Source: an uncultured Fibrobacteraceae bacterium (GTDB lineage Bacteria > Krumholzibacteriota > Krumholzibacteriia > LZORAL124-64-63). Taken from it: a stretch of DNA of 64,000 nt. Of the stretch, positions 1 through 64,000 are shown one piece after another (the stretch's first letter is position 1; each line of letters begins with the position of its first letter). The DNA is taken from assembly GCA_964545545.1 (NCBI GenBank), contig CAZJGK010000001.1:35375-99374 (forward strand), in the 5' to 3' direction. A program made the translations under genes and the position numbers. The notes beneath the pieces were generated by a model. It did not search any database and was not told the DNA's origin. It saw only the letters and a program-made list of their open reading frames with translations.

Positions 1-394
1 TCTTGCCCACATCGCCCTCCTCGATGGTCATTTCATGGTAGACATTGGACTCGATGAGGTCCCCGTTGGCGTGGTCAACATTGTTGTAGTCGCTGAAGAC
101 CACCAGTTGCTGGGCGCCCTGTTCCACCCCGCCCTGCAAGACATCGATCTGGCAGAATGCTGCGCCGTCGTTGGGGGCCGGGAAAGCGCCATAACCATAC
201 ATAAAGACGCCGAGCGGAGTGAAGACATTGCCGTATACCACCCAGCCGTCGGCGGCCAGCGCGCCTGTGTCAGTCTGGACCAGCCCTTCAAAATCCTGAC
301 TGTACGGCTGGATCGCCGCCTGGCCCGCCAGGGGAACCAGGCAGACCAGCAGGATCGCCAGGGCGGCCAAGTTTCTCGTTTTCTGGAAATTCAT
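1..394 (-). CDS. Secreted hypothetical protein. Partial: the 3' end runs off the window start.
   Basis: Minus-strand ATG at 392-394 with a GGAGG 8 nt upstream. Translation starts MNFQKTRNLAALAILLVCLVPLAGQAAIQPYSQDFEGL..., a classic signal peptide with an AGQA-AI cleavage site. The frame stays open to nt 1. It is not in the ORF track because it is truncated. Confidence 0.6.
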   Translation of the reverse strand, partial: MNFQKTRNLAALAILLVCLVPLAGQAAIQPYSQDFEGLVQTDTGALAADGWVVYGNVFTPLGVFMYGYGAFPAPNDGAAFCQIDVLQGGVEQGAQQLVVFSDYNNVDHANGDLIESNVYHEMTIEEGDVGK

Positions 395-593
395 CCTTAC
401 TACCTCCTGCAGGGAGCCGGGGCAGGCTCCGAATTTTGTTGCATCCCTGGTGAACACACATCCAAAGGCCGGGCGTCAAGTGATCCCATTCGTAAGCGGG
501 AACCGGTCTGCTGCGGCGCCATCTTCCCGTTGCCGAAAAGAGTGCCGCAACCGAGAATGCACGCTTGACAGAACTGAAATCATTATACACTAT

Positions 594-608
594 GTTCGGA
601 GTCCGAAC
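594..608. promoter_or_regulatory. Perfect 7-bp-arm palindrome GTTCGGA-G-TCCGAAC in the divergent intergenic region upstream of GH1. Candidate operator. A TTGACA lies at 565-570.
   Basis: Read directly from the sequence. It sits 30 bp upstream of the GTG start of the GH1 gene. Confidence 0.25.
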
Positions 609-636
609 AAAGAATTATTTCGGGGATGGGTAACGC

Positions 637-2040
637 GTGGCCAGACACTGTTTTCCCGACGATTTTCTTTTTGGCACGGCCACCTCGGCGCTGCAAATCG
701 AGGGCGCCCTGGATCTGGACGGCCGGGGCGAATCCATCTGGGACCGGTTCGCCTCGATTCCCGGCAAGATCGCCGACGGCTCCCGGCCCGATGTAACCTG
801 TGACCACTACCACCAATGGCCCCATGACATCGAGCTGATGACCTGGCTGGGCCTGGGCGCCTACCGGTTCTCCATCGCCTGGCCGCGAATTTTTCCCGCT
901 GGTGATGGGGCCGTCAATGCGGCCGGCCTGGATTTTTACGACCGCCTCGTGGATGGCCTGCTGGCCGAGGGGATCGAGCCCTTCCCGACTCTTTACCACT
1001 GGGATCTGCCGCAGGCCCTGCAGGACCGCGGCGGCTGGGCGGCTCGCGAAACCGTGGACGCTTTTGTGGACTACGCTGCGGTGGTGACTCGCCGCCTGGG
1101 CGACCGCGTGCGCCGCTGGGTGACCCACAACGAGCCCTGGTGCGTCGCCACCCTGGGCCACGAGGAAGGCCACCACGCCCCGGGCCACCAGGACCCCGCC
1201 GAGGGGTTGCGCGTGGCCCATCACCTCTTGCTGTCCCACGGCAAGGCGGTCGATGTTATCCGGCAAGAAGTGCCGCAGGCGGAAGTCGGCATCGTCCTGA
1301 TCCATTGCCCGGCCGAACCGGCGACGGCCAGCAAGGCCGACCATGACGCCGCCCGCTGGTTCGACGGCTTTTTCAATCGCTGGTACCTCGAGCCGGTCTT
1401 TCACGGCCGCTACCCCGCCGACGCGGTCGCCGACCGCATCGCCCGGGGCCATCTGCCCGGATCGGAATTGCCGTTCGTGCAGGAGGGCGATCTGGCCGTC
1501 ATCAGCGCCCCCCTGGACTTCCTGGGCTTGAACTACTACAGCCGCGCCGTCATGCGCGCGGATGCCGAGGGCAAACCGGAGGCCGTCAAGGCGGCGCCCC
1601 CCGTCCAGCTGACGGACATGGGGTGGGAAGTCTATCCTCAGGGACTGTATGACAGCCTGATGGCGGTTCACCGCCAGTACCATCCGGCCCGGATATACAT
1701 CACCGAGAACGGGGCCGCCTACGATGACCCCCGCGGCGCCGACGACCGCATCGCCGACAACCGGCGCATCGCCTACCTGCGTGAACACCTGTTGGCAGCC
1801 GGTCGCGCCATGGACGACGGCGTCCCCCTGCAGGGATATTTTGCCTGGTCACTGCTTGATAATTTCGAATGGGGCTATGGCTTCACCAAGAAATTCGGCC
1901 TTTTCGCCATGGAACCCGAATCCAGACGGCGCATCGCCAAGGACAGTGCGTTCTGGTACCGCGAGGTGGCAAAAACCCGCACCGTCGATGATACTCCGAT
2001 CCCCCTGACCCGAGGAGAATCCCGTGTACCCGAAGTATGA
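637..2040 (+). CDS. Glycoside hydrolase family 1 beta-glucosidase
   Basis: GH1 motifs are present: FLFGTATSALQIEG near the N-terminus, TENG (ITENGAAYDD) nucleophile, NEP acid/base (THNEPW). Length 467 aa. GTG start. Confidence 0.9.
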   Translation: MARHCFPDDFLFGTATSALQIEGALDLDGRGESIWDRFASIPGKIADGSRPDVTCDHYHQWPHDIELMTWLGLGAYRFSIAWPRIFPAGDGAVNAAGLDFYDRLVDGLLAEGIEPFPTLYHWDLPQALQDRGGWAARETVDAFVDYAAVVTRRLGDRVRRWVTHNEPWCVATLGHEEGHHAPGHQDPAEGLRVAHHLLLSHGKAVDVIRQEVPQAEVGIVLIHCPAEPATASKADHDAARWFDGFFNRWYLEPVFHGRYPADAVADRIARGHLPGSELPFVQEGDLAVISAPLDFLGLNYYSRAVMRADAEGKPEAVKAAPPVQLTDMGWEVYPQGLYDSLMAVHRQYHPARIYITENGAAYDDPRGADDRIADNRRIAYLREHLLAAGRAMDDGVPLQGYFAWSLLDNFEWGYGFTKKFGLFAMEPESRRRIAKDSAFWYREVAKTRTVDDTPIPLTRGESRVPEV

Positions 2041-5000
2041 CCGCAAACTGAGCCTGCATGTCCTGGCTCTGGCCGTTGTCTTGACTTTCCCCTTGGTGTC
2101 GGTTGGTCCGGTCTCCGCGGCCGCCACTGCCCCAGCCCGGATGCCCGTCATCAAGGTCGTGACCGACCAGCAGGGATCACGCCTGACCGTCGACGGCCAT
2201 GATTTCATGGTCAAAGGCATGAACTGGGGATACATGCCCATCGGGCAGAACTACAACTACAGCCTGTGGACCCAATCCGACGAAGTCATCATGGCCGCCC
2301 TCGACCGGGACATGCCGCTGCTCCAGGCCATGGGCGTCAACACCATCCGGCACTATGTGGGCATGCCCCCGCGCTGGGTCAAATATGTCTACGAGAAATA
2401 CGGCATTTTCACGGTGCTCAACCACACCATCGGCCGGTATGGCCTGACCATCGACGGCGTCTGGCATCCGGTGACCGACTACAGCGACCCCAAGGTGCGG
2501 GCTCAATTGAAGACGGAAATGGCCGCCGAGGTGGACAAATACAAGGACACCCCCGGGGTCTTGATGTGGCTGCTCGGCAACGAGAACAACTACGGCTTGT
2601 CCTGGAAATCCTTTGAAATCGAAAACCTGCCCAAGGGGGAACGCGACCACGCGCGGGCACGTTACCTTTACTCCCTGTTCGGCGAAATCATCCGCGACAC
2701 CAAGCAGCGCGATCCGGGTCGCCTGGTGGCCATCGCCAACGGGGATCTGCAGTACATCGATCTGGTGGCCGAGGAGTGCAAGGGGCTGGATGTGTTCGGC
2801 TCCAACGTCTACCGCGGCATCTCGGCGCGGGACTTCTTCCAGGTCATCCACGACAAGCTGGGCCTGCCGGCCCTGTTCACCGAATTCGGCGCCGACGCCT
2901 TCAACGCCGTGACCATGAAGGAAGACCAGGCCACCCAAGCCCGCTACCTGCTGGGCCAGTGGGAGGAAATCTACGAGCAGTCCGCGGGCAAAGGGCGGGT
3001 CGGCAACGCCGTCGGCGGGATGATCTTCCAGTGGAGCGACGGCTGGTGGAAATACAAGCAGGAAGAGCGCCTGGACATCCATGACACCCACGCCTCGTGG
3101 GCCAATGCCGGTTATCCCGAGGACTACCGCAAGGGTGAGAACAACATGAACGAGGAGTGGTGGGGCATCACCGCCAAGGGGTACCCCGATGCCCGCGGCA
3201 TTTATGATGTCTATCCGCGGGCCGCATATTACGCCTTGCGGGACGCCTTCCGTCTCGATCCCTACGCCAAGAACACCGACCAGGACAGGATCCGGGCGTA
3301 CTTCGGCGGCATCCAGCCCATGGCAGAAGTGCTGACGGCCAGGGGGGACGCAGCAAGCCTGGAGACCAATCAGCTGAGCAAGGTGCGGCTTGCCGGCCTG
3401 CGCATGGAATTCGAGACCTATGGGACCGGCGGCAAGAATATTTCAACCCCTCCGGCTAGCCGGCCCCAGAACTCCTATCCCTCCTACCTGGGTTTCGATC
3501 ACGGCCAGTCGTTCTACGCCGATTTCGAGGCCAAACCCAGCGAGGCGGTGATCGGCCGGTTGTCGGTGAATGTCCTGGGCCGGGTGCCGCAGAATCCCAT
3601 CGACGAGATCTTCTACGAAAACCGGGGCCGCCCCGTCAAGATCGCCAATGCCCCCGGCGATACCGTGACCCTGAACTCCATCGAACGCGTGAAGGTTTAC
3701 CAGGGTTCGGTCACCTGGGACGATCGCAATTTTTCCCTGGATGCGTTCTACCGCGTCGGGCATCTGCACTGGCAGTACGAGGGCGATTTCTTCGGCCTCT
3801 ACCACGACGCTTTCTACGGCGACAACCTCGACATCTACAACGGCGAGGCGCCCATCGGCTTCGAGATGGCCGGCAAGCGGTCCCTCGAGGGACTGAAGCT
3901 GGCCTTCGGTCCCCAGCTATGGTGGGGCGCCAACCCGGCCGTGTTCCTCAAGTACAACCGCACCTTCGGCGGCATCCACTGGACGGGTGTCTTTCAGAAT
4001 GATTTCGAACAGCAGTCGCAGGTGACTGCTTCGATCGCCATTCCCGTTCGCATGACCCGCAAGGCATCCCTGCAGATGGAGACCGGCCTGGGTCCGTTCG
4101 ATTTCCAGGGCGGGGTTATCTGGTCGGGCCAGCCCCGGATCGGCGAAACCTTCCAGATCATGGACCCCCAGCTGGTGGCCAGGGGCGGACCCTTCGCCCC
4201 GGGCGATGTCCGTCAGGACAGGATCAAGCCCGAGGACACCTTCGGCTTCAAGGGCAAGCTGATCTGGCAAAAAGGAAGCTGGAACTGGTACGGCCAGGGA
4301 GCCTACATGGGCCTGGTGGCCGACGGCGGCCCCACTTCCATCCCCACGTTTACCGGCTGGACCCTCAAGGACAGCGGTTCGGGTAACCAGGTGAATGCCC
4401 TGACCGGTGTGGCCGCGGCCTTCGGCAAGTGGCAGATCGGCCCCAATATCCTGTGGCAAAAGCCCATCGTGGGGCCCATGCCCAGCGCGGCCGACCTGGT
4501 GGGTACGCCGGGGCGTCCCCGCGACATCCGGAGCGACCCCTTCGCGGTGCGTTACAACCGCGAAACCATCGCCGCCGAGATCATGGTGACCTACGACCCC
4601 ACCCCCGCCACCTGGATGTGGGCCTGGGACAACGATGTCCGCGAGGATGCCGACTTCGCGGCCAGCTTTGGCCTCAGCCTGCTCAAGCACAACACGACCG
4701 CCGACGCCGGGCTGTTCATTTCCGACACCGGCGCCGTCTACCCCTTCACGGGCGCCACCCCGGCCCGCAGCTTCGGCGATCTGTGGGAAGTCCACTCCCG
4801 CATTGTCAACCGCGTGGGGATTTCGGGGCGCATGGTCAGCAACATCTACTTCGGTACCGCCGAGCCCAACGGGGACGACCCTCGCCTGATCAAGCGCTTC
4901 GGCCTCGACAGCCGGATCGCCTGGTCTTCGGTGGCCCTCTCGGGCTTTTTGAAGTTCAACGACTTCGGCCCCTACGATTACCACCGGGACTTCAACATGA

Positions 5001-5233
5001 CCTACCCGCTGCAGGTGATGGCCGACCTGTCATACAGTCTGGGCCGGCCCAAGTGGTTCAATTTGCCCCAGACCCGTATCGGCGTGCGCGGCACCTACCG
5101 CACCCTGGATCGGTATTCCAACCGCTACCATCCCGAGGGTGTCGCGGTGCCGCTGCAGGGCGTGCTGTATCCGGAAGGGTTATCGCAGGGCCGGGAATGG
5201 GAAATCCGGACCTACCTGCACCTGGTGATCTGA
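2024..5233 (+). CDS. Secreted clan GH-A (TIM-barrel) glycoside hydrolase fused to a roughly 700-aa aromatic/Gly-rich beta-strand-rich C-terminal region of unknown function
   Basis: GTG start at 2024 with GGAG 7 nt upstream; it overlaps the GH1 stop. Signal peptide LALAVVLTFPLVSVGPVSAAA. The catalytic domain has LLGNENNYG (acid/base NE) and FTEFGADAF (nucleophile E). The C-terminal about 700 aa has alternating aromatic residues typical of beta-sheet or beta-barrel proteins. Confidence 0.75.
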   Translation: MYPKYDRKLSLHVLALAVVLTFPLVSVGPVSAAATAPARMPVIKVVTDQQGSRLTVDGHDFMVKGMNWGYMPIGQNYNYSLWTQSDEVIMAALDRDMPLLQAMGVNTIRHYVGMPPRWVKYVYEKYGIFTVLNHTIGRYGLTIDGVWHPVTDYSDPKVRAQLKTEMAAEVDKYKDTPGVLMWLLGNENNYGLSWKSFEIENLPKGERDHARARYLYSLFGEIIRDTKQRDPGRLVAIANGDLQYIDLVAEECKGLDVFGSNVYRGISARDFFQVIHDKLGLPALFTEFGADAFNAVTMKEDQATQARYLLGQWEEIYEQSAGKGRVGNAVGGMIFQWSDGWWKYKQEERLDIHDTHASWANAGYPEDYRKGENNMNEEWWGITAKGYPDARGIYDVYPRAAYYALRDAFRLDPYAKNTDQDRIRAYFGGIQPMAEVLTARGDAASLETNQLSKVRLAGLRMEFETYGTGGKNISTPPASRPQNSYPSYLGFDHGQSFYADFEAKPSEAVIGRLSVNVLGRVPQNPIDEIFYENRGRPVKIANAPGDTVTLNSIERVKVYQGSVTWDDRNFSLDAFYRVGHLHWQYEGDFFGLYHDAFYGDNLDIYNGEAPIGFEMAGKRSLEGLKLAFGPQLWWGANPAVFLKYNRTFGGIHWTGVFQNDFEQQSQVTASIAIPVRMTRKASLQMETGLGPFDFQGGVIWSGQPRIGETFQIMDPQLVARGGPFAPGDVRQDRIKPEDTFGFKGKLIWQKGSWNWYGQGAYMGLVADGGPTSIPTFTGWTLKDSGSGNQVNALTGVAAAFGKWQIGPNILWQKPIVGPMPSAADLVGTPGRPRDIRSDPFAVRYNRETIAAEIMVTYDPTPATWMWAWDNDVREDADFAASFGLSLLKHNTTADAGLFISDTGAVYPFTGATPARSFGDLWEVHSRIVNRVGISGRMVSNIYFGTAEPNGDDPRLIKRFGLDSRIAWSSVALSGFLKFNDFGPYDYHRDFNMTYPLQVMADLSYSLGRPKWFNLPQTRIGVRGTYRTLDRYSNRYHPEGVAVPLQGVLYPEGLSQGREWEIRTYLHLVI

Positions 5234-5254
5234 GGGTTGTGCCTGTCTGGCCGG

Positions 5255-6070
5255 TCAGGGCTTAGCGCCGTAAACCCGGACATAATCTACGAGCATGGCC
5301 TGAGGGAACACTGTGGCGGCATCGGGGTCACCGGCCCAATGGCCGCCCACCGCCACATTCAGGATGATGAAGAAGGGATGATCGTACACCCAGTCGGCGC
5401 CCTGGGGGATGTCCGCGGGGGTCACCGTCTGATACGGTTTTCCGTCCACGAACCAGGTGATGGCCTGCTCGTTCCATTCCAGCGCAAACACATGAAAACC
5501 CAGGTTGAAGCCGCCGTCAGGCAGCACATACCGGCGGGTCAGGTCGTTGTCGCCGGAGAAACCGGGACCGTGAAGGCTCCCGTGCAGCACCCGCGGCTCG
5601 TGGCCCCGATATTCCATGATGTCGATCTCGCCGCAGGCGGGCCAGCCGACCGTGTCGACATCCGCACCCAGCAGCCAGAACGCCGGCCAGATACCCTGCC
5701 CCACCGGCAACTTGATCCGAGCCTCGAATCGGCCGTAGGTCGGGGCGAACAGGTGCTTGGTCTTGATCCGGGCGGAAGTGTAGGGCTGACCGGCGAAATC
5801 CTCCTGGCGGCAGGTGATGGCGAGGTTTCCCTTGCCGTCCAGGCTCACGTTGGCGGCCCGGCCGGTGTCCCATTCGAGCTGGGCGTTGCCCCAGTCGGTC
5901 CCGGTGTCGCAATACCACCGCTGGGGATCCGGCAACTGGCCCGCGGGGCCCTCGAATTCGTCCCGCCACACCAGGTCATAGGATTTTGACGTCGCTGGGG
6001 GGGATTTGCATCCGGCCAGGAGGACCGCCACGCCCATCGCCAGCACCACGCCCCGCACCAACCGGGTCAT
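5255..6070 (-). CDS. GH16 endo-beta-1,3-glucanase (laminarinase), lipoprotein
   Basis: Lipobox LLAGC. GH16 catalytic motif EIDIME, and WPACGEIDIMEY. 271 aa. Its start ATG overlaps the TGA of the upstream ROK gene (ATGA). Confidence 0.9.
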   Translation of the reverse strand: MTRLVRGVVLAMGVAVLLAGCKSPPATSKSYDLVWRDEFEGPAGQLPDPQRWYCDTGTDWGNAQLEWDTGRAANVSLDGKGNLAITCRQEDFAGQPYTSARIKTKHLFAPTYGRFEARIKLPVGQGIWPAFWLLGADVDTVGWPACGEIDIMEYRGHEPRVLHGSLHGPGFSGDNDLTRRYVLPDGGFNLGFHVFALEWNEQAITWFVDGKPYQTVTPADIPQGADWVYDHPFFIILNVAVGGHWAGDPDAATVFPQAMLVDYVRVYGAKP

Positions 6071-7329
6071 GAGGTCGGCTCTTCGGAGGAGATCGCGGCG
6101 TAATCCACCGCCTCGGCGAACATCCGGGAGTCCTCCAGCGCGGCCTTCAAGACCAGGGTCGCCGCGCCCATGGCCACGGAGCGGGGCCCGAGATCGCTGA
6201 CCATGATTTTGACCGCAGCCACCGTACTGACCAGCGTCCGGTTATGCACGCGTTCCCGCAGGGGATCCAGCAGCAAATCGCCCAGGCGGGCCAGATCGCC
6301 GCCCAGAACCACCACCGCCGGATTCAAGAGGTTCAGCAAGCCCGCCACCGCGGTCCCCAGGTTCCGGGCCCCTTCCTCGATCACCTGAAGGGCCAGGGCA
6401 TCCCCCTGGAGCGCAGCATCCTCGATATCATTGACGGCAAAGGGACCCTGAGTCAGCACGCTGTCGGGGAAGTCAGGAATCAATTCTTCGACGCGCTCCA
6501 CCAACGCCTGGGCGCCCACAAAAGTCGCCAGGCATCCGTGCAGACCACAGATGCAAGGTTTGCCCTTGGGATCGATGGCGATGTGTCCGATCTCACCGGC
6601 GACCCCGGTGGCTCCCCGATAGATGTCTCCGCCGATGATATGGCCCGACCCGATGCCGGTGGCCACCTTGATGTAGGTCAGGTTGTCCGTCCCGGCGGCC
6701 TGTCCCCACCAGTGCTCCGCCAAGGCCCCCAGGTTGGCGTCGTTATCGACCAGCAGAGGAACCCCGTACTGGGAGGCAAGGTCGCCCAGCCCCAAGTGTT
6801 CCTGCCAGAAAGGCATGACCACCGAAGCCAGCCGATCCGGATCCTCCGGATCAACCGGGCAAGGCACCCCCACGCCGATGCCCACCAGGGGCCGACCCTT
6901 GGCCGCAGCGGTTTCCAGGCAAGCGGCGCAGAGCTCCGCGATCAACCGACGCGTTCCCGGCGGATCGGACCTGACGGGATGCGGCCGCGATTCCCAGGCC
7001 AGCACCTTGCCCCGCAGATCCGTCAGGACCACCACCACATGGGCCCCGCCCATTTCCACGCCCAGAATAATGGCCGCATCGTCCTGAAACTCGATGACGA
7101 TGGGGCGCCGGCCTCCGCGGGATGGGCCCTCGCCGATCTCGGCAATCAGCCCCAGCGGCAGAATTTCGCTCACGACTTCGGAAACGGTGGAGCGGGAGAG
7201 ACCGGCCTGGCGGGCGATCTCGGCCCGGGAAATCCGCTTGGCCTCCCAGATCAACCGCAGCAGCGCATCGGCCAGCGGCCGCGGGCGGTCGGGGTCGGAC
7301 CGGCGGAGCCCTTTCCTGATGCGATTCAT
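6067..7329 (-). CDS. ROK-family transcriptional regulator (NagC/XylR-like)
   Basis: N-terminal HTH (LLRLIWEAKRISRAEIARQAGLSRSTVSEVV). ROK sugar-kinase-like domain with the Zn motif CICGLHGCLATF. I place the start at the internal ATG (MNRIRKG), which has a GGAGA upstream, rather than at the track start 7542. Confidence 0.8.
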   Translation of the reverse strand: MNRIRKGLRRSDPDRPRPLADALLRLIWEAKRISRAEIARQAGLSRSTVSEVVSEILPLGLIAEIGEGPSRGGRRPIVIEFQDDAAIILGVEMGGAHVVVVLTDLRGKVLAWESRPHPVRSDPPGTRRLIAELCAACLETAAAKGRPLVGIGVGVPCPVDPEDPDRLASVVMPFWQEHLGLGDLASQYGVPLLVDNDANLGALAEHWWGQAAGTDNLTYIKVATGIGSGHIIGGDIYRGATGVAGEIGHIAIDPKGKPCICGLHGCLATFVGAQALVERVEELIPDFPDSVLTQGPFAVNDIEDAALQGDALALQVIEEGARNLGTAVAGLLNLLNPAVVVLGGDLARLGDLLLDPLRERVHNRTLVSTVAAVKIMVSDLGPRSVAMGAATLVLKAALEDSRMFAEAVDYAAISSEEPTS

Positions 7330-7396
7330 TTTGAACACCCTGTCTCCTCGTTGTCTGCGACGGGGATCCTGCGCCCCAAAACTCCCGGGGTCGAGT

Positions 7397-8800
7397 CTAT
7401 TTGTGCCAATAGACGTTGTCCACCAGGACCAGCTGGGCATCGGTGGTGCTGAAGGCCATTTCCCCGACTTCAGACCAATCCCATGAAGCCGGAAGTTGGA
7501 AATTCTCCAGAGGAATGTCAAGGGAGGACCAGGACCCCGCATGGAAAGCCGGCGTGGTCGTGCCGTTCAGGACCAGATCCGTGGTCTCCACCGAGTGTCC
7601 CAGGCCGGGAGGGAAAGAGATCAGCTTGATCTTGAAATTGGTGCCCGCCGGGGCATAGACATCCATATGGAAATGGGTCATGGCGCTGGCATCGATCAGG
7701 GGATTGTGGAACAGGATCCCCACGAAATTGAGTGAGGAGTACATTTTGGTGTTGTCGCCGGCAACCTGAAAATCTCCGAGCTGGGCGGTTGAGCCGCCCC
7801 AATCCGCCCGCCAGGTGTCCACGGGCACGGAGGGGTAGGCGTCGCTGAACATGGAGATCACGTCGGAGGCAGGCAGCGGCGGGGAAACCGCGGCCCCGTT
7901 TGGCGGCGAATACCCGGTCACCGTGACGCTGCCGTTGACGGCCGCCCCTTCCAGGGTGGCGGTGATGGACGCCGTCCCGGTGCCGACAACCTCGATGTCC
8001 CCGCCGGTGACCCTGGCCACGCCGGGATCGGATGAGCTGAAATCGAAATACCCGGCCATGTGGCTGACGGGGATCAACGCCGTACCCATCTTGAATATCG
8101 TGTTGGTGCCCGACAGGACCACCGGCGAACCGACGAACAATTGCTTGTTCGCCGAGGGAAGGTTGGCCCGGAAGATCTCGATATTATCCAGCTTGGCGAA
8201 CTTGATCTCATCGACCCAGATGTCGTAGCCCTCGGGATAGGCCGCCGTGGTATCGGCGACAATGGTGAACAGACCCCGCTCGGCTCTCAGCTTCGAGGGC
8301 GCCGGGATGGGGACGACCACGAACGTCCAGTCCGAGTTCAAGGCCACCCCCCCACGTTCGGCGGTGTACAGCGAGGCGCCCGTGTTGTCGTTGCCGAAGC
8401 CGAACTTGGCCACGGTGACGGGATCGTTGGCCCGTGCGTAGAAGGTCAAGGCGTTGTAGTCGGCCAGGTCGCGATTCCCCCCCGAAGTGAGGACTCCGCC
8501 GGTGTAGCCGCCGAGGGCGGCGCCGACGGGGGCCACACGGAACTCCAGGGAACGAGCGCCGTCGAACGCAAACGCCCCCAGCGGGGCGGCGAAGGTCGAG
8601 TCGATGGTGACTGCGGTATAATAGGTCTGGAAGAAGCCCTGGTAATAGACATCTGCGCCGTAATCATCGCCAAACACCAGGGGATCGGTGTTGCCCTGGG
8701 CCGGCTCCAGATCCGTGGGGTTGCGATCGCTGCATCCGACACCCATCACCAGGGTCAACACTGCCGTCATGGCAACAAGATTGCGCTTGATAGGGATCAC
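7397..8800 (-). CDS. Surface lipoprotein with a bacterial Ig-like (Big_2) domain. Candidate glycan-binding protein of the beta-glucan locus.
   Basis: An AGGAGG-N6-GTG start gives MIPIKRNLVAMTAVLTLVMGVGCSD (lipoprotein signal). Big_2-like segment ARVTGGDIEVVGTGTASITATLEGAAVNGSVTVTG. It lies directly upstream of ROK and GH16 on the same strand. Confidence 0.65.
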   Translation of the reverse strand: MIPIKRNLVAMTAVLTLVMGVGCSDRNPTDLEPAQGNTDPLVFGDDYGADVYYQGFFQTYYTAVTIDSTFAAPLGAFAFDGARSLEFRVAPVGAALGGYTGGVLTSGGNRDLADYNALTFYARANDPVTVAKFGFGNDNTGASLYTAERGGVALNSDWTFVVVPIPAPSKLRAERGLFTIVADTTAAYPEGYDIWVDEIKFAKLDNIEIFRANLPSANKQLFVGSPVVLSGTNTIFKMGTALIPVSHMAGYFDFSSSDPGVARVTGGDIEVVGTGTASITATLEGAAVNGSVTVTGYSPPNGAAVSPPLPASDVISMFSDAYPSVPVDTWRADWGGSTAQLGDFQVAGDNTKMYSSLNFVGILFHNPLIDASAMTHFHMDVYAPAGTNFKIKLISFPPGLGHSVETTDLVLNGTTTPAFHAGSWSSLDIPLENFQLPASWDWSEVGEMAFSTTDAQLVLVDNVYWHK

Positions 8801-9009
8801 AATCGGCCTCCTGGAGGAACGGATCAAACCGGCCGGATGACACGGCCAAATCATGACAGTCGGCACTTTGTACGGTGCCCGATCAAAGTATGCCCCGGAG
8901 GGGTTCCCGTGTCAAGCCAAGCATGAGGTTTCCCTTTCCCGGGTTCCTGGGTTATGCTCCCGGGGATCATGCAGCCCGCTCTTCATTTTCCGACAGCGGA
9001 GGCTCAGCC

Positions 9010-11097
9010 ATGCGATCGTGCGTTATCCTGTCCCTGTGTTTGTGTTTGCTCCCGGCCACCCATGCCGGCGCGAAACCGGCTCCCGTCACCCAGGACGCCT
9101 TTACCCTGGCCCGCTTCCTCGAAGTGCCGACCCTGGGTTCGGTGGCTGTCAGCCCCAACGGCAAACTGGTGGCCTACACCTGGAGCCAGCGAGATCTCGA
9201 TCAGGACAAGCGGATCACCCATCTCTGGCTGGGCGAGGTAGCCTCGGGCCAAACCCGCCAATTGACCTTCACGAACGACGGCGTCGGGGCGTTGGCCTGG
9301 GCGCCCAGCGGGGCCTTGAGCTACCTGCGCAAAGTAGGCGACGCCACGCAGGTCTGGATCAACCCCCTGGACGGTTCCGAGCCGCGGCCGGTAACCGACA
9401 TCAAAGGCGGGGTCAGCGCCTACTGGTGGTCACCCGATGGATCCGAGATGGCGATCCTGGCTGACCCGCCGGACACGGACACCGAGGCCGCCGCGGATTC
9501 ATCCTCCACGGACGAGGCCATCTACACCGTCCCTGATGATCGCCGGGACTGGACCGTCTTCGACCGCCTGGAACACCCCGACAAATACCAGCAGTTGTGG
9601 CTCGTGCCCGTGAGCCTGGACGGTCCCGTCGAGGACCCCGCACTCCGTCAGCTCACGTTCTCCCCCTGGTATCCATACGAAGTCGATTGGTCGCCCGACG
9701 GCAAGCAGATCGCCCTTACCTTCAACCCCCGCTTTTCCAGCCTCATCGACGAGGAACAGCAGATCGCCCTGATCGATGTGGCCACCGGCGAGGCAGAGGT
9801 CATCACCCCCGACGATCGCCACAGCTCGTTGGCCGCCTACTCTCCGGACGGCAAACAGCTCGCCTACTACACCGACCGTGAAGCCGACTTCCGCGCCTAT
9901 CTGAACCTCAAGGATGTCGTCGTCCGGAACCTGGACAGCGGCGCCGAAACCGTGGTCACCCCCGGCACCGAACTGACCCTGGGCGGAACCGGCAGCACCC
10001 CGGAGTCGGCTCCCCAGTGGGGCTCCCACAACCGGTACCTCTACCTGCCCGCGGCCCACGGCACGGGCCTGGACATGGTTCGCATCGAGGTGTCCGAACA
10101 AAAGCTGGAACAGGTCACCCATTTGGAGGGCAATCTCTTCAACCTGAGCGTCGCCGGCGGCAGCTTCGCCTATCTGGAAACGGCCCTGGACAAACCCGGC
10201 ACCCTGTACGCGGGCAGGCTGGGCGACAAGGTGCGCGAAATCGACAGCACCAACGGCACCGTGGCAACCTACAACCTGCAACCGGCCAAGAAGTTGCGTC
10301 TGCACGGGCATGATGGCGGATTCGTGGAGGGATTCCTCTTTCTGCCTCCCGGCGCCGGCGGGGCCGACCATCTGCCGGCTATCATCGAGATGCACGGCGG
10401 CCCCTTCTACCGCTACGGCAACGCCTGGACCAGCCGCTATCCCTGGCAGGTCCTGTCGCGCAACGGGTTCGCGGTGTTCATCATGAACCCTCGCGGCGGC
10501 ACGGGCTACGGTCAGGAATTTTTGCGCGGGGTGTACCGCAACTTCGGCACCGACGACTACCTGGACATCATGGCCGCCGTCGACGACCTGGTCGAGCAAG
10601 GCACCATCGATCCCGACCGCCTGGGCTTCACCGGTTACAGCTACGGCGGGCTGATGACAGACGTGGTCGTCAGCCGCACTGACCGGTTCAAGGCCGCCGT
10701 GTCCATCGCCGGCATCTGGAACTTCGTTTCAGCCATGGGTCAGAACAACTCCCAGCTGTTCATCGACAGCTATCGCCGGCCGTGGGACGAGGACCTGCAG
10801 CGCATGTGGGAACAGAGTCCCGCCTCGCGCGCCGACCGCATCACCACCCCCACGCTCGTCATGCACGGCAAGGACGACGAGCCGGTGGACCCCCGCCAGT
10901 CCATCGAGATGTTCCACTACCTGCAGCTGGGCGGCGTGCCCAGCCGCCTGGTGCTGTACCCCGGCGAAGGCCACGGCATCAACAAGCCGAGCCACATGAT
11001 CGACTACGAAACACGCGAGCTGCAGTGGTTCCGCCACTACGTGCTCGGCGACAAGGAGGCGGTGGGCGCCGAGCCCCCGGTGCCCGTGGAGCCGTGA
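9010..11097 (+). CDS. S9 family serine peptidase (prolyl oligopeptidase/dipeptidyl peptidase: beta-propeller plus alpha/beta hydrolase), secreted
   Basis: Signal peptide MRSCVILSLCLCLLPATHAGA, with GGAGG upstream of the ATG at 9010. GYSYGG nucleophile elbow. WD40/TolB-like repeats (SPDG...). A C-terminal hydrolase domain carrying the catalytic triad residues. Confidence 0.85.
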   Translation: MRSCVILSLCLCLLPATHAGAKPAPVTQDAFTLARFLEVPTLGSVAVSPNGKLVAYTWSQRDLDQDKRITHLWLGEVASGQTRQLTFTNDGVGALAWAPSGALSYLRKVGDATQVWINPLDGSEPRPVTDIKGGVSAYWWSPDGSEMAILADPPDTDTEAAADSSSTDEAIYTVPDDRRDWTVFDRLEHPDKYQQLWLVPVSLDGPVEDPALRQLTFSPWYPYEVDWSPDGKQIALTFNPRFSSLIDEEQQIALIDVATGEAEVITPDDRHSSLAAYSPDGKQLAYYTDREADFRAYLNLKDVVVRNLDSGAETVVTPGTELTLGGTGSTPESAPQWGSHNRYLYLPAAHGTGLDMVRIEVSEQKLEQVTHLEGNLFNLSVAGGSFAYLETALDKPGTLYAGRLGDKVREIDSTNGTVATYNLQPAKKLRLHGHDGGFVEGFLFLPPGAGGADHLPAIIEMHGGPFYRYGNAWTSRYPWQVLSRNGFAVFIMNPRGGTGYGQEFLRGVYRNFGTDDYLDIMAAVDDLVEQGTIDPDRLGFTGYSYGGLMTDVVVSRTDRFKAAVSIAGIWNFVSAMGQNNSQLFIDSYRRPWDEDLQRMWEQSPASRADRITTPTLVMHGKDDEPVDPRQSIEMFHYLQLGGVPSRLVLYPGEGHGINKPSHMIDYETRELQWFRHYVLGDKEAVGAEPPVPVEP

Positions 11098-11141
11098 ACC
11101 TGGCGGCCGGATTCACCCAGGACAACAGCAGAACCTGAATG

Positions 11142-11182
11142 AAGCAGGCGGCCCGCAAGAGAATGTTGCGGGCCGCCTGCTT
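11142..11182. terminator. Strong 17-bp-stem hairpin between convergent genes. Possible bidirectional terminator, but the flanking A and T tracts are not in canonical orientation.
   Basis: AAGCAGGCGGCCCGCAA gagaatg TTGCGGGCCGCCTGCTT, read from the sequence. Confidence 0.35.
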
Positions 11183-11212
11183 GAAAAACCGGAACATGCA
11201 CCGGATACCGGT

Positions 11213-12205
11213 CTACTCCGTCAGACTCGCCGGCCGATAGCTGATCTGGAAGATGAACGCCGCGTCCCGGCTGTCATCCCTCAGGTCGTTGTCGTAGCTG
11301 GTGACCACAGGGACACGGGCCCCGGCAAAGGGCTTGAAGGCGCCCAGATCATAGGACAGCCCCGGGAACACGTCCACCAGGGTGCCACCCTGGTCCAGGT
11401 TGGATTCCCCCCCCGGTGTGCCGTCGTTCCAGGAAGTTTCCACCTTGCCGTCGCCGATCAGCATGGCGCTGGCACCCAGGTTGAACCACAACTGGCCGCC
11501 CACGCGCCGGCGGGCGAACAGGGAGACCACACCCAGGTTGGCGTTGGTCACCTTGCTGGTCATGATGGCCGTACCGAAATCCGTGGCCGTCTCCTTGCCC
11601 GAGTTAAGGCGGTACAGGGCTGCAGCAATGATGCCGGTGTTGGCCGACGACCGGGCGTATTGCCCCCGGACCAGCAGATCCGTCCCGCCGGTGCCGAGAG
11701 GCACGGGATATTCACTGCCAAATTCATCGGTGTCGATCTTGGTCTCATCGCCGGTGGGCAACTTCACGCTTCCCTGGAAGCGAAACTCGGCGCCCGAACT
11801 CTGCAGACGTTTGGTGTATTCCCCATCCAGAGTGATGTCCCCCAGGCCGCTAGCCTCGGCGTCGAATCCAAAATAATGACGGGTGTAATTGAAAATCAGG
11901 GGCACATGGGCCTTGAAGGACAAGGCCGGTGACACGCGGTAAAAGGGTGCCAACACGCCGGATTTGATATCTGAAGTGACATCCACATAGGCGCTGACGC
12001 CCAACGGACCAACGGCGCCGGCACCCTGAGGCGCCGCAAACTCATCCACGGTCGGCACAATCAGGGGCGATACGGTGACGTCAAACTCCTGACCGCTACC
12101 ATCTCCCTCGGGCAAAAAATCGCCGTTCGTCTGGGCCGGCGCCAAACCGGAAACCAGCATCAGCAACACAACCGCGCACATCAGCTTCCAACCAGAGACC
12201 CTCAT
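11213..12205 (-). CDS. Secreted protein, likely outer-membrane beta-barrel. Function unknown.
   Basis: Internal ATG at 12205 with GGAG upstream gives MRVSGWKLMCAVVLLMLVSGLAPAQT (signal peptide). The rest is Gly/aromatic-rich beta-strand sequence. I reject the track's N-terminal extension to 12742 as low-complexity read-through. Confidence 0.55.
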   Translation of the reverse strand: MRVSGWKLMCAVVLLMLVSGLAPAQTNGDFLPEGDGSGQEFDVTVSPLIVPTVDEFAAPQGAGAVGPLGVSAYVDVTSDIKSGVLAPFYRVSPALSFKAHVPLIFNYTRHYFGFDAEASGLGDITLDGEYTKRLQSSGAEFRFQGSVKLPTGDETKIDTDEFGSEYPVPLGTGGTDLLVRGQYARSSANTGIIAAALYRLNSGKETATDFGTAIMTSKVTNANLGVVSLFARRRVGGQLWFNLGASAMLIGDGKVETSWNDGTPGGESNLDQGGTLVDVFPGLSYDLGAFKPFAGARVPVVTSYDNDLRDDSRDAAFIFQISYRPASLTE

Positions 12206-12365
12206 GTCGGCTCCTTTCAAGGTGTTGACTTTCCACAGACCGGCATCCCCGGCAATTTCGTGGCGAAATTCCCTTCTGAAAAACATGGCCTGCTTCGATA
12301 AACGGATGATATCATCGATTCCTATCTGAGCTTTTGCAAACAATTCCTGAAGCGGAGGGTGTTCC

Positions 12366-12851
12366 ATGTCCAGAATCCGAATCCTGTTGCCGGTCGTTTT
12401 GCTTTTGGCGGCGGCGGTGGCCCTGGCCGCAGCCGGAGTCATGAGTGTCCAGGTGCGCACCGGGAAGATGCGCGCCAAGCCTTCCTTCCTGGGTCCGGTG
12501 GTCGCCTCGGTGGGATACGGCGACCGCGTCACGGTGCTGGGCGAGAAGGGCGGTTGGGTCCAAATCCGCAACGCCTCAGGGAAGACCGGGTGGATCCATG
12601 TTTCGGCCCTGACGGAGAAAAAAGTCGTGCTGCGGGCCGGCGACGCCGATGTGGCCACCGGCGCCTCGGGCGAGGAGCTGGCGCTGGCGGGCAAGGGCTT
12701 CAATGACGCCGTCGAAGCCGAGTTCCGCGCCGAGAACCCCAACGCGGATTACACGTGGGTCGACAAGATGGAGACCTTCCGCGTCACCCCCGAGCAGGCC
12801 AGGGACTTCCTGGCCGCGGGCAAGGTCACCGTCCCCGGAGGTGAGCGATGA
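12366..12851 (+). CDS. Secreted SH3b-domain protein
   Basis: Signal peptide ILLPVVLLLAAAVALAAAG. SH3b-like VGYGDRVTVLGEKGGWVQIRNASGKTGWIHVSAL. Its stop overlaps the next start (ATGA). Confidence 0.7.
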   Translation: MSRIRILLPVVLLLAAAVALAAAGVMSVQVRTGKMRAKPSFLGPVVASVGYGDRVTVLGEKGGWVQIRNASGKTGWIHVSALTEKKVVLRAGDADVATGASGEELALAGKGFNDAVEAEFRAENPNADYTWVDKMETFRVTPEQARDFLAAGKVTVPGGER

Positions 12852-13756
12852 ACACGCGCAACCTCGTCGGAATCGCCGCCTGTACCCTGGCTCTGGCAGC
12901 CTTGTTCGGATGCAGCACCATGACGAAGATCGGCACCCAGATCGGACAGGGATCCGGCGTGATCACCGAGGAACAGGCGGCCTCGATCACCAAAACCAGC
13001 GCCGCCCTGGAGAAAACCTTCGCCGACATCACGCCCGAACAGGAGTACTACATCGGTCGGGCCGTGGCCGCGACCATCCTGCAAACCTATCACCCGTTGG
13101 ACAATCCGGCGGCCAACGCCTACATGAATGAACTGGGTCAAACCCTGGCCATGGCCTCGGACCGGCCCGAGACCTTCGGGGGCTATCATTTCCTGCTGCT
13201 GGACAGCGATGAAATCAACGCTTTCGCGGCCCCCGGCGGGTTGATTCTCGTGTGTCGCGGACTGGTTTCCTGTTGCAGGACCGAGGATGATCTGGCTGCC
13301 GTCCTGGCCCATGAAATCGGTCACGTGCAGGACAAGGACGGCCTGCGCGCCATCAAGAAAAGCCGCCTGACCAGCGCCTTGACCACCCTGGGCGTGGAGG
13401 CCGGGCGCAATCTGGGCAACGCCAAGGTCAAGGATTTGACCGAGCAATTCGCCGGAGGTATCCAGGACATCGTTCAGTCCCTGGTGACCAAGGGTTACGC
13501 CCGCGGGCAGGAATACGAGGCGGACGCGGCCTCGGTCGACATTCTCGGCCGGGTTGGTTACAACCCCGGTGCCCTGGTCTCCATGCTGAACCAGATGGAC
13601 AAACGCTGGCAGCCGAACGGGCCCGGGTTCGCCCGCACCCACCCGTCGCCCACCGACCGCATCCAGCATGTAAGGCCCTTGGTGGAGTCGACGGCCGGCG
13701 AAGATCAACCCCGTTCGCCCAGAGCCCGCTTCGCCGCAGCCGTACGCGGACTCTAG
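12848..13756 (+). CDS. M48-family zinc metallopeptidase lipoprotein (BepA/LoiP-like)
   Basis: Lipobox ALFGC. HEIGH zinc motif (LAHEIGHVQDKD). Downstream EYEADAASVDIL, typical of M48. Confidence 0.85.
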   Translation: MNTRNLVGIAACTLALAALFGCSTMTKIGTQIGQGSGVITEEQAASITKTSAALEKTFADITPEQEYYIGRAVAATILQTYHPLDNPAANAYMNELGQTLAMASDRPETFGGYHFLLLDSDEINAFAAPGGLILVCRGLVSCCRTEDDLAAVLAHEIGHVQDKDGLRAIKKSRLTSALTTLGVEAGRNLGNAKVKDLTEQFAGGIQDIVQSLVTKGYARGQEYEADAASVDILGRVGYNPGALVSMLNQMDKRWQPNGPGFARTHPSPTDRIQHVRPLVESTAGEDQPRSPRARFAAAVRGL

Positions 13757-13760
13757 GCTT

Positions 13761-15746
13761 ATGAAATCGAGCCATGCACATGGTCTGCTGATCGGACTGG
13801 GTGCCGGAGTGCTGGCTCTGGCCCTATGGTTCGGCCATACCCTGGACGGACTCGAAAACACAACATGGGGCTGGCGGGTGCGGGCCATGGCCCGCCCTGC
13901 GCCCACCACCGACCAGATCGTGCTCATCCTGCTGGACCAGGCCAGTCTGGATTGGGGCGAGCAGGAAAACGGACTGCCCTGGCCTTGGCCGCGTGAAGTG
14001 TACGTGCCCGTGCTGGACTTCTGCCGGCGCGCCGGAGCCACCGCGACCGCGTTCGATGTCCTGTTCACCGAGCCCTCGGCCTACGGTGTCGCGGACGACC
14101 AGGCCCTGGGCGAAGCCATTGCCCGCAACGGATCCTTCATCGGAGCCCGCTTCCTCAAACTGGGTGCCACCGGGGTCACCGGATGCGACGAACCCATTGC
14201 CGAGGTGGCCGGGGCCGCCCGGCTCCTGGCCAACGTCAGCGCGGTGCCTGATGCAGACGGCCTGTTCCGGAGCACGGACCCCGTTCGCCGGTGGAAGGAA
14301 GAACCCGTGCCCGCCCTGGGTCTGGCCGCATGGCTGACCAGCCGCAACCTGGGGATTGCGGATCTCGATTCCGTCCTGGCGGCCCTATCCCTGAAAGCTG
14401 ATCAGTCCGTTTTGCTGCGCTTTCGCGGCCCCTTGGAAACCTTCACCACCTTCAGCGCCGCCAGCATCATCCAGTCCGAATTGCGGCTCGAAGCCGGCGA
14501 AATACCCGCCGTCGACCCCGCCTTGCTGCGCGGCAAGATCGTCCTGTTCGGTTTCAGCGCGCCCGGCCTGCTGGATCAGCGTCCCACCCCCGTCAGCCGC
14601 GTGAGCCCCGGTGTGATGATCCATGCCACCCTGCTGGACAACCTGTTGAACAGGGACTTCATGCACCGGACTCCCGGTTGGGCGGTCCTGGTCGGCACCC
14701 TGTTTTTGGCCCTGTTGGCCGGATCCTTGGCGGTGACGGTCCACCGGACGCTCCATGTGATCCTGGCGGCCGCACTGCTGCTGATGATTCCCCTGGCCGT
14801 GGGCTTTGCTCTCTACGGACCCGGCCTGTGGTGGCCCGTCGTTCCGGGCACCCTGGCCGCCGCCTTGGCCGTGTTCGGCGGGGTCGTGCGCAACTACGCC
14901 GTGGAAGGCCGGCAAAAACGGTTCATCAAGCAGGCTTTCCGACACTATCTGAGCCCGGCGGTCATCGCCCGCATCCTGGACGATCCCCGCGCCCTTAAAC
15001 TGGGCGGGGAACGGCGCGAACTGACCATCATGTTCTCCGACCTGGCCGGATTCACCTCCCTGTCCGAAGGACTGGAGCCCGAAGCCCTGACCGCCCTGCT
15101 CAACGACTACCTGACCGACATGACCGATATCATCCTGGCCGAGGGGGGCACCCTGGACAAGTACGAGGGGGACGCCATCATGGCGTTCTGGAACGCCCCG
15201 CTGGACCAGGCGGACCATGCCGCGCGCGCCTGCCGGGCGGCCGTGCGTTGTCAGAAGAAATTGGACGCCCGCGCCGAGGAATTCCGGGTCCGCTGCGGCC
15301 GGCCGCTTTTCGCCCGCATCGGCGTTCACACCGGCGAGGTTATTGTCGGCAACATGGGATCGCGCCAGCGCTTCGACTATACCGTGCTGGGCGATGCGGC
15401 CAATCTGGCCTCGCGGCTCGAAGGCGCCAACAAGGCTTTCGGCAGCGCGGTGATGATCAGCGCCGCGACCCTGGCCCGGGCCGGCAACGGCTTCCTGGCC
15501 CGGCCGCTGGGTCCGGTGCGCGTGATCGGCCGACGCGAGCCCGTGGAAGTGTTTGAGCTGGCGGGTCTGGCCACCGATCCCGAGCCCGCATCCTGGACCA
15601 TCTTCGCCCGGGGCCTGGCTGCCTGGCGCGAAGGCGAAGTGAGCGGGGCCCGTGAATTTTTCGGCGCCTGCGGCGACGATCCCGTGGCCCGGCATTGCCT
15701 GGATATGATCGACCAGACCGGGGTGTGGACCCTGGACAGCAAGTAA
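13761..15746 (+). CDS. CHASE2 sensor domain fused to a class III adenylate/guanylate cyclase
   Basis: N-terminal TM helix followed by a periplasmic CHASE2-like region. Then 3 TM helices. The cyclase domain shows FSDLAGFTSLSE...GDAIMAFWNAP...GVHTGEVIVGNMG...YTVLGDAANLASRLE. Confidence 0.85.
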   Translation: MKSSHAHGLLIGLGAGVLALALWFGHTLDGLENTTWGWRVRAMARPAPTTDQIVLILLDQASLDWGEQENGLPWPWPREVYVPVLDFCRRAGATATAFDVLFTEPSAYGVADDQALGEAIARNGSFIGARFLKLGATGVTGCDEPIAEVAGAARLLANVSAVPDADGLFRSTDPVRRWKEEPVPALGLAAWLTSRNLGIADLDSVLAALSLKADQSVLLRFRGPLETFTTFSAASIIQSELRLEAGEIPAVDPALLRGKIVLFGFSAPGLLDQRPTPVSRVSPGVMIHATLLDNLLNRDFMHRTPGWAVLVGTLFLALLAGSLAVTVHRTLHVILAAALLLMIPLAVGFALYGPGLWWPVVPGTLAAALAVFGGVVRNYAVEGRQKRFIKQAFRHYLSPAVIARILDDPRALKLGGERRELTIMFSDLAGFTSLSEGLEPEALTALLNDYLTDMTDIILAEGGTLDKYEGDAIMAFWNAPLDQADHAARACRAAVRCQKKLDARAEEFRVRCGRPLFARIGVHTGEVIVGNMGSRQRFDYTVLGDAANLASRLEGANKAFGSAVMISAATLARAGNGFLARPLGPVRVIGRREPVEVFELAGLATDPEPASWTIFARGLAAWREGEVSGAREFFGACGDDPVARHCLDMIDQTGVWTLDSK

Positions 15747-15762
15747 CCGCGGAGGCGGCATC

Positions 15763-16629
15763 ATGAAAATCCTGTGCGGCGGCGTGCGCGGCTCGATTCC
15801 CTGCGCCGAGCCCAACACCACCAGGTATGGCGGACACACCACCTGCCTGCTGGTCACCGGCCAGGGCGGCGAGCTCGTGCTGCTGGATGCCGGCAGCGGC
15901 GTCAGGACCGTGGCCGACCACCTGAGACCGGCCGCGGAATCGGCGCCTGCGCTGCACATCCTGATGACCCACCTGCATCTGGACCATCTGCTCGGACTGC
16001 CCATGCTGCCGGTCCTTCACGACGCCCGCTGGACGGTGACCATCACGGGCTTTCAACCCCAAGTCGGGTCTCTCCAGGGGGCCCTGGACCGTTTGCTTTC
16101 ACCCCCGCTGTGGCCGTTCTCGCTGGCTGACTGCGCGGCGACCGTCCAGGTACGGGAGCTCACCCCTGCCGATCCCCTTCCGGCGGTTGGGGGCCTGGAG
16201 ATCCGGGGCCTTCCCGTTCCCCATCCGGGCCGGTGCACGGCCTGGCGCATCGACGAATCCGCGACCGGCACCTCCCTGGTTCTGGCCACGGACATGGAGT
16301 GGTCGGCGGCCGCCCCCCGACAACGGCGGGCATTCTTGGATTTCTGCCGCCTGCCGCAGCCGGTCGACCTCCTGGTGATGGACGGTCATTTCGCTCCGCG
16401 GGAATTGTCCGGCAAAACGGGCTGGGGCCACAGCTCCACTGACGAATGCCTGGCGGTGGCCCGTGACTGCGGCGCAGCGCGTCTGTTGATCACCCACCAT
16501 GCCCCGGACCATGATGACGACCGTCTCGATGCCATGGCCGATCATGTGCACGGAGTGTGGGAACACGCCGGTCTGGCGCGCCAGGGTATGGAAATTTCAT
16601 TGGACGCATCCTTGCGAAAGGAATCCTGA
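15763..16629 (+). CDS. MBL-fold metallo-hydrolase. Candidate class II-type cNMP phosphodiesterase.
   Basis: HLHLDHLLGL motif (HxHxDH). 288 aa. GGAGG RBS. Located between the cyclase and the cNMP-gated channel genes. Confidence 0.75.
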   Translation: MKILCGGVRGSIPCAEPNTTRYGGHTTCLLVTGQGGELVLLDAGSGVRTVADHLRPAAESAPALHILMTHLHLDHLLGLPMLPVLHDARWTVTITGFQPQVGSLQGALDRLLSPPLWPFSLADCAATVQVRELTPADPLPAVGGLEIRGLPVPHPGRCTAWRIDESATGTSLVLATDMEWSAAAPRQRRAFLDFCRLPQPVDLLVMDGHFAPRELSGKTGWGHSSTDECLAVARDCGAARLLITHHAPDHDDDRLDAMADHVHGVWEHAGLARQGMEISLDASLRKES

Positions 16630-16631
16630 GC

Positions 16632-18236
16632 GTGAACGCCTACACTTCGACCATCCTGGAATTTGTGATCCTGTTTCTGATCTGGCTGATGGCCACGATT
16701 CTCACCTCACCCCTGAGACGTCGCCTGCATGACCAGGGCGAAACTATCCAGCCGGTTTCCACGGCGTTGCGCGCGATTTTCCCCCACCTGTCCCGTTCCC
16801 TGCTGGTTTTGGTCCTGACCCAGGTCCTGGTGATGGCGACGGCGGCCTGGCCCGCCGTGTCCGGTTGGCTCGACCTTCATCATGGACACCTGGTAGCGTG
16901 GCAGATCTTCTGGCTCGGCCTGTTCATCATCAATCTGGCCGAGAGTTGCCTTCAGGCGGTTTTCAGCTGGCGTAAGCAGGCATTCCCTTTGCCGGATCTG
17001 CTCCTGGACATTTTCCGCGGAATCCTGGTTGTCACCCTGGCGTTGCTGGTGCTGCGGTTTGAACTCAGCATCGATATCGGGCCGTTGTTGGCCTCCACCG
17101 CACTGCTGACCGCCGTGGCCGGCTTCGCTTTGCAGGGCGTGCTGGGCAACCTCATGGCCGGCATGTCCCTTCACCTTGTGCGCACGTTGAAGCCGGGGGT
17201 CTGGGTGGAGGTGGACGGCATCGAGGGCCGCATTCTGCGCACCAACTGGCGCGAAACCCGGATCCGCACCCGCGGGGGGCACCTCTACATCATTCCCAAC
17301 GCCAGGATCGCCGCGTCCAAGATCCACAACTACGCCGAGCCCACGCCCCTGCGACGCCATGTGGTCAACGTGGGCGCCAGTTACAGCGACGCCCCCGACG
17401 AGGTCATGGCCGCCATGGTGGCGGCGGCCCGCGCCGTACCCGAGGTGCGGTCCAGCCCGGCGCCGGAGGCCATGATCACCGAGTTCCAGGACTTCGGCGT
17501 CAACTACCGCCTGGAGTTCTGGACCACAGAGCTGCAGCGCCATAACCCCATCGACGGCGCCGTCAACCGCGTGATCTGGTACCAGTTCAAACGCCGCGGC
17601 ATCGAAATCCCCTTCCCCATGAGCGACAAGCTGCTCAACGATTTCATGGCCGTGGTCTACAACCAGCGGCGGTTGCCGCCCGTGCCTGAAGACATTTCAC
17701 GCACGGTCGACGACCTGCTCCGCAGCGACCTTTGCACCGGCCTGCTGCAGAGCGAAAGCGGGGAACCCTTGTTCACCCCCCAGGACCTGGAAAAGCTCGC
17801 CCCCCACCTCGGTCGCCTGCCCTATACCAACGGGGAAACCCTGTGTGCACAGGGTGACGGAGGGGAAACATTCTGGATCGTCACCGGCGGCAAGCTGATG
17901 GGCACCGTGGCGCAGGATGGCCACACCGCCGCCGAATTCGAACTCGGCCCCGGCGCCGTGGTGGGTGAGATGAGTTGCCTGACGGGCCTGCCCCGCAGCG
18001 CCACGCTCATGACCACCACCGGAACCGAGCTGCTGGAATTCGGCCCGGCTGCTTTTCAAGCCCTGCTGGAACTGCATCCGGGGATCCCCGAGCGTCTGGC
18101 TGACCTGGCGGCCGCCCGGGCGGCCGAGAACCAGGCCTCACTGGAAACCCTGGCCGGCAGCCTGCAGCCAGAGAGCCCCATCGTCCTGGAGAAACGGGGA
18201 ATCCTGGGCCGGTTGTTGCGAATCATGAATCGGTGA
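16632..18236 (+). CDS. MscS-family mechanosensitive channel with a C-terminal cyclic-nucleotide-binding domain (bCNG-type)
   Basis: TM helices, then an MscS beta domain (GVWVEVDGIEGRILRTNWRETRIRTRGGHLYIIPN). C-terminal cNMP-binding motif GPGAVVGEMSCLTGLPRSATLMT. I chose the GTG at 16632 (AAAGGA upstream) to avoid overlap with the upstream gene. Confidence 0.75.
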   Translation: MNAYTSTILEFVILFLIWLMATILTSPLRRRLHDQGETIQPVSTALRAIFPHLSRSLLVLVLTQVLVMATAAWPAVSGWLDLHHGHLVAWQIFWLGLFIINLAESCLQAVFSWRKQAFPLPDLLLDIFRGILVVTLALLVLRFELSIDIGPLLASTALLTAVAGFALQGVLGNLMAGMSLHLVRTLKPGVWVEVDGIEGRILRTNWRETRIRTRGGHLYIIPNARIAASKIHNYAEPTPLRRHVVNVGASYSDAPDEVMAAMVAAARAVPEVRSSPAPEAMITEFQDFGVNYRLEFWTTELQRHNPIDGAVNRVIWYQFKRRGIEIPFPMSDKLLNDFMAVVYNQRRLPPVPEDISRTVDDLLRSDLCTGLLQSESGEPLFTPQDLEKLAPHLGRLPYTNGETLCAQGDGGETFWIVTGGKLMGTVAQDGHTAAEFELGPGAVVGEMSCLTGLPRSATLMTTTGTELLEFGPAAFQALLELHPGIPERLADLAAARAAENQASLETLAGSLQPESPIVLEKRGILGRLLRIMNR

Positions 18237-18247
18237 CGGTCAGGGCA

Positions 18248-18646
18248 TCATTCGTATGCGCGCGGCACGGCACAGATGAACACAAACGGCTCGCGGCCCG
18301 TATTGCGGAACTGGTGAACATCCCCGGGAGCCACGAAGGCGAATTCGCCGGTGCCGATGGGATGGGGATGACCCTCGGCATCGATCAGGGCGCCATGGCC
18401 GCTGATCACGAAATTCAGGTGCTCAACATCGTGGCTGTGATGGGGTGAGTGGCCACCCGGTTCAACGGTGAAGACACGAAAGGAAAAATTGGGGACACCG
18501 TCGGCGCTGCCCAAAACGAGCTGTTTTGTGATCCCCTTGACCCCCTCCATGGCGATGGGGCTCACGGGAACATCTTCGAGTTTGCGGATGATCACCACGT
18601 CTCCTTCCGGTTGTGCATTCGGCCTGCGCTGGGTATGGTTCGACAT
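18248..18646 (-). CDS. Cupin-domain protein
   Basis: Cupin_2 pattern: GGHSPHHSHDVEHLNFVISG...GDVHQFRN. 132 aa. Confidence 0.7.
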   Translation of the reverse strand: MSNHTQRRPNAQPEGDVVIIRKLEDVPVSPIAMEGVKGITKQLVLGSADGVPNFSFRVFTVEPGGHSPHHSHDVEHLNFVISGHGALIDAEGHPHPIGTGEFAFVAPGDVHQFRNTGREPFVFICAVPRAYE

Positions 18647-18706
18647 GATAAGGGAACATTGCGTGTTTCGCCGCGCTCGTTACGCTGGGGCAAGGATACG
18701 GTCCTG

Positions 18707-19135
18707 ATGGAAGATCTCATCATCAATTCCCGCGTTCGTATTCCATCAGGCGAACTGGAAATCACCGCCAGCCGTTCCTCGGGGCCCGGAGGCCAGCACG
18801 TCAACACCACCGATACGCGCATTCAGGTGCGCTGGAATATTCCCACGACCACGGCGGTGGGAAATATCCGGCGTGAACGCCTGTTGAGCGTGTTGGGTAG
18901 CCGCTTGACCACGACCGGAGACCTGATTCTGGCGTGTGACAGCCACCGCAGCCAGCGCCGCAACCGCCAGGATGTCCTGCAACGCCTGGCCGCCATGGTG
19001 CGCGCAGCCCTGGTGCCGCCTCGCCCCCGCAAGGAAACCCGTCCCAGTGCGGCCGCCAAACGACGGCGCCTGGAAGCCAAACGCCGACAGGCTCAGCGCA
19101 AGAAGAACCGTGGGCCCGTGCACGATCAGGACTGA
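18707..19135 (+). CDS. arfB: Alternative ribosome-rescue factor ArfB (peptidyl-tRNA hydrolase, YaeJ family)
   Basis: GGQ motif (GPGGQHVNTTDT) and a basic C-terminal tail (KRRRLEAKRRQAQRKKNR). About 142 aa, starting MEDLIINSRVRIP. I reject the track's N-terminal extension to 18449. Confidence 0.8.
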   Translation: MEDLIINSRVRIPSGELEITASRSSGPGGQHVNTTDTRIQVRWNIPTTTAVGNIRRERLLSVLGSRLTTTGDLILACDSHRSQRRNRQDVLQRLAAMVRAALVPPRPRKETRPSAAAKRRRLEAKRRQAQRKKNRGPVHDQD

Positions 19136-19160
19136 AGCACGGCTCATATGCCAAGTGAAA

Positions 19161-19189
19161 GTGGTCACAATTGCTCAAATCTGGTATAA
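19161..19189 (+). promoter_or_regulatory. Candidate sigma70-like promoter (TGGTCA-N17-TATAAT) about 160 nt upstream of the BNR-repeat gene
   Basis: Perfect TATAAT at 19184-19189. The -35 is weak. Sequence-only call. Confidence 0.2.
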
Positions 19190-19349
19190 TTCAGAGGAAC
19201 CATGAGCAACTTCCGCGATACACCGTTTCGATCTCATGGATCAAGGAAAGTTGGGGCCGTTCATCGCCCAACCGGGAGGAACACCTATGCCGTGGTCCTC
19301 GCGTTCGCCCAGTTGATCTTTCGCCCATTTCCGCAAAGGTGCACTCGCC

Positions 19350-22300
19350 ATGAAACGCATTGTCTTGTCGACTTCCGTCCTCGGAGCCGTCCTTCTCGTG
19401 GGCCTGTGCCTGATTGTCGGCCAGGGTCCTACGGATCAACCGTCCACCTGGTTTCAGAACCGGCACGCCCAGCTGGAAAATGAGCTTCAGCACGCCGCCC
19501 CCGGGTCGGACAGGGCCTTCAAATACCAGATGAAACTCGACCGTTTGGACGCCTACAAGGAGGGCCGGCCCCAGCCGGGATTCCCCGATGAATTCGCCCG
19601 CGTGCTCTACGAGATGAAAATTCCCAGCGACCGGACCACCCCCGAGTACACCCCCGGTTACCAGAGCCGCGCGCTGGCCAAGGCGCCCCGCCGCCAGTAC
19701 ACGGACAAGACCATCACCTGGACGCCCCGTGGCCCGGGCAATGTGGCCGGCCGCGCCCGGGGAATCATCGTCGATCCCGACGATCCCTCGGGCCTCACAT
19801 GGTTCATCGCCAGTGTGGGCGGCGGCGTGTGGAAGACCACCGACGGCGGCTCCAGCTGGCAGGTTTTGACCGACAACGTGCCCAACCTGGCCGTACAATC
19901 TTTGGCCATGGCCGCCAGTGACCACGACATCATGTACGCGGGCACCGGCGAAAGCTTCTTCAACGTCGACACCATGAACGGCAACGGCATCCTCAAATCC
20001 ACCGATCACGGCGCTACCTGGTTTCAGCTTGTCTCGACGCTGAGCGATGTCCGTTTCAACAACATTTCACGCATCATCGTCTCGCCGACGGACCCGAACC
20101 TGGTGCTCGCCTCCGCAACCACCGGCAGCTACAAGCAGACCATCTCGGCGACCTCCAGCATTTTCCGCTCGACCGACGGCGGCATAGACTGGACCGAAGT
20201 CTATAACAACCCTTCCAATCAGATTCAGCAAATCATTGCCGACCCCACGGATTTCAGTATCCAGTATGCCTGCGTCAAGAATTACGGCGTCCTCAAGTCG
20301 ATCGACGCGGGCCAGACTTGGTCACCGTCCCGCAACGGGATCACCAATACCGCGGGCCGCTTCGAGATGGCCATCTCTCCGCTGAACAACACGTACCTGT
20401 ACGCAGTATCCGAGGGATCTTCCGATGCCATATTGTGGACCTCGTGGGACAGCGGTTTTACCTGGAACCAGACCTATGAAAACGGCGGCACCGAACCCAA
20501 TTGGCTCGGCACCCAGGGCTGGTACGACAACACCATCATCTGCAGTCCCGATACTCCCACCATCGTGTACGTGGGCGGCACGGAGCTCTACAAAATCCAG
20601 CTGGATGCCGTGGGCTCCACGAACCGGACCTCGACGCCCATGGCCAGTTACTCCTTTCCCCACCCGGACCACCATTGCCTGCAGATCATCCAGCCTTCGG
20701 GCGGCGGCTGGTTCCTGCTGGGCACCAACGACGGCGGTCTGACCCGCACCGCCTCGCAGGAATCCGGATTTACCATGCCCATCAACGGGATGGTCACCAC
20801 CCAGTTCTACGGCGTGGACAAAATGCCCGGCGGCAGCGCCTACGTCGGCGGCATGCAGGACAACGGCACCTGGCGTTCACCCGTTGATGCCACCGCGAGT
20901 TCGCCCTGGGCGCCCCAGATCGGCGGCGACGGTTACGAAACCGACTGGAATTTCGACGATCCCCTGAAAATCATGGGCGGTTACCAGTTCAACGGGCTGA
21001 TGCGCTCCCTGGACGGCGGCATGACCTGGGAAGCGGCCGACAACGGACTGGGCGACACCGGCAGCAGCGCGGCCCCGTTCATCACCAAGATCGGCCAGAG
21101 CGACGCTCGGCCCGACGTGGTTTTCGCGGTCGGCTCCCAGGGTGTCTGGCGATCGACGGACTTCGGCGGCAGCTGGAGCCTGTCCACGACTCCCTCGGGT
21201 GATTGGGGTGGGCTGAGCTCCTTCCAGGACGTCAGGGTGTCCCAGGCCGATCCGGACATCGTCTGGGCCGGCTCCCGCATGGATGCCACCGGCAGCATCC
21301 TGATCTCCACCGACGGCGGCGCCACCTTCACCGCCACCACCGACTACACCTCCGTGACCATGGGCCGCATTTCCGGCCTGGCCACCGATCCCGTCTCGTC
21401 CAGCACCGCGTACGTATTGTTCTCCTACGCCACGCGGCCCAAAATCCTCAAGACCACGGACCAGGGCGCAAGCTGGGCCGACATCTCAGGCTTCGGCACC
21501 GGTTCGGTGAGCACCAACGGCTTCCCCGACGTGGCGGTTTACGACCTGATGGTCTGGCCCAACGACCCCAACCGGATCTGGGTCGGCACCGAGATCGGCT
21601 TGGTCGAATCCCTGGACGGCGGCGCAACCTGGGCCCTGGCCAACAACGGCTTGCCCGCGGTCGGTATCTGGCAGATCAGGACCGTTGAGGACCAGGTCGT
21701 GGTCGCCACCCACGGGCGCGGAATCTGGACCACCACCGACCCCGCACTGGTGACCGGCAAGACCTTCAACCCCTTGCTGGCCAACCTTTTCCAATCCCCT
21801 ACCGGGACCATGACCATCGACATGAACCTGCGCAGCGCGTACGACTCCACCCAGGTCTATGTGGACGGCGCCAAGATTCAGACCTATCCGGCCAACACCG
21901 CCCTGCAACAGGAGACCATCGAGGTTCCCGTGGTTGCCAACGGCACCCGGAACGTCTATGTCCGCGGCTTCAAGGCCGGCTCGACTTACGATTCGGTCAC
22001 CCGCACCCTTGATGTCTTCGCCCTGAGCCAGCCCCAGTTCACGTACGCCAACTCCCTGGACAACGGCAGCGACTGGGCCATGACCGAATTCTCCATCCAG
22101 ACCCCCGGCGGTTTTTCCAACCCCGCGCTGCACACGACCCACTTCTACACCAACAACAGCAGCCCGGTGGCCATGTTGACCGTGCCGGTGAGTATCTCTT
22201 CCCAGACCGACCTTTCCTTCGATGAGATCGCCATCGTCGAGCCCGGCGATCCCGGGTCGGTCTATGGCGACAGCGGTTTCTGGGATTATGTGACCGTGGA

Positions 22301-22853
22301 GGGATCCCTGGATGGGCTCACCTGGCAACCGGTGGACAGCGCTTGGGATTGCCGCGAATACAACGACTGGCTGAACGCCTTCAACGGCGGCCTGTCGGGC
22401 ACCGCAGCCATGTTCCACAACCACACCATCAACCTGAACAACACCTTCAACACCGGTGACGTGATCCTGCTGAGATTCCGCCTGTTTGCCGATGGTTACG
22501 TGACCGGTTGGGGCTGGGCCATCGACAACCTCAGCATCACCCCCCACGGGGTGTCCGGCGCCGGCGACACCCCGCGCCCGGTCACCCTGGCGCAGAATTA
22601 CCCCAACCCGTTCAACCCCATGACGACGATCTCCTTCAGCCTGGCAACCCGCAGCCCGGTCAAGATGCAGATCTTCGACACCCGCGGCCGGCTGGTGCGC
22701 ACCCTGCTCGACGAGCAGTTCAGCGAGGGCCGGCACTCCGTGGTCTGGGACGGCAAGGACAACCAGGAACGCCCATCCGCGACCGGCGTGTACCTCTACC
22801 GCCTGACCGCCGGGACCACCGTGCTGCAGGACAAGATGACGTTGATCAAATAG
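19350..22853 (+). CDS. Large secreted BNR/Asp-box repeat beta-propeller protein (sortilin/GH74-like architecture) with a T9SS C-terminal sorting domain
   Basis: Signal peptide MKRIVLSTSVLGAVLLVGLCLIVG. About 10 Asp-box repeats (STDGGSSW, STDHGATW, STDGGIDW, SIDAGQTW, SLDGGMTW, STDFGGSW, STDGGATF, TTDQGASW, SLDGGATW). The C-terminus ends MQIFDTRGRLVRTLLDE...GVYLYRLTAGTTVLQDKMTLIK. Confidence 0.85.
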   Translation: MKRIVLSTSVLGAVLLVGLCLIVGQGPTDQPSTWFQNRHAQLENELQHAAPGSDRAFKYQMKLDRLDAYKEGRPQPGFPDEFARVLYEMKIPSDRTTPEYTPGYQSRALAKAPRRQYTDKTITWTPRGPGNVAGRARGIIVDPDDPSGLTWFIASVGGGVWKTTDGGSSWQVLTDNVPNLAVQSLAMAASDHDIMYAGTGESFFNVDTMNGNGILKSTDHGATWFQLVSTLSDVRFNNISRIIVSPTDPNLVLASATTGSYKQTISATSSIFRSTDGGIDWTEVYNNPSNQIQQIIADPTDFSIQYACVKNYGVLKSIDAGQTWSPSRNGITNTAGRFEMAISPLNNTYLYAVSEGSSDAILWTSWDSGFTWNQTYENGGTEPNWLGTQGWYDNTIICSPDTPTIVYVGGTELYKIQLDAVGSTNRTSTPMASYSFPHPDHHCLQIIQPSGGGWFLLGTNDGGLTRTASQESGFTMPINGMVTTQFYGVDKMPGGSAYVGGMQDNGTWRSPVDATASSPWAPQIGGDGYETDWNFDDPLKIMGGYQFNGLMRSLDGGMTWEAADNGLGDTGSSAAPFITKIGQSDARPDVVFAVGSQGVWRSTDFGGSWSLSTTPSGDWGGLSSFQDVRVSQADPDIVWAGSRMDATGSILISTDGGATFTATTDYTSVTMGRISGLATDPVSSSTAYVLFSYATRPKILKTTDQGASWADISGFGTGSVSTNGFPDVAVYDLMVWPNDPNRIWVGTEIGLVESLDGGATWALANNGLPAVGIWQIRTVEDQVVVATHGRGIWTTTDPALVTGKTFNPLLANLFQSPTGTMTIDMNLRSAYDSTQVYVDGAKIQTYPANTALQQETIEVPVVANGTRNVYVRGFKAGSTYDSVTRTLDVFALSQPQFTYANSLDNGSDWAMTEFSIQTPGGFSNPALHTTHFYTNNSSPVAMLTVPVSISSQTDLSFDEIAIVEPGDPGSVYGDSGFWDYVTVEGSLDGLTWQPVDSAWDCREYNDWLNAFNGGLSGTAAMFHNHTINLNNTFNTGDVILLRFRLFADGYVTGWGWAIDNLSITPHGVSGAGDTPRPVTLAQNYPNPFNPMTTISFSLATRSPVKMQIFDTRGRLVRTLLDEQFSEGRHSVVWDGKDNQERPSATGVYLYRLTAGTTVLQDKMTLIK

Positions 22854-22884
22854 GCCGCGTCGCCTGCTTTGACGCGGGTCACGA

Positions 22885-22926
22885 GAAGGCCGCCAAGCCA
22901 TCGAGGGTTTGGCGGCCTTCTTTCTG
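22885..22926 (+). terminator. Rho-independent terminator
   Basis: 12-bp perfect stem GAAGGCCGCCAA...TTGGCGGCCTTC followed by TTTCT, immediately after the stop at 22853. Confidence 0.6.
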
Positions 22927-22940
22927 CGCGGGGGCACTGG

Positions 22941-23168
22941 TCAGCTTGCCGGCGTTTTCATTTGGCCCCTCCAATAATTTCCTCCGCCAATGCCCACCGG
23001 GTATGTCAAATCGCTGGCAATGACATAGACATCAATGGGCTCAAAAAACACATTTGCGCACGATACTTTTCCGCTAGCGTCAAAATAGAGACCGATGTCA
23101 TCTTCGGCACGGCAAACCCCAAAAGCCAAACAAAAGGTCACCGCCAGCAACAATTTCCACGGTCTCAT
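22941..23168 (-). CDS. Small secreted protein (about 75 aa) in a low-GC islet
   Basis: Internal ATG at 23168 gives MRPWKLLLAVTFCLAFGVCRAEDD (signal peptide). Purine-rich stretch upstream. Local GC is far below the window mean. Confidence 0.4.
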   Translation of the reverse strand: MRPWKLLLAVTFCLAFGVCRAEDDIGLYFDASGKVSCANVFFEPIDVYVIASDLTYPVGIGGGNYWRGQMKTPAS

Positions 23169-23373
23169 AGAAAATCCCCCATAATTATTTTGGGCACTTC
23201 CCTTATATCCTGATGCCGCCCCGGCGCCATGAACATCTGGCAAATCCGTTGAAAACCCAACCCCCTCCAGCCCAAGAATATTTTACAAATTTCTCGCTAT
23301 TTCCCCTTGTGTTTTCGCCAATTTTTCGCTATATTATTTCTACCTCCCAATGACCTGAAAAGGGAGCCATACC

Positions 23374-24411
23374 ATGACCGAATTCCGCAGCGGCCAGCCC
23401 GCCCCTGAAGCCCACCGAGCCCTGAAATCCTCCCTGCAAACCATGGCCAAGGCCAAGCGGTGCGCCGTGCTCTGGTTCGGGGACATCCTTGAGCGCAAAC
23501 TCTACCGGGAGCTCGGCTACAGTTCGATCAACCAGTACGCCAGGCAGGAGCTGGGGTTTTCCTCCAGCCGGACAGGCGACTTCCTGAACATCTGCCGCAA
23601 GTTGAAGGAGTTGCCAAAGGTGAGGGAAGAGGTGGCTTCAGGGCGCCTGGGCTACACGGCGGCGCGGGTGTTGGTGACGGTGGCGGATCAGGGCAACGAA
23701 GGGGCATGGCTGAAGGTGGCGCAGCAGGTTCCCCGGCGGGAACTGGAGCTGGCCGTGAAACGGGCCAAAAAGGAGGCGGTCGACAGCAGATCGGGGCAGA
23801 CCTCATTGATACCGAGGAAAGCAAGCCGGCCGGCCGCCGTCGTTCCCGTTCGCCTGAGCCTGGAATTGTCGCCGACCCAGTTCGCCCGCTACGAATCTCT
23901 CTGGGCGCAGATCCGCAAAACCGGCGGAGTTTCGGCCGACAAGGGAGAAGCCCTCCTGGAAATCATGGCCTCGTTCCTGGGCCGAAGTTCCCCCCGGGGG
24001 GATCCTCCCCGGGCCGCCAAAGCGCCGGTACAAATCCATATTCACCAGTGTCCGGACTGCGCCAAGGCCTCCGTGCAAACAGGTAAGGGCGAACTGGCCA
24101 TGGGCAATGCCGAACGGGACCGCGCCCTGTGCGATGCCATGATCAGCCGGGAACACGGGCGCAACCGATCCGCCATTCCCCCGGCCACCCGCCGTGGGGT
24201 TCTGGCCCGCGATCGGCACCGATGTCAGAATTCCGGTTGTGGCCACACGCAGTTCCTGGAGGTGCACCACAGGATTCCGCGATCCCGGGGGGGATCAAAT
24301 GATCCGGGCAATCTCCTGACATTGTGCTCTGCATGCCATCAGCTGTTGCACGAACAGGTGTTGCAGGGGATCGACGCAGGGCCGCTGGCGAAGGTGGGTT
24401 CGGGGCCGTAA
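23374..24411 (+). CDS. DUF222-HNH endonuclease-domain protein
   Basis: HNH motif LEVHHRIPRSRGGSNDPGNLLTLCSACH. The N-terminal region resembles the DUF222 family of actinobacterial 13E12-repeat HNH proteins. AAGGGAG RBS. It is preceded by about 450 bp of AT-rich sequence. Confidence 0.85.
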   Translation: MTEFRSGQPAPEAHRALKSSLQTMAKAKRCAVLWFGDILERKLYRELGYSSINQYARQELGFSSSRTGDFLNICRKLKELPKVREEVASGRLGYTAARVLVTVADQGNEGAWLKVAQQVPRRELELAVKRAKKEAVDSRSGQTSLIPRKASRPAAVVPVRLSLELSPTQFARYESLWAQIRKTGGVSADKGEALLEIMASFLGRSSPRGDPPRAAKAPVQIHIHQCPDCAKASVQTGKGELAMGNAERDRALCDAMISREHGRNRSAIPPATRRGVLARDRHRCQNSGCGHTQFLEVHHRIPRSRGGSNDPGNLLTLCSACHQLLHEQVLQGIDAGPLAKVGSGP

Positions 24412-24416
24412 TCGGC

Positions 24417-25559
24417 TCAGTACAGCTCGTATTTCACCAGCCGGCCGTCCAGTCCCCCGTTGCGCAGGGGAATGCGGCGGGCCGTCTTCAGCCCCACGAA
24501 CTTGAACAGTTCGGGATCTCCCAGGTAGATCCAGGCCTCGCTGCCCGTGCATTTCTGCTTCAGGAAATCGCCGAAATCCTGCATGAATTCGGCCATCTCC
24601 CCGGCCTCTTTCATCCGGATCCCGTAAGGCGGATTGCAGACGATCAGCCGGTTTTCCAGGGGTTCCAGATCGTGGAAATCGGCCGTCCTTACGCGCAGCT
24701 CGTCGCCGCCGGGCAGGCGGGCGTTGTTGGCGCGCGTCATGCGCACGGCCTTGGCGTTGATGTCGCTGCCGCGGATCAATCCCCCGCGCACCGACTTGAC
24801 CTTGTTGTCTTCCTGCAGTTTGACCTTGAACCACACCCGGCGATCGAAATCCGGCAGCGTCATGAAACCGAACTTCTTGCGCAACACTCCGGGGGGAATG
24901 TTTCCGGCCTTGAGCCAGGCCTCGCTCAACAGCGTGCCCGAGCCGCACATGGGGTCGTACAACGGCTTCTTGCCGTCCCAGCCCGCCAGATCCAGGATCG
25001 CGGCGGCCAGCGTCTCCTGGATGGGCGCATCCACCGATTCCTGGCGATAGCCGCGCCGGTGCAGGGAACCGCCGGAGCAGTCGATGCCGATGGTGACCTC
25101 GTCCTCCAGGATGTGCACCGAGATCCACAGGTCGGGTTCGCGTGGATCGACGTTGGGCCGCTTGCCTTTGTAGCGCTTGCGGAACATGTCCGCCACGCAA
25201 TCCTTGACCTTCAGGGCGGCGAATTGGCTGTGATCGATGTGGCTGCGGTGGGCGTTGGCGAACACGGCGAAGGTCTGGTCCAGGCGCATGATGCGGGTCC
25301 AGTCGACCCTCTTCGCTCCCAGGTAGAGTTGTTCCGGGGTCTCGGCCTTGAAGGTCACCAGGGGGGCCACGACGCGGCTCAACAGGCGGGACCGGTAATT
25401 GACCCTGCACAGGGTTTCCAGATCGGCCTCGAACATGAGTCCGCGCTTGCGCGCCCGGATGGCCTTGGCGCCCAGGCCGTCGAGTTCGAGCGCAGCCAAT
25501 TCCTCCAGGCCGCCTGCGGTCTGGCCGAAAAATTCTCCGCGCTGCTGGTACAAGAACAT
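24417..25559 (-). CDS. THUMP-domain class I SAM-dependent RNA methyltransferase (RlmL/UPF0020-like)
   Basis: NPPYG motif (VCNPPYGIRM). GxGxG SAM site (DPMCGSGTLL). THUMP-like N-terminus. I place the start at the internal ATG (MFLYQQRGEFFGQTAGGLEEL). Confidence 0.8.
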   Translation of the reverse strand: MFLYQQRGEFFGQTAGGLEELAALELDGLGAKAIRARKRGLMFEADLETLCRVNYRSRLLSRVVAPLVTFKAETPEQLYLGAKRVDWTRIMRLDQTFAVFANAHRSHIDHSQFAALKVKDCVADMFRKRYKGKRPNVDPREPDLWISVHILEDEVTIGIDCSGGSLHRRGYRQESVDAPIQETLAAAILDLAGWDGKKPLYDPMCGSGTLLSEAWLKAGNIPPGVLRKKFGFMTLPDFDRRVWFKVKLQEDNKVKSVRGGLIRGSDINAKAVRMTRANNARLPGGDELRVRTADFHDLEPLENRLIVCNPPYGIRMKEAGEMAEFMQDFGDFLKQKCTGSEAWIYLGDPELFKFVGLKTARRIPLRNGGLDGRLVKYELY

Positions 25560-25570
25560 GATAGGCGTTT

Positions 25571-26026
25571 TCAGGTTTCCCGACGCAGCATCAAGAGATG
25601 ATCGATGCCGCACTCGCTGAAAACTTCTCCTTCCCTGATGAAACCGAACTCGTTGTAGAATTCCTCAAGATAGACCTGGGCATGGAGCTTGAACCCGCGG
25701 GCTCCGCGCAATCGCGCCTGGTCCAGCAGGAACTGCACAATCTGCCGGGCAATACCGCGGCCGCGCCAGCGGGGCCTGACGGCGATGCGCTCCAGTTTCG
25801 CCCAACCGTCCGGCAACATCCGCAAACGCCCCGCGGCCACCGGCTGGCCCTCGACTTCTCCCAGGACATGGACGGCCTCCTGTTCGTAGCCGTCGATCTC
25901 CCCGGCCCAGTCCACGCCCTGTTCCTCGATGAAGACGATGCCCCGCACGACCATCACCTTCAGGATGTCCTGTTCGCTGGTGGCCAGGTGAATTTCCGCC
26001 GGCGCTTTGTCGCCCGTTGGTATCAT
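25571..26026 (-). CDS. GNAT-family N-acetyltransferase
   Basis: Internal start MIPTGDKAP with AGGAGG upstream. GNAT motif RPRWRGRGIARQIVQFLLDQARLRGARGFKLHAQ. Confidence 0.75.
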   Translation of the reverse strand: MIPTGDKAPAEIHLATSEQDILKVMVVRGIVFIEEQGVDWAGEIDGYEQEAVHVLGEVEGQPVAAGRLRMLPDGWAKLERIAVRPRWRGRGIARQIVQFLLDQARLRGARGFKLHAQVYLEEFYNEFGFIREGEVFSECGIDHLLMLRRET

Positions 26027-26087
26027 GCTACAGTTAACCTCCTGCTCATTAGGCAATGATAACGATCCGGGGAGTGAAAGGCACCTT

Positions 26088-27248
26088 ATGTCCCTCATCG
26101 AATTCAAAAAGATCCAGCCGGGGCTCCATGTTTTCGCCTGGAAACTCGGCTCGGTGGGCCTGGTGTGGGGCCCCCGCGGTATCCGCCGGGTTGAACTGGG
26201 AGGACATGATTGCAACCCGGTCACCGCCCGGCTGGTATCCCATTTCCCGGACCTTCCTCCGCTCCAGAGGGCCCCCGCCCCCGTGGCGGCCTTGGTGGGG
26301 CGCCTGAAAAGTCTGGCTGCCGGCAAAGCGGACCAGCTGCTGGATGTGCCGGTGGATCTGGACGGATGCTCGGCGTTCTCCCGGGCCGTTTACAGCGCCC
26401 TGCGCAAAATCGGTCCCGGCAAGGTCACGACCTACGGTGAGCTGGCGGCCATGGCCGGCCGGCCGGGCGCCGCCCGCGCCGTGGGCCGCATCATGGGCGC
26501 CAACCCCGTGCCCCTGATCGTGCCCTGCCACCGTTGCCTGGGCAGGGATGGCTCCCTCACCGGGTTTTCCAGCACGGGCGGCATCGAATTGAAGGCCCGC
26601 CTGCTGCACTTCGAGGGTTACGCCCGCAACCCGGAGCACGCCCGGGGCATCGCCCATCTGCGGCGGCGTGACCGCATCCTGCGTCCGGTCATCGATGCCT
26701 TCGGCCCCTACCTCGCTGTTCCCGACAAACCCGGGCCGCCCTACGACACGCTGGTCAGCGCCATCGTCCATCAGCAATTGTCCCTCAAGGCCGGGCGCAC
26801 CATCGCCGGTCGCGTGCGCGATCTCACGCCCGGACCGCGATTCCCCACTCCGCAACAGATGCTGGCCCTGGATCCGCAGAAGCTGCGCGCCGCGGGCCTC
26901 TCGGGCCAGAAGGCCGGTTATGTGCGGGATCTGGCCGCGCGCGTCGGTGACGGACGGCTGAACCTGCGCTCCCTGAACCGCCTGAGCGATGAGGAGGTGA
27001 TCGCCACCCTGACCACCGTCAAGGGCATCGGCGTGTGGTCGGCGCACATGCATATGATTTTCCAGATGGGGCGTCTGGACGTGTTTCCGGTGGGGGATCT
27101 GGGGGTGAAAACCGCCGCCGCTCGGCTTTACGGTCTGGGTGAAAACCCGACCGCCCGGCAACTGGAGCAGGTGGCCGAAACCTGGCGCCCCTTCCGCAGC
27201 CTGGGCGCGTGGTACCTGTGGCGGTCCCTGGAAGCGGGGGGAATGTAG
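26088..27248 (+). CDS. Bifunctional methylated-DNA-protein-cysteine methyltransferase (MGMT/Ogt) fused to a DNA-3-methyladenine glycosylase II (AlkA-like, HhH-GPD)
   Basis: N-terminal half carries PCHRC (VPCHRCLGRDGSLTGFSSTGGIELKARLL). C-terminal half has the HhH-GPD helix-hairpin-helix (TLTTVKGIGVWSAHMHMIFQMGRLDVFPVGDLGV). I place the start at the internal ATG MSLIEFKK. Confidence 0.8.
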   Translation: MSLIEFKKIQPGLHVFAWKLGSVGLVWGPRGIRRVELGGHDCNPVTARLVSHFPDLPPLQRAPAPVAALVGRLKSLAAGKADQLLDVPVDLDGCSAFSRAVYSALRKIGPGKVTTYGELAAMAGRPGAARAVGRIMGANPVPLIVPCHRCLGRDGSLTGFSSTGGIELKARLLHFEGYARNPEHARGIAHLRRRDRILRPVIDAFGPYLAVPDKPGPPYDTLVSAIVHQQLSLKAGRTIAGRVRDLTPGPRFPTPQQMLALDPQKLRAAGLSGQKAGYVRDLAARVGDGRLNLRSLNRLSDEEVIATLTTVKGIGVWSAHMHMIFQMGRLDVFPVGDLGVKTAAARLYGLGENPTARQLEQVAETWRPFRSLGAWYLWRSLEAGGM

Positions 27249-27257
27249 CGGACAGAA

Positions 27258-28424
27258 TCAGGGCTGCAACAGGCGACGCACTTCCTCTTCCGGCTGGCCG
27301 ATATTCATACCGAGGGCCAGCCGAACACTCCAGGCGTCTCCCCACAGGGGCGTGCCTTCGCTGTTGCGCGGTCGCGTCCACTCCCGGCGTCCGGTCAGGG
27401 CCAGGAACCACAGATCGTGGGCGCCCAGGTCATAATGCAGGCCGCCACCCAGGTCCAGGTGTAGGGCATCCAGTACCAAATCCTCGTCTTTGAGCGGTTT
27501 GACCGCGTCCATACCCACTCCGCCGAACCCCTCCAGGCTGAGCGAGCCCCACACCGGCACGGCGCGCCCCAGCTCCATGGAAACGAGGGCGGCGTCGAAG
27601 CGGTCGGAAACGCCCAGGATATTTTCATTGCGCGCCACGTAACCGAGATTGGTCCGGCCCAGGCGCACTTCGGTCACCAGCCGGGCAAACCAGGGCCCCT
27701 TGCGGACCCCGAACTGCAGGCCCACCAGGGCATGATCCCCGGCGAAGGCATACTTGCCGAACGGTGACCACATGCCACCCTGTACAGCGATGAACTTGGG
27801 CAACACGGCGTGCAGGACCTGCAGCTTACGGTCCCGGTAATCCTCCAAATGGGTGCCCGCCAGATCGCCCGAGGCCAGCAAGCGCCAAGCCTGTGTGCTG
27901 CGGCCGGAATACATGAGGCAAAAGAATTCCTCGGGAGAGCCCATCGGGACGTGCGGCAAGAGCTGGTCGGCGAAAGCCTGTGAGAAGGTTTCGAACGCCT
28001 CGCGAACCGCGTCATAGGAAGGCGCCGTCCCCGCCGCCACCGCGGCGGCCAGGTCCGCGGACAAAATCGGCGCCTGGCCCTGCCGCCAGGACCCGGTGCA
28101 GAAATCCACCAGCTGGTTGATGATGCCCGGGCCGTAGAGTTCCTCGGTGAACCGGCCGTCCCAGATCGCGCCCATGATACGGACACGCACCAGCGGTTCA
28201 ACGGCCCCGCTTTCACTCCCCCAGGCGTTGAGCCAATCCAGCAGGGAATCGGGTTGGCCGGCGTAAACCAGGTCCGGGATGGCCTGCATGGCCAGGTAGG
28301 TGGCGTCCACCGCGGAGCGTCCGGTCAGCAGATCGTTCGGGGAGGCCGCTGCCGTGGCCGGGAATAAATGACCTACCGCAAGGCACCACAGCAAAACAAC
28401 CGTACCGAGGACCCGTTGGCTCAT
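27258..28424 (-). CDS. Secreted hypothetical protein translationally coupled to msrB
   Basis: Its ATG overlaps the msrB TGA (ATGA). Signal peptide [28 protein letters not shown]. No recognisable catalytic motif. I reject the track ORF's N-terminal 176 aa, which runs out of frame across msrB. Confidence 0.6.
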
Positions 28425-28930
28425 TTTTCTCCGTGGTCCTGAGGGGTTTCCGCGGCCGGACGGAAATCCAGCGCGGCCGAATTGACGCAGTAACGCAGGC
28501 CCGTGGGTTTCGGACCATCGCGAAAGACATGGCCCAGATGGCCGCCGCACTTGGCGCACAGGATCTCGGTGCGGGGCACGCCCAGACTGAGGTCCTGTTT
28601 CTCGCGGATGGCCGCGTCGTTGATGGGCTGGAAATAACTGGGCCAGCCGCTGCCCGAATCGAACTTGGCCGACGAGGAAAACAAGGCCGCCCCGCAACCC
28701 GCGCAATAATAGGTGCCCTTGTCGTGATTGTTGTAATACTTGCCGGTGAACGGCGCCTCGGTGGCGCTGCAGCGCAGAACCCGGTACTGGTCCGGATTCA
28801 ATTCCTTTTGCCACTGCTTGTCCGACTTTTCCACGGCGGATTTTCCCTGTTTCGGTTCGGGACCGGCCATGGCGACGGCCGCAGCCGCCAGCATACCGGT
28901 CAACAGAACCAAGGCTACGATCTTGCTCAT
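28421..28930 (-). CDS. msrB: Peptide-methionine (R)-S-oxide reductase MsrB, secreted
   Basis: SelR domain: [28 protein letters not shown]...[19 protein letters not shown]...RYCVNSAAL. Signal peptide [32 protein letters not shown]. Confidence 0.85.
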
Positions 28931-29029
28931 GGTCATCTCCTTCGGGATTCAAGATAAAATCATCCAGGCCTTCGTGCCTTATTCAGGATAATAATTATCT
29001 GCTACACCCGCAGGGGACCGCAGTTCCCG

Positions 29030-29560
29030 CTAGCTCGGGTCAAGATGCGGGAATTTCTTGTCCAGCGTCTTGTTCCAGCCCGCCACACGGTCTTTTTGCC
29101 CTTCCAACAGGGATTCCCAGTCCCCGTCGAGGGTCACGCTGACGATGGCATCGCCGCCGGCGATGGCGTCGACCACATCCTGGTCATCCTGTCCGACCAC
29201 CTTGCCGAACACCGTGTGCTTGCCGTCGAGCCAGGGGGTTTCCACATGGGTGATGAAGAACTGGCTGCCGTTGGTCCCGGGCCCGGCGTTGGCCATGGAC
29301 AGCACACCCGGCCCGTCGTGGCGCAGATCCTCACAGCATTCGTCCTCGAACTTGTAGCCGGGGCCGCCGGTGCCCCGGCCGTCCGGGCAGCCGCCCTGGA
29401 TCATGAAGTCGGGGATCACCCGATGAAAAACCAGTCCGTTGTAGAATCCGCGGCGGGCCAGATTCACGAAGTTGGCCACCGTCACCGGGGCCTGCTCGGG
29501 AAAAAGCACCAGGTTGATGGTGCCCTTGTCGGTCTCAAAGATGGCGCGAACCGAAGCCAT
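29030..29560 (-). CDS. ppiB: Cyclophilin-type peptidyl-prolyl cis-trans isomerase
   Basis: [16 protein letters not shown]...[19 protein letters not shown]...GKHTVFGKV. Start at [13 protein letters not shown] with AAGGAG 8 nt upstream. Confidence 0.85.
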
Positions 29561-29803
29561 GCAAGTCTCCTTGGCTGATCGGGATGTTGAAGGTTCATGC
29601 CAATGTAGCAAAACCCTCGCCTGCGTCCAGGAGTAGATGATCACCGCCGGCAGGGGGCGGCCCTGGCTGGAGGGACGGGCCTCGCGACCGTTGAGATTCG
29701 GCCGATATCCAAGTGGCGTGCGGACCGTTGTGGCGGTGTATCCGTCGTGGTACAATGCGGGCCGGTTGACAGAAGTCGTGGATGATTTCGAGCGGATAAC
29801 CCT

Positions 29804-30952
29804 ATGACCAGCCTCACCCCCAACCGCACTTTCCTGGTCGTCCTGCTGGTCGCCGTCAGCACGGTCTTCCTGGTGATGATCAAGCCCTTTTTGATGGCGC
29901 TGCTGCTGGCCGGTATTTTTTCCTCCCTGTGCCAGCCGCTCTATCGGCGGCTGGTGAAATCATGCCGCGGCCACCGTTCGGCCGCTTCCCTGCTGACCCT
30001 CGTCCTGATCGTGCTGGTGGTCATCATCCCCCTGGGCGGATTCCTGGGCGTGGTGACCTCCCAGGCCCTGAAGGTCACCGACTCGGTGAGCAAGCTGATC
30101 CCCCAGGACATCCAGAACGTGGACCAGCTGGAGTCATGGTTCAGGGGCCTGCCCTTCTACGACAAACTGCAGACCTTCACCGCGAGCCTGCCCTTCCACG
30201 ACCAGTTGACCCTCGACCGCCAAGACGTCCTGGCCAAGACCACCCAGGCCGTCCAGTGGCTCAGCGGGTTCGTCATCAGCAACCTCTCGGCCGCGACCAC
30301 CGGCACCCTGCAGTTCCTGTTCATGCTCGGGTTGATGCTCTACAGCATGTACTTCTTCCTCATGGACGGGGGCAAGCTCGTCGACCTGATCCTCTACTAC
30401 CTGCCCCTCGCAGACGAGGAAGAGCGACGCCTGCTGGACAAATTCCGCTCGGTGACGCGCGCCACCATGAAGGGCACCGCCGTGATCGGCCTTCTCCAGG
30501 GCGTCCTCGCCGGCCTGGCCCTGGCGGTCGCGGGCATTCCCAGCGCGGTGTTCTGGGGCGCGGTGATGGTGGTGCTGTCGATCATCCCCGGCATCGGCAC
30601 CGGGCTGGTGTGGCTGCCGGCGGCGGTCATCCTCATGGCCGGTGGCCATTGGTTCGCGGGCATCGCCCTGGTGATCTTCTGCGCCGTGATCGTGGGCAGC
30701 ATCGACAATGTCCTGCGGCCCCGTCTGGTGGGCCAGGACACCAAAATGCCCGACCTGCTGATCCTGCTGGCCACCATGGGCGGCCTCCTGATGTTCGGGA
30801 TCCTGGGCTTCATCATCGGACCCATCGTGGCGGCCCTGTTCGTGGCGGTGTGGGAAATGTACGGGGTGGCCTTCAAGGATTTGTTGCCGGCCGGACGGGG
30901 TTATCCCCCGGCCCCTCCCGCTGACGAGCCCCAGGACGAGAGCCCCGCTTGA
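29804..30952 (+). CDS. AI-2E family transporter (PerM/TqsA-like, UPF0118)
   Basis: Eight predicted TM helices. The characteristic GxxxG-rich C-terminal half ([30 protein letters not shown]). Confidence 0.8.
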
Positions 30953-30968
30953 GCCGCACGGGAGCCGT

Positions 30969-31706
30969 CTATCCCCGGCGCAGAAACACGGTGAGCACTC
31001 CGGTCAGGTTGTACATGACGTGCAGCACGAGGCTGATCCGGAAATTCCTTTTCGCCCGGACGACGAAGGCAACCGGCAGGAAGGCCAGGAATATGGCCGG
31101 CAGGTTCCACGGGCAGAAGAAGTGATAGAGGCCGAAGAAAAAGGCGTTGATCACCGGAGCCTTCCCGCCGAGGCGGCTCATCCGCGGCAACAGGAAGCCC
31201 CTGAAGTAGGCCTCCTCGACCAGAGGGGCCAGGAATCCCGAAAACAGGACCGCCATGGCGAAGAAGGCTGGCCTCCACCCGTGGGGAATCTCCGTCATGC
31301 CGCCGACCATTGCCTGGGTGCCCAGACGGTCCGGGAACCAGCCGAAGAAACGGGTCTCCAGGAAACCGGTCAGCGGGATGACCAGGGTGGAAAGCAGTCC
31401 CCAGAAGGCATAGAGGAGGATGGCCGTCAGGGCGTAGTCATGCCAGGAGCTGCGGTCACGATAGGTGATGGCGCCGAGGATGGTGCCCGCTTCTCCGGTT
31501 CGGCGGGACCAGAAAAGAACGATGCCGGCCAGCAGGGGAGCCAGGCAGATCGGTATCGCCATCAGCTCCGCCGGATATGCGCCGATGCCGTGCCGGGCCA
31601 ACTCGCCGGAGAATAAGTAAAGGAACCCCGAGAAAACCACGCCGGGAGCCAGGTGCAGCGCGACGATGGCCGGTGCGGAAAGTTCCGGTGGCTGGTGCGA
31701 ACCCAT
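30969..31706 (-). CDS. CPBP-family intramembrane metalloprotease (CAAX protease-like)
   Basis: EExxxR motif (LVEEAYFRGFLL). FxxxH motif (FFGLYHFF) and a second H (LVLHVMYN). Internal ATG at 31706 with GGAG upstream. Confidence 0.75.
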   Translation of the reverse strand: MGSHQPPELSAPAIVALHLAPGVVFSGFLYLFSGELARHGIGAYPAELMAIPICLAPLLAGIVLFWSRRTGEAGTILGAITYRDRSSWHDYALTAILLYAFWGLLSTLVIPLTGFLETRFFGWFPDRLGTQAMVGGMTEIPHGWRPAFFAMAVLFSGFLAPLVEEAYFRGFLLPRMSRLGGKAPVINAFFFGLYHFFCPWNLPAIFLAFLPVAFVVRAKRNFRISLVLHVMYNLTGVLTVFLRRG

Positions 31707-31994
31707 CGATTGCTCCCATTCCAGAAGGCGGGGAAACAACCGTACAACAGGTCGCCCACCCCCACAAGAGCCCATCCAGCCCAGGTAGAGACCCTGGCCG
31801 GCTCCCCCGAATTCCGTGGGGATGGGCCCGGTGAGGTACCCCACGGCTTTCAACTCCTTGAAATCCTCCGAAATAAACTTGTTCTCTCGGTCATGGGCCC
31901 CCGCGCGCTCGACGCAACAGAATGCCTCGGGCTGCGTATTCAGCCCTCAACACACGATCGAAAGCCAATGCTGGTCTTCCTCCAACAGGCGGGT

Positions 31995-33257
31995 ATGGAA
32001 ATGACAACAGCGCGAACTTTCCTGACGATGGGGACCTTGACCCTGGCCATGCTTGCCCTCCCTGTTGTGAGCGCCGATGCCGGCCAAGTCGTCCAGGTCC
32101 ACGACCAAACCGTCGTGCGCAACCTTAAACCCGCCTTGCCGGCGGTGGACCTGAAGCTGGAAGAACTCTGGCGCCGCGGAGGCGAAGGCGACGACGTGAT
32201 GATCGGCCTGCCGGTCGAGGCGCTGGCCGACGAAGCGGGGCGCGTCTATCTGGCCGACCAGCAACTCTGCCGGGTTTTCGTCTTCGGTCCCGATGGCGAG
32301 TTGACCAAGCCCCTCAGCCGCGAAGGAGACGGCCCCGGCGAGGTTCGCAACCCCGTGGACCTCGTGCACTTGCCTGACGGCACCTTCGGCATTGCCGAGT
32401 TCTTTCCCGGCAAAATCATCAAAGTGACCGCCGACGATCTTCCGGCCGGGGAGATCACGGTCGATGTGAGCGGCGGACAGACCGGCGGCTTCACCATGCA
32501 GACCATGGTCGAAGCCTGGGGCAATCATTTGCTGGTGGCGGGATCGCGCTCCCTGCCCCAGGACAAGTTTACCGAACGCACCCATTTCCTGGCCGCCATC
32601 GACCAGCAGGGCCGGCAGACCGTGCGCTACATGGAGCAGGTATCCCGCATCCAGCGGCCCCACACCGTGGTGCACGAAACCGATTTCCTGCCCGCCTTCC
32701 CCCTGGCCAGCGCCTTGGGGCCGGATGGCCGGGTTTTCACACCCCACGACCGCGAACACTACGCGGTGAACGTCTTCAATGCCGACGGTACCCTGGACCG
32801 GATCATCGAACGACCGGATTTCCAGCCCTGGAAACGCAACAAGCGCGACCTGCGCCGCATCAGGGCTCTGTTCCAATCCTGGGCCGGCGCCAACCCCGAA
32901 ACATGGCCCCGGTTCGACCTCAAAGACACCGAACGCGCCATCAACACCCTTCACATCGACGGCCGGGGCCGATTGTGGGTGCAGCACAGCCGCAGCAATC
33001 GTGACCAGAAGGACGGCGTCTTCCTCAGCCTCGATCTCTACGACGACCAGGGCAACTGGCAGCGCGAAGTGCGCCTGATCTGCGAAGGCAATCCGGTCAG
33101 TGACGGGGTGCGCTTTCTGCGGGACGGGCGGATTCTGCTGATCAGGGGGTTTGTCACGGCGCGGCTGGCCTGCCTCGGGTCCGGCACGGCCACCCTTGGC
33201 GAGGATGATACCGATTCCATCGAGATCATCTGTTACAAGTTGCCCGATTTCAGTTAA
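31995..33257 (+). CDS. Secreted beta-propeller-like hypothetical protein
   Basis: Signal peptide MEMTTARTFLTMGTLTLAMLALPVVSADA. Repeated VYLAD.../GPDG... segments suggest NHL/SGL-like blades. No catalytic motif recognised. Confidence 0.55.
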   Translation: MEMTTARTFLTMGTLTLAMLALPVVSADAGQVVQVHDQTVVRNLKPALPAVDLKLEELWRRGGEGDDVMIGLPVEALADEAGRVYLADQQLCRVFVFGPDGELTKPLSREGDGPGEVRNPVDLVHLPDGTFGIAEFFPGKIIKVTADDLPAGEITVDVSGGQTGGFTMQTMVEAWGNHLLVAGSRSLPQDKFTERTHFLAAIDQQGRQTVRYMEQVSRIQRPHTVVHETDFLPAFPLASALGPDGRVFTPHDREHYAVNVFNADGTLDRIIERPDFQPWKRNKRDLRRIRALFQSWAGANPETWPRFDLKDTERAINTLHIDGRGRLWVQHSRSNRDQKDGVFLSLDLYDDQGNWQREVRLICEGNPVSDGVRFLRDGRILLIRGFVTARLACLGSGTATLGEDDTDSIEIICYKLPDFS

Positions 33258-34651
33258 TCGTGGGGCAGACTGCCCCGGGCCGAGCGGAAGTACGCGAACG
33301 GTGTCTCGAACAGGAAGTTCGATACGCGCGAAGTGTAGATGTCCGCGTGGCGCTCCACGAAATCGGCCAGATAGCTCTTGTCGTTCCCCGCGCGCATCAG
33401 GGATCCCCAGTGGACATTGCCGGTCTGGGCCGAGGCGCGGGCCAGCGGAGCGAGGACCTCGTCCAGCGCCTGCAGCTCGGCGCGCAGTTTTTCCAGGCGA
33501 GGCTTCAGGGATCCTGCCCCCTGCCCCCGTTGCAGGCGCAACCGCATCTGCGCGTAGCGCCGTTCCAGGATTCCTTTGCGACTCATGAGGGTCTCCAGCT
33601 CGGCGGCCTGGTCCCGGAAGGCGTAGGCTGCCTTCAGGTCGTTTTCCAGTTCCCGGACGACCAGCGCCGTGCGCCAGCGCATGGTGCTCTTGGTCGCGTG
33701 CACATCCCCGAAGAAATGATCACCCACATAGAGGATACGTTCGCCGGTCAGTCCCAGGGCGGCTTCCACCGTCGCGGCGTTGCCGCCGAAATAGATCGCG
33801 CCCGCCTCCAGTTCCCCGCTGACGGGTTTCAACAGCCCCTCGTCGTCCACGACTTCCAGGATCGGGCTGCGGCTGGTGAAGAAGTCGGGCTTGCGGGCCG
33901 AGACGATGATCAGGTCGAACAGGTCCCGCCAGGTCATGCCCTCGGGCAGATGAGGGTCGAAAGCGTAAGTCATCAACTGGCGGCTGTAGGCCCAGTCCGA
34001 ATTGGTGATCAGCATCAGCTTCTTGCCGGCCTGCTTCTGGTCCAGCAGGGCTTCGGCGGTCTGTGGATCGCGGTCCACATAGCGATCCAGGTCGGCCAGG
34101 ATCTCCGCCTTGAGCAAGCCCTCGGAATGGGCGCGGTCGATACTGGCGCGGACACGCTTGTAGAGATCGCCGTAGTCCCCCAACATGGGCAATTGCCCGG
34201 CATCCCACAATTCCACCAGCTGGGCGAAGAGGCAGGCTTCGCTCAGCGAGAACAGCGTGCTCAGAAAAATGAACCGCGCTTCGTGATGGTCCACCACGAT
34301 GCGGGAGTAGAGTTTTCTCTGCGCCTCGAAATCCATGGGTGCCGTGCCGTGGAAGGCGCTCTTGACGAAGCCGAAGCGGTTGACCTTCAGGAGATTCCCC
34401 GTTTCCAGATCGACGATCAACCCCTGGATCATCATCTCGGGATCAAAGCTCAGACCCTCGACCGGCCAGCCTTCCCGCAGCAACTGCTCCCGGGCGTGAC
34501 GGAAGGCCACGGCCTCCCACTCGACCACCTTGTACTGGATCAGCGTGTAATCCATGTCGTAGCCGATGGCTCCCAGCGAGCGCATGTTCAGCGTGCGATT
34601 GCAGAAGATTCCACGCTGGGGCGCGCCTTTGGGAAAAAGAAAGTCCGACAT
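33254..34651 (-). CDS. HAD-superfamily 5'-nucleotidase, cytosolic cN-II-like (HAD-IG)
   Basis: DMDYTL (DxDxT) motif near the N-terminus. Length about 465 aa. Conserved KLMLITNS and GDHFFGDV (motifs III/IV). Confidence 0.7.
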   Translation of the reverse strand: MSDFLFPKGAPQRGIFCNRTLNMRSLGAIGYDMDYTLIQYKVVEWEAVAFRHAREQLLREGWPVEGLSFDPEMMIQGLIVDLETGNLLKVNRFGFVKSAFHGTAPMDFEAQRKLYSRIVVDHHEARFIFLSTLFSLSEACLFAQLVELWDAGQLPMLGDYGDLYKRVRASIDRAHSEGLLKAEILADLDRYVDRDPQTAEALLDQKQAGKKLMLITNSDWAYSRQLMTYAFDPHLPEGMTWRDLFDLIIVSARKPDFFTSRSPILEVVDDEGLLKPVSGELEAGAIYFGGNAATVEAALGLTGERILYVGDHFFGDVHATKSTMRWRTALVVRELENDLKAAYAFRDQAAELETLMSRKGILERRYAQMRLRLQRGQGAGSLKPRLEKLRAELQALDEVLAPLARASAQTGNVHWGSLMRAGNDKSYLADFVERHADIYTSRVSNFLFETPFAYFRSARGSLPHD

Positions 34652-34714
34652 GGTATGCGTTTCTCCACGGGTTTGGGTACGCACCCAATATTACATGGAA
34701 AAGGGGATGCCCGC

Positions 34715-36400
34715 CTAGATGGAAACCGGGATTTGCAGACTTTCGATGGCCTGGATGGCCTGCTTGAGGATGATCGGCTTGCCCAGATGCAGGTCCATGC
34801 CCGCCTCCAGGCACCGCCGGGTACTGTCGCTGTCAGCGTCGGCGGTCAGGGCGATGATCGGAATCTGCGCCAGGTGGTCAGTGCGGTCGCGCAGCAATCG
34901 CGTGGCCTCCAGCCCATCCATGACCGGCATGCGGACATCCATGAAGACCAGATCGAAAGCGCCGTGTTCCAGTTTCGTGATGGCCTCTTGGCCATTGACC
35001 GCAAACTCCGGCGTGATGCCGACCTTGTGCAGCAATTTGCCCATGACCACCTGGTTAACCGCATTGTCCTCGGCTACCAGCACCTTCAGGTCGAAACGCG
35101 GCAAAGTCCCGGGCTGAGCGGCCTCTATCTCTGCCACGACCGCCGTCGGCATGGCGAAGGTCACGGAAAAAGTCGAGCCGACGCCAACGGTGGATTGGAC
35201 CACAATGTCCCCGCCCATTTTCCGGGCCAGGTGGTGACTGATAGCCAGGCCCAGCCCCGTGCCGCCGAAGTTGCGCGTCGTGGACTCGTTCACCTGCTCG
35301 AATTGTTCAAAAATGGCCGCCAGGCGATCTTCCGGGATCCCGATACCCGTATCTTCTATGCGCAGAGTGATCATGGCCTGTTCACCGGGTTCTTCGGAAA
35401 CCTCAACGTTCAGGGAAACGCCCCCGGCCTCGGTGAACTTCACCGCGTTGGAGACAAGGTTCAGCGCGATCTGCCGCACCCTGACCGGGTCACCCAGAAA
35501 TCCGCGGGGTGCATCGGCGGGATACCGGAAATCAAGCGAGAGTCCCCGGGCCACCGCCGACGGCCGCAGGATCTGCTCCACGTCCTCCAGTACGGTATGC
35601 AGATCGAAGGGAATCGCTTCAATGGCCATCTTGCCCGAGGTAATCTTCGAGAAATCGAGGATGTCATTGACGATGTCGAGCAAGGAGGATGCCGATCGCC
35701 GCAGGATCTCGAGGTCGCGGCGCCCCTCGGAGTCGATATTTGAATCCTCAATGACCTGGGCCATACCCAGCACGCCATTCAGGGGAGTGCGGATCTCATG
35801 ACTCATGTTGGCCAGGAACACACCCTTGGCCTTCTCCGCGGCCTGGGAGTTCACGAGCTCCGCCTGCAGCTTGCTGTTCAACGCTCCGAGCCGGTTCAGG
35901 ACCGTGAGGAAGAACGAAGGCAGCATCAGGATTCCCCACCAGAGCCCCATCCCCATGAGCAGATTCTCCTGCCAATAGTGGTTGAACCTGAGAACCAAGC
36001 CGAATTCCACGAAGCCCATCGTGGCCGACGCCAGCAGCGTTCTTTTCCCGAACCGAATACCATAACCGACGATCACCCAGAGAAATACCGGATAGAAGAA
36101 CGACCCGAATCGGGCCGCGAAATAGAAAGCCAGGGTTGTGGTCGTGATGTCCATGAACATGGTCACATAGATGCGGGACGGCCGGCCACCCGGCTTCCTG
36201 GTCAGGTACTGATGCCAGAATACGGAAAAAATAAAATGAACCAGAATGATGGAAAGTCCATAAGTCAGGGATCGACTTAGATGCCCGTCACGAATAAGAT
36301 TGAAGGAACCCAATAAAACGAATGTGGTGGAGGATATGCTCAGCCGGCTGATGGACTGGTTTCGCTCCTCACGTCTGCGCAATTCCTGGGATTGGTTCAT
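34715..36400 (-). CDS. Hybrid sensor histidine kinase / response regulator (membrane sensor, HisKA, HATPase_c, REC)
   Basis: Five or six N-terminal TM helices. H-box ANMSHEIRTPLNGVLGM. G-boxes GGTGLGLAISHHLARKMGG. REC domain KVLVAEDNAVNQ...DLVFMDVRMPVMDG. GAGGA RBS. Confidence 0.85.
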   Translation of the reverse strand: MNQSQELRRREERNQSISRLSISSTTFVLLGSFNLIRDGHLSRSLTYGLSIILVHFIFSVFWHQYLTRKPGGRPSRIYVTMFMDITTTTLAFYFAARFGSFFYPVFLWVIVGYGIRFGKRTLLASATMGFVEFGLVLRFNHYWQENLLMGMGLWWGILMLPSFFLTVLNRLGALNSKLQAELVNSQAAEKAKGVFLANMSHEIRTPLNGVLGMAQVIEDSNIDSEGRRDLEILRRSASSLLDIVNDILDFSKITSGKMAIEAIPFDLHTVLEDVEQILRPSAVARGLSLDFRYPADAPRGFLGDPVRVRQIALNLVSNAVKFTEAGGVSLNVEVSEEPGEQAMITLRIEDTGIGIPEDRLAAIFEQFEQVNESTTRNFGGTGLGLAISHHLARKMGGDIVVQSTVGVGSTFSVTFAMPTAVVAEIEAAQPGTLPRFDLKVLVAEDNAVNQVVMGKLLHKVGITPEFAVNGQEAITKLEHGAFDLVFMDVRMPVMDGLEATRLLRDRTDHLAQIPIIALTADADSDSTRRCLEAGMDLHLGKPIILKQAIQAIESLQIPVSI

Positions 36401-36537
36401 ACGGTTTCCTCTTTAACCCCCTCCCTCCGATATCCATAGGTGTTTCGGCGGTTTGTTCCCGGACTTTAGGGATGTCATCCCGTTGCGCGCCGTCACGGCC
36501 CTTTCCCAAGGCTGTCTCGGCCATCCTGCACCCGGTT

Positions 36538-36550
36538 CCCCCCGGGGGGG
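36538..36550. repeat. C6G7 self-complementary tract (CCCCCCGGGGGGG) in a 313-bp divergent intergenic region. An AT-rich inverted repeat TTATTccgcttAATAA lies at 36571-36586.
   Basis: Read directly from the sequence. Confidence 0.5.
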
Positions 36551-36713
36551 TCTCAATGAGCAATCGGCGATTATTCCGCTTAATAATCCTGGATGACCAC
36601 CGGCCTGCTGACTACCTTGGCCCCGGCCACTGAAGCCCCCGCGGAACCTCCGCCGGGTGCTGCGGCCGGAGTCGCCGACAGACCGTCAAGGTCGCAAGGC
36701 GCGGAATACGATC

Positions 36714-37913
36714 ATGAACATCATCGTCTTCAACTGCGGCAGTTCCTCCCTGACTTACAGAGTTTATAGTTCCGAGAATTGTGACGACCTGCGGACTCTG
36801 CTCAAGGGCAAAGCCCACCGGGTGGGCGTCAAGGGGACCGAGCCGTCTTTTATCCAGCATGAGCATGAAGGAACCATCGACAGGCGCGAAGTCCAGATCC
36901 CGGATCACGCGACGGCGGCCAACCTGATCCTCGACAAGGTTGGCGAGTTGGGGATCGATCTGCATTGCATTGGCCATCGCTGGGGCCACGGCCTCGGCCA
37001 ATTCACCACCACATTTCTGAGCACGTCGGTGCTGGAGCAGATGAAACTGACCGTGCCCTTGCTCCCGATCCATCATCCGGCCATGTTGGATGTGATCTCG
37101 ACCTGCCGACGACGATTTCCCCACCTGCCGGATTATGTGACGACCGACAACGCCTTCCACGCCGGCCTGCCGGCCTGCGCGTACACATATGCGATCCCCA
37201 GGGACATGGCTGCCGAGTACAAGTTTCGCAAGTATGGTTTCCACGGACTTTCCTACCAGTATGTGGTGGCCGCCACCAGCGAGTACCTGGAGCTTCCCCT
37301 GGAACGACTCAAGATAATTGCCTGCCATCTCGGCACAGGCGGGTCCAGCGTGGCCGCGGTGCGGGACGGCTCGTCCATTGACACCTCGATGGGATTTTCC
37401 GGGCTGTCGGGCCTGCTCATGAGCACCCGCGCCGGTGACATCGACCCCATGCTTGCGATCTACCTGATGGTGGTCTTCGATCTGAGTTCAGGCGAGGTCA
37501 TCGACCTTTTGAACAAGAAAAGCGGCCTGTTGGGTATGTCGGGCTTTTCCAGCGACATTAGGGACATCATCAAACTCATCGCCAGCGATGAAGAAGCGCG
37601 CTTGGCCTTCGATATGTACGTGCATCGGGTTAAGAAATACATCGGGAGTTACTGTGCTGCTCTCGGTGGATTCGATGTTCTGGTCTTTACCGACGATATC
37701 GGCCAGCACAACTGGCTGGTGCGGGAAAAAGTCTGCCGGGATATGGCGTGGTGCGGCCTGGAGCTTGACGAGGATGCGAATCGGGAAACGGCCACCGAGG
37801 GAATCCGGCAGGTTAGTACGCCACAGTCCAGGGTTTGTGTGTTGGTCGTTCCGACTGATGAGGAGCGCATCATTTGCCTGGAAGGCCTCAAGCTGATGGG
37901 GGGTCAACCATGA
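36714..37913 (+). CDS. Acetate/propionate kinase-family protein (ASKHA). Near-canonical but lacks the GGIGEN motif.
   Basis: FNCGSSS, IGHRWGHG, DNAFH, KYGFHGLSY, IACHLGTGGS, IDTSMG and STRAGDIDP all match AckA motifs. VFTGGIGEN is replaced by VFTDDIGQH. Confidence 0.85.
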   Translation: MNIIVFNCGSSSLTYRVYSSENCDDLRTLLKGKAHRVGVKGTEPSFIQHEHEGTIDRREVQIPDHATAANLILDKVGELGIDLHCIGHRWGHGLGQFTTTFLSTSVLEQMKLTVPLLPIHHPAMLDVISTCRRRFPHLPDYVTTDNAFHAGLPACAYTYAIPRDMAAEYKFRKYGFHGLSYQYVVAATSEYLELPLERLKIIACHLGTGGSSVAAVRDGSSIDTSMGFSGLSGLLMSTRAGDIDPMLAIYLMVVFDLSSGEVIDLLNKKSGLLGMSGFSSDIRDIIKLIASDEEARLAFDMYVHRVKKYIGSYCAALGGFDVLVFTDDIGQHNWLVREKVCRDMAWCGLELDEDANRETATEGIRQVSTPQSRVCVLVVPTDEERIICLEGLKLMGGQP

Positions 37914-39001
37914 TCCTGCTGACCCAGGCCACGCCCGAGGCCTTGAAATGCTGTCAGGTGCAGGACGGCGAACTGCTGAAAACGCTGCACAAGGATGGCG
38001 GCGCCGGCTTGGGTCCGATCTTGTCGGAGCTGGTGGAGGGCCAGAGCATTGATGCTGTCGCGCATTTCGTAGGCCACGGCGGCGCGGAATTCGACCGGTC
38101 CGTTACCCGGCTTCTACCCGGCGATCTCTCGCCGCTGGAACGATGCATCCGGTACCAACCCGAGTGCAACGCCCGGACTTATGAGACGGCGCGCTATTTC
38201 GCCGCGCAGTTGCCGGGAAGCCCACAGTTCGTCTGCTGTGATACGGGTTGCTTCAGTTCGTTGCCGGGTGTGGCGAGCAACTACGGGATTCCCCGGGAAC
38301 TGCGCCAACGCGGTCTGCGACGATTCGGAGGCTATGGTCTCTGCCACGAGCGGGCCTGGGAGCGTACCGTATCCCTTCGCGGCGGCCGGGTTCGGCGGCT
38401 TGTCAGTGTCTACCTTGGCAACACCACCAACGTGGCCGCCATGCGGGACGGCCTCCCCGTGGAGACAACGATGGGCTTTACATCCGTTGAAGGGATTCCT
38501 TCCGACCACGCCTGCGGCGATATCGACCCCACCATCCTGGACCTGCTCTTCCCCAAGGGAATAAGCATCTCCGAAATCACCGGGATCCTTACGACCCGCA
38601 GTGGCCTTACCGGTTTGATGGGGAGGGACACCAGCTTCCGGGACTTGATGCGAGGTAGGGGCCAAGACAGCGACGGCGGTTATGCGGAAGTCTGGGACCT
38701 TCTGCTCTACCATGTTCAAAAGAATATCGGGGCGTTCGTCGCCTCCCTGGGCGGAGTGGACGCCATCGCGTTTTCGAGCGAATATATCCAGGAGTGCGCG
38801 CCGTTCATCGACGAACTTGCCGGGCGCCTGGCGTTTCTGGGTTTGAAGCATACCGATGTGCGGGGGGACGAGAGCGACATCCGCGACATTTCCGCAGCGG
38901 GTTCGCGTGTCGGTGTCGTCTGCCTGCATTACGACAAATGGAAGATCATGGCGGAATTGGTCATGGCTTCGATTAACCGGGAGGTGCAAGATGTCCAATG
39001 A
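37910..39001 (+). CDS. Degenerate acetate-kinase-family paralogue (probable pseudo-kinase)
   Basis: Its ATG overlaps the upstream TGA (ATGA). It aligns with AckA along its length (HFVGHGG, CDTGCF, GYGLCH, YLGNTTN, TTMGF, ACGDIDP, IAFSSEYIQE), but the N-terminal NxGSSS loop, R91, H180, R241 and the GGIGEN residues are all substituted. Confidence 0.7.
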   Translation: MILLTQATPEALKCCQVQDGELLKTLHKDGGAGLGPILSELVEGQSIDAVAHFVGHGGAEFDRSVTRLLPGDLSPLERCIRYQPECNARTYETARYFAAQLPGSPQFVCCDTGCFSSLPGVASNYGIPRELRQRGLRRFGGYGLCHERAWERTVSLRGGRVRRLVSVYLGNTTNVAAMRDGLPVETTMGFTSVEGIPSDHACGDIDPTILDLLFPKGISISEITGILTTRSGLTGLMGRDTSFRDLMRGRGQDSDGGYAEVWDLLLYHVQKNIGAFVASLGGVDAIAFSSEYIQECAPFIDELAGRLAFLGLKHTDVRGDESDIRDISAAGSRVGVVCLHYDKWKIMAELVMASINREVQDVQ

Positions 39002-39785
39002 CAAAAAGTTCTTGGTCGATGTCGGCCTGGGAGGCCTGGTTTTTCCGATCACGGTCCTCTCCAAGGGGAAGCCCGAGGGGCAGCAGACCGTGGCCACCAT
39101 TTCCATCAGTGCCCGGATCATGCATGAGTTCGAGGCCTTCTGGATCGACAGGTTCATCCAGATCCTGCACAAGCACCGCGACAACATCGGCCAGACATCG
39201 TTCAAAACAAACATCAAGGATTATGCGACCGCCCTGGGTGCCGAAGCGGTCAGCATCGAATTCAGCTACCCGTTTTTTATCGAGAAAACTACGCCCGTCT
39301 CCGGAGAGAAATGCTTGGTCAAGTACAACTGCGTTCTTTCCACCAAGCTTCCCACGCTTGAGAAGGTGCCGCCGGTCTTCCTACGCATTGATGTTCCGGT
39401 GCTGACGACCTACCCCCAGAGTCAATCCGGCCTGCCGTACGGTCTGTTCGCCCAGCAGAGCGTTGTGGCGCTGGAGACCCACTCCTTTACCGATCTCTTC
39501 GTGGAAGATCTGGTCGAGATCGTTGAGTCACATGCGCTTTCCCCTGTCTATTCGTTCCTTACCGATGAGGACCAGGCGTTCCTCATCAAGAAGCTGCACA
39601 CGGAATCCCAGACAAGCGTTATGATGCTCGATGGCGTCCGGCAGAAAATGGCGAGCAACAAGGACATTGACTGGTTCTCCGTGCGTTGCGCCAATTTCGG
39701 CATGTTGCATTCCTACAACACCACCATCGGAGCCGAGAAGAGCCTCTGGATACCATACAGCGGCGGAAGTGATGACGGCATCTAG
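38991..39785 (+). CDS. FolE2/MptA-family (GCHY-1, DUF198) T-fold protein lacking the conserved CPC(S)KE metal-site cysteines
   Basis: GGGAGG RBS. It overlaps the ack2 end by 11 nt. FPITV...TVA...SIEFSYPFFIEKTTPVSG resembles the FolE2 signature (SFPWFFERK.P). Where FolE2 has LCPCSKE, this protein has TTYPQSQS. Confidence 0.6.
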   Translation: MSNDKKFLVDVGLGGLVFPITVLSKGKPEGQQTVATISISARIMHEFEAFWIDRFIQILHKHRDNIGQTSFKTNIKDYATALGAEAVSIEFSYPFFIEKTTPVSGEKCLVKYNCVLSTKLPTLEKVPPVFLRIDVPVLTTYPQSQSGLPYGLFAQQSVVALETHSFTDLFVEDLVEIVESHALSPVYSFLTDEDQAFLIKKLHTESQTSVMMLDGVRQKMASNKDIDWFSVRCANFGMLHSYNTTIGAEKSLWIPYSGGSDDGI

Positions 39786-39840
39786 CCCGGTGGCATGATC
39801 CTGGGCGTTCAGCGTGTGGACCGCGGGAACTTAGGCGGAA

Positions 39841-41265
39841 CTATCGGGACCACTCGGCCGTGATCACCTTGATCATGTTGGTCGGCATCTTCTGGGCGAA
39901 CGGCACCCCTGCGGTCAGCACCACCGGATCCCCGGGGCTGACAAAGCCACCCTGCAAGGCCCTGTCCAGGGCGACCTGCTCAAGTTTTTCGACGGTTTGG
40001 GCCAGATCGATTTCCACCGGCACCGCGCCGAAGGTCAGGGCCATGCGCAGGGCCGTTTCACGTTCAGGCGTCAGGGACAACACAACCTGCCGCGGACGAT
40101 AACGGGCCACCCGCAGGGTGGTGTTGCCGCTGCGGGTGCAGGTCAAGATGGCGGCGGCTCCGATATCCTCGGCCATCTTCACGGCCGCATGAGCCACGGC
40201 GTCGCCGAAACTGAGTTTCTGGGACCCCGCGAACTTCTCGGTCCAACCTTCGTAATCCAGCTGCCGCTCCGTATCGGCGGCGACCCTGGACATCACCTGC
40301 ACCGCCTCGACCGGATAGGCGCCTATGGCCGTTTCCTCGCTCAACATGATGGCGTCGGTGCCGTCGTAGATGGCGTTGGCGACATCGGTTACCTCGGCGC
40401 GCGTCGGCCGCGGGCTCTCCACCATGGACTTGAGCATCTGGGTGGCCGTGATCACCGGTTTGGCCGCGGCGTTGGACCGGGCGATGATCATCTTCTGGGC
40501 GCGAGGCACCTGCTCCAGGGGAATCTCCACCCCCAGATCGCCCCTGGCCACCATGATTCCGTCGGCCACGACGATGATCTCCTCGATGTTCTCCAGGGCC
40601 TCGAACTTCTCGATCTTGGCGATGAGCGGTGTGTCCTTGCCCGCGGCCTGGATGACGTGTTTGGTCGTTTCGATATCGTGGGCCGTGCGCACGAAGGACA
40701 AGGCCACGAAATCCACGCCCTGCTGCAGGCCGAACTCCAGGTCGGCACGATCCTTGGCCGAGAGAATCGGCGCGTTGAGCGTACGGCCGGGCAGGTTGAT
40801 GCCCTTGTGGGAGCCGAGCATCCCGCCGGTGACCACGCGGCAGTTGATGTCCGTTGTGCTGGCCGACTCGACCTGCAGTTCCATGGCTCCGTCCGCCAGC
40901 AGGATGGCGTCTCCGGCACGCACGCTGCGCGGCAGGTCGTGATAGGTGAGGCCGACTTCCTCCCCGCTGCCGGGAACTTCCCGATTGGTCAGCACGAACC
41001 GGGCCCCCTCCTTGAGCTCGATCTCGCCGGGGGCCATAGCCCCGGTGCGGATCTTGGGACCGGCCAGATCCTGCAGGATGGCCACGGGCGCCCCCATTTT
41101 CCGGGACACTTCCCTGATGTCCTTGATGAGCTCAGCGTGCTCGGCGTGGGTGCCGTGGGAAAAATTCAGGCGGCATACATTCATGCCCGCCTCGATCAGT
41201 CGGGCCAGTATTTCCGGATCCCGGCTGGCCGGTCCGATGGTGCAGATGATCTTGGTCTTGATCAT
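39841..41265 (-). CDS. pyk: Pyruvate kinase
   Basis: MIKTKIICTIGPAS...NFSHG...; MVARGDLGVEIP; 474 aa. Confidence 0.9.
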   Translation of the reverse strand: MIKTKIICTIGPASRDPEILARLIEAGMNVCRLNFSHGTHAEHAELIKDIREVSRKMGAPVAILQDLAGPKIRTGAMAPGEIELKEGARFVLTNREVPGSGEEVGLTYHDLPRSVRAGDAILLADGAMELQVESASTTDINCRVVTGGMLGSHKGINLPGRTLNAPILSAKDRADLEFGLQQGVDFVALSFVRTAHDIETTKHVIQAAGKDTPLIAKIEKFEALENIEEIIVVADGIMVARGDLGVEIPLEQVPRAQKMIIARSNAAAKPVITATQMLKSMVESPRPTRAEVTDVANAIYDGTDAIMLSEETAIGAYPVEAVQVMSRVAADTERQLDYEGWTEKFAGSQKLSFGDAVAHAAVKMAEDIGAAAILTCTRSGNTTLRVARYRPRQVVLSLTPERETALRMALTFGAVPVEIDLAQTVEKLEQVALDRALQGGFVSPGDPVVLTAGVPFAQKMPTNMIKVITAEWSR

Positions 41266-41356
41266 GGCGTGTCTTCTTCCGGTCGGTTCGTGCTTTCCTG
41301 CCTCCGGTGGACTGTATCACGAACCCGGACAACTTACCCCAAACTGATTGTGCAGG

Positions 41357-43422
41357 CTAATAGGCGAGAAAATACAAATCGGCCCAGATCCTCTCACCTG
41401 CCAAAATCGCGTATCCTTCGGGGTAGTAATCCAGTTCGCGTTCACTGCCGTCGGTGGGCATATTCCAGACCACCCTGAACTCGGGGCCATCGGCCTTCCC
41501 GTTGGAGATCATGACGCCCATGGTTTTACCCACGGAGTCGGGAACCTCCGGGAACCTGAACTCCACCAACTCGAGTTCGCTTTTCAACTCCACCGGATAG
41601 ATTTTTTCCAGACGAACCACGGCCTTGCCCGAGGGCAGCATTTCCATAACGGTCAACCTTACCGATACCGTGCTCGGATAGGGTCCCGGACTGGAAAGCT
41701 TGAAAACCATTCCGTGTAAGCCGAACTCCCGGACGCGCAGCGTTTGAACCACACTCATGGCACCGACAATCGGGGGCGTATAGGATTCGGACAATTGCTG
41801 GCTGGCCGTCGGCAGCTGTTCCTTCAGGGGCAAGGCGGCGATCTCCTCGGCATCGCCATCATGCCGTGCCAGGATCTGATAGCTTTCCCGGCCCGACATG
41901 GCGGTACCGGCAACCGTGTAGTGGGTCCGCACAAAAGGATAGATGGAGGGGGCCAACCCGCGAAAAGACCTGATGCCGGGAATCACGCCCGAAGATCTCC
42001 CCTGGATGATGCACTGTGGTTTCGTGCGCTGCAGATCAGCAATCACCCGTTCAGGGTTCCGCACCTCACCGGCCAGCAGGGTTGTTTGGAAGGTGGCGAG
42101 GGCCGACCCGTTCAGAAAGGTCAAGCCCGGCTGGATCGGCCAGGTCAGCAGGGGTATGTGGGGGTCGCTGGGAACGCTGTGCAGGATCTTTTCCAGACCG
42201 GGAATGCGTTTGGCGCCCATATAGATCCTGGCCGTCGGCAACTCCCATCTCTTCAGGGAGGATCGCCCGAGATGTGCCGCCAGCCAGACGTTTCCCATGA
42301 ACAGGGGCGCGGCGACCACAACCAGGAAAACGCAGGCGAAAATCCCCGTCGATTTACGCCAGGCCGCCAAATCGGATATCAGCAACGGCGCCAGCACCAG
42401 GGAGCCGTACCAGGCCAGGGCCAGATGGCTGGGATCGCCACGGCCCAGCAAGGTGGCCCAACCGGCCAGAGCCAGACCGACCACGGGCGCCCAGGTCGGG
42501 CGATGGAAAAACAGGGCCTTCAGGATTCCGGCCGCGGGCAACAGCCAGATCAAAATGTAGAGGGCACGCAGGGAGATGATGCGCATGACGGCCTGGCCGG
42601 TCCAGGCTGCATGCAAAACCTCACCGGTGAACAAGGTGGGGAAAAGTATACCCAGCTTGTCGCTATCACCAAAATCATGCAACCAGGACGATCCCATGGC
42701 ACCCCTGAAACGGGTAACCGGGTAAATGACCGTATCCCAGAACATGTCCCCCATGTTGCCTTGGGCCCAGACAACGGCAAGAATCACCGTCAGCACCGCG
42801 CCCGCGCCGATCAGAATCCCCGACCAGGGAGCCAAAGACCGGATGCCTGTGGTCCGGTAATCCTTGGCCATGACCAGAAATCCCAGACCCAGGATGACCG
42901 CACCGTAACCCGCCATGTCCAGGCCGAACAAGGCCAGCCCACCCCAACCCAGGCCCAGCAGGATCCCCCTGCGGAAGTCCATACCCCGGGCCATGAATTT
43001 CGCAACCAGGAACGCCAGGGTTGCCGCCGCGACATAACGGGGTTGAATAGGCCCCAGAGCGATCACACCCAGGGGGATCAGCCACACCCAACGTCCGGCA
43101 CCCATACTGCGGGTGCCCCACACGCCCACCGCCGCCGCCAGGCCATCGCTGAACGCCTTGGCCAGCGCCAAACCGAGAACACTCTTGCCGGCCAGCAGGA
43201 AAAACGGCAGCACGAAATAATACCGCGCCGGTCCGTAGATGGTGAACAGGTCGCGGTACAGCACTCCGCCATCGGCGATGACGCGTGTTCCCAGCACCCA
43301 GAGCCCATCATCCAGGAGGTTGAATCCCTGGCAATGAACTCGCAGGCCAAGCAGGAATACCAGCAGGAAAGCCACGCCGGGAGCCGTCCAATAGGCGGAG
43401 AACTTGATGCGGGACATGGCCA

Positions 43423-43423
<1 letters not shown>
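41357..43423 (-). CDS. Large polytopic membrane protein (about 13 TM helices) with a C-terminal soluble domain. Candidate GT-C-fold glycosyltransferase (ArnT/PMT-like).
   Basis: Its start overlaps the SDR stop (TGATG). Multiple hydrophobic helices through residue 400. About 290-aa C-terminal extracytoplasmic domain. No firm family motif identified. Confidence 0.5.
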
Positions 43424-44256
<833 letters not shown>

Positions 44257-44275
44257 GGAATCACTCCCGGAATTC

Positions 44276-45355
44276 TCAGATCCTGTTATAAACCGTGTCC
44301 CGCAACACGGGCCGCAGGCCCACGCCCGTGATGAAGGTCTTGATGTCCTTTTCGGTCATGCCCTTGCCGGCGGTGCCGCCGGCGGCCAGGGTCACGCGCT
44401 CGTCCACCACGGTCCCGTCGAGGTCGTCGGCCCCGTAGCGCAGGGCCAGCTGGGCGATTTCCCGGCCCAGCATCACCCAGTATGCCTTGAGGTGGGGAAT
44501 GTTGTCCAGCATCAGGCGCGACAGGGCGATCACCTTCAACTTGGTCACCAGATCCGGGCCCGGCAAGTGCGCGAACTTGGTGCCCTGGGGATGGAACGCC
44601 AGGGGAATGAAGCACTGGAAGCCGCCGCTCTTGTCCTGCTGTTCACGCAGCTTGAGCAGGTGATCGACCCAGTGCTCGGGTTTTTCGATATGGCCGAAAA
44701 GCATGGTGCAGTTGGATTTCAGCCCCGCCTCATGGACCATGCCCGAGACTTCGAGCCACCGCTCGCCGCTCATCTTCTTCGAGGCGATCTGATGGCGGAT
44801 TTCAGGGTGAAAGATCTCGGCCCCGCCGCCCGGACAGCTGTCCAGGCCGGCCTCACGCAAGATGGCGATGGTCTCGGGCACCGTTTTGTGGGCCAACTTG
44901 GCCAGAAAATCGATCTCCACCATGGTGAAGGCCTTCAGGTGCACCTGCGGATAGGCTTCCTTGAGGGCCTGGAGGATCTCCACGTAAACGGAGAAATTCC
45001 AGCGGGGATGCAATCCCCCCACGATGTGGAACTCGGTCACCTCCGGGGAGTAGTCCCGCCGGGCAATCTCCACACATTCGGCGGGCGAGTAGCTCCAGGT
45101 GCCTTCGGCGTTGGGGTCGTCGGCATAGGCGCACAGTTCGCAGCCGACATAGCACACGTTGGTGGGATTGAGGTGCCTGTTGATGTTGTAGTAGACGGCG
45201 TCCCCGTGCAGACGGGCGCGCGCGTGATGCGCCAACAGGCCCAGCGCAGGCAGGTCGTGGCTATGGGCCAGGCGCAGGCCGTCTTCGGGGCTCAGGCGCT
45301 CACGGGCTTCAACCTTGGCTGCGATATCGGCAAGGGGATGGGTAACGGGCAACAT
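44276..45355 (-). CDS. Radical SAM enzyme of the futalosine-pathway MqnC/MqnE family (menaquinone biosynthesis)
   Basis: CxxxCxxC cluster motif (CYVGCELCAY). About 360 aa. Conserved FHIVGGLHP and C-terminal GADDLDGTVVDERV. GAGGAG RBS. Confidence 0.75.
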   Translation of the reverse strand: MLPVTHPLADIAAKVEARERLSPEDGLRLAHSHDLPALGLLAHHARARLHGDAVYYNINRHLNPTNVCYVGCELCAYADDPNAEGTWSYSPAECVEIARRDYSPEVTEFHIVGGLHPRWNFSVYVEILQALKEAYPQVHLKAFTMVEIDFLAKLAHKTVPETIAILREAGLDSCPGGGAEIFHPEIRHQIASKKMSGERWLEVSGMVHEAGLKSNCTMLFGHIEKPEHWVDHLLKLREQQDKSGGFQCFIPLAFHPQGTKFAHLPGPDLVTKLKVIALSRLMLDNIPHLKAYWVMLGREIAQLALRYGADDLDGTVVDERVTLAAGGTAGKGMTEKDIKTFITGVGLRPVLRDTVYNRI

Positions 45356-45562
45356 GATGGCGCAAACTCCTCGGGTTGCACCCTGGCCGCAGCACGCAGG
45401 CCGGGTTGTCCGTCAAATCTAACGGCACTTGCCCCGATCAACCAGCCGTTTGATGAAGGTTGTGTCCCTGATGGGGCCGAGGTCGTAACGTCAAGCAAGC
45501 CCGGGACAGGAAGTCCCAGGCTTGCGTCCCCGGTATCAGGGGGGATTTTTGTCGGTGCGGGG

Positions 45563-45940
45563 TCAGTCGTCGGCCTTGGCCGCCATCTTCATCCTCGGCA
45601 ACAAACTCAGGTCGAAAATCTTGGTCTTGTTGGTCCGCACCAGGCGGATTTCCTCGATCACCCGTCGGATCCCGGCCAAGGCCGAAGTAACCTCGAAATT
45701 GCCGTACCTGAAGCCGAAATTGCGCAGGGTGCGCATGGCCGAAACAAGCTTCTGTTCCGCATGGGCGTACTTCTGGTCCGACAGGTACATGAACCCCTCA
45801 CAGGCCTCGTTCAGACCCATCCAGAAAGCCTCGTCGGATCCTGAGGCGCCGGCCAAGCCCTCCGCCGCCTGATGTGCGGCGTCGGTGAATTTCCTGCCGT
45901 TGAAGGCGGTGATGGTCCGGTTGAGAGCTTCATCGTTCAT
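45563..45940 (-). CDS. Hypothetical protein (about 125 aa), co-directional with def
   Basis: Internal ATG at 45940 with GGAGG 6 nt upstream. Product MNDEALNRTITAFNGRKFTDAAHQ... I reject the track's N-terminal extension. Confidence 0.5.
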   Translation of the reverse strand: MNDEALNRTITAFNGRKFTDAAHQAAEGLAGASGSDEAFWMGLNEACEGFMYLSDQKYAHAEQKLVSAMRTLRNFGFRYGNFEVTSALAGIRRVIEEIRLVRTNKTKIFDLSLLPRMKMAAKADD

Positions 45941-45992
45941 GAGCGACCTCCGTGAAAAACCGGTGACTGCCGGGGCTGCCCTGCAGCCCCCC

Positions 45993-46544
45993 TCAAAGCT
46001 CGGCGTCGTCCTCGTCCTGGTCCTCATTCTCAAGGAAGCGCTCGGCTTCGGCTTCGAAAGCGAACCGTGTAATATCGGTGATGCGATCGACATAGAGCAC
46101 GCCGTCCAGGTGATCGCATTCGTGCTGGGTCACGATCGCCGGGAATCCCTCCAGGGCGAACTCCTCCAGCTTACCTTTTTCGTTGTAGGCCTTGACCCTG
46201 ATTTTGGCCGGGCGCTCCACCCAACCCCTCAGACCGGGAACCGAAAGACAACCTTCGAACATGCCCAGCTGGTCGTCTTCATCCAGGACGGTGATCTCCG
46301 GGTTGATCAAAACCCGGTATTGTTGATCGCCGTTCTCGTCGGCCTCACCGCCGGCGATGGCCAGGCGAACCGGATTGTGGACCTGGGGTGCGGCCAGACC
46401 TACCCCGTTGTACTCCGCCATGGTTTCGAACATGTCCCGGATCAGATTCTGGATTTTGGGACCAGAAATCTGGCCCGGAGCGATGGGGGAGCATTTCCGG
46501 CGCAAAACCGGGTGCCCCATGCGCGCCACCTTGAGGATCGCCAT
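45993..46544 (-). CDS. def: Peptide deformylase
   Basis: Motifs GVGLAAPQ, EGCLS and HECDHL. Start MAILKVARMGHPVLRRK. Confidence 0.9.
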   Translation of the reverse strand: MAILKVARMGHPVLRRKCSPIAPGQISGPKIQNLIRDMFETMAEYNGVGLAAPQVHNPVRLAIAGGEADENGDQQYRVLINPEITVLDEDDQLGMFEGCLSVPGLRGWVERPAKIRVKAYNEKGKLEEFALEGFPAIVTQHECDHLDGVLYVDRITDITRFAFEAEAERFLENEDQDEDDAEL

Positions 46545-46812
46545 GGCAAATCCCTTTCCTTGTCATCAGGGGTCTGGGTCCGCACCGGCGGACAGGAACT
46601 TCACCACCCAATGATAACTTCTGGGAACGCTCATGCAATATCGGGACCGCCGGGAAAACAAGTAAAACCGGGCCACGAGGCCTGCTTATCCGGGAAACCG
46701 GAAGCCGTTGCCCCTGCGGCGGCAGCTTTTTCCATCGGCATGGTCAAAAGAGGCCCAACGACCAAGGGGCCCGGACGACGCCGGGCCCCTGGTCACGAAT
46801 CGCACCCAAAAC

Positions 46813-47613
46813 CTATCTGAAGAGGGACTTCACACTTCCCCAACTAGTTTCCTCGGACGCAACCACCGTACCGAGATCCTGGAAGGTGATGTTGCCCCAG
46901 ACCACGTTGAAATTGGCACCGACGCCGGCTCCGGACATGTTGTTGAACTGCATGTGACCGCCGACGTAGGCGGGAGTCAGCATGCCGAACGACCCGTGGC
47001 CTTCGGCAGGGTTGCCCTCGTCGAAGGGAATCGGACCGCTGGTGTACAGGGTGCCGTCATCGTAGGTGTACTCGATGGTGGCGGGTTCGGCCAAGGTCAT
47101 CTCGACGTTGGGGGTGTAGATGATCCCCAACCGGACCGTGGTCCCCTTGACGTAGGAAACACCCTGGCTTCCGGTAAACGAGTAGAACGGCAGCCGTCCG
47201 CCGAAGCAGGCCACTTCACCGTCGGGGGTCCGCACATTGAATCGACCATCGACGTTCGGCGACCACCAGGGTGAGATCTGCAGACCGCCTTCACCGTCGC
47301 CTGTGCCCGAGATGGTCACATCGGCGGAGAAGGATAACCCATCGGTGTTCTGGAACTGCTGAGCGGTCGAATTATCGGTGGAGAACCGCCAGACATGCAG
47401 GTTGGCCCAACCCAGGGGGCCTGCAGCCTCGTCGTTGATGTCGATGAGGGCGGGATAGTTGTTGTTGACCGTGAGGATCGAAGCGAACGAATCGTCGAAA
47501 ACCCGCTCGATGACCACCGCGCTGGTCGGCGTATCGGTGGCCTGGGTGATTCCGGCCGTTAATGCCAGCACGGCAACGGCGACCAGAACGCTGATCTTGA
47601 TGAGCTTGAACAT
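46813..47613 (-). CDS. Secreted hypothetical protein
   Basis: AAGGAGAAA RBS. Signal peptide MFKLIKISVLVAVAVLALTAGITQA. Thr/Gly-rich beta-type composition. Last gene of the minus-strand T9SS/TBDR cluster. Confidence 0.65.
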   Translation of the reverse strand: MFKLIKISVLVAVAVLALTAGITQATDTPTSAVVIERVFDDSFASILTVNNNYPALIDINDEAAGPLGWANLHVWRFSTDNSTAQQFQNTDGLSFSADVTISGTGDGEGGLQISPWWSPNVDGRFNVRTPDGEVACFGGRLPFYSFTGSQGVSYVKGTTVRLGIIYTPNVEMTLAEPATIEYTYDDGTLYTSGPIPFDEGNPAEGHGSFGMLTPAYVGGHMQFNNMSGAGVGANFNVVWGNITFQDLGTVVASEETSWGSVKSLFR

Positions 47614-47719
47614 AATGTTTCTCCTTCAGTTGTTGTGGCTTCTAACTCGAATTCAAGTCGTGTGCTATGGCCATCGTCGTTTCACCACCTCCTTTTTCCC
47701 CGCATCCTTCGCGTCGGTT

Positions 47720-49393
47720 CTATTTGATTATGATGCATCGCTTCCACTCTGTCCGGCCATGGGCCTCCAGCGAATAGAGATAGATGCCGCTGGGAAGTCC
47801 CTGGGCATCCAGGGTCACGTGCTGCATCTCCTTGGCTGAAGCCTCGCTGGCGACCGTGCGCAGGCAGCGGCCGCGGACATCGTACAAACGCAGGGTCACT
47901 TCGCCGGCCTCGGCAACCCGGTAGGAAATCCGGGTTGAATTCCGGAAGGGATTGGGCGCGTTCTGGTCCAGTTCGATCATCTGTTCGGAGACCTTCGGTC
48001 CATCCGGTACGGCGGAAACATCGATGAAACCCGCTCTCTGCAGGCCGGCCCGGATATCCGCGTTCCCCATCATCCGGTCCCAGATGCCCCCGTTGAGATA
48101 GTTCTCGATCATGATGACGATGGGACCCTCATCGATCCCCAGGTAGTCCGAGCCCCACCAGAACTGGGTGAGGTTGAACGCATCCTTGAAACCATACTTC
48201 CCCCAGAGCATGGAGCCGTAGTTGTCGTACATGTTATGCAGAGCGGGCAGGACGATCTCGGGCGCAAAGGCGATGGAACCCGCCGCCGCGGTGGGGGTGA
48301 TCGTCCCGTTGTCGTTCTGGGCCGGGGGGGCGCCGTGGGCCAGGTAGCCGCCGGGATCGTCCGAGGCCGTCAGGCCCCACAGGTCCGCGCCGTAGCCGGC
48401 CCAGCCACTGGGATTGGCGATGCAGTATTCCCGGGCGGCAATGGTCGCCCGGCGGGAATTCTCGAAATAATCGATGCCGTGCAGACGCATATACGCGTCC
48501 CTCAGGTCACGAAAATCAATCCAGCAGTGGGAATACTGATGGCCGAACAGCGGCGGAAAGTTCACATAGATCTGGCCGTATTGCAGGCTCCAGTTGTAAC
48601 CGCTCGTCCAGTAGGCCCAGGTATAATCGGGGACCGGATGGGTGGGCGAACCCAGGGCCAACAGGTACAGGACCATGGCCTCGTTGTACCCCACCCAGGT
48701 GCCGTAACCGCTGAAACCCGTGTTCGGCTTCCAGCCCATGCGGATGCCGTTGCCGCCGTTGCGAACGAACTCCCAGTCCACGCGGTAGTACAGGGAATCC
48801 GAAAGGGCCCGCACCTCGACCTCGCCGGGATCCTCGCCGGTGAAGTACTGCTTGGCGTCGATGACACCGGCCATGAGCAGGGCCGTGTCGATGGTTGACA
48901 ATTCCGAGCTCCAGGTTCTCAGGCCGGAATTGATATCCAGGAAATGGTAGAACAGGCCCTTGTAGCCGTTCGTATTGTATTCGGTGTCGCCCTGGGGTCC
49001 GTTCCACAGGGTCTGCATGCCCAGCAGGATGCGGTCGCGTCCCTCGCTGCGGGATATCCAGCCGTGGTCGATGGCGATGCAGATGGCGGTGATGCCGAAA
49101 CCCTGGGCTGCGATGCTGCAGGCGGACCCGGGCTGGCTGCGGTCCCGGATCAACCCATTGACCGGATTGGCCTCGTCCCAGAAGTACAGGAAGCCCGTGC
49201 GCTGCAGGCTGTCCAGCAAGGCCTCGTCCGTCAGGGATTTCAGGGCGGGAACTGTCAGGCTACGCTGCGAATTCCCGGCGAGGACAGGGCCGGCCGACGA
49301 CCCGATCAGGAACAGGGCGACCAGCAGTCCCAGCCTGATCCTGCTCCCCGATAGACCGTGCATCCCACCATGATATGTCGTTTGCTTGATCAC
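47720..49393 (-). CDS. (alpha/alpha)6-type glycoside hydrolase, glucoamylase-like (GH15/GH144-related, tentative), with a T9SS C-terminal sorting domain
   Basis: GTG start with GAGGAG upstream, then a signal peptide. FLYFWDEANPVNG resembles the glucoamylase general-acid region LWEEVNG. The C-terminus ends GIYLYSLEAHGRTEWKRCIIIK. The family assignment is from memory only. Confidence 0.7.
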   Translation of the reverse strand: MIKQTTYHGGMHGLSGSRIRLGLLVALFLIGSSAGPVLAGNSQRSLTVPALKSLTDEALLDSLQRTGFLYFWDEANPVNGLIRDRSQPGSACSIAAQGFGITAICIAIDHGWISRSEGRDRILLGMQTLWNGPQGDTEYNTNGYKGLFYHFLDINSGLRTWSSELSTIDTALLMAGVIDAKQYFTGEDPGEVEVRALSDSLYYRVDWEFVRNGGNGIRMGWKPNTGFSGYGTWVGYNEAMVLYLLALGSPTHPVPDYTWAYWTSGYNWSLQYGQIYVNFPPLFGHQYSHCWIDFRDLRDAYMRLHGIDYFENSRRATIAAREYCIANPSGWAGYGADLWGLTASDDPGGYLAHGAPPAQNDNGTITPTAAAGSIAFAPEIVLPALHNMYDNYGSMLWGKYGFKDAFNLTQFWWGSDYLGIDEGPIVIMIENYLNGGIWDRMMGNADIRAGLQRAGFIDVSAVPDGPKVSEQMIELDQNAPNPFRNSTRISYRVAEAGEVTLRLYDVRGRCLRTVASEASAKEMQHVTLDAQGLPSGIYLYSLEAHGRTEWKRCIIIK

Positions 49394-49445
49394 CTGTTGT
49401 TGCTCCTCGTGCTTGCCATCATGGTGCCCCCTTGCGGTGCCTCGC

Positions 49446-50456
49446 CTAGAACTTGACGACCATGGTCACCCTGTGCGTACTGCCCAGGTGGTCATGGTTG
49501 GCCCACGCGTAGTTGACTTCGTAATTCGATTTTCCCAGCTCGCCGTTGACCCCGAAACCCAGGGTCAGCCCCAGTTCCCCATCGGTCTGGAACAAGGTCT
49601 GGTATCCGCCCCGCAGGGCAAACAGCCGCCACATCGTCCACTCCAGACCTATGTTCATGCTTTCGCTGTTGTCGTTGGGATGAATTCCTTCGACCAGGAA
49701 CAGGAAGGAGGAATTCTCGCCAGCCTGGACGGGAAAGCTCAGGCCGATCCGGAAAATGCCCGGCAGAGGGAACTGATCGGTGGATTGTTCTCCCGGCAGG
49801 GCGCTGTTGTCGCCGTAGGACGATGGGTCGGGGTCGAACTGGATGCCGAGCCCCCGTCCCGAGTAGCTGGACCGCGTGCCCAGGTTGGCCAGGCTGAAGG
49901 CCATCAATGCGCCGCCTTCGGTAAGACGGTAGGTCGTGCCCAGGTTGAAGGTCACCATCTTGTCCGAAACCGTCCAGATGCGTTCGGTAACGTAGTTCGC
50001 CTGGATCCCCGCCGAGAACCGGCTGGTGATCTGTTTGCCGAAGCCCACGCCCAGGGCCACGTTGGAAACCGTATAGCTTTCTCCGGTCCCCAGGGGCCGG
50101 TCCACCGTGCGCACGTCGATGTTCCCGGAGTTGAGAGCCGTGACGCTTACCAGAAAGTTGCCGACGCCGGCGACCGGCAAGCCCATGGCGACATAATCAA
50201 GGCTGATGCCCTCGAACCAGATGGCGCGGGAATACTGGACCACGGACTGGTCGATGAGCCCCAGGGCACCGATGTTGTAGTAGACGGCCTCGATACCGCC
50301 GGGCAGGGCCGAGCCGGCATTACCGACGGCCGTGCCCCGGGCGCTGGGCTCGATGCGCAAAAAGGTGCCGATGGTGCTCCCTACCTGGGTCTGGGCAAGG
50401 GCGCCGCCTGCGGCGCCGCTTGCGAGAATCACCAGGGCCAGGACAACTTTTCTCAT
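49446..50456 (-). CDS. T9SS-associated outer-membrane beta-barrel protein, PorV/PorQ-like
   Basis: Signal peptide MRKVVLALVILASGAAGGALAQ. N-terminal TIGTFLRIEPSARGTAVGNAGSALPGGIEAVYYNIGALG resembles the PorV signature (FL.I..GARA.GMGGA..A..DD.SA.YWNPAGL). The C-terminus ends in F. Confidence 0.6.
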   Translation of the reverse strand: MRKVVLALVILASGAAGGALAQTQVGSTIGTFLRIEPSARGTAVGNAGSALPGGIEAVYYNIGALGLIDQSVVQYSRAIWFEGISLDYVAMGLPVAGVGNFLVSVTALNSGNIDVRTVDRPLGTGESYTVSNVALGVGFGKQITSRFSAGIQANYVTERIWTVSDKMVTFNLGTTYRLTEGGALMAFSLANLGTRSSYSGRGLGIQFDPDPSSYGDNSALPGEQSTDQFPLPGIFRIGLSFPVQAGENSSFLFLVEGIHPNDNSESMNIGLEWTMWRLFALRGGYQTLFQTDGELGLTLGFGVNGELGKSNYEVNYAWANHDHLGSTHRVTMVVKF

Positions 50457-50502
50457 TTCTTTCCCCGTGTCGTGTCGTCTGGACGCGTCAAACTGTTTCC
50501 CC

Positions 50503-53500
50503 CTACTTCACGATCGCAAATTTTCCGGTGGCCGTGCCGGCCGCACCACCGTCCACATGGAAGATGTAGAGCCCGGGCGCCACATCCAGCAGGTCCTTGG
50601 TCCGCAGGTCCCAGGCCACGTAACCGTCGTTGGAGCCGTCGTGGTGCAGGGTCTGCACGAGTTCGCCCAGCAGGTTGTAGATGCGGATGGTGCACCGGGC
50701 CGGCAATCCACGGAACTCGATCCGCCGCTCACCGCGGCCCGAAACGGCGAACCGCTCGGGCTCGAAACTCGCCGAGGCCATATAAGGATTGGGCACCACA
50801 TAGGGGGCCATCGGCTTGCTGGCGAGTTTGGGGTCGATGAACGCCCCCTTGGTGGAAAAGGCGAAGACATCATCGGACGAGAAGGGGCGGATGAGCTTCA
50901 GCTCGTAGACATCGCCTTCGCCCGGCAAAATGGTGGGGACCCCGTCAACACCGTCGATCTCGAACCTCCAGGTCACGATGGGGGTGGCGGGATCGGATTC
51001 CAGGTAGGTGACAACATCGATCAACTCGTTCATGTCGCTGAGCGTGTTGTCGCCGTTGCGATCGCGGAAACGGAAATCGAGCTGCCGGTCTCCATCCACG
51101 GAGTGGGCGATGACCGTGAATTTGGCCGGGGTCGCCGTGAACGGATAGCCTCCGAGGGACGTATCCACGACGCTGTCGTAAAAACGCAGGGTGATATCGT
51201 CCGGGAAACCAGGCCGGACCTGGTTGATCGACAGCACTTCCTGGTACGAAACCTTGATCAGGGCATCGGTGGCGCTGCCGGATTGCAGGCCGGTGCCCGC
51301 CGAATCGATGCTCACCGTCTCGGGTGTCTGCACGATAGGCAACAGGCCTTCTCCCACCGGCCCGATGCCTTGTCCGATCAGGTCCCGGCCCGTCTCGAAC
51401 AGGACCTCGCCGGTGGTCACATCCGTCAGGAGGTACTGGGAGGCGCGCAGACTGTCCGGATGCGGGGTGGTGAAGCTGATCTGGAAGTCGTGATTATCGG
51501 GGACCTCGTTGGAGTTGACCACGGTGATGGCCAAGGCGCCCGTGCCCCGGCCCGCCACCTGGTCGGCCTCCTCCGCGGTGGCCGGCATATAGCCCAGGAC
51601 CCGCGGCTCGGGGCGTACGGCCACCACGTTGACAGGCAAGACCAGCCCCCCGCGCGGTGTCCGCGAAGGAGCGATGGCGTTCTCCGACGGATAAAAATTG
51701 AACTTGGCATCCGTGGACCCGAAATCATACGCCGTCACCGCGTAATAATACTGCTGTCCGTTGGTCACGCCGTGATCCGTCCAGGTGTGGGTCAGCCCGG
51801 TCTCCGCGCCCAGGTAATAGGCCACCCCCTCGATGGTCAGGTCCGAGAACCCGCTGTGCCCGTCGATGCGGTCGAACTGGGCGATGGGCTTGCCGTTGCC
51901 CAACGGACCGCTGCCCGTCCCGGTCGTGATGACCTGGGGATCGCGGAAGTCCGGGTCGGTCGATCGGTAGATGCGGTAACCCTCGAAATCGTACTCCCCC
52001 GTCACGGGATCGGCGCCCCGCTCAGCGACGTCGTTCCACGACAGCCGGATCTGGCCGTCCCCGGTCTCCGCCGTGAGTGTGGGCACATGCGGAGGGACGG
52101 CGAACCGGTAGTTGGCGTTGTAGATCTGCTGAACGGTCTGGGTGTTGCGCGACAACTCCTCCAGGCTCGCGCCGTAGGCCAGGGCCAGGCTGAAGCGTTC
52201 GGTCTGCCCGGCGTCGAGGCGGAAGGGGCCCGAGGCGAACAGGAAGCCGATGTTGTAGTTCGAGGCCAGCGGCGGGTCGAACCGCGACGCCGAATCCGGA
52301 TTGGCGAACTGGGTGTACAATCGCTCCGGCCAGTTGTGGTTGTCGGTGAAGAAAACGATGCCGTCGGTTTCCTGGTTGGGATTGTTCTGGCCCGGGCGGA
52401 TGCGGTTGAGCTTGAATCCCGTCAGGCCGATCTGGTCCGATTCGTTCAGGTCGGTGCGGTCGAAATTCGGTTCCCCGGCGGTGGGGATGCCGTCGCCTTC
52501 GCCGCTGTCATGCGTATCCGGGAGCCCGTCGGCGCCCACGTCGTGATTCTCCACCGTCCAGTCCATATCCTCGTCGCCGGTCCACCACAGCCCCGCACGA
52601 TAGGCCGGCGTGTCGACGACCGGGCCGTACACCGCTTCGAACCGTGCCTGATTGTAATTGGCCGCCACATAGGACAGGATCTGGTCCTCGCCGACGAGCA
52701 TGGTGCCGGGCCCGCTGTCCCGCCGCTCGTCCGTGATGCCGTCCTGGTCGTTGTCGATATGGTCGGTCGGATTGCCCGGGGTCTCCATGTAGGCATAACC
52801 GAGATAACCCGTGGTGGCGCAGGATCCCGTCAGGTCCCGACCGTGGCCGCCGTTGTCCCAGGTGTAGACCAGATTGATCCGCTGATTGTTGAAGACATCC
52901 TGGTAGTAGGCGTTGTCGTCGTCGGATTCGTAGATGCCGTCGCACGACAGGGCCGAACCGCCCACGCCGGAATCCATGTACAGGCCGAAAATGATGTTGT
53001 CGTCGTAGTCGGTGGTGCCCTCGTTGGTGATGTCGTAGTGCCAGAAGATCACGTTGCGCGCCTGGGGATTCGCCCACTGGAAGCCGCGCACCTCGATGCG
53101 CAGGCCCAGCCCGTGACGGGTGGAATCGCGGCTGTCGGGATAGAACGGCCAGGCGTCGTAGTAATCGTCGTCCATGACCGAATAGCTTTCCTGGTCGGCA
53201 ACGATCTGCTTGCCGAAATAACCGTTCCAGGAACCGGGCCACCCGGGATCGCTGGCTTCATCCAGGCGGTCCGGCCAAAAATCCGGCCAGGTGCGCGGAT
53301 CGTTGCTCATGGCGGGGGAACGGCCGGAATTGATGCCGGGATCGGGCTGGAAATAGCCCGGCCGAGGCTCGAAGCGCATGACCCGGTTGTAGTAGGGACT
53401 CGTGCCCTGCCGCTCCCGGAAGCCCGTTTCCATGATGTACGCTTCGGCGCCGTCAGCCTGGTTGACCTTGGCCAGGACGAACGGCGTGATCCCGTCGCTG

Positions 53501-53844
53501 TAGTTCATCCCGCTGCCCTTGGGCACCTCGACGGAGTGGAACACGCTCAGGTCGACATTGCCGGGATCCCGCGGGTAATCCCCCACCATGCCGTAGTTCC
53601 AGAAAACCGTGCGCACGTTGTTGGCGTCGTGCTGGCCGGCCCGTTCGGCATCCTCCCGCCCCCGCTCGGCCTTGGGCACCGGCGTCACCACGCCCGCGAA
53701 CGACCCGGCAGGTACGATCGACATGCCCAGGCTCCCGGCCAGGATCATCAGCATGGCTGGCGCCATACCCAACCATGCGCTCAATTTGCTCGTGCATCCG
53801 GTCAAGCAATTCCCCTTCACGCTACGGTTCCGCCAGGAGGTCAT
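50503..53844 (-). CDS. Large secreted protein with an FN3-like domain and a T9SS C-terminal sorting domain. Function unknown.
   Basis: ATG (M8) with GGGGGG upstream, overlapping the TBDR stop as TGATG. FN3-like PTLTAETGDGQIRLSWNDV...EGYRIYRS. The C-terminus ends GLYIFHVDGGAAGTATGKFAIVK. The exact start is uncertain (53865, 53844 or 53766). Confidence 0.7.
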   Translation of the reverse strand: MTSWRNRSVKGNCLTGCTSKLSAWLGMAPAMLMILAGSLGMSIVPAGSFAGVVTPVPKAERGREDAERAGQHDANNVRTVFWNYGMVGDYPRDPGNVDLSVFHSVEVPKGSGMNYSDGITPFVLAKVNQADGAEAYIMETGFRERQGTSPYYNRVMRFEPRPGYFQPDPGINSGRSPAMSNDPRTWPDFWPDRLDEASDPGWPGSWNGYFGKQIVADQESYSVMDDDYYDAWPFYPDSRDSTRHGLGLRIEVRGFQWANPQARNVIFWHYDITNEGTTDYDDNIIFGLYMDSGVGGSALSCDGIYESDDDNAYYQDVFNNQRINLVYTWDNGGHGRDLTGSCATTGYLGYAYMETPGNPTDHIDNDQDGITDERRDSGPGTMLVGEDQILSYVAANYNQARFEAVYGPVVDTPAYRAGLWWTGDEDMDWTVENHDVGADGLPDTHDSGEGDGIPTAGEPNFDRTDLNESDQIGLTGFKLNRIRPGQNNPNQETDGIVFFTDNHNWPERLYTQFANPDSASRFDPPLASNYNIGFLFASGPFRLDAGQTERFSLALAYGASLEELSRNTQTVQQIYNANYRFAVPPHVPTLTAETGDGQIRLSWNDVAERGADPVTGEYDFEGYRIYRSTDPDFRDPQVITTGTGSGPLGNGKPIAQFDRIDGHSGFSDLTIEGVAYYLGAETGLTHTWTDHGVTNGQQYYYAVTAYDFGSTDAKFNFYPSENAIAPSRTPRGGLVLPVNVVAVRPEPRVLGYMPATAEEADQVAGRGTGALAITVVNSNEVPDNHDFQISFTTPHPDSLRASQYLLTDVTTGEVLFETGRDLIGQGIGPVGEGLLPIVQTPETVSIDSAGTGLQSGSATDALIKVSYQEVLSINQVRPGFPDDITLRFYDSVVDTSLGGYPFTATPAKFTVIAHSVDGDRQLDFRFRDRNGDNTLSDMNELIDVVTYLESDPATPIVTWRFEIDGVDGVPTILPGEGDVYELKLIRPFSSDDVFAFSTKGAFIDPKLASKPMAPYVVPNPYMASASFEPERFAVSGRGERRIEFRGLPARCTIRIYNLLGELVQTLHHDGSNDGYVAWDLRTKDLLDVAPGLYIFHVDGGAAGTATGKFAIVK

Positions 53845-56534
53845 CACGATCCCCCCAGGCTCCACCGCACACCGAACTCGATGCGCCGTGGAGGGTAGAA
53901 ACGGGTCGGATCCCGCAGGGCTATTTCCTCGCTGGGACTCACCGTGCGGGAATAGTATGGACTGCCGGTGGTGGCAAAAACGGGTCCGTTGAAGAACCGT
54001 GAATCGAACAGGTTGAACACGCGCAGGAATACGCCGCCTGCGCCGATGGTCTTTTCCGCGCGCAGATCGACCAGGAGGCCCGAGGGCTTGCGGCCCGAGT
54101 TGGTTTCGCTGCTGAAGCCGAAGGCCGCCTCGCTCACCGGCGTGTAGGGCTGTCCGCTGGCGAACTTGGCCACCGCACTGAGGGAATAATCGCCGGATTT
54201 GTTGATCGCCGCGGTGAGGTTGACGGTATGCCGCTGGTCCCAGTTGAACGGGGCGAGGCGGGGCCGGGGATCCTCGCCGGCCGCGGCACGGTTGGCGGTT
54301 TCGCTGGGGTCGCTGGAATTCCCCAGGGCCTGCTGCCAGGTGTAATCCAAAGCGAGGCTGAAAGGCCCCACCTGGCGGTGATCGATGGACAGGGTCACTC
54401 CGAGGGCATTGCCGAAATCGACGTTTGTCAGGCGCGTGTACTCGGCTCCCGTATAGGTTTCCACGAACTCCACGCCCAGCAACTGCCGGATATCCTTGTA
54501 GTAGATGGTCAAATCGAAACCGAGGTCGGGCGTCAGAATCTGCTTGTAGCCGGCCTCGTACTGCACGGTTTCCTCGGGCTTGACGTCCGGATTGCCCATG
54601 AGTCCGTACCGGACCTGGCCAGCCTGCAGGCGGGCCAGGATATCGTAGTTGGAATTGGTGAACATGGTCCCCACCGAGGGGAACTGGTGGAAGTGACCGT
54701 AGGCGAAATGGATGGCCGCCTTGTCCTCGATGGGATAGGCCACACCCAGACGCGGCGAGACCGTGGCCTTGGCCGAAGTACTCTGGGGGTGTGACTCGGG
54801 CGCGCCGTCGATGGCGTTGGCCGGATTGGCCAGGTCGCTGGGGATGGTCGACCGCGAATCGAAATAGTCCAGGCGCAACCCGAAACGCAGGATCAGGTTC
54901 TTGTTCTCCATCTGGTCCTGGATGTAGGCCGCACCCATCAGCGGGTGATAAGTGGCGGGCTCCGGGTAGTCCGGCGGTTGGTTGACGTGGCGAACGAGGG
55001 TCCCTTCCCCGTAGGTGAAGTAGACGTCGTTGCCGAACTGGACCGCCGGCAGGCTGAGTTCCAGTCCCGTCTTCATCTGGTGCGCCTGGTTGAGCTGACT
55101 GACCACCGAACCCTTCATGAGCCAGGCGTTGGTTTTCTGCCGGTAATGATTCAACTGCACGCCCTGGTAGAACCAGTCGCCAAGGTTGGTGGAAGAGTCG
55201 AGCTGAGGCGTCTCGTCGTACCGCACATCGGAGCTATCAGCATAGACATGGTCCGTGTAGTCGAAGTAGTTCTGTCTGACGCTCAGATCCAGGAAGGTCG
55301 AAGCACCCAGGGTCTGGGTCAGGTCCAGTCCGTGGGAAATCGAGAACGACCGCTGGATGGACAACCCGTCCGGCATGTAGCGGAACTGGTAGTTCTGCGG
55401 ACGCCCCTTGCGCGCGCTGACAACCGCCTGGTAACTCAGCTTGGTGTTGGTCAGGGCGTTGCTGGCGACCTTGCACACCCCCGACCACTCGTTGTTGTAG
55501 CTCAGGGGCATGCGCTTGCCGTCTCCGGTGGCCACGAACGGGCTGCCCTGGACGGTCGGGTCTTCCACGTTGTCGGTGGGATTGAAGCGTCGCTCGGCAT
55601 AGATGTAGTCCTGGAATAGATAGCGCCGACCGCTGATCAGGAAGGTCGTCCTGGCCAGAGGCAGGGGACCGCTGAGGGTCATCTGGTAACTCTGGGTTCC
55701 CGTCAGGTGGGGCGTATCGTCCGTCAACCGCTTCTTCGCCCGACCAGGGAAAAAGAACCCGCCGTCATAGATTTCGCCCTCGGCCTGGAACTTCTCGGTC
55801 CCCTGTTTGAGCACGGCGTTGACCACCCCGCTCATGGCCTGCCCGTATTCCGCATCGAAGGTTCCGCTGATCACCTGCACTTCCTGCAGCAGGGAACGGT
55901 CGATCTTGAGGCTCGAGGAGTTGTCGAACGCGTTGTTCACGCTCACGCCGTCCACCTGGTACTGGACCTCGTCCTTGCGCCCACCGCGGAAATGGCCTTC
56001 GACCACACCCGCCTGGAGGTTGACGACATCATCCAGATCCTGAACCGGAAGCTGTTCGATCTCCTTGCTGCTGAGGTTGGACTGGGAACTCGTTATCTTC
56101 AGGTCGACCGGCGGCCGCTTGGCCACGACCACCACTTCGGCGGCCTTCAGGGTGGTGTTCCCCATCTTGAATTCGATCCGCATGGTCTTGTCGGCCGAGA
56201 CCAGGACGCCGGTGATGGTCACCGGGTTGAAACCCAGCCGGCTGGCCTTCACGTCGTAGGTGCCGGGGGGAAGGTTGAGAATGGTGAATTCCCCCTGGGC
56301 GTTGGCATACGCGCCCAGGCGCAGGCCCACCACCTGGACGGTGGCCGCCACCACCGGCCGCCCCTCCTGATCGGTCACCGTCCCGGCTATGCTTCCGGTG
56401 GTCCCGGCCTGCAAAGTGGGTGCAACAAAGACAAGACAGCAGACGGCAACCAATGCCGCCGTCCACCAGCGCCCGGGAAAATGGTTTCTTGCCCCCACGC
56501 TCATCACCAGGTTGCCGCCTCCGGTTGAAATCAT
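53844..56534 (-). CDS. TonB-dependent outer-membrane receptor with an N-terminal carboxypeptidase-regulatory-like domain
   Basis: CarboxypepD_reg-like SIAGTVTDQEGRPVVAATVQVV...PGTYDVKASRLGFNPV. Plug domain (VVVVAKRP...DLDDVVNLQAGV). Long beta-barrel. The start is uncertain (56579, 56534 or 56504). No SusD-like gene follows. Confidence 0.85.
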   Translation of the reverse strand: MISTGGGNLVMSVGARNHFPGRWWTAALVAVCCLVFVAPTLQAGTTGSIAGTVTDQEGRPVVAATVQVVGLRLGAYANAQGEFTILNLPPGTYDVKASRLGFNPVTITGVLVSADKTMRIEFKMGNTTLKAAEVVVVAKRPPVDLKITSSQSNLSSKEIEQLPVQDLDDVVNLQAGVVEGHFRGGRKDEVQYQVDGVSVNNAFDNSSSLKIDRSLLQEVQVISGTFDAEYGQAMSGVVNAVLKQGTEKFQAEGEIYDGGFFFPGRAKKRLTDDTPHLTGTQSYQMTLSGPLPLARTTFLISGRRYLFQDYIYAERRFNPTDNVEDPTVQGSPFVATGDGKRMPLSYNNEWSGVCKVASNALTNTKLSYQAVVSARKGRPQNYQFRYMPDGLSIQRSFSISHGLDLTQTLGASTFLDLSVRQNYFDYTDHVYADSSDVRYDETPQLDSSTNLGDWFYQGVQLNHYRQKTNAWLMKGSVVSQLNQAHQMKTGLELSLPAVQFGNDVYFTYGEGTLVRHVNQPPDYPEPATYHPLMGAAYIQDQMENKNLILRFGLRLDYFDSRSTIPSDLANPANAIDGAPESHPQSTSAKATVSPRLGVAYPIEDKAAIHFAYGHFHQFPSVGTMFTNSNYDILARLQAGQVRYGLMGNPDVKPEETVQYEAGYKQILTPDLGFDLTIYYKDIRQLLGVEFVETYTGAEYTRLTNVDFGNALGVTLSIDHRQVGPFSLALDYTWQQALGNSSDPSETANRAAAGEDPRPRLAPFNWDQRHTVNLTAAINKSGDYSLSAVAKFASGQPYTPVSEAAFGFSSETNSGRKPSGLLVDLRAEKTIGAGGVFLRVFNLFDSRFFNGPVFATTGSPYYSRTVSPSEEIALRDPTRFYPPRRIEFGVRWSLGGS

Positions 56535-56587
56535 GATTCCCCCGCCGGTGGAGGAGCCGTCGGCCCACTCCACCGGCAAGCGGGATA

Positions 56588-58477
56588 CTACTTGATATAG
56601 AGTACCTTGCCCTTCAGCACGCCGCGGGGAATTCCCGTCACGGGATCCTTCATTCCCAGGCGGTACATGTAGACGCCGGCACTCGGCCTCTTGGTCGTGA
56701 ATATGGACACCCCGTTCTCGCCCTCACCCATTTCGCCCAGATTCCGGCGCTCGATGAGCCGGCCCCGCAGGTCGAAGACCTCCAGGGTGACCAGGTTGCG
56801 GTCAGGCATGGCAAAGCGGATATCCGGCTGCGACGAAGGACCGCTGCCGCCGGTCACGGTGGCGTAGCCCAGCCCGTTTCCCGAGGGATCGGGAACACCG
56901 CTGACACCCGTGGCCAGATGGGCCCAGGTGGGGCAGCACTCGCCCGGGAATTCCCGGTACCACCAGGAACGCGTCCCGTAGCTGTCGGTCGAGGGAATGA
57001 ACGAATCCCCATCCATGAGGACCACCCCGAAGAAGAAGGCTCCATCACCCAATCCTGCGGGATACCCCAGGCTGGTCAGGTCAATGGCCATTTCGGCCGT
57101 ATACCCGGTGTCCGCCTGGGTACCGAGAGTATCGACGGTCGTGCCGGCCATCAGGTCCACGGCCACCTGGGCATGGCCGTCGGTCACCAAACTGAGCAGG
57201 TCGTCCTGGGCTATGGCCTGGCCGTCGGGGCCCACCTGGAACGAGAGGCGCCGGGTCAGCAACTGGTTGTCCGTATCGCGTTGGACGCGGTCGTCGATGG
57301 TCACGATGAAACCGTCCCAGCGGTTCAGGTCGGGATGGTACTGGACCACCTGGTCATGCGCCACGAATCCCAGGTAGAGCATGTCGCCGCGATGGTAGAC
57401 CTTGACGGTGGCGTCACCCGGATCGACCACGAAGGCCACATCCCCGTTGACCGTGGGCTGGAACTGGCCGGCGCGGTACGGTCCGACGCCGTCGTAGGTG
57501 TCCACCAGGGTGCCCGGATCCCAGCGGATGTCGAACGAGTAGATGTCCGGATCGGTCCACACGGCCTCGTCGAGCTTACCGTCGACGACCGGAGCGGTAT
57601 CGATATTCTTGATCACCATTTCGGGCCCGATCTCGGGCACGGGTCCGGACGCCGTGGTGACATCCGGGCTCGCAAAGATCCGCACCTCGTTGTAAAATGA
57701 TGTATTGCCCCAGGGCCCCTGCCACCAGACCCGATTGGAGCTGAACGTATTCACGTTGATGGGCCAATACCAGTCGCAGTCGTAGAGCGAGATGTTCCAT
57801 TCGACCACATCGCCGCCGGGCTGGGTGACATCGTAGCCCATGGGCGTCAGGTTGAAACGCATCTCCACGGTGTAGCCGACATCCGGAGTGGAGTCGTCAT
57901 TGGTGATCCCGTCGACCACCGTCACGGCATCCCAGTTGGCGATCTGCTCGGCGGTGCGGGGCGCGCCGTGGGGCAATTCGGCCCAGGATCCTATGAAGCT
58001 GGGCATGGTGCCCGGCGCCTGGGGGTCGGTCATTTCGTCGTGCCACCAGGAGTAGAAATACTCGGCGACAGGCTTGGGTGAATAGTCGGCGGTGTGATCC
58101 TTCATCCCCATCAACAGGCCATCAAAGCGGTTGAACTGGGCGCTGCCACCGATGGACTGGTCCGGGATCACGGCCCCGAGGTAGAGCTGGTTGCCGCGCA
58201 CCAGGAACTTGAGGGTCGCATGTGTGGGATCGACGGGATTCCAGCCGCTTTCGGTCTTCCAGCCGCTGCCGGGGATCCCCGCATCAACTCCGTAATCAAT
58301 GACATAGGTCTCGGCCTGAGCCCAGTCCGCCTCGTCGAGCACACCGTCCAGGGTTATGGAATCGAGCGCGGTGCGCGCCCAGATGGCGTCCAGCCGGGGC
58401 GTGGCCGCCGAAGCCAGGGAAGCACTGATCATCACCAGGACCAGGGCTACCGGCAGAATCGTGGACAATTTTCTCAT
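56588..58477 (-). CDS. T9SS-secreted protein with two CBM9-like carbohydrate-binding domains
   Basis: GAGGAGGAGG RBS. Signal peptide MRKLSTILPVALVLVMISASLASA. Two copies of the ...DG.LDEA.W... start motif (ITLDGVLDEADWAQAE and PVVDGKLDEAVWTDPD). The C-terminus ends GVYMYRLGMKDPVTGIPRGVLKGKVLYIK. Confidence 0.8.
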   Translation of the reverse strand: MRKLSTILPVALVLVMISASLASAATPRLDAIWARTALDSITLDGVLDEADWAQAETYVIDYGVDAGIPGSGWKTESGWNPVDPTHATLKFLVRGNQLYLGAVIPDQSIGGSAQFNRFDGLLMGMKDHTADYSPKPVAEYFYSWWHDEMTDPQAPGTMPSFIGSWAELPHGAPRTAEQIANWDAVTVVDGITNDDSTPDVGYTVEMRFNLTPMGYDVTQPGGDVVEWNISLYDCDWYWPINVNTFSSNRVWWQGPWGNTSFYNEVRIFASPDVTTASGPVPEIGPEMVIKNIDTAPVVDGKLDEAVWTDPDIYSFDIRWDPGTLVDTYDGVGPYRAGQFQPTVNGDVAFVVDPGDATVKVYHRGDMLYLGFVAHDQVVQYHPDLNRWDGFIVTIDDRVQRDTDNQLLTRRLSFQVGPDGQAIAQDDLLSLVTDGHAQVAVDLMAGTTVDTLGTQADTGYTAEMAIDLTSLGYPAGLGDGAFFFGVVLMDGDSFIPSTDSYGTRSWWYREFPGECCPTWAHLATGVSGVPDPSGNGLGYATVTGGSGPSSQPDIRFAMPDRNLVTLEVFDLRGRLIERRNLGEMGEGENGVSIFTTKRPSAGVYMYRLGMKDPVTGIPRGVLKGKVLYIK

Positions 58478-59571
58478 GGTTGAACCTCCTCCTCGCCGGG
58501 GGCGTGGATTTGCGGGAAATCACATATCTGCGGCCTGAGCTCCGTCTGAGGCCTGGGCGTGAATAATTTGGGATTCGGGGCTCCACAGGATTGCCTGATT
58601 TTCAAGGTGGTGGGAAGGACGACCCGGCGGGGAGTATCGGAGGCGTTGTCGTCCAGGACATCCAGCATCATTTCAACCGCCCGCCCGCCCAACCCGCTGG
58701 CATCGACACTAACGGTGGTCAAGGCAGGATTCATATACCCGGCCAGGGTGACATCGTCGAAACCGACCACGGCGATATCACCCGGAACTTCTATCCTCCC
58801 TTCACGCAGGGAGGCCAGCAGGCCGATGGCCATGCTGTCGTTGGCCACAAATACGGCCGTAGGCCGGGGCTTGTGTTTCAGGATGACCGAAGCGGCCTTG
58901 AAACCCGTCGTTTCACGAAAATCACCCGGCACGATGAGAGCCCGGTCGGGATCCTGGCCGGCTGCGGCCAAAGCCCTGCGGAAACCGCGATGGCGGTCGT
59001 TGGCATCGACATTATCCGCAGGCCCGGCAACCATGGCAATGTCGCGGTGCCCCAGCCCGAGCAGGTGGTTCACCGCATTTTCCGCCCCATGGACATTATC
59101 CACGGCCACGGAATGGCAACCTTCGATTTCCCCGCAGGGGTTCAGCAGGACGACGGGAACCCGCCGGCGCGCCCTGATGGCGGTTTCGATGGATCTCTCG
59201 TCGGGGGCCATCATGATGACGCCGTCGATGCGGCCCAACATGGCCCTGCTGGCCATGACCACTTCCTCGAGATTGAAGCAGGAACTGGACAGCAGGATCT
59301 GGAATCCGTTGCGGTGGGAAACGAGATCGATCCCGCGGATTATTTCCGAATAGAATTCACCGAAAAGGTCAGGCAGCAGCACGCCGAAGGTATGCGTGCG
59401 GCGGGTCGTCAGACTCTGGGCGGCAGGATTGGGCCAATAGTCCAGCTCGGCGGCGACTTTGAGGATGTTGCCGGCGGTTTCGGCATTGACCAGAGATTGA
59501 TTGTTGTAAACCCTGGAAACTGTGGCTATCGATACCCCGGCGGCGCGGGCGACGTCCCGAATGGTGGCCAC
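58474..59571 (-). CDS. LacI-family transcriptional regulator
   Basis: HTH ATIRDVARAAGVSIATVSRV. Periplasmic-binding-fold core with a roughly 40-aa C-terminal extension. Its TGA overlaps the ATG of the CBM9 gene. Start taken at GTG 59571 (AGGGGGA upstream); an ATG at 59631 is an alternative. Confidence 0.8.
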   Translation of the reverse strand: MATIRDVARAAGVSIATVSRVYNNQSLVNAETAGNILKVAAELDYWPNPAAQSLTTRRTHTFGVLLPDLFGEFYSEIIRGIDLVSHRNGFQILLSSSCFNLEEVVMASRAMLGRIDGVIMMAPDERSIETAIRARRRVPVVLLNPCGEIEGCHSVAVDNVHGAENAVNHLLGLGHRDIAMVAGPADNVDANDRHRGFRRALAAAGQDPDRALIVPGDFRETTGFKAASVILKHKPRPTAVFVANDSMAIGLLASLREGRIEVPGDIAVVGFDDVTLAGYMNPALTTVSVDASGLGGRAVEMMLDVLDDNASDTPRRVVLPTTLKIRQSCGAPNPKLFTPRPQTELRPQICDFPQIHAPGEEEVQP

Positions 59572-59677
59572 TTCGGTTCCCCCTGTGCGATCCCGCCGAC
59601 CTGTCCTCAGTTCGGCAAGATCCAGTATCATTGGCCCAGGGCTTTCCGTGGCCCGGGAGGACAAACTTATTCCCAAT

Positions 59678-59693
59678 ATGTAAACGGTTTCAT
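59678..59693. promoter_or_regulatory. Imperfect 16-bp palindrome ATGTAAACGGTTTCAT (LacI-family operator-like, TG..A.CG.T..CA) in the lacI/GH94 divergent intergenic region
   Basis: 13 of 16 positions are self-complementary. It lies between the divergent LacI and GH94 starts. Confidence 0.35.
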
Positions 59694-59806
59694 AAATAGG
59701 AGGAGCCGTCAAGTGTTTCTTTGACAAAATCCCGGGGGTGGACTAAGCATACCACAAATCATCATGAATCAGCTTTGTACAGGCTCCAGGGAACCGGGAG
59801 TGAATT

Positions 59807-62800
59807 GTGTGGGAATCTGATCAATCGCCAGCAAACCCCGGGGCAGGGTTCCTGAAAGCCGAATCCATGCTTTCCGACAGCGGCCCTGACCGCTCGCGGT
59901 ACACGGTCCTGATCCGGAGTGACGGCACCGGGTTCTCCATGGTTTCCCGTCCGGAATCCCGGTTGGCCTTGACCGCCCGGTCCACCGCAGGCGGCGCGTC
60001 GCGTGAAGGCCTGGTGTTTTTCCTGCGCGACAGGGACAGCGGAACATTCTGGTCCGTGGGGGCCGACCCCGAGCAACGCTCCGGGAGCTGGTTTCCCGGC
60101 CGCTTCACCATCAACGATACCCAGGAAGGCATCACCGCCACTCTCGAAACCTGCGTCGCCGGTGCCATGGGAGCCGAAATTCGGAGGTTGACCCTCACCA
60201 ACAGCGGCCATGTTCCGCGCCGTCTCGATGTCACGTCCCTGGCCGAAGTCGTCCTCAACGATCCTGACGCCCACGAGGCGCACCCCGTGTTCTCGAAGCT
60301 CTTTCTCCAGACCCAATTCCTGGCCGCGGCCGAGGCCCTGCTGGTGAGCCGCCGACCGCGCAGCGCCCAGGAAGCAAACCCTGTCCTGGTGCACGCCCTG
60401 GTGGGGAAAGATCGCAATGCAGACCTCGAGTACGAAACGGACCGCGCCCGGTTCTTCGGCCGCGGGTACCACCGGAACCGCCCCGCCGCCATGGTTTCCG
60501 GGTCCCCCCTCGGCGGAACCGTGGGCAACGTGCTGGACCCGGTGGTGTCCCTGCGCCGGGCGGTCGACCTGGCTCCCCGGCAGTCCGTCACCCTGGACTT
60601 CATCCTGGGTGTGGCCGGCGACGGTGCGTCGGCCGCGCGCCTGGTGGAACAGTGCCGAGCGGATGTGGACGGGATTTGCCGGGACGCCGCCAACCGCGCC
60701 CGCGAACTGATGGCTTCTCTCGGGTGCTCGGCCGGTGAGCTTGAATACGCCCAGCGCCTCGCCGCGGTCCTCATCGCCGGGGATCGGCGTTTGGTCCGGC
60801 CAAGGGCCGCGGCTGCGGGGGCTGGATCCGCCGTTCTGCAACCGTTCGGCCTTTCCTCCCGCGCCCCCCTGGTGGTGGTCCTGCGTGACCGCGAAAATAG
60901 GTGGCGACCCCTTGCCCGCATCTGGCGAGCCATGGAACTGCCCATCCAGATCGCCCTGGGCGACGAGGCGGACGCAGCCCTGTTGTATGGCGCCGATCTG
61001 GTGGTCGAGGATTCATGGCCGGATATTTCGGGCCTGTCCGGCGGCGCCCCGGCCAGCGTGCGGGCCGTCGCCAGGAAGCGCCCGGACCCTGGACGTGCCG
61101 CCCCGACCCAGGGGGAACAGCCGGTCCCTGCTGACCCGAACTTTGCCGACCGAATTCTGGCCGGTCTGGCCTTTGCCAACGGCAGCGGAGGATTCGATCC
61201 CCAGTCGCAGGAATACGTGATGGCCCTCGGCCCCGCACCTGACGGCTCACGACAGGTGCCTCCCCGACCCTGGGCCAACGTGCTGGCCAACCCGCGCCTC
61301 GGCTGCATCGTCAGCGAAACCGGCGCCGGTTGCACCTGGTACGGCAACAGCCGGGAACACCGCCTCACCCCCTGGTTCAACGACCCGTTGCTGGATCCCC
61401 ACGGGGACGCCCTTTACCTGAGGGACGATGATGACGGCGGGTTCTTTTCCTGCCTGCCCGGCCCGGCCCCGGGAAAAGCCCATTACCGCATGGCTCACGG
61501 GTTCGGGTACAGCCGTTGCCGGCGCAGCCCAGAGGCCGACCACCTGGAGGTGGAAACCCTGCTGTTCGTGGCCCGGGACGAACCGGTGCGGATCGCCCGC
61601 GTCCTGATCACCAACCGCAGCGATCGGACCCGGCAACTTTCTCTTTTCTCATACCAGCAGCTCGTCCTGGGAGGAACGCCGCGGGACGCCGGCCGCTTCG
61701 TGGCCACGGCCCCGGCCTTCGACGGCCACGGCATGCTGGCGCGAAACCCCCAGTCCGGCTCCTTCGCCGCCGAGGTGGCGTTTGCCGCCGTGGTGGGCGA
61801 TGAACATGTGACGGCCGTTCATCACAGCGGCGACCGGGCAGCCTTCCTGGGTCCCAACCACGACCCGGCCCGGCCCGCGGCCCTTACGCAGCCCTCATTG
61901 GACGGGCGCAGCGGTTCCGGCTTGGCGTCGTGTTTCGCCCTGCAGGCCAACCTGAGGTTGGCGGCCGGGGAATCCGCCGTGGTCGCTTTCCTGCTGGGTC
62001 AGGACCGGGACCTGGACTGCGTCACGTCCCTGGTGGATGATTTGTCGCGTCCCGGCCGCTGCGACGAGGTCTTCGACGAGGTCAAAGAGTTCTGGCACCG
62101 CGGTCTGGACGGCATCCGGATCGAGACGCCCACCCCGGCCCTGGATATCATGGTCAACGGCTGGCTGGCCTACCAGACCCTGGCCTGCCGCATCTGGGCC
62201 CGCTCGGCCCTTTACCAGTCCGGCGGCGCCTTCGGGTTCCGCGACCAGTTGCAGGATTCCCTGGCCTTGATGCCCATCTGGCCCGAACTGGCCCGCGCTC
62301 AGATCATCCTGCATGCCGCCCACCAGTTTCTCCAGGGGGATGTCCTGCACTGGTGGCATCCGCCCCATGACAGCGGCATCCGCACGCGTTTCGCCGACGA
62401 TTTGTTGTGGCTGCCGTTTGCGGCCGTGGAATACGTCCGGACCACCGGCGACGACACCATCCTGGCGGAACAGGCTCCCTTCATCGAGGGACCGCCCCTG
62501 TCTCCCGGGCAGGACGAGGTTTTCCTGAAGCCCCTCCTGGCGGACCAATCCGCCGACATCTACGAGCATTGCTGCCGGGCCCTCGACCGCTCCCTGGCCA
62601 CCGGTGAACACGGCCTGCCGCTCTTCGGCACCGGTGACTGGAACGACGGCATGAATCGTGTCGGCCGGGAAGGCCGCGGGGAAAGCGTCTGGATGGGCTT
62701 TTTCCTGGTCACCATCATCGACGGGTTCGTGCCCTTCTGCGAACAGCGGGGCGACCACGCACGCGCCGCCGGCTACCGCACACATCGCGATCTCCTGGCC

Positions 62801-63631
62801 GCCGCCCTGAACGCCGCCGGCTGGGACGGCCGCTGGTATCGCCGGGGTTACTACGACGACGGCTCTCCCCTGGGCAGCAGCAAGAACCGGGAATGCCGCA
62901 TCGACGCCCTGGCCCAGGCCTGGTCGGTGCTCTCGGGTGTCGCCTCGCCGGAGCGCGCCGCACAGGCCATGGACGCGGTGGAAGAAAATTTGATCGACGA
63001 CCGGCAACGCCTGATTCGCCTGCTGACGCCTCCGTTCGTGTCGTCTCCCCACGACCCCGGATACATCAAGGGTTACGTGGCGGGCGTCCGCGAAAACGGG
63101 GGCCAATACACCCACGCCGCCCTGTGGGTCGTGCGGGCCATGGCGCTCCTGGGACGACGCGATCGCGCCGCCGCCCTCCTTGACCTGCTCAACCCCATCC
63201 TGCACGCGACCACTGCCGACGAGGTCGCCCGCTACCAGGTAGAACCCTACGTCGTGGCCGCCGATGTCTACGGCGCAGCCCCTCATGTCGGCCGTGGCGG
63301 CTGGACCTGGTACACCGGTTCCTCGGGTTGGATGTTGCGTGTGGCGCTGGAATCCGTGCTCGGCCTGAGCACCGAAAGCGACACCCTGGTGATCGCACCC
63401 TGCGTTCCCGACGCCTGGCCGCGGTACGCCATGACCTGGCGAGTGCCGGGGTCCGGCGGCACCCGATACGAAATCAAGGTCGAGAATCCCCGGCTTTGCA
63501 GCGCCCAGGTGGTCGCCATCGTTCTGGATGGCGAGACCGTAACGCCGGTCGCGGGAGCCGCCCGTGTGCCGTTGCTCAAGGACGGCTTGCCCCACCGCCT
63601 CGAACTGACCCTCGGACCCTCACAGGAGTGA
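59807..63631 (+). CDS. GH94-family glycoside phosphorylase (cellobiose/cellodextrin/1,2-beta-oligoglucan phosphorylase-like, 1274 aa)
   Basis: GTG start with GGGAG upstream. GH94 signatures: FRDQLQD, and [10 protein letters not shown] containing the catalytic DWND. There is a roughly 500-aa extra N-terminal region. Confidence 0.85.
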
Positions 63632-63645
63632 CGACATGACCGGGT

Positions 63646-64000
63646 TTCCTTCGGATTTCCTGTGGGGAGCGGCCACCTCGGCCTACCAGATCGAAGGTTC
63701 TCCCCTGGCCGACGGCGGAGGCATCAGCAACTGGCAGGTTTTCTCCCACACTCCCGGCAACACCCTGAACGGGGAAACCGGCGACACCGCCTGTGACCAC
63801 TACAATCTGTGGCGGCAGGACATCGCCCTCATGAGCGACCTCGGACTGCAGGCCTACCGGTTCAGCCTGGCCTGGAGCAGGATCCTGCCCCAGGGCACCG
63901 GAACGGTGAACATCGCCGGCCTGGATTTCTACGATCGGCTGGTGGACGGTCTGCTGGCCGCCGGCATCCAGCCGGTGCCGACCCTTTTCCACTGGGACAT
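63646..64000 (+). CDS. Second GH1 beta-glucosidase (partial, runs off the window end)
   Basis: [21 protein letters not shown]...[24 protein letters not shown]. Paralogous to the 637..2040 product. It starts 15 nt after the GH94 stop. Absent from the ORF track because it is truncated. Confidence 0.85.

Follow-up and report, generated by a model that had tools for sequence, protein, structure and literature searches.

A proposed beta-1,2-glucan utilisation locus with a candidate SusD-less outer-membrane import module

The locus described here raises the question of how a TonB-dependent receptor encoded among CAZymes would be served at the cell surface where SusD is missing, and which glycan it would take up. 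The original prediction, made from the same 64-kb stretch of DNA (the window), had read positions 46813-59571 as a PUL-like, SusD-less unit around a TonB-dependent receptor, with a CBM9 protein as the substitute for SusD. Re-reading of this region confirmed that the arrangement of seven co-oriented, tightly packed minus-strand genes is real; gene order, strand and coordinates were all borne out, and the GH94-GH1 pair lies divergent from the run, as had been stated (Table 1).

Table 1. Features of the cluster and of the adjoining divergent genes
Feature	Coordinates	Strand	Description
p1	46813..47613	-	secreted, 266 aa; signal peptide; concanavalin-A-like lectin/glucanase jelly roll
p2	47720..49393	-	GH144 endo-beta-1,2-glucanase homologue with T9SS type A C-terminal domain (CTD); enzyme secreted or at the surface
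p3	49446..50456	-	PorV/PorQ-family outer-membrane barrel, 14-strand; proposed cognate anchor for p4
p4	50503..53844	-	secreted, 1,113 aa; large uncharacterised family
p5	53844..56579	-	TonB-dependent receptor: CarboxypepD_reg N-terminal domain, plug, barrel
p6	56588..58477	-	secreted; tandem pair of CBM9-like modules; T9SS type A CTD, divergent
p7	58474..59571	-	LacI/GalR-family repressor; first gene of the operon
Predicted LacI-family operator TGTAAACGGTTTCA	59679..59692	.	intergenic region between divergent LacI and GH94
GH94 glycoside phosphorylase	59807..63631	+	about 1,254-1,274 aa; no signal peptide
GH1 beta-glucosidase	63636..64000	+	gene cut by window end; 4-bp gap after GH94

Layout, regulation and conservation of the cluster

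Both of the predicted overlaps were found when the sequence was read directly: an ATGA at 58477-58474 joins the LacI stop to the p6 start and a TGATG at 53846-53842 joins the receptor stop to the p4 start. The accompanying claim that all overlaps or gaps measure 60 bp or less was slightly too strong, since the packing is tight but 106 bp separate p2 from p1 and 52-82 bp separate p3 from p2. Alternative start codons exist for p7 (GTG at 59571, with ATG at 59631 possible), for the receptor (TTG at 56579 or ATG at 56534) and for GH94 (GTG at 59807 or ATG at 59867), the N-terminus of the last being read from the sequence. The assignment of p7 to the LacI family at the operon head agrees with its matches to PF00356 (E 1.5e-16) and the periplasmic-binding domain PF13377 (E 3.7e-42). 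The operator listed in Table 1 is the sole exact match to TGNAANCGNTTNCA in the window. Across 1.4 Mb of related loci, 40 of the 52 exact matches precede the start of LacI or p6 by no more than 300-400 bp, and the position of this LacI-type motif is kept across phyla.

In related loci, which were collected through p4 itself and show p4 always with its neighbours rather than the converse, a TonB-dependent receptor lies directly upstream of p4 in 70/70 cases and a PorV/PorQ-family barrel directly downstream in 65/66. The whole cluster, including the divergent GH94-GH1 pair, is kept in relatives whose p4 is 72-85% identical. Among the 28 loci with full flanks and a p4 at least 50% identical, GH144 and p6 are present in all 28, LacI in 25 and GH94 in 21. 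The identities of the receptor, p4 and the PorV-like protein co-vary (r 0.92-0.96), with p4 the most conserved of the trio (median 58%, against 48 and 44%). Because the whole layout is repeated in dozens of genomes that represent several phyla, the arrangement is more than chance, and the conserved order supports the predicted PUL-like organisation, namely a co-regulated glycan-utilisation unit built on the TonB-dependent receptor.

It is hardly conceivable that these genes are mere neighbours, with an iron or cofactor importer placed beside CAZymes by accident, and the synteny data already contradict such a reading. Haem and transferrin receptor subfamilies do head the NCBIfam list for the receptor barrel, all of them far under their cut-offs. 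However, order and coupling are kept in Krumholzibacteria, Eisenbacteria, Ignavibacteria, Calditrichia, KSB1, Rhodothermales and others, stop and start codons overlap, and the operator is shared. CAZymes occur in every annotated flank of the related loci and the receptor holds its position in all of them, so that the prediction of a glycan-type receptor rather than a stray siderophore receptor was upheld.

Enzymes and the probable substrate

Domain searches identified p2 as a GH144 protein (PF10091, E 2.5e-82), which retains the original "(alpha/alpha)6 glycosidase" with a T9SS CTD and specifies its family. Its closest PDB sequences are XcSGL (8xul, E 1.2e-118) and CpSGL (5gzh, E 5e-65), GH144 members acting specifically on beta-1,2-glucan, and all three SGL-clan residues (XcSGL E239, F286 and Y367) are kept in the p2 alignment (PMC12102758). 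The GH94 protein carries PF06165 (E 1e-118) and PF17167 (E 6e-114), and among PDB sequences it is closest to the GH94 domain of cyclic beta-1,2-glucan synthase (8rf9/8rf0, E 3.8e-238). Chitobiose and cellobiose phosphorylases follow at about 1e-77 to 1e-76, 160 orders of magnitude behind in the case of the cellobiose enzymes, and cellodextrin phosphorylases at 3e-11; solved 1,2-beta-oligoglucan phosphorylases were absent from the phmmer matches. GH1 matched PF00232 (E 5.5e-54) across its first 121 residues, and a full-length GH1 of 448-453 aa occupies the same place in relatives. Because GH144 is encoded together with a cyclic-glucan-synthase-like GH94 and a GH1, the most likely substrate of the cluster, judged from sequence, would be beta-1,2-glucan. 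We propose that the GH94 protein may serve as a cytoplasmic beta-1,2-oligoglucan phosphorylase, with the proviso that similarity alone cannot give GH94 substrate specificity.

GH94 and GH1 also make up the classic cellobiose pair, which would suit a target of cellulose, cellodextrins or mixed beta-glucans, with GH94 as a cellobiose or cellodextrin phosphorylase and GH1 as a cellobiase. Xylanases and cellulases are known to contain CBM9 modules, and GH9 and GH16 are present in paralogous loci of Ignavibacteria. We nevertheless regard such a target as very unlikely, given that no GH5, GH9 or GH16 was found inside the cluster by Pfam domain search, that the GH94 match to cyclic beta-1,2-glucan synthase far exceeds those to cellobiose and cellodextrin phosphorylases, and that GH144 is invariant among the orthologous loci. 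An operon with a GH94 1,2-beta-oligoglucan phosphorylase is known from Listeria innocua. The combination of an endo-beta-1,2-glucanase, a GH94 phosphorylase and a beta-glucosidase likens the present locus to the beta-1,2-glucan gene sets with GH144 SGL of Chitinophaga pinensis and Xanthomonas (PMC12102758 for the enzymes). Unlike known sets, the GH94 here is of the cyclic-glucan-synthase-like subtype with an N-terminal extension of about 440 aa, and neither an ABC transporter nor SusCD but the TonB-dependent receptor module would serve for uptake.

The p6 protein is a candidate surface glycan-binding protein. It matched CBM9_1 weakly (26.4 bits, cut-off 23.4) and contains an internal repeat (42-259 against 297-513, probability 98.8%); PF06452 is found in the majority of orthologues, with PF18962 or PF13860 in addition in some, and several are entered at NCBI as 'T9SS type A sorting domain-containing protein'. 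The p1 protein, with a conserved C-terminal helix (…SWGSVKSLFR), may bind oligosaccharides or have an accessory role. Neither the cluster here nor that of a Krumholzibacteria relative contains an inner-membrane sugar transporter.

The receptor and its surface partner

The receptor is built from PF00593 (E 1e-27), PF13620 (E 2e-19) and PF07715 (E 1.5e-7); it reached 47 bits against the SusC/RagA model TIGR04056 (cut-off 368), with the N-terminus alone covered, and a PDB sequence search returned no relative. No SusD-family Pfam match was obtained for any cluster gene or in annotated relatives, in agreement with the predicted absence of SusD. The proposal that the CBM9 protein takes the place of SusD is not the favoured one. 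A CBM protein is encoded upstream of the receptor in most loci, and its type varies between CBM9-like and CBM4_9. Judging from gene context, the invariant partner of the receptor in the "SusD position" appears to be p4, which is translationally coupled to the receptor, and not the CBM9 protein.

The family of p4 is large: one database contains 3,227 homologues, and another 3,768 50%-identity clusters at E<=1e-3. The protein combines a conserved N-terminal half with an FN3-like domain, Ig-like domains that vary, and a T9SS-type CTD (…GKFAIVK) that is divergent but highly conserved. The N-terminal half carries Asp-rich, calcium-site-like motifs and contains many Asp, Glu, Arg, His and Trp residues that are invariant across the family; the AF2 model, confident only for residues 586-1113, gave no fold for it (pLDDT below 50), and it had no family match. 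No Pfam or NCBIfam model covers p4 except for weak PorZ/PorU matches of its C-terminal tail. The original label of an FN3 cargo stands in part: Pfam gave no FN3 match, and the sole signs of an FN3-like beta-sandwich come from the AF2 model and a weak PDB profile match.

Three T9SS CTDs had been predicted. The GH144 tail passes both PF18962 (35.7-40.4 bits, cut-off 27) and TIGR04183 (32.4, cut-off 23), but the p4 and p6 tails miss these thresholds (15.1 and 12.8 bits) and are recognised as probable divergent CTDs by profile-profile comparison only, in which alignments of orthologue tails were compared with bona fide CTD tails by hhalign (p4, probability 97.6%, E 4e-12; p6, probability 99.4%, E 1e-21). 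Failure against PF18962 or TIGR04183 had been the prediction's own test, and two of the three tails fail it. Conservation within the p4 family is highest in the CTD (0.64, with 0.38-0.57 for the other regions), in contrast to p6, whose CTD is less conserved than its passenger domains. The weak database matches of p4 are to the CTDs of PorZ and PorU only, the two cargos known to keep their CTDs (PMC10202324), and 6/37 members of the family have weak CHU_C (type B CTD) matches. T9SS core genes were not found within the window; a second T9SS cargo, at 19317-22853, passes TIGR04183, which favours the presence of a T9SS in this genome.

The p3 barrel scored 139.1 bits against the PorV/PorQ family model NF033709 (cut-off 90), which is also matched by all 41 scanned positional homologues, and fell below the equivalog cut-offs of PorV (42 vs 250 bits) and PorQ (50.5 vs 220). 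The predicted PorV-like protein is present as a family member but misses the PorV equivalog cut-off, and a role as a general shuttle is less probable than a specific tie to p4. Because p3 is tied to p4 in nearly every locus and because the p4 CTD is the best-conserved region of that protein, p3 is more likely a dedicated p4 anchor, as in PorQ-PorZ, than a shuttle for three cargos. The earlier view, in which the CBM9-like protein substitutes for SusD, p3 shuttles all three CTD proteins and p4 is just a cargo, draws on the CBM-plus-CTD protein that directly precedes the receptor in almost every locus with flank and on PorV being a shuttle in the canonical system (PMC10202324). We consider it unlikely, as neither the type nor the size of the CBM protein is constant (tandem CBM9-like, CBM9 or CBM4_9; 516-1,054 aa), the coupling to the receptor and PorV-like genes belongs to p4, and the conservation of the p4 CTD, unlike that of p6, fits a retained, partner-specific CTD and not a cleaved signal.

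The N-terminal half of p4 could have a catalytic role in place of a binding or lid function. A new surface enzyme, from a novel glycoside hydrolase, lyase or esterase family whose products the receptor merely imports, would agree with the family-wide invariant residues of that half, with p4 being the most conserved protein of the locus and with the lack of any matching binding-module family. This reading is clearly unlikely, however, because secreted endo-acting enzymes are already encoded in each locus and the family adjoins CAZyme sets for chemically different glycans (beta-1,2-glucan; GH9/GH16/GH3 beta-glucans; GH130; GH63-like), which favours a generic role.

The same module occurs beside such other sets in Ignavibacteria, Caldithrix and Rhodothermales. 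The trio of receptor, p4 and PorV-like protein is accompanied by CBM9+CTD, GH9+CTD, GH16(+CTD), GH3, MFS/SSF and ROK in L077 and L079, by LacI, CBM4_9+CTD and ABC with GH130 in L070 or with two GH63-like genes in L071, and by GHL10+CTD, LacI and CBM4_9+CTD in L074; L038 and L075 are paralogous loci from one MAG. From these differing CAZyme sets the module would seem to be an apparatus for glycan import in general among FCB-type phyla. It is present in hundreds of genomes and may stand in for the SusD of Bacteroides-type loci. No earlier description of it was found in the searchable literature.

Proposed mechanism and comparison with known systems

We consider it reasonably probable that the locus as a whole is a LacI-controlled beta-1,2-glucan utilisation system on a SusD-less outer-membrane import module, its function being inferred. 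GH144 and p6 would be exported across the inner membrane through Sec and, by means of their CTDs, across the outer membrane through the T9SS. They would bind beta-1,2-glucan outside the cell, whether linear or cyclic, and cleave it to sophoro-oligosaccharides, which would pass the outer membrane via the TonB-dependent receptor. The p4 protein, exported by the T9SS with its CTD kept, would be held at the surface by the p3 barrel, as PorZ is by PorQ and PorU by PorV, and would act as the surface accessory of the receptor in place of the Bacteroidota SusD lipoprotein. The lectin-fold p1 may handle oligosaccharides in the periplasm or at the membrane, and the sugars would be taken in by an inner-membrane transporter encoded elsewhere. 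In the cytoplasm, GH94 and GH1 would yield glucose-1-phosphate and glucose, and LacI at its operator would control both divergent transcription units. The four-part module (CBM-plus-CTD, receptor, p4-family and PorV-like proteins) would be generic, with other CAZymes directing it to other glycans in Ignavibacteria, Calditrichota, Rhodothermales and related lineages.

The locus has in common with Bacteroidota SusC/SusD PULs the control by a regulator, a TonB-dependent transporter with an N-terminal carboxypeptidase-regulatory-like domain, a surface partner encoded directly behind the transporter, glycan-binding proteins at the surface, secreted endo-enzymes with downstream exo-enzymes and, in some genomes, several paralogous loci. 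It differs in lacking a SusD-family protein, in a transporter that fails the SusC/RagA model, in a partner of about 1,100 aa with a T9SS-type CTD instead of a TPR lipoprotein of about 550 aa, in an obligatory third gene for a PorV/PorQ-family barrel and in accessory proteins with CTDs rather than lipoprotein signals. The 'CUT loci' of Xanthomonas (Proteobacteria) are likewise SusD-less and combine a TonB-dependent receptor, CAZymes and a LacI-type regulator, usually with an inner-membrane transporter; to our knowledge they have no T9SS cargo, PorV-like barrel or p4-family protein.

In PorQ-PorZ and PorV-PorU of Porphyromonas gingivalis, a large surface protein is tethered to a PorV-family barrel by its uncleaved CTD (PMC10202324). 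The pairing of p3 with the large p4, and the tail matches of the latter, resemble these systems, but p3 misses both equivalog thresholds, p4 has a passenger with no relationship to PorZ or PorU, CTD retention by p4 is inferred, and the two genes lie among those for a TonB-dependent receptor and CAZymes instead of secretion genes. The succession of a cargo gene and the gene for a dedicated PorV-like barrel that it needs is known for SprB-SprF of Flavobacterium johnsoniae, with a type B CTD (PMC10202324). The order of p4 and p3 and the few CHU_C matches recall that arrangement, whereas p3 is of the PorV/PorQ family with no PorP/SprF match in the NCBIfam search, and the role would be nutrient import, not that of gliding adhesins. 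A solved precedent for a FadL/PorV-like barrel as attachment platform beside a larger barrel is BamG of the Bacteroidota BAM complex (PMC12578637), which serves outer-membrane protein assembly with lipoproteins, not CTD proteins, as partners and to which 14/41 p3 homologues show weak matches.

Gene layout, predicted substrate and regulation of the cluster

The seven minus-strand genes at 46813-59571, numbered p7 at the operon head to p1 at its end, are best read from their sequences as a putative SusD-less import system that resembles a polysaccharide-utilisation locus (PUL). Coding frames were chosen by length and third-position G+C in a window of approximately 63% G+C, and the predicted start/stop overlaps ATGA (58477-58474) and TGATG (53846-53842) were both confirmed by direct reading. 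The original prediction had also placed the gaps at 60 bp or less, a limit exceeded by the last two (52-82 bp and 106 bp). One frame runs for 1,577 codons without a stop (50503-55233, minus strand) and would extend p4 upstream through the receptor gene; it was rejected as an off-frame artefact of the high G+C. Its translation is rich in Arg, Pro and Gly and lacks ATG codons, and the ORF listing set the start at 53865, not further upstream. Scanning for promoters and terminators gave a result at chance level, and Rfam detected no RNA families in the window. A tRNA-Ile(GAT) of 86 nt, unusually long for its isotype, was placed by ARAGORN just past the downstream boundary of the cluster, in a stretch where candidate ORFs of the two strands overlap one another.

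Coordinates and predicted products of the cluster genes and other features of the window
Feature	Coordinates	Strand	Description
p7	58474-59571	-	LacI
p6	56588-58477	-	CBM9-like protein, 629 aa
p5	53844-56579	-	TonB-dependent receptor
p4	50503-53844	-	1,113-aa secreted protein
p3	49446-50456	-	PorV-like protein, 336 aa
p2	47720-49393	-	glycosidase (GH144), 557 aa
p1	46813-47613	-	266-aa protein
Predicted operator	59679-59692		LacI-GH94 intergenic region
GH94	59807-63631	+	divergent from LacI
GH1	from 63636, truncated by window end	+	divergent from LacI, after GH94
Peptide deformylase gene	45993-46562		downstream limit of cluster
tRNA-Ile(GAT)	45835-45920	+	
BNR/sortilin-type protein	19317-22853	+	1,178 aa, T9SS CTD
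GH1	634-2040	+	second carbohydrate group
GH2-like TIM-barrel protein	2009-5233	+	second carbohydrate group, 1,075 aa
GH16	5255-6241	-	second carbohydrate group
ROK-family regulator or kinase	6067-7566	-	second carbohydrate group
Acetate-kinase-family ORFs	36612-39001	+	two adjacent ORFs
ORF without family	7397-8911	-	
ORF without family	11213-12748	-	
ORF without family	27258-28982	-	
ORF without family	31617-33257	+	
ORF without family	41357-43528	-	

The glycosidase p2 matches PF10091/GH144 (E 2.5e-82) and XcSGL (XCC2207; E 1.2e-118), and its catalytic domain is approximately 55% identical to that of the latter, a beta-1,2-glucanase of narrow specificity (PMC12102758). The SGL clan is defined by three residues, E239, F286 and Y367 of XcSGL (PMC12102758), and p2 keeps their equivalents (in GYNEAM, LFGHQY and GGYLAHG, where a 14-residue offset was used to infer the numbering). 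By domain, SGL similarity and clan residues, p2 is predicted to be a GH144 endo-beta-1,2-glucanase. The divergently transcribed GH94 gene encodes a 1,274-aa protein without a signal peptide, whose domains (PF06165, E 1e-118; PF17167, E 6e-114) place it among the GH94 phosphorylases. Its top match is the C-terminal GH94 domain of a cyclic beta-1,2-glucan synthase (E 3.8e-238), while chitobiose and cellobiose phosphorylases match at only approximately 1e-77. Identity as a cyclic beta-1,2-glucan synthase itself (Cgs/NdvB), to which the top match might point, was rejected because the protein is too short and has GH94 domains only, with no transferase domain; the best-scoring stretch covers only residues 1992-2777 of a synthase of approximately 2,800 aa that carries its glycosyltransferase before GH94. 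The reading as a cellobiose or cellulose locus was rejected on the GH144 and GH94 evidence. Specificity of the putative phosphorylase for sophoro-oligosaccharides is indicated indirectly, by the synthase-domain match and the linkage to the GH144 gene, and the window locus is predicted to be the beta-1,2-glucan version of a glycan-uptake module. No inner-membrane transporter is encoded in the window cluster or in the cluster of its Krumholzibacteria relative. Beta-1,2-glucan is a periplasmic, symbiosis-related glucan of Proteobacteria, and to our knowledge little is known of its turnover in the environment; the locus points to this glucan as a nutrient harvested by these bacteria. In a related locus from Krumholzibacteriia (L083), a GDSL/SGNH lipase-like gene (2700-3422) follows GH94-GH1 in the same direction and could encode an esterase removing acyl substituents from glucans; the equivalent position falls past the end of the window.

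The regulator p7 is a standard LacI/GalR repressor with a PF00356 helix-turn-helix and a PF13377 periplasmic-binding-protein fold. The predicted operator TGTAAACGGTTTCA, 108 bp upstream of the LacI GTG start, conforms to the LacI-family half-palindrome TGNAANCGNTTNCA; no other exact match occurs in the 64-kb window. The operator is imperfect and was missed by an inverted-repeat scan; inspection of the intergenic sequence revealed it, after which it was tested as a pattern. Related loci totalling 1.4 Mb contain 52 exact matches, and 40 of these sit no further than 300-400 bp upstream of the start of LacI, or of p6 in loci where LacI is not at the head. This footprint supports a model of autoregulated LacI control over both divergent units.

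Putative T9SS tails, receptor and the p4 family

The original prediction attributed a T9SS C-terminal domain (CTD) to each of p2, p4 and p6. The p2 tail passes both models (TIGR04183, 32.4 bits against a cut-off of 23; PF18962, 35.7 bits for the full protein and 40.4 for the tail against 27), which together with the GH144 match bears out the claim of a glycosidase with a CTD. As single sequences the tails of p4 (15.1 bits, E 0.029) and p6 (12.8 bits, E 0.15) fail these thresholds, an outcome that the original prediction had itself named as refuting; for them the claim depends on profile comparison. For 117 p4-family members and 30 p6 orthologues, the terminal 90 residues were aligned, and each alignment was compared by hhalign with a reference set of 15 tails taken from the window and from related loci, the majority of them shown to exceed the PF18962 cut-off; the match probability was 97.6% for p4 (E 4e-12) and 99.4% for p6 (E 1e-21). 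Among the p6 orthologues, several have a PF18962 or PF13860 domain or bear the NCBI name 'T9SS type A sorting domain-containing protein'. Because of the tail-profile matches and these annotated orthologues, all three tails are assigned as putative homologues of T9SS CTDs, two of them (p4 and p6) divergent. Weak matches within the p4 family were to FlgD_ig (9/37) and CHU_C (6/37). The CTD is the best-conserved region of the p4 family (majority-residue frequency 0.64 versus 0.38-0.57 elsewhere), and the opposite holds in p6, where it is less conserved than the passenger domains. The p4 tail also bears a weak but repeated resemblance to the CTDs of PorZ and PorU. No T9SS core genes (GldK/L/M/N, SprA/Sov, PorU/PorZ) were found among the scanned ORFs of the 64-kb window. 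A BNR/sortilin-type (F510_1955 family) glycosyl-hydrolase-like protein encoded elsewhere in the window passes TIGR04183 (26.4 bits against 23) and FlgD_ig, and as a predicted cargo it provides independent evidence for T9SS cargo in this genome.

In the receptor p5, a carboxypeptidase-regulatory-like domain at the N-terminus is joined to a plug and a barrel. The protein scores 47.2 bits against the SusC/RagA model TIGR04056 (cut-off 368.25), with the match confined to N-terminal residues 64-185, and it lies below every siderophore-receptor cut-off as well; a siderophore-type receptor was rejected on synteny. A SusD-family Pfam domain is absent from the seven cluster genes and from the Pfam lists of the related loci L001, L002 and L083, in agreement with the SusD-less character first proposed. 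The PorV-like identity of p3 was likewise upheld, as it exceeds the subfamily cut-off of the PorV/PorQ family model NF033709 (139.1 versus 90 bits) and 41 of 41 scanned positional homologues match the same model. Since p3 falls below the equivalog cut-offs for PorV proper (NF033710, 42.1 versus 250) and PorQ proper (NF033711, 50.5 versus 220), it is classified by these models as a distinct family member that is neither of the two. A PDB sequence search with p5 and p3 returned no relatives. The upstream protein p6 reaches 26.4 bits against PF06452 (CBM9; gathering threshold 23.4) with no individual stretch passing alone; PF06452 is present in most p6 orthologues, and hhalign self-comparison resolves two tandem CBM9-like modules (probability 98.8%) followed by the C-terminal tail. 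Proteins of the p1 family, of which locus L002 has three tandem paralogues (16229-19110), end in a conserved helix motif (consensus SWGGVKALFR, the final residues), which is not recognised as a known signal and might function in sorting or interaction.

Homologues of p4 numbered 3,227 at E<=1e-5, the best 120 clusters being 66-87% identical, and a second database yielded 3,768 clusters (50% identity, E<=1e-3); all matches are unnamed or annotated 'hypothetical'. The AF2 model of p4 is confident for the C-terminal half only, which comprises an FN3-like domain, Ig-like domains and a CTD-like sandwich, and is poor at residues 45-580. Foldseek with this model retrieved generic multi-FN3 chains only (TM approximately 0.08), comparison of the p4 profile with the PDB gave marginal matches only, and hhalign found no relation of the p4 passenger to p6 or p1. 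Median identity is 58% for p4 versus 48 and 44% for its two partners, and the three identities co-vary (r of at least 0.92). The p4 family runs to thousands of members without a model in Pfam or NCBIfam; together with their complexes, these proteins are clear candidates for structure determination.

Distribution and proposed function of the module

The complete cluster was found in GCA_002790835.1 (p4 85% identical), GCA_016709775.1 (72%) and one Krumholzibacteriia MAG, and the relatives share an order in which GH1 and GH94 diverge from LacI, p6, receptor, p4, PorV-like gene, GH144 and one to three p1 paralogues. Species-representative genomes contain at least 594 p4 loci, the best 80 of which come from MAGs labelled Krumholzibacteriia, Eisenbacteria, Ignavibacteria, Calditrichia, KSB1, Rhodothermales, Chlorobiales, Neomarinimicrobiota and various 'Bacteroidota'. 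Synteny was assessed by tblastn of the window proteins against these best 80 loci. All 70 loci with room for one have a receptor gene directly upstream of p4 and co-oriented with it, and a PorV-like gene lies directly downstream of p4 in 65 of 66. In loci with complete flanks on either side and a p4 identity of at least 50%, the neighbourhood includes GH144 (28/28), p6 (28/28), LacI (25/28) and GH94 (21/28). Distant loci (p4 35-40% identical) keep the trio of receptor, p4-family protein and PorV-like barrel, and their neighbours differ: SSF, CBM9+CTD, GH9+CTD, GH16(+malectin+CTD), GH3, MFS and ROK in Melioribacteraceae and Ignavibacteriaceae (L077, L079); LacI, CBM4_9+CTD, an ABC permease and GH130 in Rhodothermales (L070); LacI, CBM4_9+CTD, ABC permeases and two GH63-like genes in a 'Bacteroidota' MAG (L071); and GHL10+CTD, LacI and CBM4_9+CTD in Caldithrix (L074). 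Since the trio persists while its neighbours change, the module appears to be a general glycan-uptake device. One MAG (ERP124720_co1_156) contains two p4-type loci (L038 and L075, which share 60% and 36% identity with the p4 of the window), so single genomes can hold several paralogous modules, as they do PULs.

In the mechanism that we propose, the GH144 enzyme, p6 and p4 would be exported by the T9SS, beta-1,2-glucan would be cut at the cell surface, and sophoro-oligosaccharides would be imported through the receptor for phosphorolysis and hydrolysis in the cytoplasm. The retained CTD of p4 would tether it to p3. This tethering is suggested by the strict pairing of the two genes and the high conservation of the p4 CTD, unlike that of p6; by the weak but recurrent likeness of the p4 tail to the CTDs of PorZ and PorU, documented as retained on PorQ and PorV, respectively (PMC10202324); and by the precedent of BamG, a solved FadL/PorV-like barrel serving as an attachment platform beside BamA (PMC12578637), together with the suggestion that cognate PorV-like barrels shield CTDs from cleavage (PMC10202324).

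Comparison with known systems divides the originally proposed resemblance to a Bacteroidota PUL into two parts. The window cluster would work like a PUL, having co-localised CAZymes (GH144, GH94, GH1) and a dedicated LacI with a conserved operator, but it lacks the two features that define one, namely a transporter of the SusC family and a neighbouring SusD. PorQ-PorZ, PorV-PorU and SprF-SprB are cargo-barrel pairs like that of the window, whose set would act in nutrient import, and proteobacterial receptor-CAZyme loci are similarly SusD-less but without any T9SS element. No description of a receptor/p4/PorV-like module was found in the full-text literature searched, a scope that most subscription journals lie outside; in the Melioribacter genome paper, a SusCDE operon alone is mentioned. 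The generic four-part module (the trio plus a CBM-plus-CTD protein) and the predicted beta-1,2-glucan substrate are what is new beyond the original prediction.

More broadly, the trio, usually preceded by a CBM-plus-CTD protein, may constitute a widespread apparatus for glycan import at the outer membrane that has so far gone unrecognised in FCB-type phyla outside Bacteroidia (including Krumholzibacteria, Eisenbacteria, Ignavibacteria, Calditrichota, KSB1, Rhodothermales and Marinimicrobia), in which a T9SS-exported protein of approximately 1,100 aa, its retained CTD tethered to a dedicated PorV paralogue, would do the job of the SusD lipoprotein. We offer this proposal tentatively and place its likelihood somewhat short of even. 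PUL detection largely misses lineages without SusD because it relies on the SusC/SusD gene pair. If the proposal is true, the trio would be a signature by which to find PULs in these lineages, just as SusC/SusD serves in Bacteroidota, and with this second, equally regular signature glycan-uptake loci could be discovered systematically across many of the uncultured FCB-type phyla that abound in sediments, soils and groundwater. The module also suggests a new use of the T9SS, in which cargo tethered to dedicated PorV paralogues would be built into complexes for nutrient import.

Other genes of the window

A second carbohydrate gene group (634-7566) has no receptor or p4-type gene and may be a set for laminarin or beta-glucan. 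Coding-like third-position G+C is seen in five ORFs (500-720 aa) that match no Pfam or NCBIfam family. Two adjacent ORFs belong to the acetate kinase family, the first full length (E 4e-104) and the second weaker and partial (E 5e-40), overlapping the first by approximately 50 bp; the pair may represent a duplication or a divergent paralogue.
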